NCBI GenBank assembly: GCA_009992215.1
Contig: JAACWB010000006.1
Coordinates: 1 to 62,518, forward strand
DNA: 62,518 nt
From: an archaeon
GTDB lineage: Archaea; Nanobdellota; Nanobdellia; Pacearchaeales; GW2011-AR1
Direction: 5' to 3'
Within the stretch, counting starts at the first letter, position 1, and every line of letters begins with the position of its first letter. A model generated the notes under the pieces. It worked only from the letters and a program-made list of their open reading frames with translations, made no database searches and was not told where the DNA came from. Positions 1 through 62,518 of this stretch are shown here, in pieces. Both the position numbers and the translations under genes were made by a program.

Positions 1-607
1 CTGGTCTTGGTTCAAAGATTATTCCTTCTTCTAAAAGCTTTTGGATTTCTTGATTGATAACATCTGGAGACACTTCTCTAAATTTCATAATTATTTGATC
101 AGTATCGATTCCTCCGTCGTTTTCTGAACCTTTTATTGATTCCAAGATTTTGTCTTTTATTGCAACTACTTCTTCTTTTGTTTCAACAGGTCTAGCAGTC
201 ATCTTTCTTTCTTTTTCTATTTCTAATTTTCTTACAAGAAGATATTTTGGATCTTTTTCAGAAATTCCTTCTGGTTGAATATAAGTTTCATTATTCCAAT
301 TTCTAATTACTCCAATTACTGAAACAGTTTGTCCTTGAGTCACATTTTTGAATTTTTTTGTATCATCACCAAAAACTTTTAGTTTTATTTGACCAGAGCC
401 GTCATCAAGAGTAAAAAACATATATTTTTTCTCTCCTTCAGAGTCATATTTGTCCACAATATTTCCAATAACATTTACTCTTGCAAGTTTTTTTTCTCCT
501 AATTCTAAAAATAGAAATTTTTCTTGATCAAAAATTGGTTTTGCTAAAAGTATATCACCAATTCTTAATTTGTATGCAGTATTTCTTTTGAATTCTCCTT
601 CTGTCAT
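1..607 (-). CDS. RPA2/RPA32-like OB-fold ssDNA-binding protein with winged-helix tail (C-terminal end runs off window)
   Basis: Hand translation from ATG at 607..605: MTEGEFKRNTAYKLRIGDILLAKPIF..ARVNVIGNIVDKY..FFTLDDGSGQIKLKVFGDD..GQTVSVIGVIRNWNNETYIQPE, an RPA2/Stn1-type OB pattern. The later segment DQIIMKFREVSPDVINQEIQKLLEEGIIFEPRP looks like a wHTH. It is absent from the ORF track because there is no in-window stop. Confidence 0.6.
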   Translation of the reverse strand, partial: MTEGEFKRNTAYKLRIGDILLAKPIFDQEKFLFLELGEKKLARVNVIGNIVDKYDSEGEKKYMFFTLDDGSGQIKLKVFGDDTKKFKNVTQGQTVSVIGVIRNWNNETYIQPEGISEKDPKYLLVRKLEIEKERKMTARPVETKEEVVAIKDKILESIKGSENDGGIDTDQIIMKFREVSPDVINQEIQKLLEEGIIFEPRP

Positions 608-656
608 GGAGGATAAAAGAATAGTTCTTTTTTAAAGATTTATATGTACTTTTGAG

Positions 657-1505
657 TTAAATTCGGTTTTTACAAGCAAATTTTTTGTCTGTTTTTTTCA
701 TATATTTTAGGGCACTGCAAGATATAATTTTTCCATTATATGTTACAACTGCTTTTTCACTTCCGCAATCACATTTATTTTTTTCAAATGAATTTGTGTA
801 AGTTATTTTTAGATTGTATTTTTCTTTTAATTCTTCAACTTTTTTTGGAAAATTTTCTATTTCTTTTTTATTTAAATTTTCATATGGATTTATTTTTCCT
901 CTTCCTTGTTTTACAAAACGTAGAATGTGCCAAGTCACTTCTTCAAAAGGTTTTTTGCTATCCCAATCTTCTCTTGCAATTTTGTTACATAAACTAACTG
1001 ACCTAGCAATTTCTTCAAGTTTATTGTAATTATCTTTCATCAAAACAGTTTCAAAGGAGGTGTTTATTCCGGCCCATCTAGCATGATCAAATGAATCAAT
1101 CATAAAATCCCAATAAGGAGGATGCCTAATTAGTTGTTTATCAGAAGTTACAATTTCGTCATGTGTGTCATCGTATCCATGCATTGAAAAAATTATTTTA
1201 TCAACATAGGGACTAATCTTATTCATTATTTTTTCAGGTATTTCTTTATATCCTTTAATTCCGCATGAAAGAATTTCTACTATTTTATTTTGTTTTTTTG
1301 TATATTTTAAAATAGGAATAATTTCTTTATGATTAAAGGGTTCTCCCCCTGAATATCGTACAATTTCGAAGTTTGGAAATTGTTTTATAAATTTTTTAAC
1401 GTCTTCTAAAGGCATAAAAGAATTTTTTTCTTCTCCTGCCATTGTAGAACATTGTATGCAATTAAGACAACAATTATTAGTTATTTCAATTGTTAGCTCT
1501 TTCAT
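657..1505 (-). CDS. radical SAM enzyme with extra C-terminal cysteines (possible auxiliary cluster)
   Basis: CxxxCxxC in NNCCLNCIQC and a GGEP motif (RYSGGEPF). C-terminal cysteines: KCDCGSE..SCSALK..FACKN. Start chosen at MKELTIE (1505), which leaves a 1-nt gap after the MCM stop. Confidence 0.8.
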   Translation of the reverse strand: MKELTIEITNNCCLNCIQCSTMAGEEKNSFMPLEDVKKFIKQFPNFEIVRYSGGEPFNHKEIIPILKYTKKQNKIVEILSCGIKGYKEIPEKIMNKISPYVDKIIFSMHGYDDTHDEIVTSDKQLIRHPPYWDFMIDSFDHARWAGINTSFETVLMKDNYNKLEEIARSVSLCNKIAREDWDSKKPFEEVTWHILRFVKQGRGKINPYENLNKKEIENFPKKVEELKEKYNLKITYTNSFEKNKCDCGSEKAVVTYNGKIISCSALKYMKKTDKKFACKNRI

Positions 1506-1506
1506 T

Positions 1507-3600
1507 TTACATTCTTTGATAGTGCCCGTTTCTTGGAGAGAAAATGTCACCTTTCTCTTTTAATTTTTGGAGCGATTCTTCTATTTCAGCTTCAGTTAAT
1601 TTCCCTTCGAGTTTTTCCATTATTTTTTCGAATGGAACGATTTCTCCTATTTCTTGAGAGAGTGTTGAAATTGTGTCACGTACAATGTAAACTTTATTTC
1701 TTTGACTGGCTTTCATTGTTCCAGATATTTTGTCTATATCAAACTGACCTGTTTCTTCATCGTATCCTGTTTGTCTAAGATAATATTCTAATAAATTTAT
1801 TGCAACAATTGCATCTTTTTCTTCAACAAATTCTGAGAGCCTGATTCTTGCAGCAGCTTCACTCATACGGATTAAAGAATTTAGTTGTCTAGCAGAAATT
1901 GGAATTGTTCTCATTTCTTGACCTTCAACAACTGCATGATTTCTTAAGTTCACATAAAAGTCACGCATTTTTTTTACTGCGGCGTCAGTTAAATGTGGTT
2001 TTACTTTTTGTCTTGCATAAGCAACATATTTCATGAAAAGTCCTTTTTCAATTAGCATTTCTTTTGCCTCGGTTTGGTGTTCTTCTAAAATATGATTTGC
2101 AACTTTTGTATCATTTTCAATATTTGGCATATCTCTTAATGTGAAAATAACATCGAAACGATTGATTAATGCTGGAGGTAGATTAATTTGTTGAGGGATT
2201 CCTTGATTGGGGTCGAATCTACCAAACTTTGGATTTGCTGCAGCTAGAACGGAAGTTTGTGCATTTAATGTTGCTTGAACGTTGGCTTTGTTAATAGTTA
2301 CAGTTTGTTGTTCCATTGCTTCGTGCATTGAAGACTGGTCTTGTTCTGCCATTTTTTCTAATTCATCAATACAAACAAGTCCTTTGTTTGCAAGAACCAT
2401 TGCTCCCGCTTCAAGTGACCAACCTTTCAAGTATTCATCTCTAACAACTGATGCTGTTAAACCTGCACCTGAAGTTGATTTACCCACAACGTAACGACCT
2501 TTTGGTGAAATATTGGCCATGAACCCTAAAATAACCGATTTTGCAACACCAGGGTCCCCAATCATCATAATGTGAATATCACCACGAGATTTTTGTCCGT
2601 CTTTTTTTTGTTTTTGAACACCACCAAATAATTGTAAAAGTAAGGAAGATTTTATTTCTTCGTAACCCCAAACTGAAGGAGCAATTGAATCTCTTAATAG
2701 TTGAATAATATTTGGTTTTGCAGCTAGTTGTTGAATATGTTCTTCATCTTCTTCAGAAATATCTAGTTCTTCAAAAGTTTCTTCTAAGGGAATAATATTG
2801 TTTACTTCAATTGCAAGTTCGAAACGAGTTGACAATCCTCCTGAAGGAAGTGGCACTGGAACTTCTTTTAGAACACCAATTACTTTTGCACGTGAACCGG
2901 GAGTTGTTCTCTCTTCCATTTTTGGATCAACTAAATCTTCTTTTACAAAAACATTAATTCTTTTTGGTTGGGCTCCTCCGCTTAGCATGTCTGGTGCTTC
3001 TTCAATTACTAATCTTTGAGTATCAACCATTTCTTTTGAAAGAACTCTAAAACCTCCACGTCTACCACATGAACATCTTGAAGGTTCACGGAATTTCTTT
3101 TCAATTTGCAAGACTGAAATAATTGTTCCACAGCTAGGACATTCAAACTTTGCGTTTACAACTTGTGGACGAACGTCAGAAGATTGACGGATAATTCCTT
3201 CCATAACTAGCATTTCGTTTAAGTGTTTTGCACGAATATTTCTAATCATAATGTCGTGTGATTTTGAAACATTAAAGAAACGAACTCTTACTTTTTCAGC
3301 TAGGCCAATTTCTTCAATTGCCATTTCAAGAATTTGAACTGTTTCGTCCGGCCTTTTTATCACTTCTTCAGCCAAAATTGGAGAATGTTCAGCCATTTCT
3401 TGAAAATCAATGTAGATAACTGAATTTTCATTTCTTAGAGAACTCTTTAGGTTTTTTTTGTATGCTTCAATAAATTTCTTACCTTCTAAAATTAATTCTT
3501 CTCTTTCTTGATTAAAATCGTTAATATCTTTGAATTCTTCCTTTTCAGAATAAATTTCGTCATCTCCTATTCCCTCATTGAAGTCTATTTCACCATCCAT
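1507..3600 (-). CDS. mcm: MCM replicative helicase
   Basis: Zn finger CPSCG..CSCG, Walker A GDPGVAKS, Walker B CIDELEKM, arginine-finger region LINRFDVIF. Length 697 aa. Confidence 0.97.
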   Translation of the reverse strand: MDGEIDFNEGIGDDEIYSEKEEFKDINDFNQEREELILEGKKFIEAYKKNLKSSLRNENSVIYIDFQEMAEHSPILAEEVIKRPDETVQILEMAIEEIGLAEKVRVRFFNVSKSHDIMIRNIRAKHLNEMLVMEGIIRQSSDVRPQVVNAKFECPSCGTIISVLQIEKKFREPSRCSCGRRGGFRVLSKEMVDTQRLVIEEAPDMLSGGAQPKRINVFVKEDLVDPKMEERTTPGSRAKVIGVLKEVPVPLPSGGLSTRFELAIEVNNIIPLEETFEELDISEEDEEHIQQLAAKPNIIQLLRDSIAPSVWGYEEIKSSLLLQLFGGVQKQKKDGQKSRGDIHIMMIGDPGVAKSVILGFMANISPKGRYVVGKSTSGAGLTASVVRDEYLKGWSLEAGAMVLANKGLVCIDELEKMAEQDQSSMHEAMEQQTVTINKANVQATLNAQTSVLAAANPKFGRFDPNQGIPQQINLPPALINRFDVIFTLRDMPNIENDTKVANHILEEHQTEAKEMLIEKGLFMKYVAYARQKVKPHLTDAAVKKMRDFYVNLRNHAVVEGQEMRTIPISARQLNSLIRMSEAAARIRLSEFVEEKDAIVAINLLEYYLRQTGYDEETGQFDIDKISGTMKASQRNKVYIVRDTISTLSQEIGEIVPFEKIMEKLEGKLTEAEIEESLQKLKEKGDIFSPRNGHYQRM

Positions 3601-3674
3601 CTAAAAAAAATGTATATACAGTTTATAAAAATTAGTGGAATGAAAGAAGAGTTTTAGAAAAGTATGTTAAAAAA

Positions 3675-4256
3675 TTAAAATTCACCTTTTTTGTAATCAG
3701 CAAGTGCTTCTTTTACATTTTCAAGTAAATTGTCCATTGATTGTTCTAATTGTTCTTTGTTTTTTGTTCCAGTACAAACAAGTTTACCATTACTGAACAA
3801 TAAAAATGTTGCATTTGGGTCTTCTAATTTGTAAACTAATCCGGGGAATTGTTCTGGCTCATATTCTGTGTTTTCCATAGCTAATGCAAGGTAGTTTAAG
3901 TTAAGTTGTAAATTAATTGTTCCTGAAGCTACAATGTTTTGAACTGTAATTTTTGGTTTAATTGTTACTTCAACATTTACTTTTTTTAATTGTTTGATTA
4001 CTTCATCAATTACTTGTCTAACTTGAGTTAATGATTTTGTTCCTGTACAAACCAAGTTTCCCGAAGAGAAAACTAAAACTGCTGACTTTGGTTCTTTAAT
4101 TCTTAAAACTAGTCCAGGGAATGTTTCAGGATTATATTCAGTGTTTGGTTGAGTTCTAGCTAATTTTGTTAGCGGAACTGGTTTTTCCAAAGAAGTAGTA
4201 GCTACAATGTTTTGAATTTTGTATTCAGATTCTTTTTTGTCAGATTTAGCTGCCAT
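3675..4256 (-). CDS. tbp: TATA-box binding protein
   Basis: Two TBP repeats: IQNIVATTSL..FPGLVLRIKEPKSAVLVFSSGNLVCTG and VQNIVASGT..FPGLVYKLEDPNATFLLFSNGKLVCTG. Confidence 0.95.
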   Translation of the reverse strand: MAAKSDKKESEYKIQNIVATTSLEKPVPLTKLARTQPNTEYNPETFPGLVLRIKEPKSAVLVFSSGNLVCTGTKSLTQVRQVIDEVIKQLKKVNVEVTIKPKITVQNIVASGTINLQLNLNYLALAMENTEYEPEQFPGLVYKLEDPNATFLLFSNGKLVCTGTKNKEQLEQSMDNLLENVKEALADYKKGEF

Positions 4257-4335
4257 GTTTTATAAAAGAAATTGCGGTTTATAAAGGTTTTCGGTTACTT
4301 ACAGGGATATAAATTTTTATAAGTTTTCTTTAGAT

Positions 4336-5661
4336 TTGAATTTTATGGTAAAGGAAAATCTTTATTTGAAATTTGATGAAATACCAAAATGTTTTTATGA
4401 TTCCTCTTTGGATATAGGAGATTGGGAAGAGAAAACAATTTCTGAACTTAAACGAATTGGATATTTCAAAGAAAAAAAAGGCGAGGAGATTATTTTCCCG
4501 GGTGGAGCAAATGTTTTTTTGGATGATTTTTTTGATTACGAACATGATCCTGTTAGATATATTAAAAATAATCATTCAAAATTGAAAAAAGAATATGAGA
4601 AAAAACAAAAGGAAGAGAAGGAAAGGCAAGAAAGACTAGGGACAGATACGAAAATGATTTATTCTGATGAAGATTTGAGACAATTTTTGTATAATAAAGG
4701 AGTTGATATTCCAACAAATGAAATGAGTAGGGAATTTTATTTGAAAAACAGGATGCAAAAAGAAGAGAGGAGCAATTTGGTTAAGTTACTTCGTGGTTAT
4801 TCTGAACATTTAATTAGAGAATATGAAGTTAGTAGCAGGGGTTATGCTTTGTTTGGAATTGGAACTTCAACTTTTTCTGATTCTTATTTTGATTTTTGGA
4901 AAAATAGATTTAATGAAGATGGATTTGATGAAAATACAGAATTTATTGAAAAATCATGGGCAATTGTTGAACAAAATATTTCTAGGCCAAAGACTTATGA
5001 AGAATATGTTGAGCAATGTTTTAATTTTAGTTCAGCTTTTGATGAGAAAATACGGCCTTCTTCAAAAGAACAATTTGAATTTATAAAAAAAGAAGAACAG
5101 GAAAGATATTTGAAGAAAAAAAATCTTGGTGAATATTTTAAGAGAAAGGGAGAAGATTTAGATTTTTCTATTTGTCTTGAAGAATTATATGGTGAAACTT
5201 GTGGAAATCTTCCAACTAATAGATATGTTGAAAATAAAAATTCTGTTCGTTTTTCTAAAAGACAAATTGATGTATTCAAAGAAAATTTTCTTGAATATTT
5301 GAAATTAAATAATTTTGATTTTAAAGAAGAAATTAGTTTTTTGGATTCAGGAAATTGGGACAAAGATGAAAAAGGAAATTTGATTAGAATGAAAAATATT
5401 AAAGATGTTAAATCTGGAGTTTCAACAGTTCGTGTTAATTTTACTGAAGGAAGAAGTATGCATTTTTATTTCCAGAATGAAATGGCAGATATGAAATTAA
5501 AAAAAGAGAGGATTGACAATAGTTATTTTGTTCAACTTATGCGTGGTCAATTTCATTTTGATTCTCTTTTTGATTCTGTTAATGATTTAGAAGCAGCAAT
5601 TAGAAATGGAGAAAAAACTGGTGTTTTTGAAAATCCTCTTGTGTTGAAATGGAAAAAATAA
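4336..5661 (+). CDS. hypothetical protein (Lys/Glu-rich)
   Basis: Long ORF of 441 aa with no motif I recognise. Confidence 0.5.
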   Translation: MNFMVKENLYLKFDEIPKCFYDSSLDIGDWEEKTISELKRIGYFKEKKGEEIIFPGGANVFLDDFFDYEHDPVRYIKNNHSKLKKEYEKKQKEEKERQERLGTDTKMIYSDEDLRQFLYNKGVDIPTNEMSREFYLKNRMQKEERSNLVKLLRGYSEHLIREYEVSSRGYALFGIGTSTFSDSYFDFWKNRFNEDGFDENTEFIEKSWAIVEQNISRPKTYEEYVEQCFNFSSAFDEKIRPSSKEQFEFIKKEEQERYLKKKNLGEYFKRKGEDLDFSICLEELYGETCGNLPTNRYVENKNSVRFSKRQIDVFKENFLEYLKLNNFDFKEEISFLDSGNWDKDEKGNLIRMKNIKDVKSGVSTVRVNFTEGRSMHFYFQNEMADMKLKKERIDNSYFVQLMRGQFHFDSLFDSVNDLEAAIRNGEKTGVFENPLVLKWKK

Positions 5662-6750
5662 TTATTTCTTCTTTGTAAATTCTTTATTCACATATTCAAT
5701 TAACTCTCTTCCTTTTAGTTCAATTGTTTGTGGGCCAACTCTAGTATAGAAGAGTTCATCTTTGCCTTCAATTATAAAAACTGGAGAGTTTGATTTTTTA
5801 CATTCAACTCTTAAAATGTGTCTATCTTTAATTGGAATTAATTTTGATTCAATTAATCCTAAATATTTTTTTCCTATTTTTTGTTTTAGCAAATTTGTGA
5901 AATGTAAAAAGAATTTATCTTCGTTTTCAAATTTGTCTGCTTCTATTCCTAGAATTTTTATTTTGTCTGTTATTCCAATGTAGAGAGTTCCACCTTTTGT
6001 GTTTAGAAAAGCAGCGATTGTTTTTAGAACGCTTTGTTCAATTTTTTTATCTGGTTGATTTGTGTATAAGTTTGTTCTTAGTGTCGCTTTGAATTCTTGC
6101 GTTTCATTTTCTCCTTCTTTTATTTCTTTTATTATTTCTTCAATTGAAACTGATTTTTTGAAAAAGTCTTTATTTACAAATTTTAATTTCTGAATTAGCT
6201 TATGAATTATTGAAAAATGTGTTTTCATGTATACAAAACCTATTATTGAAGCTAATGCTGCGCCGATTGAAACATAAATTAAATTTTGCATTGTGAAAAG
6301 ATAAATTCCTTCATTTAATTCATGGTGTAAAACTAGTTTCAAAAGATATTTTGCAATTTCTAGGAGGGCACCAAATGTTATTGCAAGACTAAAAGAGAAG
6401 AGAATTATTAAAAAATAATTTTTTTTGATTTGGTTCGTTGAATAAAGAATAAACAAAAATAAAAGTCCAATTAATCCGACACCTACTCCGAATAAAATAG
6501 GCGCAATAATTCCAGTTAGTTTTCCAAGAGACAAAGTTATCAATACAAAAATTAAAAGTGTAATTTCAAATGAAGTGGGAAATTTTATTTTTGTGTATTT
6601 TTTTAATATTTGTGGAGTGAAAGTTAGGAAGAGTAAAAATATATTTGTTGAAGCGATGTGCCACAGATGATTATGTAAAGAAGTAATGATTGAAAGAATT
6701 AAAACTAGTTTCACTGAAATTGAGAGGTATTTATTAAAATTTTCAGACAT
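5662..6750 (-). CDS. multi-pass membrane protein with C-terminal AlbA_2/Schlafen-type domain
   Basis: The first ~190 aa are hydrophobic helices. The C-terminus carries ENETQEFKATLRTNLYT..LKTIAAFLNTKGGTLYIGITD, typical of the AlbA_2 (divergent AAA_4) domain. Confidence 0.55.
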   Translation of the reverse strand: MSENFNKYLSISVKLVLILSIITSLHNHLWHIASTNIFLLFLTFTPQILKKYTKIKFPTSFEITLLIFVLITLSLGKLTGIIAPILFGVGVGLIGLLFLFILYSTNQIKKNYFLIILFSFSLAITFGALLEIAKYLLKLVLHHELNEGIYLFTMQNLIYVSIGAALASIIGFVYMKTHFSIIHKLIQKLKFVNKDFFKKSVSIEEIIKEIKEGENETQEFKATLRTNLYTNQPDKKIEQSVLKTIAAFLNTKGGTLYIGITDKIKILGIEADKFENEDKFFLHFTNLLKQKIGKKYLGLIESKLIPIKDRHILRVECKKSNSPVFIIEGKDELFYTRVGPQTIELKGRELIEYVNKEFTKKK

Positions 6751-6797
6751 ATGAAAAGAAGGTAGCTTTGGTTTTTATTGTTTATTGGTTTTTATTG

Positions 6798-7517
6798 TTA
6801 GATTAATTTGAATTCTTTTTTCTTATATTTATTTTTACAAGGACTTCCATTTGTTATATAATATAAAATATATTTGGTTTTTTTCTTTTCTAAAATTGCT
6901 GATGAAATGGTTTCAGATGAATCATGTCTACAAATATTTCCAACTGAAGCATTAGAATGATATTTGAGAATTTTTGTTAATTTAAAGGAAGATTTTATTT
7001 TTTTGCATAATTTTTTTGTATTTTTTAATCTTTCATGTTGTTCCTTATTTTTTGAATCTAATTTTTTTAGTAATTGAAAAGTATTTGTTTTGAAAATATT
7101 TTTATTATAAGTTTTTTGTTTTATTTTATTTAATGCTATTTCTATAATTATTGCTTCTTTTTCATTTGCAATTAAAACTGTTCTTGAGTTTTCTATTTTT
7201 TCTTCTAAAATTAATTTATTAAATAATTTTGTTGCTTCCTTTGGAGATTTTGCTTGTTTTATAACTTTTTTTGAGATATGAAATGTTCCAGAAGATTTGA
7301 ATCCTTTTCTTTTTTCTTTATATGGGCCAGTTAGAGTATTTATTGAAAAATATTTGTTTGCAGCAAACCAATATCCTGTTTTTTGTTTATCATAAAAATA
7401 AATTTCTTTTTTGGTTATTTTTAAAAAATTTTTCGGAAAAGGCTTGTTTTTTGGTAAATCTCTATTTTTGAAAATAACATATCCTTGTTTTGTTTTTATC
7501 CACCCTGATGTACACAT
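6798..7517 (-). CDS. Ntn-hydrolase-like protein (Cys2 nucleophile; C45/choloylglycine-hydrolase-like)
   Basis: Starts MCTSGWIKTKQGYVIFKNRDL. The pattern is Met-Cys followed by NRD. Confidence 0.4.
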   Translation of the reverse strand: MCTSGWIKTKQGYVIFKNRDLPKNKPFPKNFLKITKKEIYFYDKQKTGYWFAANKYFSINTLTGPYKEKRKGFKSSGTFHISKKVIKQAKSPKEATKLFNKLILEEKIENSRTVLIANEKEAIIIEIALNKIKQKTYNKNIFKTNTFQLLKKLDSKNKEQHERLKNTKKLCKKIKSSFKLTKILKYHSNASVGNICRHDSSETISSAILEKKKTKYILYYITNGSPCKNKYKKKEFKLI

Positions 7518-7591
7518 ATTTGAAAAAGTGTAACTTTACTTATATAATTTTGTTTAGAAGTTTTTTTAAAGAATTTTTTCTTGAATTGTTT

Positions 7592-8617
7592 ATGAATATT
7601 ATCAAATATGGGGGTTCTTATTTTGATATAGGGAGAAAAATAGGTATTGATTATAAAAGACAAGGTATGATTTTAGATAGACCTCTTGAAAAGAAAATAT
7701 TTTTCACTCAATTAAAAATTTTTAAGAAGTTTTATCCAGAATACTTGGAAGAATTAAGAGGAATAGCAGAAGGTATCGGGTGTGAATATCAACAAGTTTT
7801 ACAATCTTTTTTACAAAGAGTTGTTTTACCTAAAAAAAAGAATGAGAAAAAGAGAAAACATTGCAGTATTTTTGGTGTCAAGAATTCTAAGGAATTAATT
7901 GTCGGAAGAAATTATGATTGGATTCCAGAAGCAAAAAAATATTCTAAAATTTATTTTGTGAATAATAAAGAAGCAAATTCTTATTTTGGTTTTAGTGATA
8001 GAGGAATTTGGAAGGAAGGGAAAGTTAATGAATCTGAATTGGAAGTTTATACTGTTGGTGCTTTGAATGAAAATGGATTGTATATAGGATTGACTTGGGG
8101 AGACCCAGTTGATTTTCCTGGAAAGGGAATTGGTTCTGGAGTTTTTATTAAAATGATTGCAGAAAAGTGTTCTAATGTTTCAGATGCAGTAAAACTGTTT
8201 AATAAAGTTCCTTTGAATTTCTCTAAAAATTATTTTGTTGTAGATTCTGAAGGAAATATGAAAGTTTTGGAGTTCAATGGAAAAAAGAAAAAAGTTGTTG
8301 AACCTAAAGAAGATATTTTGATAAAGACAAATCATTATTTGAATTATGAATTGTCAAAAAATGATTCTGTGTTAAAAAAGAAAGGAAATTCGACATTTTT
8401 GAGGTATTATGAAATTTTAAAATATGTTGAAGAAAGAAAGGATAAATTTAAAATTGGTGATGTTAAGAATTTGCTTTGTGATAAGAATAGATACGTTTAC
8501 AGACAAGGCGAAAAGGTAAATACTATTTGGACTTTAGCATTAGATATGACAAAAAGAAAATATTTTATTTATTATGAAAGAAATGGAAAGATTATTTCTA
8601 AGGAGTTGAAATTTTAA
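7592..8617 (+). CDS. peptidase C45 / acyl-CoA:6-APA acyltransferase-like Ntn hydrolase
   Basis: MNIIKYGGSYFDIGRKIG start, internal HCSIFGV..VGRNYDW (propeptide, Cys nucleophile, N-x-D). Start trimmed from the ORF-track 7490 to avoid overlap with the divergent gene. Confidence 0.55.
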   Translation: MNIIKYGGSYFDIGRKIGIDYKRQGMILDRPLEKKIFFTQLKIFKKFYPEYLEELRGIAEGIGCEYQQVLQSFLQRVVLPKKKNEKKRKHCSIFGVKNSKELIVGRNYDWIPEAKKYSKIYFVNNKEANSYFGFSDRGIWKEGKVNESELEVYTVGALNENGLYIGLTWGDPVDFPGKGIGSGVFIKMIAEKCSNVSDAVKLFNKVPLNFSKNYFVVDSEGNMKVLEFNGKKKKVVEPKEDILIKTNHYLNYELSKNDSVLKKKGNSTFLRYYEILKYVEERKDKFKIGDVKNLLCDKNRYVYRQGEKVNTIWTLALDMTKRKYFIYYERNGKIISKELKF

Positions 8618-10326
8618 CCATAACGATAATTTTCGTGTTTTGATTCTTTGAAGTCTTTTTCAATTTCTTCAAGAGTTGCAATTTCGCTTAAAGGTTTGTC
8701 TTCACGTAGTGCAGTTATCCTTGGAAAACGAAGTGCCCAACCTGATTTGTAATTTGGAGAACGTTGTATGTCTTGATAATGAACTGTTACAATAATTTTT
8801 GGTTTTACTTCAATGTCTTTATTTTTTTCTTTTGTAATTAAGGGTCTTAACATTTCTGTTAAATTTTCAAAAGTAATTTTGTTGTCTTCTGTTTCTTTTT
8901 CAGCTACTCCAGTTCCAACTTTTCCTATTTGCAAGTATTCATTTCCTTTTTTACAGGATAGAATGAAACTTGAAATCCATCCTGAACGTTTACCTGTTCC
9001 CCATTCTCCGCCGGTTATTACCAAATCTAATTCATTTTCTTCTGGTTTTAATTTTAGCATGTGTCCAACTCTTCTTCCTGGTTTGTATTCAGCATCTAAA
9101 TTTTTTAACATGATTCCTTCTTGTTTATCTTTTAGTGCTTTTTTGTAGAATTTTTCTACTTCTTTTTTGTCACTTGTTATCTTGTGGTGTGATGCAATTA
9201 ATTTATATGGGTGACTCGTCACAATTTTTTCAATTAGTTCTCTTCTTTTTTTGAAAGGAACATCTAATTGGCTTTTTCCGTTGTAATAGAGAACATCAAA
9301 AACATTTATTTCAACTGGAAGTTTCTTTTGTAATTCTTCGATTTTATGTTTTCTTCTAATTCTTTGAGAAATTTTTTGAAAGTCTGTATAATGTTTTGTT
9401 TTCTTGTCATAACCTACTGCTTCAGAATCTAGAATAAATGAATCTCCTTTGATGAATTTATTTATGTATCCTTCAACTTCTGGAAATTGTTTAGTTACAT
9501 TTTCTAAACGTCTTGTGAAAAGTGTTACTTTGTTGTTTGCTTTATGTATTAATAATCTGAAACCGTCGTATTTGTATTCTATTGCGATTGGCTTACCCAA
9601 TTTTTTGAATGCATCATCAATATCATTTGCTTTTTGTGCAAGCATTGCCTTAATTGGTTTACCTACTTCAAGTTTTATTTTGTCAAGTTCAGTTATTTTT
9701 TTCTTCATGGCAATTTTGAAAACAACAGATAAATCATTTGAACGATCAATTGCTCTTTGAATTCTGTCTTCGTAGTCTTTATTGTTGTTGAAGAATGCTT
9801 TTAGTAATGCATATTTTATTGTTGACTCTTGAACACCAATTCTTAAATCTCCAATTAATGTTCGAACCAAATATTTTGCTTCAATAGGGTCAGAAGAAGT
9901 TAATAATTCTGTAATTAGACTTAATTTTTTTTCAATTGTTCCTGCCCCGATTAATTCAGGTAATTTTCTTAAATTTGTTAAAACTTTATCAACGGTAATT
10001 ATATGTGAAGCAAGAGTCATTTGTTTTTTCTTTTTTGTTAATTCTCTTGCAACTTCACCAATGTCCCCTATTTTTTTCCATTCAGCCATTACTTTTTTTG
10101 AATCGGTTCCAGTTGATTTTGAAATTGCTTTTATTGCAAGTTGGTTTGAAATTCCAATTCTTCTTTCATCATATTCTGGGTAAATGTCTCCAAGAATTAA
10201 ATAAATTAAATCTGCATCTTCTTCTTTAACATGTTCAAAGAATTTTGAGAGGATGTCTATTTTTTCTAGACGTTTAGTAGTAGAAGAAAGTTCATCATAA
10301 AGAATTGCTAATTTGTTGTACCTCAT
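8614..10326 (-). CDS. lig: ATP-dependent DNA ligase (Lig1 type)
   Basis: Adenylation motif EYKYDGFRL, also EGIMLK and LKLKPE. Length 570 aa with an N-terminal DNA-binding domain. Confidence 0.95.
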   Translation of the reverse strand: MRYNKLAILYDELSSTTKRLEKIDILSKFFEHVKEEDADLIYLILGDIYPEYDERRIGISNQLAIKAISKSTGTDSKKVMAEWKKIGDIGEVARELTKKKKQMTLASHIITVDKVLTNLRKLPELIGAGTIEKKLSLITELLTSSDPIEAKYLVRTLIGDLRIGVQESTIKYALLKAFFNNNKDYEDRIQRAIDRSNDLSVVFKIAMKKKITELDKIKLEVGKPIKAMLAQKANDIDDAFKKLGKPIAIEYKYDGFRLLIHKANNKVTLFTRRLENVTKQFPEVEGYINKFIKGDSFILDSEAVGYDKKTKHYTDFQKISQRIRRKHKIEELQKKLPVEINVFDVLYYNGKSQLDVPFKKRRELIEKIVTSHPYKLIASHHKITSDKKEVEKFYKKALKDKQEGIMLKNLDAEYKPGRRVGHMLKLKPEENELDLVITGGEWGTGKRSGWISSFILSCKKGNEYLQIGKVGTGVAEKETEDNKITFENLTEMLRPLITKEKNKDIEVKPKIIVTVHYQDIQRSPNYKSGWALRFPRITALREDKPLSEIATLEEIEKDFKESKHENYRYG

Positions 10327-10424
10327 TTTACCAAAATAGTAAATGAAAGGGAGTTTTTAAGATTTAGGTTATCAAATTTGTTAAATTAAGATAAGTTTAT
10401 ATTTTATTTTTTATTTCTTGTTGC

Positions 10425-11240
10425 ATGAAAAATATTTTAATATTAACAAATTTTACTAATGAGCAGAAAGAAGATGAGTTCTTGGCGGATTATTTGAAGA
10501 ATTATTTTGATGTTAGATTGGTTGATTTTTCTAGTATTGAAAAATATGAGAATGATTCAGATTTAATTATTATTAGAAATACTTGGCCTGATTCTGAAGA
10601 TGAGAGTGAAAATTATCATTTTCAAAAAGCTGAATTTCTAAAACGAGCAGAGAAAAAGAATCTTAATTTATATAATTCATTGAAGGCTCATTGTGATAGA
10701 AGAGGTAAGGAGTATTTAGTAAAATTGTATAAAGAAAATTATCTTGTTATTCCAAGTTTTGATTCTTTTGAAAATGTAGAGCATTATGAGAAATTTTTAG
10801 TCAAGCCAAAATATGGGTTTAGTTCATTTGGAATTGAAGAAACTTCTCTTGACGATTTGAAAAATGTTGATTTTAATAAAAATTTTGTTCAACCTAAAAT
10901 GAAGTTTAAGGGGGAGTTATCTTTTTATTGTATTGATGAGGATATTGTTTATGCTTTGTTTTTTGAGGGTTCAAAGGAAAAAACTTGGGCTAAGCCCATA
11001 GTTTGGAAATTAAAAAAAACTGAAAGGGAGTTAGTTAGAAAATTCTTGAAGTGGAATGGTTTGAAACATGGATTATGTAGAGTTGATTTTTTGGTTTTGG
11101 AAGATGATAGTTTGTTACTTTTAGAAATTGAAGACGATTCTCCTTATCTTTCTTTTGAGGAGATTGATGATAAGTTGGTTTATAGATTTTTGAATAGGTT
11201 GAAAGATTCAATTGAATCTGAATTAAATAAATATAATTAG
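10425..11240 (+). CDS. ATP-grasp-like protein
   Basis: LVKPKYGFSSFGIE and CRVDFLV..LLLLEIEDD resemble ATP-grasp motifs. The match is weak. Confidence 0.4.
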   Translation: MKNILILTNFTNEQKEDEFLADYLKNYFDVRLVDFSSIEKYENDSDLIIIRNTWPDSEDESENYHFQKAEFLKRAEKKNLNLYNSLKAHCDRRGKEYLVKLYKENYLVIPSFDSFENVEHYEKFLVKPKYGFSSFGIEETSLDDLKNVDFNKNFVQPKMKFKGELSFYCIDEDIVYALFFEGSKEKTWAKPIVWKLKKTERELVRKFLKWNGLKHGLCRVDFLVLEDDSLLLLEIEDDSPYLSFEEIDDKLVYRFLNRLKDSIESELNKYN

Positions 11241-11355
11241 AGATGATAACTTAATAGTTATCAGAGCTCTACAAAGTACTGCCTAGCAGTTTGTTTATTT
11301 CTAGGTCCATTAGACCTATTTGGAGCATGAAAAGAAAAACAAAATAAAAATAAAA

Positions 11356-11976
11356 TTATTGTTTTTCTTCTAAAAATAATTCATTAACTTTTTCCCAATT
11401 AATTATGTTAAAGAAATTGTCGATATATTCGGCTCTTCTATTTTGATATTTCAAGTAATAAGAGTGTTCCCATACGTCGATTGCAATTAAAGGAAACATC
11501 CCTTTTGAAATAACACTTTCTTGGTTAAATGTTTGAACTATTTTTAATTCGTTTTTGTCTAAAACAAGCCAAGTCCAACCGCTTCCAAAAACTCCAAGAG
11601 ATTGATTTTTGAATTCTTCTTTGAAATTTTCTAAACTTTGAAATCTTTCAATTATTGCAGTTTCAATTTCATTTGGAATCTTTGTATCTTTTTTTAATAT
11701 TTCCCAAAAGAAATTGTGGTTGTAAACTCCACCTCCGTGGTTAATAACTTTTTGTCTTATTTCTTCAGAAATGTTGTCTAAATTTGTCAATAACCATTCA
11801 ACACTTTTTCCTTCAAGCTCTGGATAATTCATTATTGCTTTATTTAAATTATCAACGTATGCTTTATGATGTTTACCGTAGTGAATTTTTACTGTTTCCT
11901 CGTCCATAAATGGTTCAAGGGAATCTGTTTTAAACGGTAGTTCTATTAATTCATGTACCATATTTTTTACCTCCAT
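11356..11976 (-). CDS. sod: Fe/Mn superoxide dismutase
   Basis: HYGKHHKAYV, GGGVYNHNFFW and DVWEHSYYLKYQNRR. Confidence 0.95.
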   Translation of the reverse strand: MEVKNMVHELIELPFKTDSLEPFMDEETVKIHYGKHHKAYVDNLNKAIMNYPELEGKSVEWLLTNLDNISEEIRQKVINHGGGVYNHNFFWEILKKDTKIPNEIETAIIERFQSLENFKEEFKNQSLGVFGSGWTWLVLDKNELKIVQTFNQESVISKGMFPLIAIDVWEHSYYLKYQNRRAEYIDNFFNIINWEKVNELFLEEKQ

Positions 11977-12128
11977 TATAGTTTTCTAATAAATTTGAGA
12001 AGCTAAGTATATATGAAATAGTTTTCATATGTTTATATATTTTTTGGTTCATCTTTTTGGTAAGCGGCCAAGATTAAAAGAAAATATGCAGTTTTTTGGA
12101 TAATTATTTTTTTAAATAAGAAAAGATA

Positions 12129-12746
12129 ATGTTTTATATGAATTTGGATGATATAAAATTAACACAAATTAAAAGTGGTAGATTGCCTGGATATTTTTTT
12201 CCTAAATTAATTGAGCTTGGACATTTGAAAATAGAGCCTTTTAATGAAAATTCCCTCGGTAATATTTCTTATTATTTACATTTTAATAATAAATTTAGGG
12301 AACCAATTGTGGGAAATGAACCAATAAACTTATTGGATAAGAATTCTATTGATTCAGCATTTCATCCATACAAAGAAATGGAAAGCTATATTCTTCATCC
12401 AGGAAAAAGTGTTATAGCTCAAACTTATGAAAAAGTTGGTTGTTCAGAGTGGTTTTTATGTAAACTGGAAAATACTTCTGCTCTTGGAAGAGTTTTGTTA
12501 AATCATGCTTCACATGGGTTTTTACATCCAGGACATGGGATTAATGAGCCATTTAATATGATGATTGAATTAACAAATTTGGGAGAGAAACCAGTAATAA
12601 TACAATCTGCTAAAATGGAAAATGGAAAAATTATTGGTCCGGATTCTTTCAGATTTTATGTTGAAAAATTACCTTATCCAGCAACAGATTATAAAAGTGT
12701 TTCAAATGTTTCTAAATTAAAGATGGATAATTCGGATAAAAGTTAG
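12129..12746 (+). CDS. dcd: dCTP deaminase/dUTPase-fold protein
   Basis: IEPFNE..ISYYLHF, ILHPGKSVIAQTYEKV, NTSALGRVLL and MMIELTNLGEKPVII match the Dcd layout. Confidence 0.6.
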   Translation: MFYMNLDDIKLTQIKSGRLPGYFFPKLIELGHLKIEPFNENSLGNISYYLHFNNKFREPIVGNEPINLLDKNSIDSAFHPYKEMESYILHPGKSVIAQTYEKVGCSEWFLCKLENTSALGRVLLNHASHGFLHPGHGINEPFNMMIELTNLGEKPVIIQSAKMENGKIIGPDSFRFYVEKLPYPATDYKSVSNVSKLKMDNSDKS

Positions 12747-12758
12747 TTTTAGAATAAA

Positions 12759-12896
12759 TTATATTTGTCTTGTGTATCTTTTCTCTTGAACTTGCATTGG
12801 TTCTCCACAGCAAACAAGTTGTCCTTTTCCTTCGTGAAGTACCTCTACAACGTTTCCGCAGATGTTACATTTGTAGATTTCTTTTACGTTTGTCAT
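12759..12896 (-). CDS. desulforedoxin (stand-alone Dx domain, 45 aa)
   Basis: Hand translation: [45 protein letters not shown]. This matches the Dx signature YKCxxCGxxVxVxxxGxGxLxCCGxxM. It is below the ORF-track size cutoff. Confidence 0.8.
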
Positions 12897-12897
12897 T

Positions 12898-13182
12898 TTA
12901 TTTTTCAGTTAATTCTTTTACTTCTTTTTTTCCTTTGTCTAGTTCCTTTTCTTGTTCTTTGTCTAATTCTAAAAGTAATGCTTGAAATTCTCCAACATGT
13001 GTTTTCTCTTCCTTTGCAATATCAATTAAAACCTTTTTTATTTTTTTGTTTGTAGTGTTTGCTGATAATTGCTCGTATAAACTTACTGCATCTAATTCTG
13101 CAATCATTGCTAATCTTAGAATTTCTTTGTCTGTTGTTTCTTTTGTAATCTTATTTAGGTTAGTGGGGCTTTGCGATAACAT
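12898..13182 (-). CDS. ferritin-like / rubrerythrin-family half-ferritin (EncFtn-like)
   Basis: [20 protein letters not shown] and [16 protein letters not shown] (ExxH). Length 94 aa. Its stop lies 1 nt before the desulforedoxin start. Confidence 0.55.
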
Positions 13183-13234
13183 TCTAATTTAAATGTGTTA
13201 TTACTTAAATAAGTTTGTAATAATTTTTGGATAA

Positions 13235-13603
13235 CTAAGATTTAACGATCATCCAACGTACGAGCGGAGGATTTTTGTGTTCGGTGTCCATTAATTTTAC
13301 AGAACCTTCAGCAAGAATGTCTTGTTCGTTTATGTTGTGCATTTCACTTAATTCTTTTTTTGTCAAATAATTATGAGGATAAAATTCAACTAAATGGGAA
13401 TAAATCATTTTGAAATTTTTGTAATCTTTTGTTTCTGGAATTTTAAATAAAATGTTTTCATAAAAATCCCTTGGATCTTTGAATCTTGAAGACATACAAG
13501 AAATTGCTTCTGTTAATAAGAAATCTCTTAGAAGTTTTTCTGTTAATATTTCAGTTTTGTAATCTTCATATTCTAAAATATTTGTTTGAATTAATTCTAC
13601 CAT
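13235..13603 (-). CDS. hypothetical protein
   Basis: ORF of 122 aa with no recognised motif. Confidence 0.5.
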   Translation of the reverse strand: MVELIQTNILEYEDYKTEILTEKLLRDFLLTEAISCMSSRFKDPRDFYENILFKIPETKDYKNFKMIYSHLVEFYPHNYLTKKELSEMHNINEQDILAEGSVKLMDTEHKNPPLVRWMIVKS

Positions 13604-13645
13604 AAAATAATTATGAATCTAAACTTTTTAAGAATTATTGAGAAT

Positions 13646-14218
13646 TTATTTCCCTTGTCTTTTACCAGCTCTTACACTTGGTCTAACTTTTGAAGTTGGA
13701 TGTTTGTTTCTTAAACCACGTGATTTCTTTGCAGCAGAAGTTAATCCTCTTTCTGGTCTATTTTGGTTAGTTCTGTTACAAATCCAATTGATTGTTTTGT
13801 CATTTTGGATTTCTGGTTTAGAAGGGTCTACACAAATAACTTCGTAGAAATAGTGTAATCCATCTTTTCCAATCATGTATGAGTTTAATACTTCTAAGTT
13901 AGCGAATTTTTTAGAAACTCTTTGTTCTGCAATCCATTTGTAAGACATCTTTAAGTTCTTTCTAGTGTGCATTCTTTTTGACCTTCTACCTTTGTTTGGT
14001 CTAGGTCTTTTGTGTCCACCTCTATTAATTCTTATTCTAATTATTACGAATCCTTTTTTGTCTTTGTATCCAAGTGCTCTTGCACGGTCTAATCTTAATG
14101 GTTTTTCTACTTTTACAAATACATTTCCTCTTCTCCATTCAACCATTCTTTCTCGAAGTTCTTTTGGGTCTGGTTTTTTCCATGCTTGTCTTAAGTAGTG
14201 ATATAATCCATTTACCAT
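13646..14218 (-). CDS. rpl15e: 50S ribosomal protein L15e
   Basis: MVNGLYHYLRQAWKKP..RLDRARALGYKDKKGFVIIRIRINRGGHKRPRP. Confidence 0.95.
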   Translation of the reverse strand: MVNGLYHYLRQAWKKPDPKELRERMVEWRRGNVFVKVEKPLRLDRARALGYKDKKGFVIIRIRINRGGHKRPRPNKGRRSKRMHTRKNLKMSYKWIAEQRVSKKFANLEVLNSYMIGKDGLHYFYEVICVDPSKPEIQNDKTINWICNRTNQNRPERGLTSAAKKSRGLRNKHPTSKVRPSVRAGKRQGK

Positions 14219-14358
14219 GATTATTTTAGAAAGAAATGGTTTAAAAAGCTTTGGGCATGAGAGGAGAATTTAGTAGTTTGTTCTAGTTTTAATTCTTGTT
14301 TTAGGATTTCGGAAAAATTCAAGAAAAATAAATTCTATTTGACTATATTAAATATAAT

Positions 14359-14493
14359 ATGATCCATCACGGATTTGGTTGGACAAAATTCTAAAGAATT
14401 TCGCACAACACGCCAAAAGATTGTGAATCTTTTGACCTAACTGTGGACACGCCGTTATTCGGCGAGAAACATCTAGCGTTTAAACATGGATTC
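14359..14493 (-). pseudogene. degenerate second tRNA-Ile-like copy interrupted by a hairpin insert
   Basis: A 19-nt exact repeat of the tRNA 3' end (atgatccatcacggatttg) lies at 14359..14377 and 14545..14563. Upstream remnants (GAATCCAT, CCGAATAACGGCG, GTCCAC) parallel tRNA-Ile, but the D and T arms cannot pair. Confidence 0.5.
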
Positions 14494-14545
14494 AAATTTG
14501 TTAAGAATGATTAAGCAATATCTTGATTCCTTCAAAATATTGGAA

Positions 14546-14619
14546 TGATCCATCACGGATTTGAACCGTGGACCTCTGCCTTATCAGAGCAGCGCTCTAC
14601 CAGACTGAGCTAATGGATC
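14546..14619 (-). tRNA. tRNA-Ile (anticodon GAU)
   Basis: Minus strand folds as GATCCAT TA GCTC AGTCTGGTA GAGC G CTGCT CTGATAA GGCAG AGGTC CACGG TTCAAAT CCGTG ATGGATC A. This is a full cloverleaf with no encoded CCA. Confidence 0.9.
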
Positions 14620-14666
14620 ATAATCTGGATATATGAGAACTTAGAACTTTTCATTTATAAAAGTTT

Positions 14667-15317
14667 TTACATAGATGCATCAAGTTCTAAAGTTAGAATT
14701 CCCTTAAGTAAAGAATATTTTTTCAAAGGTAAATTTAGAGAAATTGTTTTTGAATATGCTTTTTCATCTGAAACTGCTTTCACTTCTATACTATTTTCTA
14801 ATTTAACTATTGAAATATCTTTAATTGACTCAACACCTGGAATTTCAAGTTCATATTGGATTTTATCTCCAACTCTTTTCAAATTGGATTTTGGTTCTTC
14901 TTTCTTTAATTTTTTCCATTTAGTTAATGTCTCTTCTTCAAATTCAATTGGTAAAATTTTAGTGTTATCTTTTGTTTTTTTGTCAATTTCATTTTGCCTT
15001 AAATTTGCAGGCGTTTTTTTAACGACAACTTTTACTCCTGGAAGAAGTGTTTTCATTACGTCTTCAATATCTTTTCCGTTTATATCATTTGAACCTTTTG
15101 TTAAATCTTTCATCATTTTTGTAACTAATTTATTCATTAGGTTTCCAGTTAATCCTCCTCCAAAATTTATTTGTTGGTTTGTGTTTTGTTTGTCTTTTTT
15201 TCCTAACATTCCCCAATCTTTTCCTAAATCTTTTAGTTGGATTCCACAATTAGGACAGAAATTAGGATTTCCTTTTATCTTTTCACTACAATTATTACAA
15301 ATTTTTTTATTAAACAT
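14667..15317 (-). CDS. zinc-ribbon protein with C-terminal Hsp20/CS-like beta-sandwich
   Basis: CNNCSEKIKGNPNFCPNCG at the N-terminus. C-terminus YELEIPGVESIKDISIVKLENSIEVKA..GILTLELD. Confidence 0.55.
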   Translation of the reverse strand: MFNKKICNNCSEKIKGNPNFCPNCGIQLKDLGKDWGMLGKKDKQNTNQQINFGGGLTGNLMNKLVTKMMKDLTKGSNDINGKDIEDVMKTLLPGVKVVVKKTPANLRQNEIDKKTKDNTKILPIEFEEETLTKWKKLKKEEPKSNLKRVGDKIQYELEIPGVESIKDISIVKLENSIEVKAVSDEKAYSKTISLNLPLKKYSLLKGILTLELDASM

Positions 15318-15366
15318 AGAATTAATTGGATTTCTCGATTTAAAAGGTTTATCGACTGCTGATTTA

Positions 15367-16761
15367 TTATTTTTCTTTTAGGTAATTTTTTATTGAAGTT
15401 ATTTCATGCAAGTCTTCTAATATTGTTGGCTTTGCTTCTTTGAAGAGTATGTTTTCTAATTCTTTGAATCCTTTTAATTTGCTTCTCTTTTTTACTTCAT
15501 TTAGTGATGGAATAAATAAACTAATTATTAACATTCTTAGAATAGTCCCGATGATAAAGATTAAGTAAATTGGTTTTATTCTTGTTGTGTGAATTGCTTC
15601 AATTAAATATGATGCAAGTAGTCCACCAATAACTGCACCAATCCCTACAAATAAATTGAAGTAAGATATTGCTTTACTTCTTTTTTCTTTTGAAACATTG
15701 TCATAAATAAAATTTCCAGAGGCCATTGAAAATGCAGTCCAAGATGTTCCTCCTAAAATTGCTGGAACTAAAAATAAATAAATTTTTGATGAAGAGAGAA
15801 TCCAAAGTAGTGGTGTTAATGGAATTATTAAAGTTGTTAATGCAATTACTTTGTAATTTCCATATTTGTCTGCAATTTTTCCCCAAAGGTTTAATGTTAA
15901 AACGGAAAATAATGTTCCAGACATTGTAATTACCATATAAGTTAGATAATCAAAACCAAGTGTTCTTAGTAGATAAATTGAAACTAATGAAGAAGTTAGT
16001 CCAATTGCAATTGCAAATACTCCTCTAAACAAAACAAATTTTCCAAAGTTTGAACTTTTGATTTCTTTTACAAAATTAAGTAAGGTGTATTCTTTTACTT
16101 CGTCTTTTCTTTTCTTTTTTTCTTTTGGTTCATATTGTCTTTTCACAATATTTATACAAGAAGCTCTTGCGATAAATGCAATCATGAAAAACAAAATGAA
16201 TCCTTGAATTTCGTAATTTGTACTTTTGAAATATTTTAGTACTGCAGAGGACATTATCGCTAAAACAATTGTTGCAAAAGAAATTATTGTTGAACGTTTG
16301 CTCCACCATCTTCCTCGATATTTTTCGTCTATTACATCTCCCATCCAAGAAAACCATGCGGGATGTCCGAGGCCCCCTGCAAAAACTATTATTCCCATAT
16401 CTAAAATTATCAAGAAAGGCAGGAATTCTGTGAACATATTTTTGAAATATAAAATTCCTATTGCTGCCATTAAAAACCAACCAAGTGATTCAGCAATTAG
16501 AGTTTTTACAAAAATTGATTTTCGTTTATGTTTTCCTACTAGGTTAGAGCCGATTAATTGACTTATTGGACCGATGTTTAGAACTGAATTTAATATTGCG
16601 ACAAGTGAATTACTTGTTCCCATTGCAATTGCAAAGGGGGAAACATATTGATCTCCAAAAGAATTTCTTGCTGACCAAAAAATTCCTTCTTTTATTGAGA
16701 GTCTTCTTGTATGATGCTTTGCTTCTTTTATTTCTTCTTTAGAAAGTTTCACCTCTGTCAT
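15367..16761 (-). CDS. MFS-type transporter
   Basis: About 12 hydrophobic segments in 464 aa, with a basic central loop KEKKKRKDE. Confidence 0.7.
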   Translation of the reverse strand: MTEVKLSKEEIKEAKHHTRRLSIKEGIFWSARNSFGDQYVSPFAIAMGTSNSLVAILNSVLNIGPISQLIGSNLVGKHKRKSIFVKTLIAESLGWFLMAAIGILYFKNMFTEFLPFLIILDMGIIVFAGGLGHPAWFSWMGDVIDEKYRGRWWSKRSTIISFATIVLAIMSSAVLKYFKSTNYEIQGFILFFMIAFIARASCINIVKRQYEPKEKKKRKDEVKEYTLLNFVKEIKSSNFGKFVLFRGVFAIAIGLTSSLVSIYLLRTLGFDYLTYMVITMSGTLFSVLTLNLWGKIADKYGNYKVIALTTLIIPLTPLLWILSSSKIYLFLVPAILGGTSWTAFSMASGNFIYDNVSKEKRSKAISYFNLFVGIGAVIGGLLASYLIEAIHTTRIKPIYLIFIIGTILRMLIISLFIPSLNEVKKRSKLKGFKELENILFKEAKPTILEDLHEITSIKNYLKEK

Positions 16762-16811
16762 GTTTTGTAAAATATAATTATATTTTTATAGATTGGGGTT
16801 TTATTTTTATT

Positions 16812-17209
16812 ATGAAAAAGATTTATTTGAATGATTTAAAGAAAAAGGTTTTAGTTACTGAAAAGCATGTTCGTTGGGATTGGGCACAATCACTTGACAA
16901 TTCTGAACTGGTTCGATATGTTTTTGTGGTTTCAGGAGAAAGAGAGACAGAGAAAAAAATTTGAAGAGTATACTTGATTCGCTACAGTATTATGGTGGTC
17001 CAGTAGAGATTATTCGTGAAGATTTTGGAAAAGTTATTGGAACTAAATTTAATTATGATTTGAAAATAATTGACTCAAGAACTGCACCAAATATAATTGA
17101 GTGGGGGGACTTGTCAATAAAGAATATTAGAGATAAAAATCTTTATGAAAGAATAAGAAAAGGTTTTTCTGTTGAAGATTATGTTTCTAATCTTTATAGT
17201 AAGAAATAG
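16812..17209 (+). CDS. hypothetical protein split over two frames at an A7 run (16812..16964 and 16961..17209)
   Basis: ATG at 16812 gives 50 aa ending gag aaa aaa att tga. The track ORF at 16961 continues in the -1 frame directly across aaaaaaa (16953..16959). Confidence 0.35.
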
Positions 17210-17227
17210 CTATACTTTTTTAAATTT

Positions 17228-17317
17228 AAAAATTTCTTTGTTATTTTTCACGCAAAAATCGCGGAATTCACTTCCCGCTCATAAAATTTACGAAGAAATT
17301 TTCTTATTCAATTAAAA
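17228..17317 (+). repeat. C-tract hairpin repeat, copy H (diverged core)
   Basis: aaaaatttctttgttat ... atttacgaagaaattttct ... attaaaac. Confidence 0.6.
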
Positions 17318-17363
17318 CAATTAAAATGAAATAATTTTTATACTAAACTGATTAGTTTTTCTT

Positions 17364-19265
17364 ATGGAAAAAGAAAAATTTTACGTTACAACTGCAATTG
17401 ATTATGTTAATGCAGCACCGCATATAGGACATGCTTATCAAAAAATTATAGCGGATGTTTTGGCACGTTGGAATAAACTTTTAGGAAAGGATGTTTTGTT
17501 TGTTACAGGAACTGATGAACATGGAAAAAAAGTTCAGGAGTCAGCGGAAAAAGCAGGAATGGAACCTAAAGCATTTGTTGATTCGGTTGTTCCAAAATTC
17601 AAGGAAGCATGGGCAGCTTTGAATATTAATTATGACAGATTTATTCGTACAACTGATGAAGACCATAAGAAAGTTGTTCGTGAATTTATTTTGAAATGTA
17701 ACGAAAATGGTGATATTTACAAGGGAAGTTATTCTGGACTTTATTGTACTGGCTGTGAGCAGTTTTATACAGAGAAGGAAGTTGAAAACAATTTATGCCC
17801 TTTACACAATAGGCCTTTAGAAGAAATTAATGAGGAGAGTTATTTTTTCAAGCTTAGTAATTATACAGATTTTTTATTAAAATTATATGAAGAACATCCA
17901 GAATTTATTCAACCAAAAATTAGAAGAAATGAAATTGTTAACCGTGTTAGTGAAGGACTTCGTGATTTATCTATTACTCGGACTAGTTTTGATTGGGGAA
18001 TTCCTTTCCCACTTGACAAAAGCCATGTAACTTATGTTTGGTTTGATGCTTTGATAAATTATTATACTGCGACTCGTGAAAAAGGTCGAGAGGAATTTTG
18101 GGGTAAGCCAACAGTTCATTTGCTTGGTAAGGATAATACTTGGTTTCACACTGTTTATTGGCCAGCAATGCTTAAATCAGCAGGAATTGAGCTTCCACAT
18201 GTGACATTCAATCATGGTTTTTTGACTTTTAACGGACAAAAGATTTCAAAGTCACTTGGAAATGCAATTAGTCCACAAGTTTTAGTTGAAAAATATGGGG
18301 CTGATTCAATTAGATATTTTGTTTGTCGACATTTTCCTTTTTCTAGTGGAGGCGATGGAGATTTTGATGAAAAGGCTTTGGTTGATAGGCACAACGGAGA
18401 ACTTTTGAATAAGTTAGGTAATTTAGTTAGTCGAGTTACTGGATTAATTGAGAAGAATGGAATTAGTAGTGAAATGTATGATGAAACTCATTTAAATGTT
18501 GGGTATGATTTTAAAAAAATAAACGAGTTAATGGAAAATTTTGAGATTGATAAGGCTTTGAATGAAATTTTTGCTTCAATTGATAGATGTAATGAATGTG
18601 TTCAAGATACTAAACCTTGGGAAACAAAAGACAAGAGAGTTTTGTATGAACTTGCGGATGCAATTAAGAAAATTTCAATTTTACTTTATCCGTTTATTCC
18701 AACAACTTCTGAAAAAATTGCTGAGAAGTTTGGAGGTTGGGAATTTAGTTTGGAAGAATTTGAAAAACCTTTGAGTGCTAATGTTAGAATTGTTAAAGGG
18801 GAAAATTTGTTTAGTAGAATTGAACAAAAAGAGTTAGAAGCTGGAAGTGAGAAGTTAGAAGTTAAGGCAAAAACAGAAAAGATTAGTGAAAAAACTAATA
18901 AAGTAAAAAAACTTGAAGGTGTTATGACAATGGCGGAAGTTAATTTTGATGATTGGATGAAACTTGATTTGCGGGTTGCTGAAATTGAAAATGTTGAATT
19001 AATCGAAGGCGCTGATAAACTTTACAAGATAACTCTTAATGTTGGGGAACTTGGGAAAAGAACAATTTGTGCTGGAATGAGACCTTATTATTCACAGGAT
19101 GATTTGAAAGGTAGAAAGATAATTTATTTTTCTAATTTGAAACCACGAATGATGAAAGGGATTGAGTCGCAAGGAATGATGCTTGCTGCAGTTAGTCCTG
19201 ATGAGAAAACAGTTTCTATTATTTCACCTTCTGAAGAGATTGAAGTTGGCAGTCGAATAGGTTAA
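17364..19265 (+). CDS. metG: methionyl-tRNA synthetase with C-terminal tRNA-binding (Trbp111/EMAP-like) domain
   Basis: HIGH (APHIGHAY), KISKS, and C-terminal LDLRVAEI..ICAGMRPYY. Confidence 0.95.
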   Translation: MEKEKFYVTTAIDYVNAAPHIGHAYQKIIADVLARWNKLLGKDVLFVTGTDEHGKKVQESAEKAGMEPKAFVDSVVPKFKEAWAALNINYDRFIRTTDEDHKKVVREFILKCNENGDIYKGSYSGLYCTGCEQFYTEKEVENNLCPLHNRPLEEINEESYFFKLSNYTDFLLKLYEEHPEFIQPKIRRNEIVNRVSEGLRDLSITRTSFDWGIPFPLDKSHVTYVWFDALINYYTATREKGREEFWGKPTVHLLGKDNTWFHTVYWPAMLKSAGIELPHVTFNHGFLTFNGQKISKSLGNAISPQVLVEKYGADSIRYFVCRHFPFSSGGDGDFDEKALVDRHNGELLNKLGNLVSRVTGLIEKNGISSEMYDETHLNVGYDFKKINELMENFEIDKALNEIFASIDRCNECVQDTKPWETKDKRVLYELADAIKKISILLYPFIPTTSEKIAEKFGGWEFSLEEFEKPLSANVRIVKGENLFSRIEQKELEAGSEKLEVKAKTEKISEKTNKVKKLEGVMTMAEVNFDDWMKLDLRVAEIENVELIEGADKLYKITLNVGELGKRTICAGMRPYYSQDDLKGRKIIYFSNLKPRMMKGIESQGMMLAAVSPDEKTVSIISPSEEIEVGSRIG

Positions 19266-19335
19266 TTTTGATAAAAAATAATTTAAGAAGGGGATTTTGG
19301 AAATTATTTTAAAGTTTGAATTTTTGTTTTTAGTT

Positions 19336-19659
19336 ATGAAAAAATTGAAAATAATTCAAAGAACAAATTGGGAAAACAAATTTTATTTGAAAATTTTTGC
19401 AAACTTAGATTCTATGAAAACAATAAAACTGATTTCAAAAGAATTTGGAGATGATTACTTTTCTGATAATCAAGGAATTCCAAAGAAACTTTCAGATTAT
19501 GAAAAATGGAAAGATTTGTGGATTCCAATTATTGGAAAGAAAGTTTCTTGTGATATTATTTGTGGAGACAGGGCAATTCATTTAATTTTTTACAAGTTTC
19601 CAAGTTTTGATTTTGTAAATAAAGTTTTAGATAAATATTTTGAATGGGAAAAGGAATAA
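19336..19659 (+). CDS. hypothetical protein
   Basis: ORF with start trimmed to MKKLKIIQ. Confidence 0.45.
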   Translation: MKKLKIIQRTNWENKFYLKIFANLDSMKTIKLISKEFGDDYFSDNQGIPKKLSDYEKWKDLWIPIIGKKVSCDIICGDRAIHLIFYKFPSFDFVNKVLDKYFEWEKE

Positions 19660-19713
19660 TTTGATTTAATTTTGGATATAAATTTTTATAAAATATTTTT
19701 TATTTAGTTAGGA

Positions 19714-20583
19714 ATGATTGAAAAGAAAAGGCCTGTTGACTATAAGTGTTTGATTTTAAATAGTTATAATAAAGAAAGAATAAATAAAGAATTTGGTAAA
19801 GATATTTATAGATTAATTGAGTATGGAAAAGGGGAAATAAAATATATTGCCGGATTGAATGAATTCGTTGAAGATAGACTAAAAAAATTAATTTTTCCGA
19901 AATTATCTGTACATGAAAAATTTATAAGAGAAGGAGAATGGGAACCTTTTTTCTTTGAATCACAATCTATAATTAATCTCCCAAAATATCATGATAATTC
20001 TAAAGATTTATTGTATCGAGAAAAAAGAAAAGATATTATTATAAATTTTGTGAAAGATTTAGGAAAAGATACCCCTTCTGATATTGATAATTTTGTGAAT
20101 TTTGGTCCAAGTGAATATAATTGGATTAATGATTTTTTATCATTCATGCACAATAAATTTGGCAAATATTTTTCAAATAATAATTTATTTATTTTCAATG
20201 ATTACAAAGATGAATGTTTTGGAAAGGATACAAATTATATTGATTATCCATATCCTCCTGCATATTTTTTGAGTGATATTGAAAAATATCTTAAAAAAGA
20301 TTATAATTTGGATATCAAAAAAGATTTGGGTGATTGGATTGTAGCTAATGAATATGTTGAAGGAAGGTATTGGGAAAGATATTTTTTGTTTGGGATGGAG
20401 TTGGAAACGTATAAAAAAATTAGGTGTTCTAAAGATATTGAGGTTGCTATTGGTTTAATGAATAAAGATTTAGAAAAAATAGATTTCCCAGATTGGAAAC
20501 CTTGTATCCCAATTTATATGGATTATTATTGGAAAGAGGATTATGATAAATTCAATAAATCTCTTAATGTTGATAAAAAATAA
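19714..20583 (+). CDS. hypothetical protein
   Basis: ORF of 289 aa with no recognised motif. Confidence 0.5.
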   Translation: MIEKKRPVDYKCLILNSYNKERINKEFGKDIYRLIEYGKGEIKYIAGLNEFVEDRLKKLIFPKLSVHEKFIREGEWEPFFFESQSIINLPKYHDNSKDLLYREKRKDIIINFVKDLGKDTPSDIDNFVNFGPSEYNWINDFLSFMHNKFGKYFSNNNLFIFNDYKDECFGKDTNYIDYPYPPAYFLSDIEKYLKKDYNLDIKKDLGDWIVANEYVEGRYWERYFLFGMELETYKKIRCSKDIEVAIGLMNKDLEKIDFPDWKPCIPIYMDYYWKEDYDKFNKSLNVDKK

Positions 20584-21357
20584 TTAATATTTCTTAAATG
20601 CGTTAAAGAATCTTTTGAAGAATTTCTCTTTGTCTTTGTCAGAATCATATTCAACTCCGCTTAATCTTGCAGCAATTTCTTTGTATGCTCTTGCTGGTTT
20701 TGATTTTGGATGTGTGTGTACTACAGCGTCTTTTAGTCTTAATGCTTCTTGCATTACAATATCTTCAGGTATCATTCCCAAAATTGGCGCTTCAAGCATT
20801 TCTTTTACAACGTCGGGTTGCAATTCTGACCTATTTTTTCTAACTCTTGTTATTATTACTCCAGCAATACTTTTCTTGTGTTGTTCTGCAACCTTGATTG
20901 CTTTTAGTGCATCAGTGATTGCGGGCATTTCGGGGTTTGTTACAAGAATTAATTCATCTGCAGTTTTTATGACTTCAGTTGCTTCAAGCCCTAAGCCTGC
21001 GGCGCTGTCAATTATTACATATTCAGAAATGTCTAAAAAATCTTTTTTGAAATCTTTCATTCTTTCAGGTCTTATCTTTTTTAGTTCTTTTACTGAAAGA
21101 GAAGCGGGCATTATTTTTAATCCTGATTTGTGTTCGTATACTGCTTCAAAAGGATAGGCTTTTTTTTCTAAAACATGATTTAAACTTACTGGAACTTCAG
21201 GAGAGTTTAGGTGGATTCCCACATTTGGCGTTGTTAAGTTAGCATCAATAATTAAAACATCTTTTCCAAAAGAATTAAGTGCAGCTCCAAGATTTATTGC
21301 AGTTGTTGTTTTTCCTACTCCGCCTTTTCCGGATGTAATCACAATAATCTTTTTCAT
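20584..21357 (-). CDS. minD: MinD/ParA-family P-loop ATPase
   Basis: MKKIIVITSGKGGVGKTTTAINLGAAL is a deviant Walker A. Start trimmed to MKKIIV, which abuts the upstream gene stop at 21359. Confidence 0.85.
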   Translation of the reverse strand: MKKIIVITSGKGGVGKTTTAINLGAALNSFGKDVLIIDANLTTPNVGIHLNSPEVPVSLNHVLEKKAYPFEAVYEHKSGLKIMPASLSVKELKKIRPERMKDFKKDFLDISEYVIIDSAAGLGLEATEVIKTADELILVTNPEMPAITDALKAIKVAEQHKKSIAGVIITRVRKNRSELQPDVVKEMLEAPILGMIPEDIVMQEALRLKDAVVHTHPKSKPARAYKEIAARLSGVEYDSDKDKEKFFKRFFNAFKKY

Positions 21358-21358
21358 T

Positions 21359-21802
21359 TTATTTCTTAAAGAGTTCCTCTTTTGTTGAATTAATAAATTT
21401 TTCAAGCATTTCTGCATATATTTTTAGTTGCTCTAAATTAACGTTAACTTCTTCTCCTCTAAATTGAATTTTTAATGCAACATTCTTTCTGAATTCTCCA
21501 ATTCTTTCAGTTTTTAGTTCTTCAATTTTTCTTAGCATCATAAAAAAATCAATTGTATCTATAAAATTTTTATCATCTTTAAAGAGAATTTTAATTTCAC
21601 GAATTTTCCCAATTGCGTTATCAGGAATTGTGTTTAACTTTCCTTCTTTTTTTGCTTTTAATAAAAGATGATCAATACATGTGTCAATCATTTTTCTCCA
21701 CCTAATTAAAAGATTCATAATTACATCACAAGTTTTTGTATATTTTAGACTCACGTACAACAAATGGTCGGCTGATATTTTTTCTTGAATGATTTCTTCC
21801 AT
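21359..21802 (-). CDS. hypothetical helical protein (147 aa)
   Basis: ORF. Its C-terminal half resembles the next gene upstream. Confidence 0.5.
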   Translation of the reverse strand: MEEIIQEKISADHLLYVSLKYTKTCDVIMNLLIRWRKMIDTCIDHLLLKAKKEGKLNTIPDNAIGKIREIKILFKDDKNFIDTIDFFMMLRKIEELKTERIGEFRKNVALKIQFRGEEVNVNLEQLKIYAEMLEKFINSTKEELFKK

Positions 21803-21865
21803 CTTAACTCCTAAAATTTTGCAGAATTATTTTAAGAAGGGTGCACTCCTTTTTATACTTATCCC

Positions 21866-22309
21866 CTATAAAGAGTTAAAAAATTCTTTTCCTTTTTTTA
21901 TTGAATCAAAAAAAGTTTTTAATTTTTCTAAAGTTATTTTTTCAATATTTTGATTTTCATCCAAAATAATTATTTTTCCTTGTCGCAAGAATTCTATTGA
22001 GGACGATTTATGCTTTTTGTATAAATTAAACAATTCAAAAATGTTTAAGACTTCTTCAACTAAATTATTCTCTTTTGAAATTTCTATTAATTTTTGTTTG
22101 TTTTCTTCAACATTTTGTGTTAAAGTTATTTTTCCTTTAAGATGATAATTTTTTAGAATTGAAGTTAAAAGAAGTTTTCCTGCTCGATGTTCTTCTTCAA
22201 GGCAGTTTAATAAAATGTTTTTATTTTTTAGAAATCTAGACAAAAAAAGTGACTTTTCTATTGTCTTATATAGTTCATTAAATTCTTTTATTTCCTCAGA
22301 GTGTTTCAT
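21866..22309 (-). CDS. hypothetical helical protein (147 aa, paralog-like)
   Basis: Same length as 21359..21802, with shared pattern ..EF.R....I......LE.LK. Confidence 0.5.
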   Translation of the reverse strand: MKHSEEIKEFNELYKTIEKSLFLSRFLKNKNILLNCLEEEHRAGKLLLTSILKNYHLKGKITLTQNVEENKQKLIEISKENNLVEEVLNIFELFNLYKKHKSSSIEFLRQGKIIILDENQNIEKITLEKLKTFFDSIKKGKEFFNSL

Positions 22310-22363
22310 AGTAACAATTCTTTCTATGAGTTTTTAATAATTGTTATATTTTAGAGAATAAAA

Positions 22364-22693
22364 TTATGCAAGTTCCATAATTGCTTCGGCAAGGTCCCCA
22401 GTTTTTTCAAGGGCTTCTTTTGCTTCTTTTTCAGTACAATTAGTTTTTTCCATAACTGTTTTTATGTCTTCAGCAGAAATTCCAACTTCAACAGATTCTA
22501 CTCTTTCTTCACCAGTTATTTGAAAAGAAGTTTGTCCTTGCATTTTGATTTTAACAACATTTGGTTCATCAATAATTAATTTTTCCCCGTCTTTTTTTTC
22601 AATTATTACTCTTTTTGCTAGAATTTCATCTTGGCTGATGCCCATCTTTCGCATCATTGCTTGCATTTGTTTTGGGTTTACTCCTCCGAACAT
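22364..22693 (-). CDS. nac: nascent polypeptide-associated complex protein
   Basis: MFGGVNPKQMQAMMRKMGI and a C-terminal UBA segment KEALEKTGDLAEAIMEL. ATG at 22693 preferred over the TTG at 22708. Confidence 0.9.
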   Translation of the reverse strand: MFGGVNPKQMQAMMRKMGISQDEILAKRVIIEKKDGEKLIIDEPNVVKIKMQGQTSFQITGEERVESVEVGISAEDIKTVMEKTNCTEKEAKEALEKTGDLAEAIMELA

Positions 22694-22700
22694 TTTAGAA

Positions 22701-22862
22701 TTATCCAAATATATATTTTAATCCAATTCTGAATCCTACGATTAGAATTACAAATACAACTACATGAGTTGGCTTGAGCATGAATTTTGAAGCGTATTCT
22801 TCTTTATAGTTTACAAGCCCACCGAATCCTGAGGGCAAGTTTATTCCTTGTTGTTGTGCCAT
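22701..22862 (-). CDS. secG: preprotein translocase Sec61-beta/SecG (53 aa)
   Basis: Hand translation: MAQQQGINLPSGFGGLVNYKEEYASKFMLKPTHVVVFVILIVGFRIGLKYIFG. It is tail-anchored, has a GGLxxYxEE motif and is below the ORF-track cutoff. Confidence 0.75.
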   Translation of the reverse strand: MAQQQGINLPSGFGGLVNYKEEYASKFMLKPTHVVVFVILIVGFRIGLKYIFG

Positions 22863-22909
22863 GTTAAAAAAATGAATTCCTTATTTATAAAATTTTGGAA
22901 TTCATTTTT

Positions 22910-23029
22910 TAGCTTGTAGTTTGTAGCTGGAAGCTTGTAGCTGAAAAGTTCTTCGTTATAATATTTCAAACACCCGCCCAATTTGGAATGCCCGCCCTAA
23001 TTACGAAGAAATTTTCTAAATGGAATTAG
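22910..23029 (+). repeat. C-tract hairpin repeat, copy A (with TAGCTTGTAG left flank)
   Basis: tagcttgtag..gaaaagttcttcgttata..cacccgcccaatttggaatgcccgccc..taattacgaagaaattttc..gaattag. Confidence 0.8.
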
Positions 23030-23076
23030 AAAAAAGAGAGATTAGTGAGTAGGGAATAAAAATAATTCGCAAAATA

Positions 23077-24096
23077 TTAAATTTGTTCTTTTAGCGTGCA
23101 GTCTTTTGGTTTTTTGTCTTCACGCATACGAAGAAAAACTGGAGCTCGCATCATTTTGTCTTTTGTTATTTCCAAAAATTTTGCTTCACAAACAAGTTTT
23201 GGTTTTACAAAGATTGTGCCCTTTGGAAGAGATTGTATTTCGGGTTTTTCTGTTTTAATTTTTTCTAATTTTGAGAGTATTTCTTCTTGTTCAATTTCTG
23301 AGAAACCTGTTCCAACTTTTCCAATGTAAATTAATTTTTTATTTTCATAAACTGCTAAGAGGAGTGTTGAGAGTTTTCTTTTTTCTTGGGTATAACCAAT
23401 AATTATTGCATCAATTGAATTTGTATTTTTTATTTTTATCCAAGCATTTCTTCTTTTTCCTTCGTAATATCTTTCTAATGGATTTTTTGCAATAACACCT
23501 TCTCCTCCTTTTTTAGCAATTTTATCAAATAATAATTTTCCATTTTTTGAAGATGTAACTAGTTTCAAATTTTTATTGAAAATTTCTTCGTTATTGTTTG
23601 CGCCCATTTTTCGTGAATTTGCGCCCACCCTCCCTAATTCCGAAGAAATTTTCTTTTTGTTAACATTTACATTTAATATTGATTTTAATATTTGAAATCT
23701 TTCTTTTTGTGAAAGTTGTGTTAATTTTTTCTCTTCGAGTTCTAAAATATCAAAAGCAACGTAAGTTGCAGGAGAAGATTTTGAACGTTTTTCTATTAAG
23801 TCTTTATCTTCAAGTAAATCTCTGTGTTGAAGTAAATTGAAACGTGAAATTCCTGTTTTATCAAAAATAACTATTTCTCCATCAAGAACACAAGAACTTG
23901 CTTTTATGTTTTTTTCAAAATTAAATTCTGGATATCGGTGTGTTATGTCATTATTTCTTCTGTTAATTATTTTAATTGTTGAATTATTTTTGTAGAGAAT
24001 TCCTCTTGTTCCATCAAGTTTTGTTTCGTACACGAAGTTTTTTATTTTTAGGTCTTCTTTTGTTCCTAATTTTGCAAGCATCGGATTATATTTCAT
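23077..24096 (-). CDS. minimal ATP-dependent DNA ligase (adenylation + OB domains) carrying an in-frame repeat insertion
   Basis: Motif I KLDGTRG, motif III AFDIL, motif IV EGVIAK, motif V WIKIK. Residues ~148-173 (KKISSELGRVGANSRKMGANNNEEIF) are encoded by a copy of the intergenic repeat. Confidence 0.8.
   Translation of the reverse strand: MKYNPMLAKLGTKEDLKIKNFVYETKLDGTRGILYKNNSTIKIINRRNNDITHRYPEFNFEKNIKASSCVLDGEIVIFDKTGISRFNLLQHRDLLEDKDLIEKRSKSSPATYVAFDILELEEKKLTQLSQKERFQILKSILNVNVNKKKISSELGRVGANSRKMGANNNEEIFNKNLKLVTSSKNGKLLFDKIAKKGGEGVIAKNPLERYYEGKRRNAWIKIKNTNSIDAIIIGYTQEKRKLSTLLLAVYENKKLIYIGKVGTGFSEIEQEEILSKLEKIKTEKPEIQSLPKGTIFVKPKLVCEAKFLEITKDKMMRAPVFLRMREDKKPKDCTLKEQI
23578..23653 (+). 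repeat. C-tract hairpin repeat, copy B (inside ligase CDS)
   Basis: gaaaatttcttcgttattgtttgcgcccatttttcgtgaatttgcgcccaccctccctaattccgaagaaattttc. Confidence 0.8.
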
Positions 24097-24211
24097 GTAT
24101 TGGATAAGGAGTTTTTATTTATTGGATTTATTTCTTTATTTTCCTAAAAAGTTCTGTTTTTTGTCCAGATATTTTCTTTAATATTATTTATTTTGATTAT
24201 TTTGTTCTTTA

Positions 24212-24832
24212 ATGGAAATGGATGATATGCTTGAGAGTGTTATGAATTATATGTCTTATTTTGGAGAGGTTGATAAAAGAATTATTGAAGCGATGAAATT
24301 TATTGACAGGAAAAAATTTTATCCTTTTATGGATGAAGCGTACAATGACATTCCTCTTGAAATAGGTAAAGAACAAACAATTAGTCAGCCTTCAACTGTT
24401 GGGAGAATGCTTCAGTTGTTGAAATTAGAAAAGGGAAATTCTTGTTTAGAAATTGGGGCAGGAAGTGGGTGGCTTGCGGCGTTACTTGCTTATATTGTTA
24501 AACCAGGACATGTCGTTTCATTTGAATTTCATCCTGAACTTGTGGACTTTGCAAGAAAAAATATTGGAGGATTTAATTTAACAAATTTAAAAATTGAGGA
24601 ACAAGATTTTTTGGAATTGTTGCAGAGTTATGACCGGATTATTTTTAGTTGTGGAATAGAAAAGGATGAAGAGAAAGAAATTGAAGAATGGGTTTTTTCG
24701 CATTTGAAGGAAAATGGTGTTTGTATTGTTCCATTTCGTGAAGGTCCGCTTTTAATTTTTGAAAAAATTAAGGGAAAATTGAAAATGACAAGGACGAGGG
24801 AGGAGTATACGTTTGCTCCACTTCTTAAGTGA
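24212..24832 (+). CDS. pcm: protein-L-isoaspartate O-methyltransferase
   Basis: TISQPSTVGRMLQLL and LEIGAGSGWLAALLA. Confidence 0.85.
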   Translation: MEMDDMLESVMNYMSYFGEVDKRIIEAMKFIDRKKFYPFMDEAYNDIPLEIGKEQTISQPSTVGRMLQLLKLEKGNSCLEIGAGSGWLAALLAYIVKPGHVVSFEFHPELVDFARKNIGGFNLTNLKIEEQDFLELLQSYDRIIFSCGIEKDEEKEIEEWVFSHLKENGVCIVPFREGPLLIFEKIKGKLKMTRTREEYTFAPLLK

Positions 24833-24850
24833 TTTTTGAATTTTAACTGA

Positions 24851-24919
24851 TTGATACTTGTTAAAGAAATTTCTCATGTAGCGCTGCTACACCACGAAAT
24901 TTTTTAACTGCGTCTGAAT
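24851..24919 (+). repeat. post-stop hairpin module, subtype 1, copy a
   Basis: ttgatacttgttaaagaaatttctcatgtagcgctgctacaccacgaaattttttaactgcgtctgaat, 19 nt after the pcm stop. Confidence 0.8.
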
Positions 24920-25032
24920 CTAGTTAAAATTAAAAAAGAGAAATTTGGAAGAGTAGATTTTTTGTAATTTGTTTTAATTCTAGAAAAGTAACAGAAACAA
25001 AAGTTTTATAAAATTTAAATTTATGAATTTGT

Positions 25033-25740
25033 ATGGCACCAGATTATAGGATAAACATGGCAAAGGAAGATTTTGATAAATTAATCAAAACAGCTGACAC
25101 TTTCGGAATGGAGTATAAAATTCTTTCCTCAGAAAAAAATGTAAAAATAATTCCCTCAAGAGAATCAATAAAATCAAAATATATTGAGGTTCCCTCAATT
25201 GGGTTAGTTGTTCCAAAAGAGAGAACACTTTTCAATAATAATTTTTATGAATGTCAGGAAAAACTCCATGCAAATAATGAAAAAATGTTAACTCCTAACG
25301 AGTTTAGAGAGTTTTTAAAAGTTGCAAAAGAGAATGACATTAATTTATATAATGAAATTACTCAAGTTCGTTCACCTTGGAGAGCAGAGTGGCTTGATGC
25401 AGATTTCAAATATGAAAATAACAAGATGTTTGTAGAATATCATAAATTTGACGAAAATGGAAAAATAAAAAAAATAAGAGAAGAATTAGATAAAAATACT
25501 TTAATGAAAGATAAAATTCCAGGAATTTCATTAGAATCTTGGTTAGAAAATTCCACTTCTCAAGGTTTACCTAAAACAACTGTAAGTGAAGGAAATTTAT
25601 ATTATTGGACTCCAGATAAAAACAATAATTCAGTCGCGAGGTTCGATGCTAGCTCTTACGGGGCTGACCTCGTTGCTTACGGGGTTCCGTCTTATTGGTA
25701 TTCCAATCTCGGGGTACGAGCTGCAAAGTATAAATTATAA
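25033..25740 (+). CDS. hypothetical protein
   Basis: ORF of 235 aa. The C-terminal tail YYWTPD..YWYSNLGVRAAK is vaguely DUF1566/FISUMP-like. Confidence 0.5.
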   Translation: MAPDYRINMAKEDFDKLIKTADTFGMEYKILSSEKNVKIIPSRESIKSKYIEVPSIGLVVPKERTLFNNNFYECQEKLHANNEKMLTPNEFREFLKVAKENDINLYNEITQVRSPWRAEWLDADFKYENNKMFVEYHKFDENGKIKKIREELDKNTLMKDKIPGISLESWLENSTSQGLPKTTVSEGNLYYWTPDKNNNSVARFDASSYGADLVAYGVPSYWYSNLGVRAAKYKL

Positions 25741-25909
25741 AATTATTCATTAAATTTGTCTACCGTATAATACCAAATTTCACATTTTTTCCAGTCGTCT
25801 CTATTTAGTCCAGCTTTCAAGGAAAGTTGTTCAAAAAAACCCTCTTTGTTATGAATTTCTTCCCAAACGGACGGCAAAAAAGTTGCTTGATTTTGGCCAT
25901 TTTTTAGTC

Positions 25910-25940
25910 CAAACTAATTCAAAAATAATTCAAAATTGGG
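25910..25940 (+). repeat. isolated AAACTAATTCAAAAATAATTCAAAATTGGG box
   Basis: Same 3' box as copies c, d and e, located ~50 nt upstream of valS. Confidence 0.6.
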
Positions 25941-25990
25941 TTTTAATTTAAGACAGAAGTTTTTTTAAATTAGCCTCACTAGATTTTGTT

Positions 25991-28336
25991 ATGGCAAAGC
26001 CTAATTTTCATGAGATTGAGGAAAAGATAAAAAAGTTTTGGGATGAAAATCAAATCTACAAAACAAAGGATTTATCGGATGAAAATATTTATTCAGTTGA
26101 CACTCCGCCTCCAACTGTTTCAGGGAAAATGCATATTGGTCATGCTTTTAGTTATTCACAGCAAGATTTTATTGTTCGGTTTATGAGAATGTTTAAAGGA
26201 AATGTATTTTATCCTTTTGGTACTGATGACAATGGACTTCCAACAGAAAGGCTTGTTGAAAAAACAAATAATGTTAAGAGTAAAAATATGGGGCGTCAAG
26301 AATTTGTTTTACTTTGTTTGGAAACATTAAAAAAAATTAAACCTGCTTTTATTCAAGATTGGAAGGACATTGGTGTTTCGTGTGATTATAATGTTACATA
26401 TTCTACAATTGACCCACAAGCTCAAAAGATTAGTCAAAAATCTTTTGTTGAATTATATAATAAAGGGCAAATATACAAAAAAAGTTTTCCAACAATTTGG
26501 TGCCCTGAGTGTCAAACTTCAATTGCTCAAGCTGAACTTGAAGACAAAGAGTCTTCTACAAAATTTTCAACTTTGAAATTTAGTTGTGAAGGTAAAGATT
26601 TACTTATTGCAACAACTAGACCAGAAATGCTTTATTCTTGCGTGGCTGTTTTTGTTAATCCAAAGGATGAGAGATATGCTTCTATTGTTGGTAAAACAGC
26701 AAATGTTCCAATTTTTGATTATGAGGTTCCAATTATCGCGGATGAGTCTGCAGAAATTGATAAGGGAACTGGTGTACTTATGATTTGTTCATATGGGGAT
26801 AGATTTGATGTTGATGCAATTAATCGGCATGGACTTACACCAAAAGTAATTATGGAAAAGAATGGAACAATTAATGCTCCAGGTTATGAGGGAATGTATG
26901 TTACAAAAGCAAGAGAAAAAATTTTAGAAGATTTGAAAGAAAAAAATTTAATTTTTGAACAAAAAGATATTACTCATGTTGTGAATGTTCATGACAAGTG
27001 TGGGACAGCGATAGAATTTGTTGAAACACCTCAATGGTTTATTTCTGTTATTGACAAGAAGAAGGATTTGTTAGAACAAGGAAATAAAATTAATTGGTAT
27101 CCAGAATATATGAAAAAAAGGTATGACAATTGGGTTAGTGGTTTAGAATGGGATTGGTCAATTTCACGTAATAGACATTTTGGGATTCCGATTCCAGCTT
27201 GGGAATGTTCTTGTGGTGAAATTGTTGTTGCCAAAGAAAATGAACTTCCTATCGACCCGACAACTGTAGAAAAAAAATGTCCAAAGTGTAATGAAGTTAT
27301 GGTTCCAGAGACAATGGTTTTAGATACTTGGGCAACTTCATCAGTTTCTCCACAAATTGCAACTGACTTAGTTGAAAATAAAATTAAACTACCTTATTCA
27401 CTTAGACCACAGGCGCATGACATTATTAGAACTTGGGCATTTTATACAATTGTTAAATCTTATTTACATGAAAATAAAATTCCTTGGAAGGATATTGTTA
27501 TTTCAGGTAATGTTTCACTTGGCGGAGAAAAGATGAGTAAGTCAAAGGGAAATGTTGTTGATCCAAAAGCTGTTTTAGAAAAGTATTCTGCTGACGCACT
27601 TAGATATTGGGCAAGTGGTTCAAAGTTAGGTTCTGACTTGGATTATCAAGAAAATGATTTAGTTACTGGAATGAAACTAGTTAATAAAATTTTGAATGCT
27701 GCAAATTTTGTTTTTATGAATTTGAAAGATTACGACGGAAAGAGTAGACCTGAAAAGTTAGAGAAAGTCGATTTAATCTTTTTAACAAAGGTTGAGCTTT
27801 TGGTTAAAAGAGTTACTAAGGCATTCAAGTCTTATGAATATTCAAAGGCAAAACAAGAAGTTGATGAATTTTTTTGGAAAGTATTTTGTGATAATTATTT
27901 AGAGATTGTAAAGAAAAGAGTTTATCAAGGAGAAGGAGATAAAAAATTGTCAGCAGAGTATGCTTTGTATCATGGGCTTTTGACACTCATAAAATTATTT
28001 GCGCCAATTGTACCTTTTGTTACAGAAGAAGTTTATCAAGAACATTATAAAAAAATTGAAGGGGATGAATCAATTCATTTGAGCCGTTGGCCTGAAGTTA
28101 AAAATATTGAACAAGAAGAATTAGATGTTGTTCACAAATGGGAAACTATTGTAAATGTTGTTGAGAATGTTAGAAGATGGAAATCAAAAGAACAAAAGGC
28201 AATGAATTCTGAAATTAATTTGACTTTACTCAAAGAAGAGTTGGTTTCTTTGGAAGAATGCTTAGAAGATTTGAAGAATGTTACTGGTGCTGTTGAAATT
28301 AAAGAAGGCAAACAGTTTAGGGTTGATTTTATTTAA
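25991..28336 (+). CDS. valS: valyl-tRNA synthetase
   Basis: PPPTVSGKMHIGHAF (HIGH) and EKMSKSKGN (KMSKS). Length 781 aa. Confidence 0.95.
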   Translation: MAKPNFHEIEEKIKKFWDENQIYKTKDLSDENIYSVDTPPPTVSGKMHIGHAFSYSQQDFIVRFMRMFKGNVFYPFGTDDNGLPTERLVEKTNNVKSKNMGRQEFVLLCLETLKKIKPAFIQDWKDIGVSCDYNVTYSTIDPQAQKISQKSFVELYNKGQIYKKSFPTIWCPECQTSIAQAELEDKESSTKFSTLKFSCEGKDLLIATTRPEMLYSCVAVFVNPKDERYASIVGKTANVPIFDYEVPIIADESAEIDKGTGVLMICSYGDRFDVDAINRHGLTPKVIMEKNGTINAPGYEGMYVTKAREKILEDLKEKNLIFEQKDITHVVNVHDKCGTAIEFVETPQWFISVIDKKKDLLEQGNKINWYPEYMKKRYDNWVSGLEWDWSISRNRHFGIPIPAWECSCGEIVVAKENELPIDPTTVEKKCPKCNEVMVPETMVLDTWATSSVSPQIATDLVENKIKLPYSLRPQAHDIIRTWAFYTIVKSYLHENKIPWKDIVISGNVSLGGEKMSKSKGNVVDPKAVLEKYSADALRYWASGSKLGSDLDYQENDLVTGMKLVNKILNAANFVFMNLKDYDGKSRPEKLEKVDLIFLTKVELLVKRVTKAFKSYEYSKAKQEVDEFFWKVFCDNYLEIVKKRVYQGEGDKKLSAEYALYHGLLTLIKLFAPIVPFVTEEVYQEHYKKIEGDESIHLSRWPEVKNIEQEELDVVHKWETIVNVVENVRRWKSKEQKAMNSEINLTLLKEELVSLEECLEDLKNVTGAVEIKEGKQFRVDFI

Positions 28337-28376
28337 TCACAATAATAATTAAAAACTATGAATTAATTTTTTCTTA

Positions 28377-29036
28377 ATGATTAAAACTAGAGAGCAGAGT
28401 TTGGATTCTGTTAATCAGGAAATTGAGGCTTTCAAGAGAAACAATAATGTTACTCAAGGCACAATTGGAATGCATCTTAAAAAATATATTTTAGAAAATA
28501 ATGAAAATTTTGTTTTGATTAATGATGGTCTTTTTTTAGGTGGAAATGGAGATTATTCGTTGGTTGATAACTTTATTTTGGCAAGGATGAACACTTTTTC
28601 TATGAGTGAAAGAGAATTAGATTCTTTGAGATTTGGAATTTATTATAATAATTTTCATGACGTTAATCATAAAATTAATTATGGTGACAAGAGAGAAGGT
28701 TTTTTTGAAAGTATAAAATATAAGGAAGACATAATTTTCCCTTTTTTTACGCGGAAGTTGAAAAGTTCTGAAACTGGAGGGCATGAAAGTAGTATGAGAA
28801 TTGCAATTAGTCACAATGATTTTTTTGAGAATATGGATAAAATCGGTTTACTAAAAAGAGAATATTTTACAAAACAAAATGAAGACTTTGTTAAAGATTC
28901 TTTTTCTGATGGAAAAGAGTTTTACAAGTTTTTTTCAAAAAAAGGTGTTTCTGATTTTGTTTTAAATTCTGTTTTAGAAACTTTTACAAAAAATTCTCCC
29001 GAAGATTTAGAAGAAAAAGTTAAATTTTATTTTTAA
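28377..29036 (+). CDS. hypothetical protein
   Basis: ORF of 219 aa. Confidence 0.5.
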   Translation: MIKTREQSLDSVNQEIEAFKRNNNVTQGTIGMHLKKYILENNENFVLINDGLFLGGNGDYSLVDNFILARMNTFSMSERELDSLRFGIYYNNFHDVNHKINYGDKREGFFESIKYKEDIIFPFFTRKLKSSETGGHESSMRIAISHNDFFENMDKIGLLKREYFTKQNEDFVKDSFSDGKEFYKFFSKKGVSDFVLNSVLETFTKNSPEDLEEKVKFYF

Positions 29037-29080
29037 TTAATTAAGGAAAAATTTAAATGTTCTTTTGTTTTATTTTTCTA

Positions 29081-29485
29081 ATGAATAAAATAATTGCAGC
29101 TGGACCAGTCATTGTTTCAGAAGGAAGACTTTTGGTTGCTCATGATGGGAAGGATGATTTTTTTAAGATTCCTGGTGGAAAGCCTGAAGCTCTAGAAACT
29201 TTAGAAGAATGTGTTCATCGTGAGTTAAAGGAAGAAACTGGTTACAAGTGCGAACTTATAGGAAAATTATCTACAAAATATTTGAAGAAAAAACCGCAAA
29301 CTGGAGAAGAGATTGATATTGAGTTATATCATTTTAGTGCAAAAATTATTGGAGAAATAAAAAGTTATGAATCATTTTTTCATAATAATCATCATGTTCA
29401 TTGGTTGCCTGTTTCTGAGATTAAAGAAGGAAAATATAAAGTTGCGCCAAATATAGAATTTTTAATTGAGAAAGGTGAGATTTAA
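29081..29485 (+). CDS. NUDIX hydrolase
   Basis: Nudix box GGKPEALETLEECVHRELKEETGY. Start trimmed to MNKIIAAG. Confidence 0.85.
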   Translation: MNKIIAAGPVIVSEGRLLVAHDGKDDFFKIPGGKPEALETLEECVHRELKEETGYKCELIGKLSTKYLKKKPQTGEEIDIELYHFSAKIIGEIKSYESFFHNNHHVHWLPVSEIKEGKYKVAPNIEFLIEKGEI

Positions 29486-30081
29486 TTCCCTTTACAATAT
29501 TCTTTAACAATTTCCATGTCTTTTAGCCATTCAGGTTCAAGTGCACGTTTGTAAATTATTGCTGCTGGGTGAAAGAGTGGAATTAGTTTTATTTTCAAAC
29601 CATCAATTTCTACTTCTTGTACTTGTCCGTGAACTTGTGTAATTCCTGGTTGGTTTTTCATGTCTTCTACATTTGTTTTTGCGAGAAAAAATTTTGTTGC
29701 GTAGTTTCCAAGAGAACAAATTATTTTTGGTTTCATCTCTTTTATTTGTTTTAGGAGCCAAGGTGTGTGTGTTTTGATTTCTTCAGTTGTGGGGTCACGA
29801 TTCTCAGGTGGTCGGCATTTCAAAATATTTGCAATATAAATTTCATCTATTGACAAACCTACTTCATTTAATAGTTTGTCAAGATTTTTTCCTGCGGCTC
29901 CACAAAAAGGAATTCCTTCTTTGTCTTCGTTTCTTCCTGGAGCTTCACCAACAAAAAGAATTTCTGCATTTTTGTTTCCTCTTCCAACGACAATATTTGT
30001 ACAGTCTTTGAAGAGAGGACACCTTTTTACCAAAGCTGCTTCATAAAAATTAAATTCGGGGGATTTTTTGTTTGATTCCAT
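29482..30081 (-). CDS. udg: uracil-DNA glycosylase family 4
   Basis: CPLFKDC and FVGEAPGRNEDKEGIPFCGAAGKNLDKLL. Confidence 0.9.
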   Translation of the reverse strand: MESNKKSPEFNFYEAALVKRCPLFKDCTNIVVGRGNKNAEILFVGEAPGRNEDKEGIPFCGAAGKNLDKLLNEVGLSIDEIYIANILKCRPPENRDPTTEEIKTHTPWLLKQIKEMKPKIICSLGNYATKFFLAKTNVEDMKNQPGITQVHGQVQEVEIDGLKIKLIPLFHPAAIIYKRALEPEWLKDMEIVKEYCKGN

Positions 30082-30117
30082 GTTTGTTAAAATGAAGAAT
30101 TGTTTATATAAATTTTT

Positions 30118-30212
30118 AAAATTTCTTCGTTATTTCTCACGCCCTTAGTTTTGAAACGCGCCCAAGTTTTTAGCCCGCCCTAATTACGAAGAAATTTTCT
30201 ATACTGATTAAG
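30118..30212 (+). repeat. C-tract hairpin repeat, copy C
   Basis: aaaatttcttcgttat..cacgccc..gcgccc..cccgccctaattacgaagaaattttct..gattaag. Confidence 0.8.
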
Positions 30213-30278
30213 ACTCATTGAGATTGAGTAAGAATAGAAACCCCAAACCTTTAAAACTCGGTTTTTTCTAATTTAGTT

Positions 30279-31373
30279 ATGGTATTACAATCATTAACTA
30301 AGGAACAATTGTCAGAACTTTTGGAAACTCTTAGTGGTTACAGGGGACGAGCAACTGAATTAATTACTGTTTATGTTCCAGCGGGTTATGACCCTAACGC
30401 TGTTCAACGTCAACTTGAGGCGGAAGTTTCAACGGCAAAAAATATTAAGTCAACTTCAACAAGAAAGAACGTTACAGAATCTTTGGAAAAAATTATTCGT
30501 ACATTAAAAGAATATATGACAACTCCTCCTCGTGGAATGGCTCTTTTTGCAGGAAATGTTAGCGAGAATGAAAGTCAAACAGATATTCAACTTTGGGAAA
30601 TTGAACCGCCTGAGGAAGTTAGAATTAGACTTTACAGATGTGACAAGGAATTTGTTTTAGAGCCGTTACAATCAATGCTTGAAGTTAGTGAAATTTATGC
30701 GCTTTTAGTTATGGATAGAAAAGAAGCAACAATCGGGCAACTTGTTGGTAAAAGAATTGAAATGCTTCAAAATATGAGTAGCGGAGTTCCAAGTAAAGTT
30801 CGTGCTGGAGGGCAGTCTTCACAACGTTTTCACAGAATTACTGAAGGTTTAACAAAAGATTTTTACAAAAGAATTGCCGATGAAATGAAGAGTTTATTTT
30901 ATGAAGAACCAAAATTAAAAGGAATTTTAATTGGTGGGCCTATTCCAACAAAAGACGAATTTGTTGACGGTGCATATTTACCAACAATTTTACAAGATAA
31001 AATTATTGGAGTGAAAGATCAAGGGGACACAAGTGAATCTGGGCTTAAAGAATTAGTTGAACTTAGTCAAGATGTTTTGGCTAACCAAGAAATTATTCAT
31101 GAGAAAAAATTACTTGAGAAATTTTTTGATAATTTGGGTGCAAAGCCTGAAACAACGCCATATCATTATGAAGATGTTAAAAAAGCACTTCAGTTTGGTG
31201 CAGTTGATTTACTTATTTTTTCTAAAGATTACGATAAAGACAAAGCAAAAGAGTTAAAGGAAATTGCCGCAAATATGGGTACAACAGTTGAAACTGTTTC
31301 AAGGGAGACTCCCGAAGGAGAACAGTTTTGGTCGGTTGGGGGGATTGGGGCAATCCAACGTTTCAAATTTTAA
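30279..31373 (+). CDS. prf1: peptide chain release factor aRF1
   Basis: NIKS (TAKNIKSTSTRKN) and GGQ (RAGGQSSQRF). Confidence 0.9.
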   Translation: MVLQSLTKEQLSELLETLSGYRGRATELITVYVPAGYDPNAVQRQLEAEVSTAKNIKSTSTRKNVTESLEKIIRTLKEYMTTPPRGMALFAGNVSENESQTDIQLWEIEPPEEVRIRLYRCDKEFVLEPLQSMLEVSEIYALLVMDRKEATIGQLVGKRIEMLQNMSSGVPSKVRAGGQSSQRFHRITEGLTKDFYKRIADEMKSLFYEEPKLKGILIGGPIPTKDEFVDGAYLPTILQDKIIGVKDQGDTSESGLKELVELSQDVLANQEIIHEKKLLEKFFDNLGAKPETTPYHYEDVKKALQFGAVDLLIFSKDYDKDKAKELKEIAANMGTTVETVSRETPEGEQFWSVGGIGAIQRFKF

Positions 31374-31482
31374 TTTTTGTTTCTTTTTGGTTAAAATCGA
31401 AAGATTTTCATTACTCGTTTACAGAAAGTAAACAACGTAAAGAAAATCTTTAATTTTATCTCAAAAATAATTCAAAAATTGT
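31374..31482 (+). terminator. post-stop hairpin module, subtype 2, copy c (T-rich tract + long hairpin + AAAAATAATTCAAAA box)
   Basis: Starts at the aRF1 stop. AAAGATTTTC (31400..31409) pairs with GAAAATCTTT (31442..31451). Inner hairpin GTTTAC AGAAA GTAAAC. Confidence 0.6.
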
Positions 31483-31541
31483 TGGGGGTTGGAGAAACAT
31501 TGATATGAAAAATTTAAGAAGTCATTTTAATTGTTTTAAGT

Positions 31542-32009
31542 ATGGATTATGCAAAAGGTTTTGAATTTCAGGTTTTGAATTTGAAAAATTTTTTATTGAG
31601 CAAAATTTCTTATTCAGAATGGAAAAATAATTATGAAAAAACAAAGAAATCATATAAAATTGTTTTTGAATCAGATGATTTTAAAGATTTTTCAACTAAA
31701 ATGTATGAATTTTTTAAAGATGTAGAGTTGGTAAAAGCGAGATTGGCTCATGAGAAGAAACATGTAATGATAAATAAAAAATATGGAATAAAATCTAGAT
31801 TTGTTCTAAAAAGTTACAAAAGAGACGGAAAAATAAGATATAGGCCTTCTGTTTTAGATGGGGATAAAGAAGATAAAAAAATATTGTGGTCAAAGAAAAA
31901 ATTATGGAAATATAATTATGAACAAACTTCCATGAAAGATGCAAGCGATAATGATAAAAAAATTAAAAATATGCTACTTGAAATAAAGAAAGAAATTAAT
32001 CTATCTTAG
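31542..32009 (+). CDS. hypothetical protein with HExxH motif
   Basis: AHEKKHV in a 155-aa ORF. Confidence 0.4.
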   Translation: MDYAKGFEFQVLNLKNFLLSKISYSEWKNNYEKTKKSYKIVFESDDFKDFSTKMYEFFKDVELVKARLAHEKKHVMINKKYGIKSRFVLKSYKRDGKIRYRPSVLDGDKEDKKILWSKKKLWKYNYEQTSMKDASDNDKKIKNMLLEIKKEINLS

Positions 32010-32609
32010 AAATTGTTTATTTCTATTATGAACATATTTATTTTTTAGTCTGAATTTTTTTTCTAGAATTGTTTTTGGAATTATTTTTGCATATCTTATA
32101 TTATCTTTGAAGTTTGCAATTTTTTTATTTTCAAAATAAACATTATTTTCTTGAATTTTCAAATTTTTTTCTCCATCTCTAAAATTTTCATAATAAGGAA
32201 AAATTATTCCTTCTGTAAAATTTAGTTTGTAACCTAAATTGTTTATATCTCTTTTGAATTGTATCTTTAAATCAATCAATCTTTTTTCTAACGGTTGATC
32301 CTTTGATTCTTCTGGATTTATTGTCATGATGCTATTTCCAGAAATTGAATCAATTATTTGTATATAATTGAATTTGAAAGAAGAATATGTTTTGATTTTT
32401 TTTATTCCTTCTTTATATTCTCCAGTTATTTTTTTCTTGATTCCAAAAGTTTCTATGGCATGGTATATTCCAGATTGTGTTGTTTCGATATCAAGTATTT
32501 TTGAAATATCTTTTACAGGTTTTATTCTCATTCTTTGTTTTGTTTTTGGATTAATTGCCCAAATTTCTTGGTCAGTTGCAATAATTATATAATTTTCATC
32601 ACTTTTCAT
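32001..32609 (-). CDS. hypothetical protein
   Basis: ORF of 202 aa. Confidence 0.5.
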   Translation of the reverse strand: MKSDENYIIIATDQEIWAINPKTKQRMRIKPVKDISKILDIETTQSGIYHAIETFGIKKKITGEYKEGIKKIKTYSSFKFNYIQIIDSISGNSIMTINPEESKDQPLEKRLIDLKIQFKRDINNLGYKLNFTEGIIFPYYENFRDGEKNLKIQENNVYFENKKIANFKDNIRYAKIIPKTILEKKFRLKNKYVHNRNKQFLR

Positions 32610-32646
32610 AAATTTTTTTAGGTAATTTTATTTATAATACTTGTTG

Positions 32647-33147
32647 TTAAAATAAATCATGGAACCAATTTGGGAAAACTCCTGTGTTTTCGCAATGATA
32701 TACTTTGTGGATGTTTTGGTTCCAAATCCATTTTATTGTTAGGTTGTTTTGTTCTAGGAGTTTTTTGTTTTCTAGGGAAAGTCTAAGATAAGGTGGCTTG
32801 AAGAGTGTTGGCTCGTATCCAAAACAATCGTTAAAGATTTCTTTCCCTTTTTGTAATTCTGTTTCATTTACAAAATATTTGAATTCATGGTAACTGTGAT
32901 AAATTCCGTGCATTCCGATTGTTTTGTTCATTGCAAGAATTTCTTCACACCATGTTTGATTGTTTGAAATAGGAACATTGTTTTTTAATGGAGTTACCCA
33001 AATAATATCTGCTTTTTGTAAATAGTTTCCTTCGCATGTCCAATTTGGATTGATGTCGTCGATTTCCCTTGGTGTTGTAAGTCTTGCTAAAACTAATAAA
33101 ATTAACAAGCCCAAAATTATTGTTAATATTACTTCCCCTCTTTTCAT
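32647..33147 (-). CDS. membrane-anchored protein (possibly DUF2334/deacetylase-like)
   Basis: N-terminal TM segment (VILTIILGLLILLVLA) and GMHGIYHSYHEF. Confidence 0.4.
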   Translation of the reverse strand: MKRGEVILTIILGLLILLVLARLTTPREIDDINPNWTCEGNYLQKADIIWVTPLKNNVPISNNQTWCEEILAMNKTIGMHGIYHSYHEFKYFVNETELQKGKEIFNDCFGYEPTLFKPPYLRLSLENKKLLEQNNLTIKWIWNQNIHKVYHCENTGVFPNWFHDLF

Positions 33148-33237
33148 TAATTAAAAAAGATTTTTGAGATTAAAAATATTGGTTTTTATATATCACAAAT
33201 CCACAACATTTTAAAAACAAATTTTGTTATTCTTTTA

Positions 33238-34023
33238 ATGAATAAAGAAATTGTTAATGTAAATAATTTACTGAAGAAATTTGGGGATTTTGTTGCTGTT
33301 GATAATATTAATTTTTCTGTGAAGAAAGGTGAAATTTTTGCTTTTCTTGGTCCTAATGGTGCTGGAAAATCTACAACTATAAAAATTATGACAACTCTTT
33401 CTAAGGCCAATGGTGGAAGCGTAGAAATTAATGGATTTGATGTTTTAAAGGATAAAAAGAAAGTTCGTGAATCTATTGGTGTTATATTTCAGGATCCTAC
33501 TTTGGATGAAGATTTAACGGCTTATGAAAATTTATATTATCATTCTATTTTATATGGAATTTCTAAAGCTAAAAGGAAGAAAAAAATTGAGGATTTGTTG
33601 AATTATGTTGGTTTGTTAGATAGAAAAAATGATTTTGTGAAAAATTTTTCTGGAGGAATGAAAAGGCGTGTTGAAATTGCCAGAGGTCTTTTGCATGATC
33701 CTAAACTTTTATTTTTAGATGAACCAACTTTGGGGCTTGATGTTCAGACTAGAACTTTTCTTTGGAATCACATAAAAAAGGTTAACAAAGAGAAGAAAAT
33801 TACTGTTTTTTTTACAAGTCATAATTTGGATGAGGCGGAGAAAATTGCTACAAAAGTTGCAATAATTGATCATGGAAGAATTTTAATTATTGGAACTTCT
33901 GAGGAGATTAAAAAGAAAACTAAGACGAAATCACTTGAAAAAGCTTTTTTGAAATTGACGGGTTATGATATTCGTGTTGATAAGGCTGATGGTGTAGATA
34001 GGATGAGGAGGTTTAGAAGATAA
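33238..34023 (+). CDS. ABC transporter ATP-binding protein
   Basis: Walker A GPNGAGKST, signature FSGGMKRRV, Walker B LLFLDEPT. Confidence 0.9.
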   Translation: MNKEIVNVNNLLKKFGDFVAVDNINFSVKKGEIFAFLGPNGAGKSTTIKIMTTLSKANGGSVEINGFDVLKDKKKVRESIGVIFQDPTLDEDLTAYENLYYHSILYGISKAKRKKKIEDLLNYVGLLDRKNDFVKNFSGGMKRRVEIARGLLHDPKLLFLDEPTLGLDVQTRTFLWNHIKKVNKEKKITVFFTSHNLDEAEKIATKVAIIDHGRILIIGTSEEIKKKTKTKSLEKAFLKLTGYDIRVDKADGVDRMRRFRR

Positions 34024-34024
34024 A

Positions 34025-34771
34025 ATGGATTCAGCACTTTATGTTATGTGGCATAGACAAATTAAAGAGTATTTTAGAAATAAACAGAGATTGATTGTGT
34101 CTTTAGTACAGCCACTTTTGTTTTTAATTGCTTTTGGATTTGGTTTGGGTAATAGTTTTCAATCTTCAGGTAATTTCAATTATATCCAGTATCTTTTACC
34201 TGGAATTGTTGGTATGACAATTATGATGAGTTCTACTATGGGGGGAATGTCTTTAATTTGGGATAAGAAATTTGGTTTTTTGAAGGAAACTTTGGTTGCT
34301 CCTGTTTCTAGAATTAATTTGCTTTTTGGTAGGTGTTTGGGAAATGCTACAACTAGTGTTTTTCAGGGATTGATTGTTTTATTTTTAGGATATTTTATGG
34401 GATTTAGAATTTTTAATTGGTCAATGTTTCCATTAATAATTTTGTGCATGTTTTTTATTGCACTATTGTTTAATTTACTTGGGACGAGTTTAGCTGCTAA
34501 GTTTGATGATATGCAATCTTTTCCTTCAATAATGAATTTTTTAATGATGCCAATGATGTTTTTATCTGGGGCTTTTTTTTCTACTAATAATTTTCCTAAA
34601 GTTTTGCAATTTATTGTTAAAATAAATCCTTTTGATTATTGTGTTAGTTTGCTTCGTTTTGTTATTAGTGGTATTGAAACAAACCTTTTATTAGATTTTA
34701 TGGTTGTTGGAATTTTAATTCTTCTTTTGGGATTTTTGGGTACAAGATTGTTTAATCGAATGGAAGTTTAA
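34025..34771 (+). CDS. ABC-2 type permease
   Basis: Six hydrophobic segments. The gene lies immediately downstream of the ATPase. Confidence 0.8.
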   Translation: MDSALYVMWHRQIKEYFRNKQRLIVSLVQPLLFLIAFGFGLGNSFQSSGNFNYIQYLLPGIVGMTIMMSSTMGGMSLIWDKKFGFLKETLVAPVSRINLLFGRCLGNATTSVFQGLIVLFLGYFMGFRIFNWSMFPLIILCMFFIALLFNLLGTSLAAKFDDMQSFPSIMNFLMMPMMFLSGAFFSTNNFPKVLQFIVKINPFDYCVSLLRFVISGIETNLLLDFMVVGILILLLGFLGTRLFNRMEV

Positions 34772-34808
34772 TGTTTAATTTTTTAAACTCATATGTCTTT
34801 CTTATGTC

Positions 34809-35384
34809 ATGGATATTAGTAGAAAAACTCTTGATGAAATTGATAATTCAAAAGAAAAAGAAAACATGCGTTTAGTGGAATCGATTTTGTTTATTTCTGC
34901 TAGGTTTCTTTCTATTCAAGAATTAATAACTTATTCAAATTTGAATTCTATTCAGATTTTGGAAGCATTAAAGAAAATAAGGGAGAAATATTTGAAGGAT
35001 GATTCTGCACTTGAATTAATTGAGAGGAATAATTTGTGGAAAATGGATGTTAAGCCAGAATATACTTATGTTGTAAATAAACTTGCAACTGGTTCTGCGG
35101 AATTTACAAAGGCAGAACAAGAGACCTTGGCAATTATTGCATACAAGCAACCAATTAAGCAATCTGTTATAATTAAGATTCGAGGAAATAAAGCGTATGA
35201 CCACATCCACAGATTTTTACAATTGAATTTGATAAAGAGTAAAAAAGAAGGGCATACAAATGTTTTGACTTTGTCAGATGAATTTTATGATTATTTTAAT
35301 ATTTCTGGAACTCATGAAAATCCTCTAAAGGAAACACCTTATTCACACGAGGAAGAAGGTGAAGAAGAAGAGATTGAAGAATAG
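34809..35384 (+). CDS. scpB: segregation and condensation protein B-like
   Basis: ESILFISARFLSIQELI and ETLAIIAYKQPIKQSVIIKIRG (tandem wHTH), plus an acidic tail. Confidence 0.7.
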   Translation: MDISRKTLDEIDNSKEKENMRLVESILFISARFLSIQELITYSNLNSIQILEALKKIREKYLKDDSALELIERNNLWKMDVKPEYTYVVNKLATGSAEFTKAEQETLAIIAYKQPIKQSVIIKIRGNKAYDHIHRFLQLNLIKSKKEGHTNVLTLSDEFYDYFNISGTHENPLKETPYSHEEEGEEEEIEE

Positions 35385-35470
35385 CTTGTAGAAAGTAGAG
35401 TATAAATCAGTTTTTTCCCGCCACCAATTTTTCCCCCGACCGCCCACCCCAAAGGCATGATTGAGTTAAG
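35382..35470 (+). repeat. C-tract repeat, copy J (no AT arms)
   Basis: tagcttgtag..cccgccaccaatttttcccccgaccgcccacccc..gagttaag. The first 3 nt are the scpB stop codon. Confidence 0.6.
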
Positions 35471-35528
35471 TGGAACATGTACATTTTAATTACTAAATAT
35501 TTATATATAATTTTGTTTTGCAAATTCA

Positions 35529-35924
35529 ATGGAAAAAAAAGAAGCTTATAATATTTTAATTAATAGTTATTTAGATTTTCGTTTTGGTCAAGTTGATATA
35601 ATTTCAGGAGATGTAAAGAAAAATATGGTTACCAAAGTTTTGAATTCATATTATGAACAGGGAGTTCCCCCTTTGATGTATGCTCTTAAAAATCTTGAAA
35701 AAGATAGAGATCAATTAGCCAGAAAATTATGTCAAGAATATTTTGGGTCTAATTATAATGAACGAGAAGGATATATGGAAGCTTGTGCTATAAATTATTT
35801 TATTAATAAGATTAACCAAATTCCTAAACATAAATTATCTCTTGAGGATTGTAAATTTAACCCTGAAGAACCAAGCTGGAATTATTATTCTGAATTATAT
35901 GAAGAATTTTTAGAAGGAATATAA
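35529..35924 (+). CDS. hypothetical protein
   Basis: ORF of 131 aa. Confidence 0.5.
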   Translation: MEKKEAYNILINSYLDFRFGQVDIISGDVKKNMVTKVLNSYYEQGVPPLMYALKNLEKDRDQLARKLCQEYFGSNYNEREGYMEACAINYFINKINQIPKHKLSLEDCKFNPEEPSWNYYSELYEEFLEGI

Positions 35925-35977
35925 TTTTATGAATAAAAATCTTTAAAATACCTTTATGTTTCTTTTATTTGATTAAG

Positions 35978-37216
35978 ATGGATTTCCTAACAAAAGTATT
36001 TTTGGTGTATTCGTTTATTGCGTTTTACTTTATGTTCCTATTTGTACTAATTTATTTGAAAAATGTAAAAAAAATTAGTCAAGTTCCAAAGATAACAAAG
36101 GAATACCCAATTTCTTTTGTAATTACTTGTTATAATGAGGGTGAGTCTGTTGGAAAAGCAATTGATAACTTGGCAAACAACGGATATTCCAATTTAAAAA
36201 AAATTGTTGTAGTTGATGATTGTAGTAAAGACAATTCTTATGAAATAATAAAAAAATATGAGAAAAAATATCCTGGGCTTGTTATGGCCGTTCAAACTCC
36301 AAAAAACACGGGTTGCGCGGCAGGAGCAAAAAATTATGGTTCAAAATTTGTTACAACTGATTTAATTGGTTTTACTGATGGAGACAGTTTTCCTGAACCT
36401 GGAGCAGTTAAAAGTACAATTGGATTTTTTGATGATTTGAAAGTTGGAGCAGTAACTTCAACAGTTCTTGTAAAGAATAGGATGAACTTATTAACGAGGA
36501 TGCAAGCAATTGAATATATTGTGATTAAATTTACTAGAAAACTTTTAGAATTTGTTGGTTCAATTTATGTGACTCCTGGCCCACTTGCAATTTACAGACG
36601 TGAATATTTTGAAAAAATTGGAAAGTTTGATGATAAAAATTTGACTGAAGACATTGAAATTACTTGGAGAATGTTATACAATGGGTACGATGTTAAAATG
36701 AGTGTTCCAGCTAAAGTCTATTCTATTGCGCCAGAAAAATTCAAGCCTTGGTTTAGGCAAAGAATTCGTTGGAATAAAGGTGGAATTCAATGTATGTTTA
36801 AGTATGCAAACACTTTTGGAAGAAAAGGAATGCTTGGTGCTTTTGTTTTGCCCTTCTTTGTTTTTAGTTGGATTCTTGGAGCTTTTGGTTTAGTGATTTT
36901 ACTTTATAGAGCAATTAGAACAATTATTGTTAGATATTTATTGACTACTTATTCCGTTGAAGCACATACGGCAATTCTTAGAATGAGTGATATAAATTTG
37001 AATCCTAGTATTTTAGCTTTTATTGGATTTGTTTTGTTAATCTTAAGTGTTACATATTCTTTGATTGCTTTATTTAGTATCAAGGAGAGAAAAGAATATA
37101 AAAGACCAACAATATTTACTTTTGTAATATTCGAGTTTTTCTATTTGCTCGCATATCCAGTAATTTTGGTTATGTCTGCATTTGAATTAATTCGAGGAAA
37201 GAAAACTTGGAGTTAA
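35978..37216 (+). CDS. processive family-2 glycosyltransferase (membrane-integrated)
   Basis: VVDDCSKDN, TDGD and QRIRWNKG (the QxxRW motif), with N- and C-terminal TM helices. Confidence 0.8.
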   Translation: MDFLTKVFLVYSFIAFYFMFLFVLIYLKNVKKISQVPKITKEYPISFVITCYNEGESVGKAIDNLANNGYSNLKKIVVVDDCSKDNSYEIIKKYEKKYPGLVMAVQTPKNTGCAAGAKNYGSKFVTTDLIGFTDGDSFPEPGAVKSTIGFFDDLKVGAVTSTVLVKNRMNLLTRMQAIEYIVIKFTRKLLEFVGSIYVTPGPLAIYRREYFEKIGKFDDKNLTEDIEITWRMLYNGYDVKMSVPAKVYSIAPEKFKPWFRQRIRWNKGGIQCMFKYANTFGRKGMLGAFVLPFFVFSWILGAFGLVILLYRAIRTIIVRYLLTTYSVEAHTAILRMSDINLNPSILAFIGFVLLILSVTYSLIALFSIKERKEYKRPTIFTFVIFEFFYLLAYPVILVMSAFELIRGKKTWS

Positions 37217-37217
37217 A

Positions 37218-37865
37218 ATGAAATACCCTGTATTTTTACAAGCATTGGCACTTACAATAGTTGTTTTTCTAATTGGTATGTATTCAGGAATTGCACTTGA
37301 AGACAGTAGAATGAATCAAATTACAGATTATCAACTTGATTCAGAGGTTGCACTAATTGATGTTATTAATTTAGATAATGTTTTGTCTTCCATGGATGTT
37401 AGTTGTGAAGAATTAAAACAAGCTAATTTTGATTTACTTGACAGAGTTTATGAGGAAGCGCAAGTTTTGGATCAATATGAAGAAGTACAAAGGTTAACAA
37501 AGAAATTTAATTCTTTACATAAAAAATATGATGTTTTACGTTCTTATTTATGGGTAAATGCCATTGAAATTAAAGAGAAATGTGGGGATGACTTTAACAC
37601 TATTGTTTATTTGTATAACAATAGTGAAGAAGATTTAACAATTAAAGCTGAACAAAATGTTTGGTCTAAGATTTTGTCTGAAGTGAAACAAGAAAAAGGT
37701 CAAGATGTTTTATTAATTCCAATTGATGCAAATACTGATTTAATTTCATTACATGCAATTTTGTCTGATTTTAATGTAACAAGATATCCGACAGTAGTTG
37801 TTAATGAGAAAACAATTTTTAGTGAACTTGCTAGTAAAGAGGAAGTTTTAGCAGTTTTGAAGTAA
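37218..37865 (+). CDS. membrane-anchored hypothetical protein
   Basis: N-terminal TM segment. Starts 1 nt after the GT2 stop. Confidence 0.5.
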   Translation: MKYPVFLQALALTIVVFLIGMYSGIALEDSRMNQITDYQLDSEVALIDVINLDNVLSSMDVSCEELKQANFDLLDRVYEEAQVLDQYEEVQRLTKKFNSLHKKYDVLRSYLWVNAIEIKEKCGDDFNTIVYLYNNSEEDLTIKAEQNVWSKILSEVKQEKGQDVLLIPIDANTDLISLHAILSDFNVTRYPTVVVNEKTIFSELASKEEVLAVLK

Positions 37866-37933
37866 GTTTCTAAAAATCAATTAATATCTTCTACTATCAC
37901 AATCTTAAAAAAGAGTGATTTTGTGTTTTTATT

Positions 37934-38884
37934 ATGAATGAGTGTTACAGATGCGGTGCTACAGAAAGGGAATCTGTTTTGTATGAAGCAGTTAACACAA
38001 CAGGGGTTGTTTTTGTTTGCCGTAAATGTTATTTTAAGTATCGTATGCCTTTAATTGAGAAAAAACATGTTGAATGGAAGGATGTTGAAAAAAGAGAGTC
38101 TGTTAGGGAAAGACTTGCTAAAATTGCGCATGTTGATTTGAATGCTACAAAAACAAGAGTTGTTCCAAAGAGTCAAACTGACATGACTTTAAGAGAAATT
38201 GTTGAAAAGAATTTTCAGAAAACTAAAATAGAGAAAACAAATTTACCAAGTGAATTAATTGATAATTTTAATTGGGTTATTATGAGGAAGAGAAGAATGT
38301 TAAAATTAACTCAAGAAGAACTTGCAATGAAACTTCAAGAGCCAGAGGTTGTTATTCATGAGATTGAGAGAGGAAATTTGCCTAGGGATTACAAAGTTTT
38401 AATCAAGAAACTTGAAGCTTATTTGGGTGTTTATTTATTCAAGGAAAGAGATAATGAAATTAGTTCTGAAGATATAACAAATGAGGCAAAAACGCCAACA
38501 GGAATTTTGACTTCGGAAATTAAAGAAAAAACTGGAATTAGGGGTTGGTTTTTTTCAAAGAAAAAGGAAGAAACTTCAGAAGAAGAATTAGAACTTGAAG
38601 ATTTGAATCTTGAAAGTATAAATGAAATTGTTGGTGAACCAGTTGAAGATGTTAAGATTGAGCCAGTTATTGAAGAACCAAAAGTTAGATATAATTTTAA
38701 GCGTGAAGAACCAAAGGAATTATTTTTTGAGCAAAAATCTTTTTCAGACAAGGATTTTTATAAGCCTCGTGAGGATAAAAATATTTTTAGTCATGCTGAA
38801 GAAACAAAGAAAGAAGTTATTGAAGAAAAAGAAGAGTTGTCCTCTGAAGATATTAATGACTTGATTTGGAAAAGAAGAGAATAG
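37934..38884 (+). CDS. MBF1-like zinc-ribbon + HTH protein with long acidic C-terminal extension
   Basis: CYRCG..CRKC and LKLTQEELAMKLQEPEVVIHEIERG. Confidence 0.7.
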   Translation: MNECYRCGATERESVLYEAVNTTGVVFVCRKCYFKYRMPLIEKKHVEWKDVEKRESVRERLAKIAHVDLNATKTRVVPKSQTDMTLREIVEKNFQKTKIEKTNLPSELIDNFNWVIMRKRRMLKLTQEELAMKLQEPEVVIHEIERGNLPRDYKVLIKKLEAYLGVYLFKERDNEISSEDITNEAKTPTGILTSEIKEKTGIRGWFFSKKKEETSEEELELEDLNLESINEIVGEPVEDVKIEPVIEEPKVRYNFKREEPKELFFEQKSFSDKDFYKPREDKNIFSHAEETKKEVIEEKEELSSEDINDLIWKRRE

Positions 38885-38929
38885 TTTTCAAAAGAAAACT
38901 TTATAAATGGACACTGCGATTTCTATGTT

Positions 38930-39187
38930 ATGGAACTTAAATTTCTAAAAGAAGCAAAAGATGAAGTTGAGGTAGAATTCCCAGATTTAACTTTGGTTGA
39001 AATCCTCCGAGTTTACTTGAATAAAGATAGTGATGTAACTTTTGCTGCATGGAAAAGAGAACACTATACAAAAAAGCCAGTGTTAAAAGTTAAGGCTAAA
39101 GATGCTAAAGCTGCGATTAAAGACGCAATTAAGGCTGTTAATGCTGATTTGGATTCGTTAGAGAAGGAGTTCAAAACTCTAAAATAA
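38930..39187 (+). CDS. rpoL: RNA polymerase subunit Rpo11 (L)
   Basis: The 85-aa layout MELKFLKEAKDEVEVEF..LVEILRVYL..FAAWKREHY..PVLKVKAK resembles Rpo11. Confidence 0.55.
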   Translation: MELKFLKEAKDEVEVEFPDLTLVEILRVYLNKDSDVTFAAWKREHYTKKPVLKVKAKDAKAAIKDAIKAVNADLDSLEKEFKTLK

Positions 39188-39303
39188 TTTTTTAATTTTG
39201 TTTCTTTTTGGCTAAAATCTACAAATTTCATTACTCGTGTAGCGATGCTACACAACGCAATAAAATTCATAGCATTTTAGCTCAAAAATAATTCAAAATT
39301 GGG
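39188..39303 (+). terminator. post-stop hairpin module, subtype 2, copy d
   Basis: Starts at the Rpo11 stop. GCTAAAAT (39211..39218) pairs with ATTTTAGC (39274..39281). Inner hairpin GTGTAGC GAT GCTACAC (39237..39253). Confidence 0.6.
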
Positions 39304-39312
39304 ATTGGATTT

Positions 39313-39401
39313 GAAATTTTCTTCGTTATTATTCGCGCCCGAATTTTTGAAACGCGTCCCGCCCAACCCTATTTACGAAGATATTTTCTGATTTAGTTAA
39401 G
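39313..39401 (+). repeat. C-tract hairpin repeat, copy D
   Basis: gaaattttcttcgttatt..cgcgccc..gcgtcccgcccaaccct..atttacgaagatattttc..agttaag. Confidence 0.8.
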
Positions 39402-39482
39402 GATTTGGAAAATTTGACAAAAAGAAATAAAATTGGGTTTTTGAAGATATATTTTTATTAATAATTAATTTCTTATTTTATT

Positions 39483-39863
39483 ATGAAAGTAATTAATGGG
39501 ATTATTTTTGAAAAGGGGAAGGTTTTATTGGTAAAGAAGAAAGATAAGTGGATTCTTCCTGGAGGTAAACTTGAAAATGAATTATATTTTCATTGTTTGG
39601 AAAGGGAATTTTCTGAAGAGTTAAGTGAAACAAAAATTGATGTTGGAGAATTTTATGATACTTTTTCTGGAATAACGCCGTTTAGTAAAAAATATTTTGA
39701 AGCAGATGTTTACTTTTGTACGCTTCTTTCTGATTTAGGTAAACCTTCCCAAGAAATTTTGGATAGAAAATATTTTGGTAAAGAGGATATAAAAGAAATT
39801 GAATTATCCAAGGTTACACGGGATATTTTTAATCGCTTAGTAAAAGAGGGATATGTAAAATAA
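39483..39863 (+). CDS. small NUDIX-like protein
   Basis: PGGKLENELYFHCLEREFSEELSE is a near-complete Nudix box. Confidence 0.6.
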   Translation: MKVINGIIFEKGKVLLVKKKDKWILPGGKLENELYFHCLEREFSEELSETKIDVGEFYDTFSGITPFSKKYFEADVYFCTLLSDLGKPSQEILDRKYFGKEDIKEIELSKVTRDIFNRLVKEGYVK

Positions 39864-39917
39864 TTTTATTTCTTTTGGAAGATATATTTTTATTAAGTTT
39901 ATTTTGTTTTATTTTTT

Positions 39918-40304
39918 ATGACAAGTAGGTTTTATGGTATTGTTATTCAGGATGGAAAAGTTTTGTCCGTTGAAACTGGAGGTTATACTGTTTTTCCTGG
40001 AGGAGAGCCAAAGGAATTTGAGTCTGGATGTGATTGTTTGATTAGGGAATTTAGTGAAGAATTATCTGGTACTAAAATAAAAATTGAAAATCATTATCGT
40101 GATTTTCTTTCAATTGACCCTAAAAATGATGAACCTTTTTTATGCAAGAATTATTTTGTCACGTTATCTTCTCCTCTTGGAAAACCTTCATTGGAAGTTT
40201 ATAATGTTAGATGGATTGACAGTACTTTTTTAGACGTCTTGAAATTTTCTGACAGTTCCAAGAAAACTTTGGTTTCATTAATTCAGGATGGTTTTGTAAA
40301 ATGA
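39918..40304 (+). CDS. small NUDIX-like protein (tandem paralog)
   Basis: PGGEPKEFESGCDCLIREFSEELSG. Overlaps the radB start by 4 nt. Confidence 0.6.
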   Translation: MTSRFYGIVIQDGKVLSVETGGYTVFPGGEPKEFESGCDCLIREFSEELSGTKIKIENHYRDFLSIDPKNDEPFLCKNYFVTLSSPLGKPSLEVYNVRWIDSTFLDVLKFSDSSKKTLVSLIQDGFVK

Positions 40305-41026
40305 ATGAAAGGATTTCAACTGGAAGTTTTGATTTGAATGATTGGCTTTGCGGAGGTTATGAAAAAGGGATTGTTACAATGATTGTTGGGCCGCCAGGTT
40401 CAGGAAAAAGTAATTTGTCTATTTTGTCTGCTTGTAGTCAAGCAAGGGACAAGAAGGTGATTTTTATTGATACTGAAGGAGGCTTTTCAATTGAGAGAGT
40501 TAAACAAATTGTTGGAATTGATTATGAAAATATACTTCAAAATATTTTAATTTTGAATCCGACAAATTTTAATGAACAAAAGGAATCTTTTGAAAAATTG
40601 CTTGGTTATTTGAAAAGTGACAAAATTGGTTTAATTGTAGTGGATTCCATGGCAATGCTTTATCGACTGGAACTTGGGGACGCAATTAGTTTAGGGGATC
40701 AAGAAAAAATAAATGAAATTAATCGTGATGTTGCAAAACAAATGAGAACACTTGTAGAAATTTCAAGAAAAAGGGAGATTCCTGTTTTAATTACGAATCA
40801 AGTTTATTCAGAGTTTTTGAGTTTTGAAGATTTGAAAAATGGGGTTGAAAAGGAAACAAATATTGTTGGTGGAGATTTATTCAAATATTGGAGTAAATGT
40901 ATAATTGAATTAAAAAATAATCGTTCTCGTCGTGCAATTTTACTTAAGCATAGAAGTCTTGAGAAAGGAGAGTTTCCTTTTGAGATTAGGAATGAAGGTA
41001 TTTTTAGAAGGAAAGGAATTTTTTAG
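40301..41026 (+). CDS. radB: RadB / RadA-paralog recombinase
   Basis: GGYEKGIVTMIVGPPGSGKSN is a Walker A, with LIVVDS as Walker B. Confidence 0.75.
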   Translation: MNERISTGSFDLNDWLCGGYEKGIVTMIVGPPGSGKSNLSILSACSQARDKKVIFIDTEGGFSIERVKQIVGIDYENILQNILILNPTNFNEQKESFEKLLGYLKSDKIGLIVVDSMAMLYRLELGDAISLGDQEKINEINRDVAKQMRTLVEISRKREIPVLITNQVYSEFLSFEDLKNGVEKETNIVGGDLFKYWSKCIIELKNNRSRRAILLKHRSLEKGEFPFEIRNEGIFRRKGIF

Positions 41027-41141
41027 CTAGTGAGATGGAAGTTAGAAGTTTTGGGAAAATTTCTTTGCTATTGATATTAGGGCACCCGCCCAATCTGGAA
41101 TACCCGCCCTATTTACGAAGAAATTTTCTTGAGAAATTAAG
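41024..41141 (+). repeat. C-tract hairpin repeat, copy E
   Basis: tagctagtgag..gaaaatttctttgctatt..cacccgcccaatctggaatacccgccc..atttacgaagaaattttc..aattaag. The first 3 nt are the radB stop codon. Confidence 0.8.
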
Positions 41142-41180
41142 GGGAAGAAATACAAATTAGTTTGGAGTTGAAAGTATTTG

Positions 41181-41263
41181 GAAAATAAATTTTTGCAATT
41201 AATATTCAAAACAGCCCGCCCAACCCGCCCAATACCAAAAATTTATTTTTTAATTTAATTAAG
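41181..41263 (+). repeat. C-tract hairpin repeat, copy F (subfamily 2)
   Basis: gaaaataaatttttgcaattaatattcaaaacagcccgcccaacccgcccaataccaaaaatttatttt..aattaag. Confidence 0.85.
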
Positions 41264-41396
41264 AGAAGAAGCTTTGAGAAGAAAAAAGTGGGTGGAAGTT
41301 GGAAGGGAAGAGTATTTTTAGAAGGAAGGATTATTCTAATAAATTAGTGAAGATGTTTGTGCTAAAATATAAATAATATATTTGTTTTATTTTTTT

Positions 41397-41864
41397 ATGG
41401 TAAAGTGGGTTCTTTTGATTAGTCTTGTTATTTTGTGTAATTTGATTGGTTCAATTGGAGGGCTTTGGGCAGGAGGAAATTCTCCTTGGTATAAAAATTT
41501 GAATAAGCCTAAATTTAATCCACCAAGTTGGGTTTTTCTTCCTGTTTGGACTTTTTTATTTACGCTTATGGGAATTGCTTTGTATTTTGTTTGGGTTGCT
41601 CCAAGTTCAAGTTTAAGGACAACAGCTTTGGTATTTTTTGGTATTCAATTTTTGTTTAATGTTCTTTGGAGTTTCTCTTTTTTTGGTTTAGAAAATCCTT
41701 TATCGGGTTTAATTAATATTCTTGTTTTGGATGTTTTAATTTTAATTACTGGAATTTATTTTTTTAGAGTAAACAATTTCTCTGGTTATTTGTTTATTCC
41801 ATATTTTCTCTGGGTTGGCTTTGCAAGTTTATTGAATTGGTCAATTTTTAGACTAAATATTTAA
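41397..41864 (+). CDS. tspO: TspO/MBR family tryptophan-rich sensory protein
   Basis: WYKNLNKPKFNPPSWVFLPVWTFLFTLMGIA and five TM segments. Confidence 0.85.
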   Translation: MVKWVLLISLVILCNLIGSIGGLWAGGNSPWYKNLNKPKFNPPSWVFLPVWTFLFTLMGIALYFVWVAPSSSLRTTALVFFGIQFLFNVLWSFSFFGLENPLSGLINILVLDVLILITGIYFFRVNNFSGYLFIPYFLWVGFASLLNWSIFRLNI

Positions 41865-41896
41865 TCAGTAACACTTAAATAGTAGTAACACTTTGA

Positions 41897-42331
41897 ATGT
41901 TTATGAAAAAAGGTGTTAATCTTGAAAGGTTAGCAGAGTTTGATTTTGTTTTACCAGACAAAACTGTGTCTTTTGAAAATCCTGATTTATTTAGTTTAGA
42001 TAATGTTTATTGTTTTAAGGCTTATTATGATTTATTAGAAAAAGAAAATCCAACTGAAAAAATTATTCTTAGTAAATTACATTCTTCTTTTTTGAATGAA
42101 CATTATAATAAAAACATGGAAAAGAAATATCGGTCTGTTAGAAATCAAAAGGCAATTTTACCTAGAGTAGATTATGAATTCTTGATTACTGGCGCTAGTT
42201 TAGCTACTTCTGGAAAAAATGTTTGCATACTCTCAAATGATTTACTAATTAATTCTGCTTACAAAGAAATTCTCAATCGTAATAGTTATTTGAATAAAAA
42301 TAATTTTGTTATTTCTGAATTTGAAGAGTGA
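41897..42331 (+). CDS. hypothetical protein
   Basis: ORF of 144 aa. Confidence 0.5.
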   Translation: MFMKKGVNLERLAEFDFVLPDKTVSFENPDLFSLDNVYCFKAYYDLLEKENPTEKIILSKLHSSFLNEHYNKNMEKKYRSVRNQKAILPRVDYEFLITGASLATSGKNVCILSNDLLINSAYKEILNRNSYLNKNNFVISEFEE

Positions 42332-42420
42332 AAAATTCAAAAATGTTATAAACAATATTGTTTATGATGTTGTATGAAGATACTTCGAGATTCAAGAGAA
42401 TTGAAAGGAGGTATTTATTT

Positions 42421-43218
42421 ATGAAAAAAACTTATTTATTTTTAGTGTTTGGAGTTATATTACTGCTCTCATTTTCTTTTACTCTGGCTTGTAAAGACAC
42501 GGATGGTGAAAACTTTTTTACAAAAGGGAAAGTTTATGATGACTTTGGGGTTTATGTAGATTTTTGTAATACTTTTAATCCAGATATGGCTATTGACTAT
42601 ATTTGTTTATTTGGGTATGCAGTAGATTCATTCTATCTTTGTCCAGATGGTTGTTTTGATGGAGCTTGTATAACAGCTTGTGAATCCGAGACTTGTTCTA
42701 GTTTAGGAGCTACATGTGGAGTTCAAAGCGATGGATGTGGAGGAACATTAGATTGTGGAACTTGCACTACTGGAAATGTATGTCAAGAAGATACATGTGT
42801 TTCATCCAATGTTTCAACTTGTGGTAATGGAAATTGTTTGTTATATGAAGGTGATTCAGTGGAATTTAATATACCAAATTGTACGGTGGATATATCTATA
42901 GCTTGGGATTCATTAAATTCTGTTTATCAAATATATCCATCTTGGATTACATATTATTCAGGAGAAATTGTTGATTTTGATCATGAGGTTGCTATTTTAG
43001 ATATAACAACACAGATACTTGGTTATGACCCTTATACTTGGCAAAGAATTGTTGGTTATGGAGAATCTCCTCTTTGGGCAATTCATCAATGCGGAGGCGA
43101 TAGAAATATATATTTCTCTGCAAATGAAATTTATTCAACTGGTTATTTGGGTAACCCTTTACCTGGAAGAGAAGGGGATGCTTGGGTAAATTTTGCTTAT
43201 ACAGTGGTTCAAAACTAA
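42421..43218 (+). CDS. secreted cysteine-rich protein
   Basis: GGAGG lies 8 nt upstream. Signal peptide MKKTYLFLVFGVILLLSFSFTLAC. Cys module CESETCSSLGATCGVQSDGCGGTLDCGTCTTGNVC. Confidence 0.65.
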   Translation: MKKTYLFLVFGVILLLSFSFTLACKDTDGENFFTKGKVYDDFGVYVDFCNTFNPDMAIDYICLFGYAVDSFYLCPDGCFDGACITACESETCSSLGATCGVQSDGCGGTLDCGTCTTGNVCQEDTCVSSNVSTCGNGNCLLYEGDSVEFNIPNCTVDISIAWDSLNSVYQIYPSWITYYSGEIVDFDHEVAILDITTQILGYDPYTWQRIVGYGESPLWAIHQCGGDRNIYFSANEIYSTGYLGNPLPGREGDAWVNFAYTVVQN

Positions 43219-43393
43219 GTTATTTTTTATTTTTATTTTATTTTTTGATTTTGAAAATTTACTTAAATGATTTTATTTAAAGGATCTAAAAATTTCTAAA
43301 AAAAATTTTCTAAATTAAATTATTTTGAAATTAAATTTTCAATAAATTCCATTTAACCCCAAAACTTAAATACTGATATATTTTGAGTTTGTT

Positions 43394-43915
43394 ATGGCAA
43401 TTAAAAATGGCGACATTGTGAAAGTTGAGTATGAAGGACGTTTTTCCAATGGAGAAGTCTTTGATTCTTCAGAAAGACATGAGAAACCATTAGAATTTCA
43501 ACTTGGCCTTGGAATGTTAGTTCCGGGTTTTGAGAAAGCTGTCATTGGAATGGAAGCGGGAGAAGAAAAAGAAGTTACTTTGAACCCTTCCGAAGCATAC
43601 GGGGAAATTAATCCTGAATATGTTCAAGAAGTTCCAAAAGATAAGTTTCCTCCTGAAGCAAAAGAAGGAATGATGATTGGTTTACCTATGCCTGATGGGT
43701 ATCAAATACCTGCAACTATCACAAAAATTGGCGATGAAACTGTGACTCTTGACTTGAATCACCCAATGGCTGGAAAGACTTTGATTTTCAAAATTAAAGT
43801 TATTTCATTTGAAGAAAGTGAACTTCCAAAGGAAGATCATTCTTGTTCATGTCATTCTTGTTCGTGTGATGATGATTCTTGTGAAGATGAAGAACACAGC
43901 TGTAGTTGTTGTTAA
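43394..43915 (+). CDS. FKBP-type peptidyl-prolyl isomerase (SlyD-like) with Cys/His-rich tail
   Basis: VKVEYEGRFSNGEVFDSS, LVPGFEKAVIGM, and tail HSCSCHSCSCDDDSCEDEEHSCSCC. Confidence 0.85.
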   Translation: MAIKNGDIVKVEYEGRFSNGEVFDSSERHEKPLEFQLGLGMLVPGFEKAVIGMEAGEEKEVTLNPSEAYGEINPEYVQEVPKDKFPPEAKEGMMIGLPMPDGYQIPATITKIGDETVTLDLNHPMAGKTLIFKIKVISFEESELPKEDHSCSCHSCSCDDDSCEDEEHSCSCC

Positions 43916-43932
43916 ATTTGTAATCTTTTTCA

Positions 43933-44000
43933 TTGATACTTGTTAAAGAAATTTCTTATGTAGCGCTGCTACACTGCGAAATTTTTTAACGGCGTCTAAA
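43933..44000 (+). repeat. post-stop hairpin module, subtype 1, copy b
   Basis: Same sequence as copy a with 5 mismatches, 18 nt after the FKBP stop. Confidence 0.8.
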
Positions 44001-44104
44001 TAAAAAATCTTTACAAATTAGAAATAAGTGAGCCCTTGGGCGAGCGATTTATTTTGTTTTTTTATTTCATAAATCCATATAAATTGGATTTTGTTTTTTT
44101 CTTT

Positions 44105-45310
44105 ATGGAAAATATTAAATTTGGAAAGTCTGGGAAAGTTGGTAAGATTGATTTTAAGAGTAAAGATATTAGTCGGCTTTCGAAGTTTGAATCAATTAGT
44201 CCGCCTTCTATTTTTATTGGTTCTAAATTGACGTATCCAAATGTTAATGTTGGTATTTTGTCTCCCGTCGGAGAATTTGAAGATGCACAAGTTTATGATG
44301 ATTGCGAGAACTGGGCAAAAAATAATTATTCAATTAATGATGTTGTAAAACTTAGAACGGGTTTACTTAATTCAAGATTTAAATCAAAAGTACAGGATGT
44401 GAGATTGAATAAAAAATTTGTTGAAATTGCAAAGGATATTGCTCTTTCAAGTAAACCAGTTGATGTTGAAATTGAACTAAAAAACAAGATTAGTTCAGGA
44501 AATTTGAAAGATAATGTTTTAACGCCACACGGGATGAAAGGAGAATTAAAGGACGCAAAGATTACTTCTAATGTTAAAATTAATAATTTTGTTGATAAAG
44601 TAATTCATGATGAAATTAAATCTATAGAAGGAATGAATCTTTTGTATAAGAAAGGAATTAATGAATACAGTTTGTCAAAAATTTTGTCTATTGGAGTTTT
44701 GGGTTTAAGTAAGGACAAAAAGTTGGTTCCAACTAGGTGGAGTATAACGGCAACTGATGATGCTATTTCTAAAGAAATTTTGAAAAAAATAAAAGGATAT
44801 AATGAAATTGAAAATTATGAATTAATGTTTGGAGAATTTTTAGGGAACCAATATTTAATTTTACTTTTTCCTAGCGTATTTAGTTTTGAGTTGTTTGAGT
44901 TTTATTATCCTGGGTCTAGTTGGAATCCGGGAAAGGATTTTAAGGCAAGTCATGATTATGAAGGATTTTTGGGAAGAAAGGAATATGCATTTAATTGTGC
45001 TGGAGGATATTACGCAACGAGGTTTCCAATAACAGAGTATTTAGAGAAAATAAAACGTCAGGCGGGAGTTTTAGTTGTTAGGCTTGAAACACCTTCATAT
45101 TGGGCAAGTTTAGGGGTTTGGGTTGTTCGTGAGAGTGTTAGAAAAGCAATTAACAAAGGAAGTTTAAAATTTAGTGACAAGGAAGAATTTTTAGACTCTG
45201 TTAAAAAAATTGCAAAAATCAAATATGATTTTGACATTAACTTAATCTATGAAAAAAGTTGGTTTTTGAATTACGCTGAAAAGCAGAAATCTTTGGGTAA
45301 ATGGTTTTAG
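44105..45310 (+). CDS. nreA: Nre-family DNA repair protein with C-terminal PIP box
   Basis: SPPSIFIGSKLTYPNVNVGILSP, VPTRWSITATDD and terminal QKSLGKWF. Start trimmed to MENIKFG. Confidence 0.6.
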   Translation: MENIKFGKSGKVGKIDFKSKDISRLSKFESISPPSIFIGSKLTYPNVNVGILSPVGEFEDAQVYDDCENWAKNNYSINDVVKLRTGLLNSRFKSKVQDVRLNKKFVEIAKDIALSSKPVDVEIELKNKISSGNLKDNVLTPHGMKGELKDAKITSNVKINNFVDKVIHDEIKSIEGMNLLYKKGINEYSLSKILSIGVLGLSKDKKLVPTRWSITATDDAISKEILKKIKGYNEIENYELMFGEFLGNQYLILLFPSVFSFELFEFYYPGSSWNPGKDFKASHDYEGFLGRKEYAFNCAGGYYATRFPITEYLEKIKRQAGVLVVRLETPSYWASLGVWVVRESVRKAINKGSLKFSDKEEFLDSVKKIAKIKYDFDINLIYEKSWFLNYAEKQKSLGKWF

Positions 45311-45365
45311 AAAGCTTTTTAATACGAGATACCATTTCATAGTTACAAGGGGGACCAAACAGAAA

Positions 45366-45629
45366 ATGACAAACGCATTTACACGAGGTCTAAAAAGACT
45401 TTTTGGAGTAGAATCAAAATCTAATGCAAAGGCTCCTTGTCAATGCTGTGAACCAGTAATTGTTGAGCCAAAAAAAGATTTAGTTGTTGAAACAAAGTCG
45501 TTAAAGACAGTAGCAAAGAAAAAAGCTGTAAAAAAGACTGCAGTTAAAAAAGTTGCAAAGAAGAAAACTGCCAAAAAAGCGGTTAAGAAAAAGGCAACAA
45601 AAAAAGCTGCAAAGAAAAAAACAGCTTAA
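45366..45629 (+). CDS. small Lys/Ala-rich basic protein (histone H1 tail-like)
   Basis: C-terminal AKKKAVKKTAVKKVAKKKTAKKAVKKKATKKAAKKKTA. Confidence 0.6.
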   Translation: MTNAFTRGLKRLFGVESKSNAKAPCQCCEPVIVEPKKDLVVETKSLKTVAKKKAVKKTAVKKVAKKKTAKKAVKKKATKKAAKKKTA

Positions 45630-45712
45630 ACTTTTTTATTTTTATTTTTTTTATATTTTTAGTATATTTTATTAAGGGAGATTTCTTTTATTTTTTGAGT
45701 TTAACTCAATTA

Positions 45713-45837
45713 CGGAAATATATTCCGCTAGAAGGTAATTGGACTCACAGAATTTTTGTGAAATTCTGTTCGGTCCTCGGAATCTGTTTTGCAGATTCCT
45801 TGCGGAAAAATTTTCTCAATCAGACAAAATTGATTGG
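45713..45837 (+). promoter_or_regulatory. multi-hairpin leader / ncRNA candidate upstream of small membrane protein
   Basis: Five consecutive perfect stems: CGGAA/TTCCG, GGAC..ACAGAATTT/AAATTCTGT..GTCC, GGAATCTG/CAGATTCC, GAAAA/TTTTC and CAATCA/TGATTG. Confidence 0.45.
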
Positions 45838-45877
45838 GAAACAATTTCGTGGAGAAAATTTAAAGGAGGTGAAGGAT

Positions 45878-46180
45878 ATGCATTGTAAATGTTTTAATTT
45901 AATTTTAGCTGCTATTATAATTGTTTTTTCATTTTGGCAAATTTCTGCCTCGATGATAATAATTATTTCTGCTGCTGCTTTAATTTTGGTGATGGAAGTT
46001 CTTTCTTTGGTTAAGGAAGGTTGTAGTTGTCATGGTGCTTCTTGTTGCATGGGACATAAAACAGGAGAAGAGATTTTTGTTGACAAAAATCCTAAATCTG
46101 ATTTACCTAGTAAAACTGAAGTTAAAGAAGTTATTGAAAAGAAAAAAGCGGTAAACAACAAACCAAAAATGAAGAAATAA
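45878..46180 (+). CDS. small membrane protein
   Basis: GGAGGTGAAGG precedes the ATG. Two TM helices are followed by a CSCHGASCCMGH cluster. Confidence 0.55.
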   Translation: MHCKCFNLILAAIIIVFSFWQISASMIIIISAAALILVMEVLSLVKEGCSCHGASCCMGHKTGEEIFVDKNPKSDLPSKTEVKEVIEKKKAVNNKPKMKK

Positions 46181-46209
46181 TTTTTGGTTCAATTAATTTT
46201 TTTATTTTT

Positions 46210-46755
46210 TTAATCATTATAACTAAAGAAACTTATTTTTGATTTTGACATTTTGTGATAAAAATCATGGTCTGGTTTTTTTGTTTTTGAATCTATGAAT
46301 ATTTTTCCTAGTCCTTCCCAAAAAGTAAACCATCCTGCTGGTTCTGCCATAATTATTAGAAATTTGAAGAAGAATTTTGCTTGATATTTTAGTAAAAATG
46401 TTGCTAGTGTCATTATTCCTGAACCGAGTAAAAACCATAACATTCCTTCTAATTTTATTTTTTTAATTTCTTTTTGTTGTTTGTGAAATTGTTTTAGAAA
46501 AATTGTTTTAAGTCTTGTTTTAATTATTTTTTCGTTTTTGTAATCTCTTTTATTTTTTGGAACTAAGAGTCTTAATTTAATTTCTTCTTCAATTAATTTT
46601 TCTTTTGCTGCTTTTTTACATTCTGATAAAAAATCATCTGACAATGCTTTTTCTGAATAGGGTCTGGGATCAAAATCTGAAAACAAATCATCATATCCAT
46701 CAAGAATTAAGGAAATATTTCCTTCCTTTAATTTTGTTTTTTCCTCTTTTGCCAT
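46210..46755 (-). CDS. membrane protein, hypothetical
   Basis: ORF of 181 aa with two central TM helices. Confidence 0.5.
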   Translation of the reverse strand: MAKEEKTKLKEGNISLILDGYDDLFSDFDPRPYSEKALSDDFLSECKKAAKEKLIEEEIKLRLLVPKNKRDYKNEKIIKTRLKTIFLKQFHKQQKEIKKIKLEGMLWFLLGSGIMTLATFLLKYQAKFFFKFLIIMAEPAGWFTFWEGLGKIFIDSKTKKPDHDFYHKMSKSKISFFSYND

Positions 46756-46794
46756 TAAGAGTTTAAGTTATTTGGATTTATGAACTTTGCTTTT

Positions 46795-47205
46795 TTATTT
46801 TTCTAGCATTAAAAAAACAAAGTCGGCAACAGTTTCTCTTATTTTTTGATTGTCTTTGTTGTATGAAAAATAAATTTTTGGTTTACTAAAATCAATTCCC
46901 ATTATCAAGAAATATTCGGTGTTTTGATTAAAGACAATTATTTCATCTAGTTGGGGAGTATTATATTTTTTTCTTGGAGCAATGTTTGTCACATTTATGT
47001 TATAGAATTTTTCAAATGTGTTTAATATATTTTCTAGTTTTGAATAATTTTCAATAAATAAAGTTTCATAGCCAAGTTCGACAGTTTCTGTTTTTCCATA
47101 TTTTTTTATTTCTAAATTTTTGTAAATAGAATTATCTCCAAATGGTAGATTAGGTTTTGTTTTTGGTAAATTCCGTTTTATGTATCTACTTAAGCCTTTA
47201 TTCAT
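46795..47205 (-). CDS. hypothetical protein
   Basis: ORF that overlaps the topA stop by 8 nt. Confidence 0.5.
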   Translation of the reverse strand: MNKGLSRYIKRNLPKTKPNLPFGDNSIYKNLEIKKYGKTETVELGYETLFIENYSKLENILNTFEKFYNINVTNIAPRKKYNTPQLDEIIVFNQNTEYFLIMGIDFSKPKIYFSYNKDNQKIRETVADFVFLMLEK

Positions 47206-49648
47206 TTGTTTCGTTTTCTGCTTGTTTGGCTAATTTTTGTTCGTAAGCTTCTCTTCTCTCACGGTTTGTTTCACAATCAGTGTTAAAGCAAAATATCCAA
47301 GGTTTTTTTCCTTTTGAGAGAGACATTAAAAGAGGGAAACCGCACTTTTCACAGTCTTTTCCAACTTTTTTTATTGTTCCGTATGGTGGAAGTGAATAAG
47401 TTGTTTTACAATTTGGGTAAGCGTTACATGCAATAAAGAATTTTTTATTTTTTGGAGAATAAGTAATTGCCAAATCTCCTTTTTTACAATTTGGACAAGC
47501 AATTAATTTATTTTCTTCGCGTTCTATTTCTCTTTGCTTTTCTTGTGCATTAACAAGTTCGTTACCAATTTTGTTTTCATTTTTTTCAAAATCATTTGCA
47601 ATTTTGATTATTGTTTTTTTTGCTTGTTCAATTATTTCTTCTTTTTCTTTTGTTGGTTTAATGTGGCTTTCTGCCATTGTGTCCATTTTGTCTTGAAGTT
47701 CTTTTGTTAAATCTTCATCGATAATTATTGGAGAATATTTTTCTAATGTATTGATTAAGGAAATTCCAAGAGGTGTTGCTTCAATTGATTTTTCTCTTAT
47801 GTATCCACGGTCATAAAGTGTATCAAGTATTGCAGCACGAGTTGCTTTTGTTCCAAGGTTTCTTTTTTCAAGTTCGGAGAGAATTGAAGCTTGTGAATAT
47901 CTTTTTGGTGGTTGTGTTTCTTTTTCTTCAGTCCTTGAATCAGTAACTGTCACTTCACCTTCAAGAGTTGGAATGTGTTCTTCTTTTGTTTTAGTTGGGT
48001 AAAATTCCATCCATGCTTTTTTTCTTATTTCTTGTCCGTTCTTTGAAAATTTATAATTATCAACTGTTACAGTTATTCTTTTTTTATCAATAATTGCATT
48101 ATCACAGAAAAGAGCGAGGAATCTTTTTACAATTAAATTGTAAACTTTTTCTTCGTCTCCTGAAAGTACTGGAGGTTGGTTTCCTGTTGGATAAATTGAG
48201 GGGTGTGCAGGATCAGTTTTTTCACCTTCAATTGGTTTTTCTTTTGTAATTAATTTTGAAACTAAGAATCTAATTTTTAGAATATTTAGAATTGATTTGT
48301 AATCAATTGAATCTGGAAGTTTTTGTGAAGATGTTCTTGGATAAGAAATTAATCCTGCAAGATAAAGTGATTGTGCAGCTTTAAGAGAATTTGCAGGAGT
48401 TATTCCATAAAGATTGTAAGCTTCTGTTTGAAGTGTTGTTAAATTAAAAGGGGGATTTGGTGGAAGAATTTGTTCTGCTGCTTTTGTCTCTGCAATTCCT
48501 TTTTTTCCAATAATATTTTTAAAATTTTCTAATTCTTTTTTTTCAAATATATCTTTAGTATATTTTAATTCTACTTTTGGAGATTTTACTGTAATGAAAA
48601 TTTGCCAATATGGTTCTGAAACAAACTTTTGAATTTCTCTTTCTTTTTTTACAATTAATGCAAGAGTTGGTCCTTGAACACGACCAATTGACATTATTTT
48701 GAATTTACCTGTTGTTTTAATTGCGTTCATTAATGCACGAGATAGATTAATACCGTAATACCAATCTAAGTGGTGTCTTGCTTCACCTGCGATTTCTTGT
48801 CCCCACTCAATTGATGGAAGTTTGTTTTCGTATGCGTTATTTAATTCTTTTTCAGTTAAGGTTGAGAATTTCATTCTTTTTGCATCTTCTTGATTACAAA
48901 TTAATCGAACAACATTTGCACCAATAACTTCTCCTTCCACGTCAAAGTCTGTTGCAACAGTTAAGCTTCCTGCGTTTTTTGCAAGTTTAAGTAAAGTGTC
49001 GTAATATTTTTTTGAGAAGTCTCCTTTTTTTGCAACGAAATTTGGAACCCAATCAATATCAAACGTTGGAACATTTGAACCTGGACTCATTTGTTTTAAG
49101 GTGAACAGATGACCAACGGCGCAAGCAACAATTATTTTTTTTCCGTTTCTACTTACTTCATAATATGGAACTCCTCTTGTTAATTCTCTTTTAGTTGCAT
49201 TTCCAAGTGCGGAAGCAATCTTTAATGCAGCTTGAGGTTTTTCTGTAATTATTAGTTCATACCCGTCTTTTTTTAGAAGTATTTTTGGAATTGAATAGGG
49301 TTCTTGTTTTGTTGTAGTGGTTTTTGCTGTTTTTTTTGCAACTCTTTTTTTTGCAGTTTTTTTCTTTGCATATTTTTTCTTTACGGGTTTCTTTTTTATG
49401 TTTCCTTGTTTTTCAATTGTTATTAATTCTGAAGGCAAAAACTTTGAAGTTGTTTTTGTAACTGATTTTTTTAAAATTTCATCAGCTGGTGTTACTCTTG
49501 AAGGGGCTTTTTCAGTTGTTATTTTTAGAATTTCTTTTTTTGATTTGCCTCTCTCTACTTCTTTTTCAGTTGTTTTTTTTGCATCTTGGTTTGCATTAAA
49601 AAAAGTTTCACTTGCTTTTTCTTCTCTTGAGGTTTTCTTTTTTGGCAT
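47198..49648 (-). CDS. topA: type IA DNA topoisomerase with Lys-rich N-terminal extension and C-terminal zinc ribbons
   Basis: TOPRIM ELIITEKPQAA..DFDVEGE, active-site LISYPRTSS, and C-terminal CPNC..C..C / C..C modules. Confidence 0.92.
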   Translation of the reverse strand: MPKKKTSREEKASETFFNANQDAKKTTEKEVERGKSKKEILKITTEKAPSRVTPADEILKKSVTKTTSKFLPSELITIEKQGNIKKKPVKKKYAKKKTAKKRVAKKTAKTTTTKQEPYSIPKILLKKDGYELIITEKPQAALKIASALGNATKRELTRGVPYYEVSRNGKKIIVACAVGHLFTLKQMSPGSNVPTFDIDWVPNFVAKKGDFSKKYYDTLLKLAKNAGSLTVATDFDVEGEVIGANVVRLICNQEDAKRMKFSTLTEKELNNAYENKLPSIEWGQEIAGEARHHLDWYYGINLSRALMNAIKTTGKFKIMSIGRVQGPTLALIVKKEREIQKFVSEPYWQIFITVKSPKVELKYTKDIFEKKELENFKNIIGKKGIAETKAAEQILPPNPPFNLTTLQTEAYNLYGITPANSLKAAQSLYLAGLISYPRTSSQKLPDSIDYKSILNILKIRFLVSKLITKEKPIEGEKTDPAHPSIYPTGNQPPVLSGDEEKVYNLIVKRFLALFCDNAIIDKKRITVTVDNYKFSKNGQEIRKKAWMEFYPTKTKEEHIPTLEGEVTVTDSRTEEKETQPPKRYSQASILSELEKRNLGTKATRAAILDTLYDRGYIREKSIEATPLGISLINTLEKYSPIIIDEDLTKELQDKMDTMAESHIKPTKEKEEIIEQAKKTIIKIANDFEKNENKIGNELVNAQEKQREIEREENKLIACPNCKKGDLAITYSPKNKKFFIACNAYPNCKTTYSLPPYGTIKKVGKDCEKCGFPLLMSLSKGKKPWIFCFNTDCETNRERREAYEQKLAKQAENETNE

Positions 49649-49810
49649 TTTTGTTAAAATCTCTTAAAATAAAATACAACCTTTATTTTAAAGGGTTTTG
49701 TTTTGTTTTTTGTTTAATTGTTGCTTAAAATTGAAGAAAATCAGCTTTTTCTTTTCATTCTGTTATTTTATAGTGGTAACTTTTATAAAGTTTTTAGAAT
49801 ATATTTTCTA

Positions 49811-50164
49811 ATGAAAAGAAAAACAAATTTAATTGCTTTACTTGGTGCGGGAATATTTAGTTTAGGATTAACTTTTGCACTTACTTTTCCTGAGAAGATT
49901 GAAGAAAATTTTTATTTTCAAGGTAAAGAATATCATTATAAAAAAAGGGCAGGATATTTTCAAGAAAAGAGTTTGATTGTTTCTGATTCATTAAGTTATG
50001 GAAAAGGAATGGAAGCGTTTTATTTTGATCAATATGGGGGTTTAGATTCCTACTTTAAAGAATCGCATGGATTTATGGGAAAACAAAGAATTAATGGGGT
50101 TATTGAAGAAATTGCTAACGAAGAATTAGAAAAAGCTGAAAGTTATATAAAACAAAAGAAATAA
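49811..50164 (+). CDS. membrane-anchored/secreted hypothetical protein
   Basis: Signal/anchor MKRKTNLIALLGAGIFSLGLTFAL. Confidence 0.5.
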   Translation: MKRKTNLIALLGAGIFSLGLTFALTFPEKIEENFYFQGKEYHYKKRAGYFQEKSLIVSDSLSYGKGMEAFYFDQYGGLDSYFKESHGFMGKQRINGVIEEIANEELEKAESYIKQKK

Positions 50165-50172
50165 GTTTTGTT

Positions 50173-50370
50173 ATGGAAAATTATAATTGTGATTTTTGTA
50201 AATATTCTAAGAAAAAAGCAAAAAAGAATTACTGGAAATTAATTCCTTATTTGATTGCTGGAGGAATTACACTTTATGCGGCAATTGAACAATTTTATTT
50301 TGGACAAGATAAAAAAGAAGGCGTGAAAATTGAGAAGACTGTGAAGAGTATTGATAATTTTTTTGAATAA
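50173..50370 (+). CDS. small membrane protein
   Basis: 65 aa with one TM helix. Confidence 0.4.
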   Translation: MENYNCDFCKYSKKKAKKNYWKLIPYLIAGGITLYAAIEQFYFGQDKKEGVKIEKTVKSIDNFFE

Positions 50371-50404
50371 TAATTTATTTAAAGTATATTTTAATTATTT
50401 TGTT

Positions 50405-50653
50405 ATGGTTGAAAAAAAATTTGATGGTTTAAAATTTAATTTAAATTTGGAAGGTTTAAAGTTAAATTTAAAATTTGATAATCAAGAAAAAACTCCTTTT
50501 TATGGGAGGATGCCTAGCAATTTTCAAGAAGGGAGGGATAGGCTTTATAGTAAATCTGGCGAAAGTGCTTACAAAGAAAGAAGGAAATATTCAGATATTG
50601 ATATAAGAACTTTTCCGAGAAGGAGTCGCGACATTGAAAGAAGATTAAGGTAA
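50405..50653 (+). CDS. hypothetical small basic protein
   Basis: ORF trimmed to MVEKKFDG. Confidence 0.4.
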   Translation: MVEKKFDGLKFNLNLEGLKLNLKFDNQEKTPFYGRMPSNFQEGRDRLYSKSGESAYKERRKYSDIDIRTFPRRSRDIERRLR

Positions 50654-50792
50654 TTGAAGATGGGTGAAGAAAAATTAAATAATCAAATAAAAGAGTCAAG
50701 TAAAAATTTTATTTATTAAATGATTGAATCGGCTTTTTCGAAAAAATCCAAAATGTATGCACCTACTTTTGTTTCTGGAAATCAAAGAAAAA

Positions 50793-51299
50793 TTAAATAG
50801 CTAAATTCTGATTTTTGTATTTTTCTAAACCAGTTATTTCTTTCATTTCAGATTTAAATGAATCGGCTTCTCTAATATTTCTAAATTCTATTTCTGCAGT
50901 GATTAGAGAATATTTTCTATAGTAATCAAATTCGATTTTTTTCTTTTTATATTCTTTAATTAATCTTTGTTTTTCTAAAGTTTTTTCTTTTACTAAGGAA
51001 TATCTATCAAAAATTTCTTTTGTTATTCTTTTTTCAAGTTCAAACCTTTTTTTGTCACCGCTTGATTTAATTGTTACAAAGTATTTTGTTCCAAATTTTC
51101 TTAATCTTAATTCGTTTGGTTTAAAGTTTATCCTAAGGTTTAATTCTTTTGAAACGTCTTCGATAAATTCAATTGGCAAATAGTGTTGTGTAATCCGTAA
51201 ACCCTTGTCTTTTATTTCTTTTTTTAATTTTTCAATCGGAAAGGGGCAAGGAAAAGTTTTTTCTTTTTCCTTAATTATATATTTTTTTTCAATTTCCAT
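50793..51299 (-). CDS. CYTH-domain protein (triphosphate tunnel metalloenzyme / CyaB-like)
   Basis: N-terminal MEIEKKYII (ExExK signature) and later ITAEIEF. Confidence 0.7.
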   Translation of the reverse strand: MEIEKKYIIKEKEKTFPCPFPIEKLKKEIKDKGLRITQHYLPIEFIEDVSKELNLRINFKPNELRLRKFGTKYFVTIKSSGDKKRFELEKRITKEIFDRYSLVKEKTLEKQRLIKEYKKKKIEFDYYRKYSLITAEIEFRNIREADSFKSEMKEITGLEKYKNQNLAI

Positions 51300-51333
51300 A
51301 TGTTAATGTATAATTTTCTTTTTTTAAAAATGT

Positions 51334-52179
51334 TTATTTTGTAGAAATTAGTTTCCCAAGCTCAGTTAATCTTTTGTCTGAACCAATTGAGGTGTTAAAC
51401 ATTTTTGTAAATATTTTTCCTAACCATTCTGTCCATTCTTTATCACGGATTGTGTAGAAGATGAATTTCTTTTTATCAAGTTCTTTAATTTTACCAGTTG
51501 GTTCTTTAATTTCTTTTAATCTACTTGAGTTGTTGTCGATTACAAATGCTCTAATTGGATGTTCTCTGTGTCTTATTTCAATTAATTCTTTTCCGTATTT
51601 GTAATTTAAGTCAAGAACTTTTTTTATGTTTTCAATTCCTTCTAGGTTAATTCTACATAGAACTTTAACTTTAACTCCTCTTTTTACAAGTTCTTCAAGA
51701 GTGTTGAATAAATCTATTTCTCCTTTCTTTAAATTAATCCAAGAGAGGTTACCTGAAAACAGTTTCAATTCCTTTTTTGTTTCTTTAAGAATTTGAATTA
51801 GTTCTTGGAGGTTTGTTGATTCTTCCGTTATTTCATCTTCGACAATTGCAAGTTTATTTTTTTCTGGTATGTGTTGGAAAATATCGAATGCTGAGAAATC
51901 TTCTTTTCTTCGAAGAGTTAAAATTCTTTCTTCTAATTCTTCTTGGAATTTTGTCGATGAAACTCTTTCTGGCGTTGATAAATATGCGACTTTTAACGCC
52001 CCACGTGTTCCTCCACGAAATGTTTTTGTTTCAATTGTTTTGTATTCTTCTTCAATTTCTTTTAGATATCTATCAATGGTTCTCCAATTTTTCTTTAGAT
52101 ATTCTGCTATTTCATTTATGCTTCGAGGCTCAATTGAAACGAATTTCTCTATTTGTTGTACTGTTTTGTTGTCTAACAT
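51334..52179 (-). CDS. TrmB-like wHTH regulator with PLD-like C-terminal domain
   Basis: N-terminal SINEIAEYLKKNWRTIDRYLKEIEE. C-terminal IEIRHREHPIRAFVIDN. Confidence 0.55.
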   Translation of the reverse strand: MLDNKTVQQIEKFVSIEPRSINEIAEYLKKNWRTIDRYLKEIEEEYKTIETKTFRGGTRGALKVAYLSTPERVSSTKFQEELEERILTLRRKEDFSAFDIFQHIPEKNKLAIVEDEITEESTNLQELIQILKETKKELKLFSGNLSWINLKKGEIDLFNTLEELVKRGVKVKVLCRINLEGIENIKKVLDLNYKYGKELIEIRHREHPIRAFVIDNNSSRLKEIKEPTGKIKELDKKKFIFYTIRDKEWTEWLGKIFTKMFNTSIGSDKRLTELGKLISTK

Positions 52180-52202
52180 TTTGTTTATGCGACCATGTTA
52201 AT

Positions 52203-52246
52203 CACGTCCCAAATTTTTGCTACGTGTTCTTCCCGCCCTAATTGGG
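52203..52246 (+). repeat. C-tract repeat fragment, copy K
   Basis: cacgtcccaaatttttgctacgtgttcttcccgccctaattggg. Confidence 0.45.
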
Positions 52247-52325
52247 TCGCTTATTTGGTTTAGTTATCTGGGAAAGTTATTGTGTTTTATAAGCTTTTAT
52301 GTAGCATACAACTATGTGTACACTT

Positions 52326-52372
52326 TTTGTCAAGAAAAGTGTATGAAATATACAAGTCTAAGGTATGTTATG
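52326..52372 (+). promoter_or_regulatory. conserved promoter/leader, copy 1 (before island ORF 1)
   Basis: tttgtcaagaaaagtgtatgaaatatacaagtctaaggtatgttATG. Confidence 0.55.
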
Positions 52373-52942
52373 GAATTAAATGAATGGAAAGATTCGATAA
52401 CCAAATATAAACAAATGGTTGAAGAAGGTTACAAGAATTGCGAGATACTTGTTTGTGAAGCTTCAAAAAAAGGAATTAATATTTTAGGAATTAATGGGGG
52501 AATTTTAGAAAATAAAATTTTGGTTGTTGGTGAGCATTTTTTAATGGATTCTGCAGAGATTAAAGAAGAATTGATTGAAAAAAATTGTAGTAAGATTAGT
52601 TATAATTTGATTTTAAATTTTTATGGAAATATAAAATTTAAGAAGCATGATAAAGACGAGGGAATAGCTAAGTTAATAACAAAAGATAAACCAGAATTAT
52701 TGGCAAGAATAATTGAAGAAGATGTAGATTATCATGAAATTGTTTATGGTCCTACTTGGTATAGAAAGATTGAATTAAATAAAAACTTGGATGATATTTG
52801 GATGTCATATTCACAAAAAGGTTTATCTGAAGATTTAATTTGCAAAGCGAAAAATGAGTTGAATGAATGGATTTTGGAAAATCCCGCTGGAAAAATGGAT
52901 ACAGGCATAATGGGGGTTCCCGAGAGGATGGATTATTTATGA
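52370..52942 (+). CDS. island ORF 1, hypothetical
   Basis: Start MELNEWKD follows the conserved leader. ATGA overlap with the next ORF. Confidence 0.55.
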   Translation: MELNEWKDSITKYKQMVEEGYKNCEILVCEASKKGINILGINGGILENKILVVGEHFLMDSAEIKEELIEKNCSKISYNLILNFYGNIKFKKHDKDEGIAKLITKDKPELLARIIEEDVDYHEIVYGPTWYRKIELNKNLDDIWMSYSQKGLSEDLICKAKNELNEWILENPAGKMDTGIMGVPERMDYL

Positions 52943-53478
52943 CTTACGAAAGACTATATGAAGAACTTTTTCATAATGACAAAGACAAATTTGAACTTAT
53001 GAAAAGAACTGCAAATGCTTTACTTTTACAATTCAAAGAACCATTGAAATATGATTTAACTATTCCTTCTTCAAAGAGTATTTTAAGATTATTAAATATT
53101 TTTCAAGATGGGCGGGAAGGAAAGATTATTTTTCCAGATAAAGTAAATTGTCTTTATCCGTCATATCAAGAGAAACCAATTAATTTTAATTTTAATCATA
53201 AATATTCTAAACGAGTTGAAGAAGGACTGAATTTATGTTTTGGTTTAAAGAGCAGGTATGACACTTTTCCTTTGGAACTTCATTTGAATTGGAATCCTGA
53301 AATTTTTGGAAACGAAGGATTTTTTTACCGTTTTAGAGAGGGAAAAAAAGAATATTTAGAAGTTCAAGTTGAAAATTATTTTAATGAAAATGAATTGAAA
53401 ATTTTTAGGGGAATTGGAAAATTTGCTCAACCTTACTTACAAAATTTAGATAAATCAGTAGTTTTGGAGAATTATTAA
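52939..53478 (+). CDS. island ORF 2, hypothetical
   Basis: Start MTYERLYEEL, coupled to its neighbours. Confidence 0.55.
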   Translation: MTYERLYEELFHNDKDKFELMKRTANALLLQFKEPLKYDLTIPSSKSILRLLNIFQDGREGKIIFPDKVNCLYPSYQEKPINFNFNHKYSKRVEEGLNLCFGLKSRYDTFPLELHLNWNPEIFGNEGFFYRFREGKKEYLEVQVENYFNENELKIFRGIGKFAQPYLQNLDKSVVLENY

Positions 53479-53479
53479 T

Positions 53480-53722
53480 ATGGAAGAAAAAGAAATGAAG
53501 ATTACAAAAATTGAAAGAGAATGTTTTTTTTATAACCATGGAAATAATCCTAATTTTGAATATCGTTGTCCTCTTGAGTATGGCGCGAGGTGTGAATTTT
53601 ATGATACTTTTTTTAGTGCTTATACAATTGATATTGATACAAAAGAACCTGTTAATTTAAAACCTGATTGTAGTGAATGTCCTGAAGAAAGAAAGAGGGG
53701 TCTTGAGGGGAGGATAGAATGA
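53480..53722 (+). CDS. island ORF 3, Cys-rich mini-protein (5 Cys)
   Basis: ECFFYNH..YRCPLEYGARCEFYD..PDCSECPEE. Confidence 0.55.
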   Translation: MEEKEMKITKIERECFFYNHGNNPNFEYRCPLEYGARCEFYDTFFSAYTIDIDTKEPVNLKPDCSECPEERKRGLEGRIE

Positions 53723-53937
53723 ATGAAGTAGATTTTTATAAATTAAATGTTAAAGATAAAATTCATCTTGAAAAACAAATGAATTTTTTTGAAGGATTAA
53801 TCGTGAAAGGATATGTAATTTCTGATTTGGGGTTTTCTAGTTTAAATGGAATTTATATTGGGAACATGAAATATTCTTTTGATGAAATTGATAAAGTTCC
53901 TGTTAAGGAAAATAAATTAGAGGAAGGCGTGAAATGA
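53719..53937 (+). CDS. island ORF 4, hypothetical
   Basis: ATGA overlaps on both sides. Ends ENKLEEGVK. Confidence 0.55.
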   Translation: MNEVDFYKLNVKDKIHLEKQMNFFEGLIVKGYVISDLGFSSLNGIYIGNMKYSFDEIDKVPVKENKLEEGVK

Positions 53938-54155
53938 GTGAAGAAAAATTTGATTTAAAATGCCCTTATGTTAAATTGATGGGAGAAGATTTGATGAGAA
54001 CTACTGAAGCTTATTTTCGTTGTCAAGCTAATTGTCGAGGAAGAGAACCTGGTGAATTTGGAGAACCTACTGATTATTATAAATGTGATTCAGAAAATTA
54101 TTTGAAATGTGGCTGGTATTTACGAGAAAATAAATTAGAGGAAGGCGTGAAATGA
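53934..54155 (+). CDS. island ORF 5, Cys-rich mini-protein (5 Cys)
   Basis: LKCPYV..FRCQANCRG..YKCDSENYLKCGWY. Ends ENKLEEGVK. Confidence 0.55.
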   Translation: MSEEKFDLKCPYVKLMGEDLMRTTEAYFRCQANCRGREPGEFGEPTDYYKCDSENYLKCGWYLRENKLEEGVK

Positions 54156-54757
54156 ATTTTGATAATTATTTAACTTATAATAAAAATAAATTAGATTTTT
54201 TAATTGAGGAAAAAACTTTTTGGGAAAAAGAATTAAGAAATGAAAAATTGTTTTTGAAATTTTTAAAAAATTGCAAATTTGTTATTGAAGAAATTGTTCC
54301 AAATAAAGAAACCAATGAAAGAAATAGAATGCACGGGGCAACAATTTATACTCCAGATTTTTCTGTTGTCAAGGATTTTAAGAGAGTAAAATTGTTTGAA
54401 AATCACTCAAATCCTTACAATAAAGAAACTTCTTTTAGTGCTGATTACAGAGGAAGAGAAATTACTAGCTTTTTTTCTGATATTGAAGTTGGAGGAATTA
54501 AACTTGATAAATATAATATTGTTTTAAGAAATCAAGAAATGAGTTTGAATGAATATGATTTAGTATTGAAAGGAAAACATTCTTGGGAAGGGGGTTATAG
54601 TAAAGATGAAAATGAAACTTATCTTAAAATAGGAGAGAAAAAAATTAAATATTTCAAAGAAAAAGGTATGCAAGAAAAACTTTTGAAAAAAATTGAACAT
54701 TATATTAAATGGTGGGCAGCAGGACTTGATCCCGATGAGGAGGATCCGAGGAAATAA
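54152..54757 (+). CDS. island ORF 6, hypothetical
   Basis: ORF of 201 aa. Confidence 0.55.
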   Translation: MNFDNYLTYNKNKLDFLIEEKTFWEKELRNEKLFLKFLKNCKFVIEEIVPNKETNERNRMHGATIYTPDFSVVKDFKRVKLFENHSNPYNKETSFSADYRGREITSFFSDIEVGGIKLDKYNIVLRNQEMSLNEYDLVLKGKHSWEGGYSKDENETYLKIGEKKIKYFKEKGMQEKLLKKIEHYIKWWAAGLDPDEEDPRK

Positions 54758-54758
54758 A

Positions 54759-61280: not shown

Positions 61281-61398
61281 AGGTGGTAAGAGAAAAACTT
61301 GAGAACCTCATCGCCGAAGCGAGTTGGAAGACTTGAAATCCGAAGAGACAAGCTCTTAGTCAAACAAGGTTTTTACGACAAGCGTTTCAACTTACCAA
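61281..61398 (-). ncRNA. unclassified structured ncRNA candidate (~118 nt)
   Basis: Terminal helix GGUAAG..CUUACC extends to about 18 positions. Two C(UUCG)G tetraloops on the minus strand. CTTTATATAAG lies ~30 nt upstream and a T7 run follows immediately downstream. The region is locally GC-richer. Confidence 0.5.
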
Positions 61399-61513
61399 AA
61401 TTATAATATTTTAATCTTATATAAAGTTATGTTTTCTTTAATGAATGAATACAAATCGATGTTTTTTACTATAGTGTAGATATTTTTAAAAAAGAAAAAT
61501 TTGTTTTTCGTAT

Positions 61514-62218
61514 ATGAAAAAGTTTCTGACAACGATACTTCTCAGTTCTGCCTTGGCATTTTCTCCTCTAACTAATTATTCTCAAGAAGTAAAACCGAGG
61601 GAGTATAATTATGAAATTTTTTTAGAAAATGGATTTAATTTGGGCAAGGCGAATTGTTCAAGTGAAAAAATAGATTTTAATCTTAAGGGAATACATCATT
61701 TGACTTTTGAGAAAAAAGGGAACACATATACGGAGAAATCTAAATTTTTGAAAGAAGAGGAAAAATATATTTATTCAAATTTGAGCGGGAAATGGAAATT
61801 TATTAATTTTGTTCACCCTGAAATGAATTCAAAAGAAGAAATTGAAAAAAGAAAGGATAAGTATGAGATGTTAAAAAAATCTTATTCAAAAAATATTTTA
61901 CTTGGCGTTGATATCTTTAAAGAGTTTAATAAAAAAACAATTCCTGACAGTTTGGAAATTTTAGTTTTTTCACATACTCATAAATTTGTTTTAGATAAAA
62001 TCGAAGGAGAAGACATAATTAAAGTAAGTTATAATTATGTAAATTATAAAAAATTTCCTTCGGATAAAATAAAAATTAATAGTCTTGTTTATGTTCTTTT
62101 GAAAAAAGATAAAGAGGGAAATTTTTATACAGTCGGAGGAGAAGCAAAAATAACTTATGTTGGATGGTTATTTAATTTTAATCTTAACTTAGAAATTAAG
62201 GAAGTTCAGAAGGATTAG
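61514..62218 (+). CDS. secreted hypothetical protein
   Basis: Signal peptide MKKFLTTILLSSALAFSPL. Confidence 0.55.
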   Translation: MKKFLTTILLSSALAFSPLTNYSQEVKPREYNYEIFLENGFNLGKANCSSEKIDFNLKGIHHLTFEKKGNTYTEKSKFLKEEEKYIYSNLSGKWKFINFVHPEMNSKEEIEKRKDKYEMLKKSYSKNILLGVDIFKEFNKKTIPDSLEILVFSHTHKFVLDKIEGEDIIKVSYNYVNYKKFPSDKIKINSLVYVLLKKDKEGNFYTVGGEAKITYVGWLFNFNLNLEIKEVQKD

Positions 62219-62487
62219 AATTCTCCATCTCTGAAAGGAATATTGAAATCATAAATTGAAGGAATGTGTTCTTCTTCAGTAAAATCGTATTGTAACTTTT
62301 GATAATGTTCTTCAGTCATGTTATGTTCTTTTTTGAATTTTTCTTTATTGTCATATTTTATTTTTTCTACGTACTTAAATATTATCGCTTTCATGAATGC
62401 ATTAGTTTCATTTTCGTATTCTTTTGAAATTCCAATATTTTCTAAATATTTATTTAATGGTTTTCCAATTCCAATTTTTTCATACAT
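62215..62487 (-). CDS. hypothetical protein
   Basis: ORF of 90 aa. Confidence 0.45.
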   Translation of the reverse strand: MYEKIGIGKPLNKYLENIGISKEYENETNAFMKAIIFKYVEKIKYDNKEKFKKEHNMTEEHYQKLQYDFTEEEHIPSIYDFNIPFRDGEF

Positions 62488-62518
62488 TTTACAATCGTTT
62501 AATAAAATATTTTTTATT

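What the first reader, a model, noticed from the sequence alone, without database searches (positions are those of the whole stretch)
23578..23653. Palindromic intergenic repeat inserted in-frame inside a DNA ligase gene
The ~75-nt element that otherwise occurs only between genes (compare 30118..30199) lies within the 339-aa minimal ATP-dependent ligase. On the coding (minus) strand it reads through without a stop as KISSELGRVGANSRKMGANNNEEIF. The insertion sits between nucleotidyltransferase motifs III (AFDIL) and IV (EGVIAK). This parallels the Rickettsia palindromic elements (RPE), which are known to insert in-frame into protein genes. I do not know of a described archaeal equivalent.
Basis: partly seen in the sequence, partly recalled or inferred. 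Interest (0 to 1): 0.7.

Follow-up and report, generated by a model that had tools for sequence, protein, structure and literature searches.

The report
Hairpin repeat inserted in-frame in ligase
A 90-base hairpin repeat that normally lies between genes sits inside a small DNA-ligase gene of an AT-rich DPANN-type archaeon and is read through as a 30-residue loop; a second copy does the same in a tRNA-modification gene, giving a well-supported but not unprecedented archaeal counterpart of the "selfish DNA inside genes" of Rickettsia.

Summary
A repeat family with 13-17-nt terminal inverted repeats (GAAAATTTCTTCG...CGAAGAAATTTTC), an interior rich in CGCCC boxes and a ~14-nt tail has six full copies in the window. 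Five are intergenic. One (23578-23667) lies inside the 339-aa two-domain ATP-dependent ligase gene.

All 119 other ligase homologues examined lack exactly these 30 residues, including syntenic orthologues at about 73% identity outside the insert. AlphaFold gives a confident ligase fold with only residues 145-173 unstructured. Every column invariant across the 23 aligned ligases is kept, and divergence matches that of neighbouring genes.

In the frame used, all eight other copies carry stop codons. Seven have TAA where the ligase copy has GAA. The same allele occurs in at least four independent assemblies.

A second in-frame 90-nt copy sits in the MnmA gene of the same genome, just outside the window.

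Verdict: a new member of a known kind (RPE/MITE-like in-frame insertion). The mobilisation mechanism is unknown. All copies share one orientation and hold every G-quadruplex motif in the window.

The parts
23077..24096 (-). Host gene: a two-domain (nucleotidyltransferase + OB) LigD-like ATP-dependent DNA ligase, 339 aa
   Evidence: ORF. Pfam domains. Foldseek matches to archaeal, LigD and Lig1 ligases at E down to 2e-25. Conserved synteny PCMT-ligase-Sec61beta-NAC.
23578..23667 (+). Inserted block of 90 nt, equal to residues N144-F173 of the ligase. Its boundaries are ambiguous by about 3 nt.
   Evidence: 30 extra residues relative to every homologue. Removing the block gives ATA TTA AAT GTA|AAT AAA AAT TTG (ILNV|NKNL), the same length as the orthologues' IINSSKNL.
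23578..23653 (+). Hairpin core of the element (76 nt). It has perfect 13-bp arms at 23578-23590 and 23641-23653, and two GCGCCC boxes at 23600 and 23621.
   Evidence: RNA fold of the sense strand is -24.1 kcal/mol, z = -6.1. Leave-one-out nhmmer E=2e-13.
23654..23667 (+). Element tail TTTTTGTTAACATT. On the sense strand it reads AAT GTT AAC AAA AA, encoding N V N K K.
   Evidence: A TTAA(G) motif lies about 9-13 nt beyond the right arm in most of the nine copies aligned, the ligase copy included. The MnmA copy has the same GTTAAT tail.
23638..23640 (-). Codon GAA (E153). Seven of eight other copies have the stop TAA here and one has CAA. The plus-strand base at 23640 is C instead of the family's A.
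22943..23016 (+). Intergenic family copy between the ligase stop and the Sec61beta gene
   Evidence: This spacer is 214 nt here, against 42 nt in L002 and 46 nt in L013. Two Logan contigs break inside this copy.
17228..17303 (+). Intergenic family copy upstream of the MetRS gene; the most degenerate full copy
30117..30199 (+).
39313..39388 (+). Intergenic family copy between the RNA polymerase L-like and NUDIX genes
41055..41128 (+). Intergenic family copy downstream of the RadA/RadB-like gene
8614..10326 (-). Canonical three-domain archaeal DNA ligase (570 aa). Its presence shows that the insert-bearing ligase is not the only ligase.
   Evidence: Pfam DNA_ligase_A_N, A_M and A_C.

Best explanation
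A lineage-specific, non-autonomous dispersed repeat inserted into a permissive surface loop of the accessory LigD-like ligase. The loop lies between the helix that follows motif IIIa and the strand that precedes motif IV. The repeat unit is a ~76-nt hairpin with 13-17-nt inverted-repeat arms, 2-3 internal CGCCC boxes and a ~14-nt tail, about 90 nt in all.

Shown: the block is 90 nt, in frame and free of stops. It is absent from all homologues. It is homologous to the intergenic copies. The gene is otherwise intact.

Inferred: the block is transcribed and translated as a 30-residue, Gly/Asn/Ser/Arg/Lys-rich disordered loop, and the enzyme stays active. Selection kept, or selected beforehand, a variant lacking the family's TAA.

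The same process put a 90-nt copy in frame into MnmA of the same genome. The element is best seen as selfish DNA tolerated where it does not break the protein, as with RPEs.

How it moves is not established. The uniform orientation of all copies and the lack of consistent target-site duplications hint at a strand-specific, hairpin-dependent (single-strand DNA) mechanism rather than classical cut-and-paste.
For: Family membership:
- leave-one-out E=2e-13; 8 paired-arm matches against 0.07 expected.

The block is an insertion, not an ancestral segment:
- motif IIIa-to-IV spacing is 84 here and 54 in 115 of 119 other homologues.
- HMMER splits the match to Mycobacterium tuberculosis LigD exactly at the insert.
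- syntenic orthologous loci L001, L002 and L013 lack both the insert and the family.
- the reconstructed empty site has the same length as the orthologues.

The gene is intact:
- 51 invariant columns are all kept, including KxDG, DGE, FD, EGxxxK and WxKxK.
- divergence is like that of the neighbouring genes.
- AlphaFold mean pLDDT is 86, with only residues 145-173 below 50, and Foldseek matches ligases.

The frame is kept open:
- the eight other copies have 1-5 stops in the equivalent frame, and 7 of 8 have TAA where the ligase copy has GAA.
- excluding the ligase copy, only 1 of 21 G-rich-strand frames is open, against 11 of 21 on the C-rich strand.

Not an assembly artefact:
- the DNA is identical in JGI 3300008255, Logan SRR29616068 and Logan SRR6053076. 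The same protein is in JGI 3300007987 and on a 96.9-kb contig.

Recurrence:
- MnmA (L022 5436-6611) carries a 74-nt hairpin plus tail. It adds 30 aa relative to orthologues at 80-81% identity, in the same orientation, and folds at -22 kcal/mol.
Against: - There is no transcript, peptide or enzyme-activity evidence.
- No insert-free allele from the same species is available. The closest orthologue is only about 73% identical, so the age of the insertion is unknown.
- A canonical 570-aa ligase is encoded 14 kb away. Loss of function of the small ligase might therefore be tolerated for some time.
- The low pLDDT of the insert is partly forced by the empty alignment columns.
- Flanking direct repeats are seen at only 2 of 9 copies.
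- No transposase was found among the 20 window ORFs scanned.
- No autonomous partner was found in the public collections. Mobility is therefore inferred only from the dispersed distribution and the filled-versus-empty comparison.
Confidence: 0.8

Rival explanations
1. The insertion inactivated the small ligase. The gene is a young pseudogene whose frame is still open by chance, tolerated because the canonical ligase at 8614..10326 does the essential work.
For: A second, complete three-domain ligase is present. The insert adds 30 residues and a -24 kcal/mol hairpin in the middle of the nucleotidyltransferase domain. There are no expression data.
Against: All invariant catalytic columns are retained and divergence equals that of neighbouring genes. 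The frame is open although every other copy has stops in it, and the family's TAA is replaced by GAA. The allele is identical across at least four samples. MnmA, normally a single-copy housekeeping gene, carries the same kind of insert.
Confidence: 0.08
2. The element has been co-opted. The copy in the ligase (and in MnmA) regulates the host gene through its mRNA hairpin or G-rich tract, for example by translational pausing, control of mRNA stability or a G-quadruplex switch. Alternatively the loop gives the protein a new interaction surface.
For: The arms of both genic copies remain perfectly or compensatorily paired: ligase 13/13 bp, and MnmA GAAAATTTATCT/AGATAAATTTTC. In both host genes the sense strand is the G-rich strand that carries a G-quadruplex-type motif.
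Against: No homologue needs the insert. The peptide is low-complexity, and I saw no PCNA-interaction (PIP) motif in it by eye. Orientation is the same for all copies whatever the strand of the flanking genes, so it need not reflect the host genes. Retained pairing may simply mean the insertion is young.
Confidence: 0.08
3. The block is removed before or after translation, as an archaeal bulge-helix-bulge intron or a mini-intein, so it never appears in the mature enzyme.
For: Archaea do splice introns from a few protein genes. The element forms a strong stem.
Against: The stem has no bulge-helix-bulge geometry: it is 13 uninterrupted base pairs. The hairpin alone is 76 nt, so its removal would shift the frame. 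An intron would not need to be stop-free and a multiple of three, yet both genic copies are. Thirty residues are far too few for an intein, and no intein motifs are present.
Confidence: 0.02
4. The segment is ancestral to the ligase or an assembly chimera, and the intergenic copies are unrelated or derive from the gene.
For: None beyond the formal possibility.
Against: 119 homologues lack it. Identical DNA appears in independent assemblies. Related copies occur in other organisms' intergenic DNA at L004/L010 and L011.
Confidence: 0.02

Closest known systems
Rickettsia palindromic elements (RPE; Ogata et al. 2000, as reviewed in PMC2229807 and PMC10969869)
   Same: A short palindromic dispersed repeat found both between genes and in frame inside conserved housekeeping genes. 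The insert falls in a non-structured surface segment and the host ORF stays intact. More than one gene is hit in one genome (ligase and MnmA).
   Different: RPEs are about 100-150 bp and each family encodes a conserved peptide in an open frame. Here the family is about 90 nt, and in the frame used the other copies carry stops. The host is archaeal and the sequence is unrelated. The interior is GC-rich boxes in a 29% GC genome. All copies share one orientation.
[quoted passage not shown]
   Same: An archaeal palindromic repeat family with copies fused in frame into protein genes. It is the direct archaeal precedent.
   Different: It comes from a different phylum (a euryarchaeal methanogen versus a DPANN-type lineage). 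The arm pattern of the present family found no archaeal match other than L004 among 185,579 species-representative genomes. I could not read the original paper, so no finer comparison was made.
Prokaryotic MITEs (for example Correia/NEMIS, ERIC, RUP; PMC2229807, PMC10969869, PMC11602168)
   Same: Small, non-coding and multi-copy, with terminal inverted repeats, a long stem-loop transcript, mostly intergenic location and occasional in-frame gene fusions. High MITE densities (about 100-150 per Mb) have already been reported for a Woesearchaeal genome (PMC11602168). That is comparable to the roughly 8 full copies in about 78 kb seen here.
   Different: There is no consistent target-site duplication and no partner IS or transposase was found. 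The unit is asymmetric (one-sided tail) and all copies share one orientation.
REP/BIME elements mobilised by RAYT, and IS200/IS605-derived palindrome-associated elements (my knowledge)
   Same: Hairpin-centred repeats without target-site duplications, with an asymmetric structure and a strand or orientation bias of the kind expected for single-strand DNA mobilisation.
   Different: No HUH (Y1) transposase or RAYT gene was seen. REPs are shorter (about 35 nt) and are not reported as in-frame inserts. A conserved target tetranucleotide was not identified.

Membership tests
MITE (miniature inverted-repeat transposable element) | Small (under ~300 bp), multi-copy, with no transposase ORF | tested here: met
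   Units are 74-83 nt plus a tail. There are 6 full copies in the window, 2 more in the flanking contigs L020 and L022, and 3 distinct copies in L004 (also seen as L010) and L011.
MITE (miniature inverted-repeat transposable element) | Terminal inverted repeats | tested here: met
   GAAAATTTCTTCGTWAT / ATWACGAAGAAATTTTC, with 13-17 bp paired. The arm columns are invariant in alignment A1.
MITE (miniature inverted-repeat transposable element) | Target-site duplication flanking each copy | tested here: not met
   Only 2 of 9 copies have an imperfect flanking direct repeat (8 nt with 7/8 matching at the ligase copy; 6 nt with 5/6 at 39313). Such matches are expected by chance in AT-rich DNA. With the tail counted as part of the unit, the ligase site needs no duplication.
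MITE (miniature inverted-repeat transposable element) | A cognate autonomous IS with the same terminal repeats | tested here: inconclusive
   None was found in the window (20 ORFs scanned). None was found among the few collection hits. The complete genome was not available.
RPE-type in-frame palindromic coding repeat | A copy inside a conserved protein gene, in frame, with the host ORF preserved and orthologues lacking it | tested here: met
   Ligase. MnmA of the same genome.
RPE-type in-frame palindromic coding repeat | The insert lies in a surface or non-structured region compatible with the fold | tested here: met
   In the AlphaFold model the rest of the protein is confident and only residues 145-173 have pLDDT below 50, with no secondary structure. 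This is a prediction only, and it is biased by the gap columns in the alignment.
RPE-type in-frame palindromic coding repeat | The family as a whole has an open frame encoding a conserved peptide | tested here: not met
   In the ligase frame all 8 other copies have 1-5 stops. Open frames are common only on the opposite, C-rich strand: 13 of 24 frames counting all eight copies scored.
IS200/IS605- or RAYT-mobilised hairpin repeats (REP/PATE) | Associated HUH (Y1) transposase gene and a conserved target or cleavage tetranucleotide | not tested
   No such gene appeared in the two Pfam scans, but the scan was not exhaustive and the genome is incomplete. The uniform orientation and the absence of target-site duplications are only compatible with this family.
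Archaeal bulge-helix-bulge intron / intein | A bulge-helix-bulge motif at the boundaries, or intein splicing motifs with a size of at least ~130 aa | tested here: not met
   The stem is uninterrupted and the core is 76 nt, which is not a multiple of 3. The insert is only 30 aa.
ATP-dependent DNA ligase, LigD-like two-domain type (host gene) | Nucleotidyltransferase motifs I, III, IIIa, IV and V plus an OB domain, without an N-terminal DNA-binding domain | tested here: met
   Pfam A_M and A_C only. K26xDGxR, D72GE, F115D, E199GxxxK and W219xKxK are all invariant columns that are kept. The best PDB sequence hits are M. tuberculosis LigD ligase domains.

The most novel reading that the evidence does not exclude
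The repeats may not be mere junk. They may be a strand-oriented family of modules capable of forming G-quadruplexes or acting as iterons (GGGCGGG-type boxes held in an AT-rich hairpin). All of them lie with the G-rich strand on one chromosomal strand, against the local GC skew. They would spread by a replication-coupled single-strand mechanism and could serve a chromosome-level function, such as replication or transcription punctuation or a protein-binding array. In-frame landing in permissive loops (ligase, MnmA and a clade-wide MnmA hot-spot loop) would then be a recurrent source of new Gly/Arg-rich protein segments in DPANN archaea.
Probability: 0.12. Interest if true: 0.7.

Novelty: new member of a known kind. 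Interest (0 to 1): 0.45.

Why it matters
It gives a clean, well-controlled archaeal (DPANN-type) example of a hairpin repeat being absorbed into proteins. The evidence includes a filled site compared with empty sites in syntenic orthologues, a stop-to-sense difference at exactly the codon that would otherwise truncate the host, and recurrence in a second housekeeping gene.

Such inserts inflate and diversify proteins in tiny, streamlined genomes. They can mislead annotation and homology searches: HMMER splits the ligase into two hits at the insert. They also break assemblies, since two contigs end inside a copy.

The strict common orientation of the copies, and the fact that they hold every G-quadruplex motif in a 29% GC region, offer a testable handle on how such elements move or what they do. 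The ligase with and without its 30-residue loop is a simple system for asking how much insertion a minimal ligase tolerates.

Tried and rejected
- **Rfam.** No family matches the elements, either in the whole window at gathering thresholds or in a related G-rich intergenic stretch of L001 at E<=1.
- **Collection scans with the arm pattern.**
  - Viral contigs: nothing.
  - Genome representatives: one archaeal contig plus chance Parabacteroides hits.
  - Metagenome contigs: only L010 and L011 are real.
  - The caps for the genome and metagenome scans are exhausted, so no genome-wide census was possible.
- **Peptide search for other proteins carrying the insert.**
  - The 41-aa query found no candidate sharing three 5-residue words.
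  - This is a weak negative, because even the window's own protein was not returned.
- **Target-site duplications.** Inconsistent.
- **blastn-short of the elements against the syntenic orthologous loci L001, L002 and L013.** Only chance 10-14-nt words were found. An eye-catching resemblance of L001 14595-14631 to the element interior is therefore not statistically supported.
- **Transposase hunt.** None among the 20 window ORFs scanned.
- **Intron, intein, assembly artefact and ancestral segment.** Each was considered and rejected; see the rival explanations.
- **Position of the loop relative to bound DNA.** The model coordinates could not be inspected, so this was not assessed.

Full report
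**Context.** The window is 28-31% GC. Its genes are archaeal: MCM, NAC, Sec61beta, eRF1, an Nre protein, a RadA/B-like protein, a TFS-like zinc ribbon and aminoacyl-tRNA synthetases. The named relatives of its proteins are Woesearchaeota, Pacearchaeota and Nanoarchaeota MAGs. It is therefore a DPANN-type archaeal contig, JGI Ga0100403_1000152, 62,968 nt.

**The observation.** The ORF 23077..24096(-) encodes a 339-aa protein with only the adenylation and OB domains of ATP-dependent ligases. Inside it, 23578-23653 is a 76-nt element. Its ends, GAAAATTTCTTCG and CGAAGAAATTTTC, are perfect inverted repeats, and its interior holds two GCGCCC boxes.

- Five further full copies lie at 17228-17303, 22943-23016, 30117-30199, 39313-39388 and 41055-41128, all between genes.
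- The loose single-arm search is not above chance: 19 matches against 14.7 expected.
- The paired-arm pattern is far above chance: 8 matches at 6 loci against 0.07 expected.
- A profile built without the ligase copy recovers it end to end at E=2e-13.
- The minus-strand reading KISSELGRVGANSRKMGANNNEEIF is correct.

**It is an insertion.**

- In an alignment with 22 homologues (45-75% identity), 30 residues are present only in the window's protein.
- Across the best 120 hits, the distance from motif IIIa (FDIL) to motif IV (EGVIAK) is 54 residues in 115, 55 in one, 58 in two, unscored in one, and 84 only here.
- HMMER breaks the match to the M. tuberculosis LigD ligase domain exactly at the insert.
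- Three orthologous loci (L001, L002, L013) share the gene order PCMT-ligase-Sec61beta-NAC. They contain neither the insert nor any copy of the family in about 20 kb each.
- At codon level, removing 23578-23667 leaves ...ATA TTA AAT GTA|AAT AAA AAT TTG... (ILNV|NKNL). This matches the length of the orthologues' IINSSKNL.
- The extra 14 nt beyond the hairpin (TTTTTGTTAACATT) correspond to a tail with a TTAA(G) motif found at the same offset in most copies.

The unit is thus about 90 nt and asymmetric. No target-site duplication needs to be invoked, and none is consistently present.

**The gene is alive.**

- All 51 columns invariant across the 23 aligned ligases, this one included, are kept.
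- Identity to the L002 orthologue is 67%, or about 73% without the insert. Thirteen neighbouring genes were compared with the three orthologous loci; 11 found a match in L002, at 45-82% identity.
- AlphaFold2 gives mean pLDDT 86. The only segment below 50 is residues 145-173, with no secondary structure, between helix 130-140 and strand 177-179.
- The model matches archaeal, LigD and Lig1 ligases.
- Caveat: the insert has no alignment depth, so its low confidence is partly built in. Its Gly/Asn/Ser/Arg/Lys-rich composition fits a loop.

In the standard motif scheme (my knowledge), LDGEIV at residues 70-76 is motif III and AFDIL is motif IIIa. The insert therefore lies between IIIa and IV.

**Evidence that the frame is maintained.**

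- Read in the equivalent frame with their tails, all eight other copies (five in the window, plus L004, L011a and L011b) have 1-5 stops.
- Seven have TAA directly after the arm TTCTTCG, where the ligase copy has GAA (E153). One intergenic copy in another organism has CAA, so stop-free variants exist.
- Excluding the ligase copy, the G-rich strand, which is the sense strand in the ligase, is open in only 1 of 21 frames. The C-rich strand is open in 11 of 21.
- The copy therefore sits in the unfavourable orientation and is still open in exactly the frame used.

**Not an artefact.** The ligase region is identical base for base in contigs from JGI 3300008255, Logan SRR29616068 and Logan SRR6053076. 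The same protein is in JGI 3300007987 and on a 96,908-nt contig (sources listed: NCBI, JGI/IMG, ENA).

**Essentiality.** The window also encodes a canonical 570-aa three-domain ligase at 8614..10326(-). The host of the insert is therefore an accessory LigD-like enzyme. This leaves some room for the pseudogene rival, but the points above argue against it.

**Recurrence.** Contigs overlapping the window's ends add about 15 kb of the same genome.

- L020 holds one more intergenic copy (2702-2773).
- L022 holds a copy inside the MnmA (tRNA 2-thiouridylase) gene, which spans 5436-6611.
- The MnmA copy is a 74-nt hairpin at 5841-5914 with arms GAAAATTTATCT and AGATAAATTTTC. These differ from the family consensus on both sides yet still pair. 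It folds at -22 kcal/mol and is preceded by the same GTTAA tail.
- It reads ...KVNLKENLSQKGRAGRVSAFRDVKNKDKF... in frame.
- The TGHYA-to-KDQSYF distance is 55, against 23-25 in the closest orthologues (80-81% identity). That is again +30 residues, or 90 nt.

At least two housekeeping genes of this genome therefore carry in-frame copies, in different frames within the hairpin.

**Distribution and nature.**

- The family is rare in public data. Exact arm-pattern scans found only one Crystal Geyser archaeal contig (L004, also seen as L010) and L011, which has two copies flanking one gene. Nothing was found in viral contigs.
- Rfam has no matching family.
- Copies are 60-80% identical in the interior, while the arms are nearly invariant.
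- All eight full copies, and the related C-box elements, have the C-rich strand on the window's plus strand, whatever the direction of the neighbouring genes.
- The plus strand nevertheless has positive GC skew in 13 of 15 bins.
- With about 86% of the window coding, the excess of intergenic copies implies purifying selection or a target preference.
- No transposase was seen.

I therefore describe the element as MITE/RPE-like in behaviour. Its mobilisation mechanism is unresolved. The one-sided tail, the lack of target-site duplications and the uniform orientation are compatible with a strand-specific hairpin-based mechanism, but that is inference.

**Comparison with the known.**

- In-frame palindromic repeats are established for Rickettsia and Wolbachia. 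In archaea they are established for Methanocaldococcus jannaschii (Suyama et al. 2005, cited in PMC2229807 and PMC2996958, with a review in PMC10969869).
- A survey has reported very high MITE densities in a Woesearchaeal genome (PMC11602168).
- This case is therefore a new member of a known kind, not a new category.
- It differs from RPEs in lacking family-wide coding potential in the frame used, in its GC-box interior and in its orientation bias.

**Verdict.** Novelty is modest. Interest is raised somewhat by the stop-to-sense codon, the second genic copy and the strand-oriented G-tract pattern.

Noticed in passing
window minus strand: 22973-22997, 23603-23634, 30142-30180, 35417-35450, 39338-39369, 41085-41109, 41215-41230, 61135-61150: All 8 potential G-quadruplex motifs in the window (four runs of G>=3, loops <=20 nt) lie on the minus strand, and all sit inside repeat elements. 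Shuffles expect 0.14 such motifs. The plus strand overall has more GGG runs (411) than CCC runs (189), so the bias runs against the background.
   Followed up: partly
window 41180-41263 and 61100-61183: This is a second repeat family (94% identical pair) with different AT-rich arms (AAAATAAATTTTTG / CAAAAATTTATTTT). Its core has the same CCCGCCC boxes and reads GGGCGGGTTGGGCGGG on the minus strand. It lies in the same orientation as the main family.
   Followed up: partly
L022 5436-6611 (MnmA of the same genome, just left of the window) and homologues P0123-P0241: The MnmA loop between TGHYARIKK and YELHRAKDESKDQSYF is a clade-wide insertion hot spot.
- The spacing is 23-25 residues in 74 of 108 homologues, but reaches 76 in others.
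- Many inserts are Gly/Arg-rich, and some have EIF...KISS ends typical of AT-rich palindromic arms (P0135, P0157, P0201).
- The L023 insert (3026-3135) weakly matches this family (nhmmer E=0.02).
- It is undecided whether this reflects one ancient insertion or repeated hits.
   Followed up: partly
L001 10655-10790 (ligase orthologue P0005) and L024 10391-10534 (MnmA P0128), both from sample JGI 3300041075: In a related organism, both the small ligase (at a different loop, in the OB domain) and MnmA carry in-frame inserts. Both end in an (ACTCACAA)x3-4 tandem that encodes HKLTNSQTHKL. Ligase homologues P0007, P0011 and P0014 have shorter inserts at the same OB-domain loop.
   Followed up: partly
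window 8614-10326(-): A canonical three-domain archaeal DNA ligase (570 aa) lies in the same window as the LigD-like ligase. MCM (1507-3600), an Nre protein (44036-45310), a type IA topoisomerase (47198-49648), a RadA/B-like ATPase (40301-41026) and UDG (29482-30081) are nearby, so the region is rich in replication and repair genes.
   Followed up: no
window 24835-24919 and 43917-44001; also L001 14838-14860: An 86%-identical repeat pair lies directly after stop codons. It contains a GC-rich palindrome (GTAGCGCTGCTAC) between GAAATTTC-type arms, and a similar motif occurs in a related genome. These are possibly terminator-like or 3'-end hairpins.
   Followed up: no
window 25910-25936, 56169-56195, 39273-39299; L004 ~555-582; L011 ~3715-3740: The motif CAAACTAATTCAAAAATAATTCAAAAT recurs in intergenic DNA, three times directly beside a copy of the hairpin family. 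A similar TTTTGAATTATTTTT motif occurs in L001. It is possibly a promoter or terminator element.
   Followed up: no
window 58853-58933 and 52178-52245; L022 5330-5385: These are degenerate, arm-less relatives of the element interior (CGCGTCCC...CCCTCCC type) in intergenic DNA, in the same orientation. The 184-aa ORF at 58769-59323 that overlaps the first one is an artefact: the real TFS-like gene starts near 59015.
   Followed up: partly
L016 and L017 (Logan contigs), right ends, equivalent to window ~22990-23016: Two independent short-read assemblies break inside the intergenic copy just downstream of the ligase. This is as expected if near-identical copies of that subfamily exist elsewhere in the genome: 22971-23017 and 41083-41129 are 94% identical.
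   Followed up: no
L011 2889-2962 and 3779-3854: In a related organism, two family copies in the same orientation bracket a single 228-aa gene (2968-3654) containing an HExxH motif. It is unclear whether this has any meaning, for example as a composite unit.
   Followed up: no
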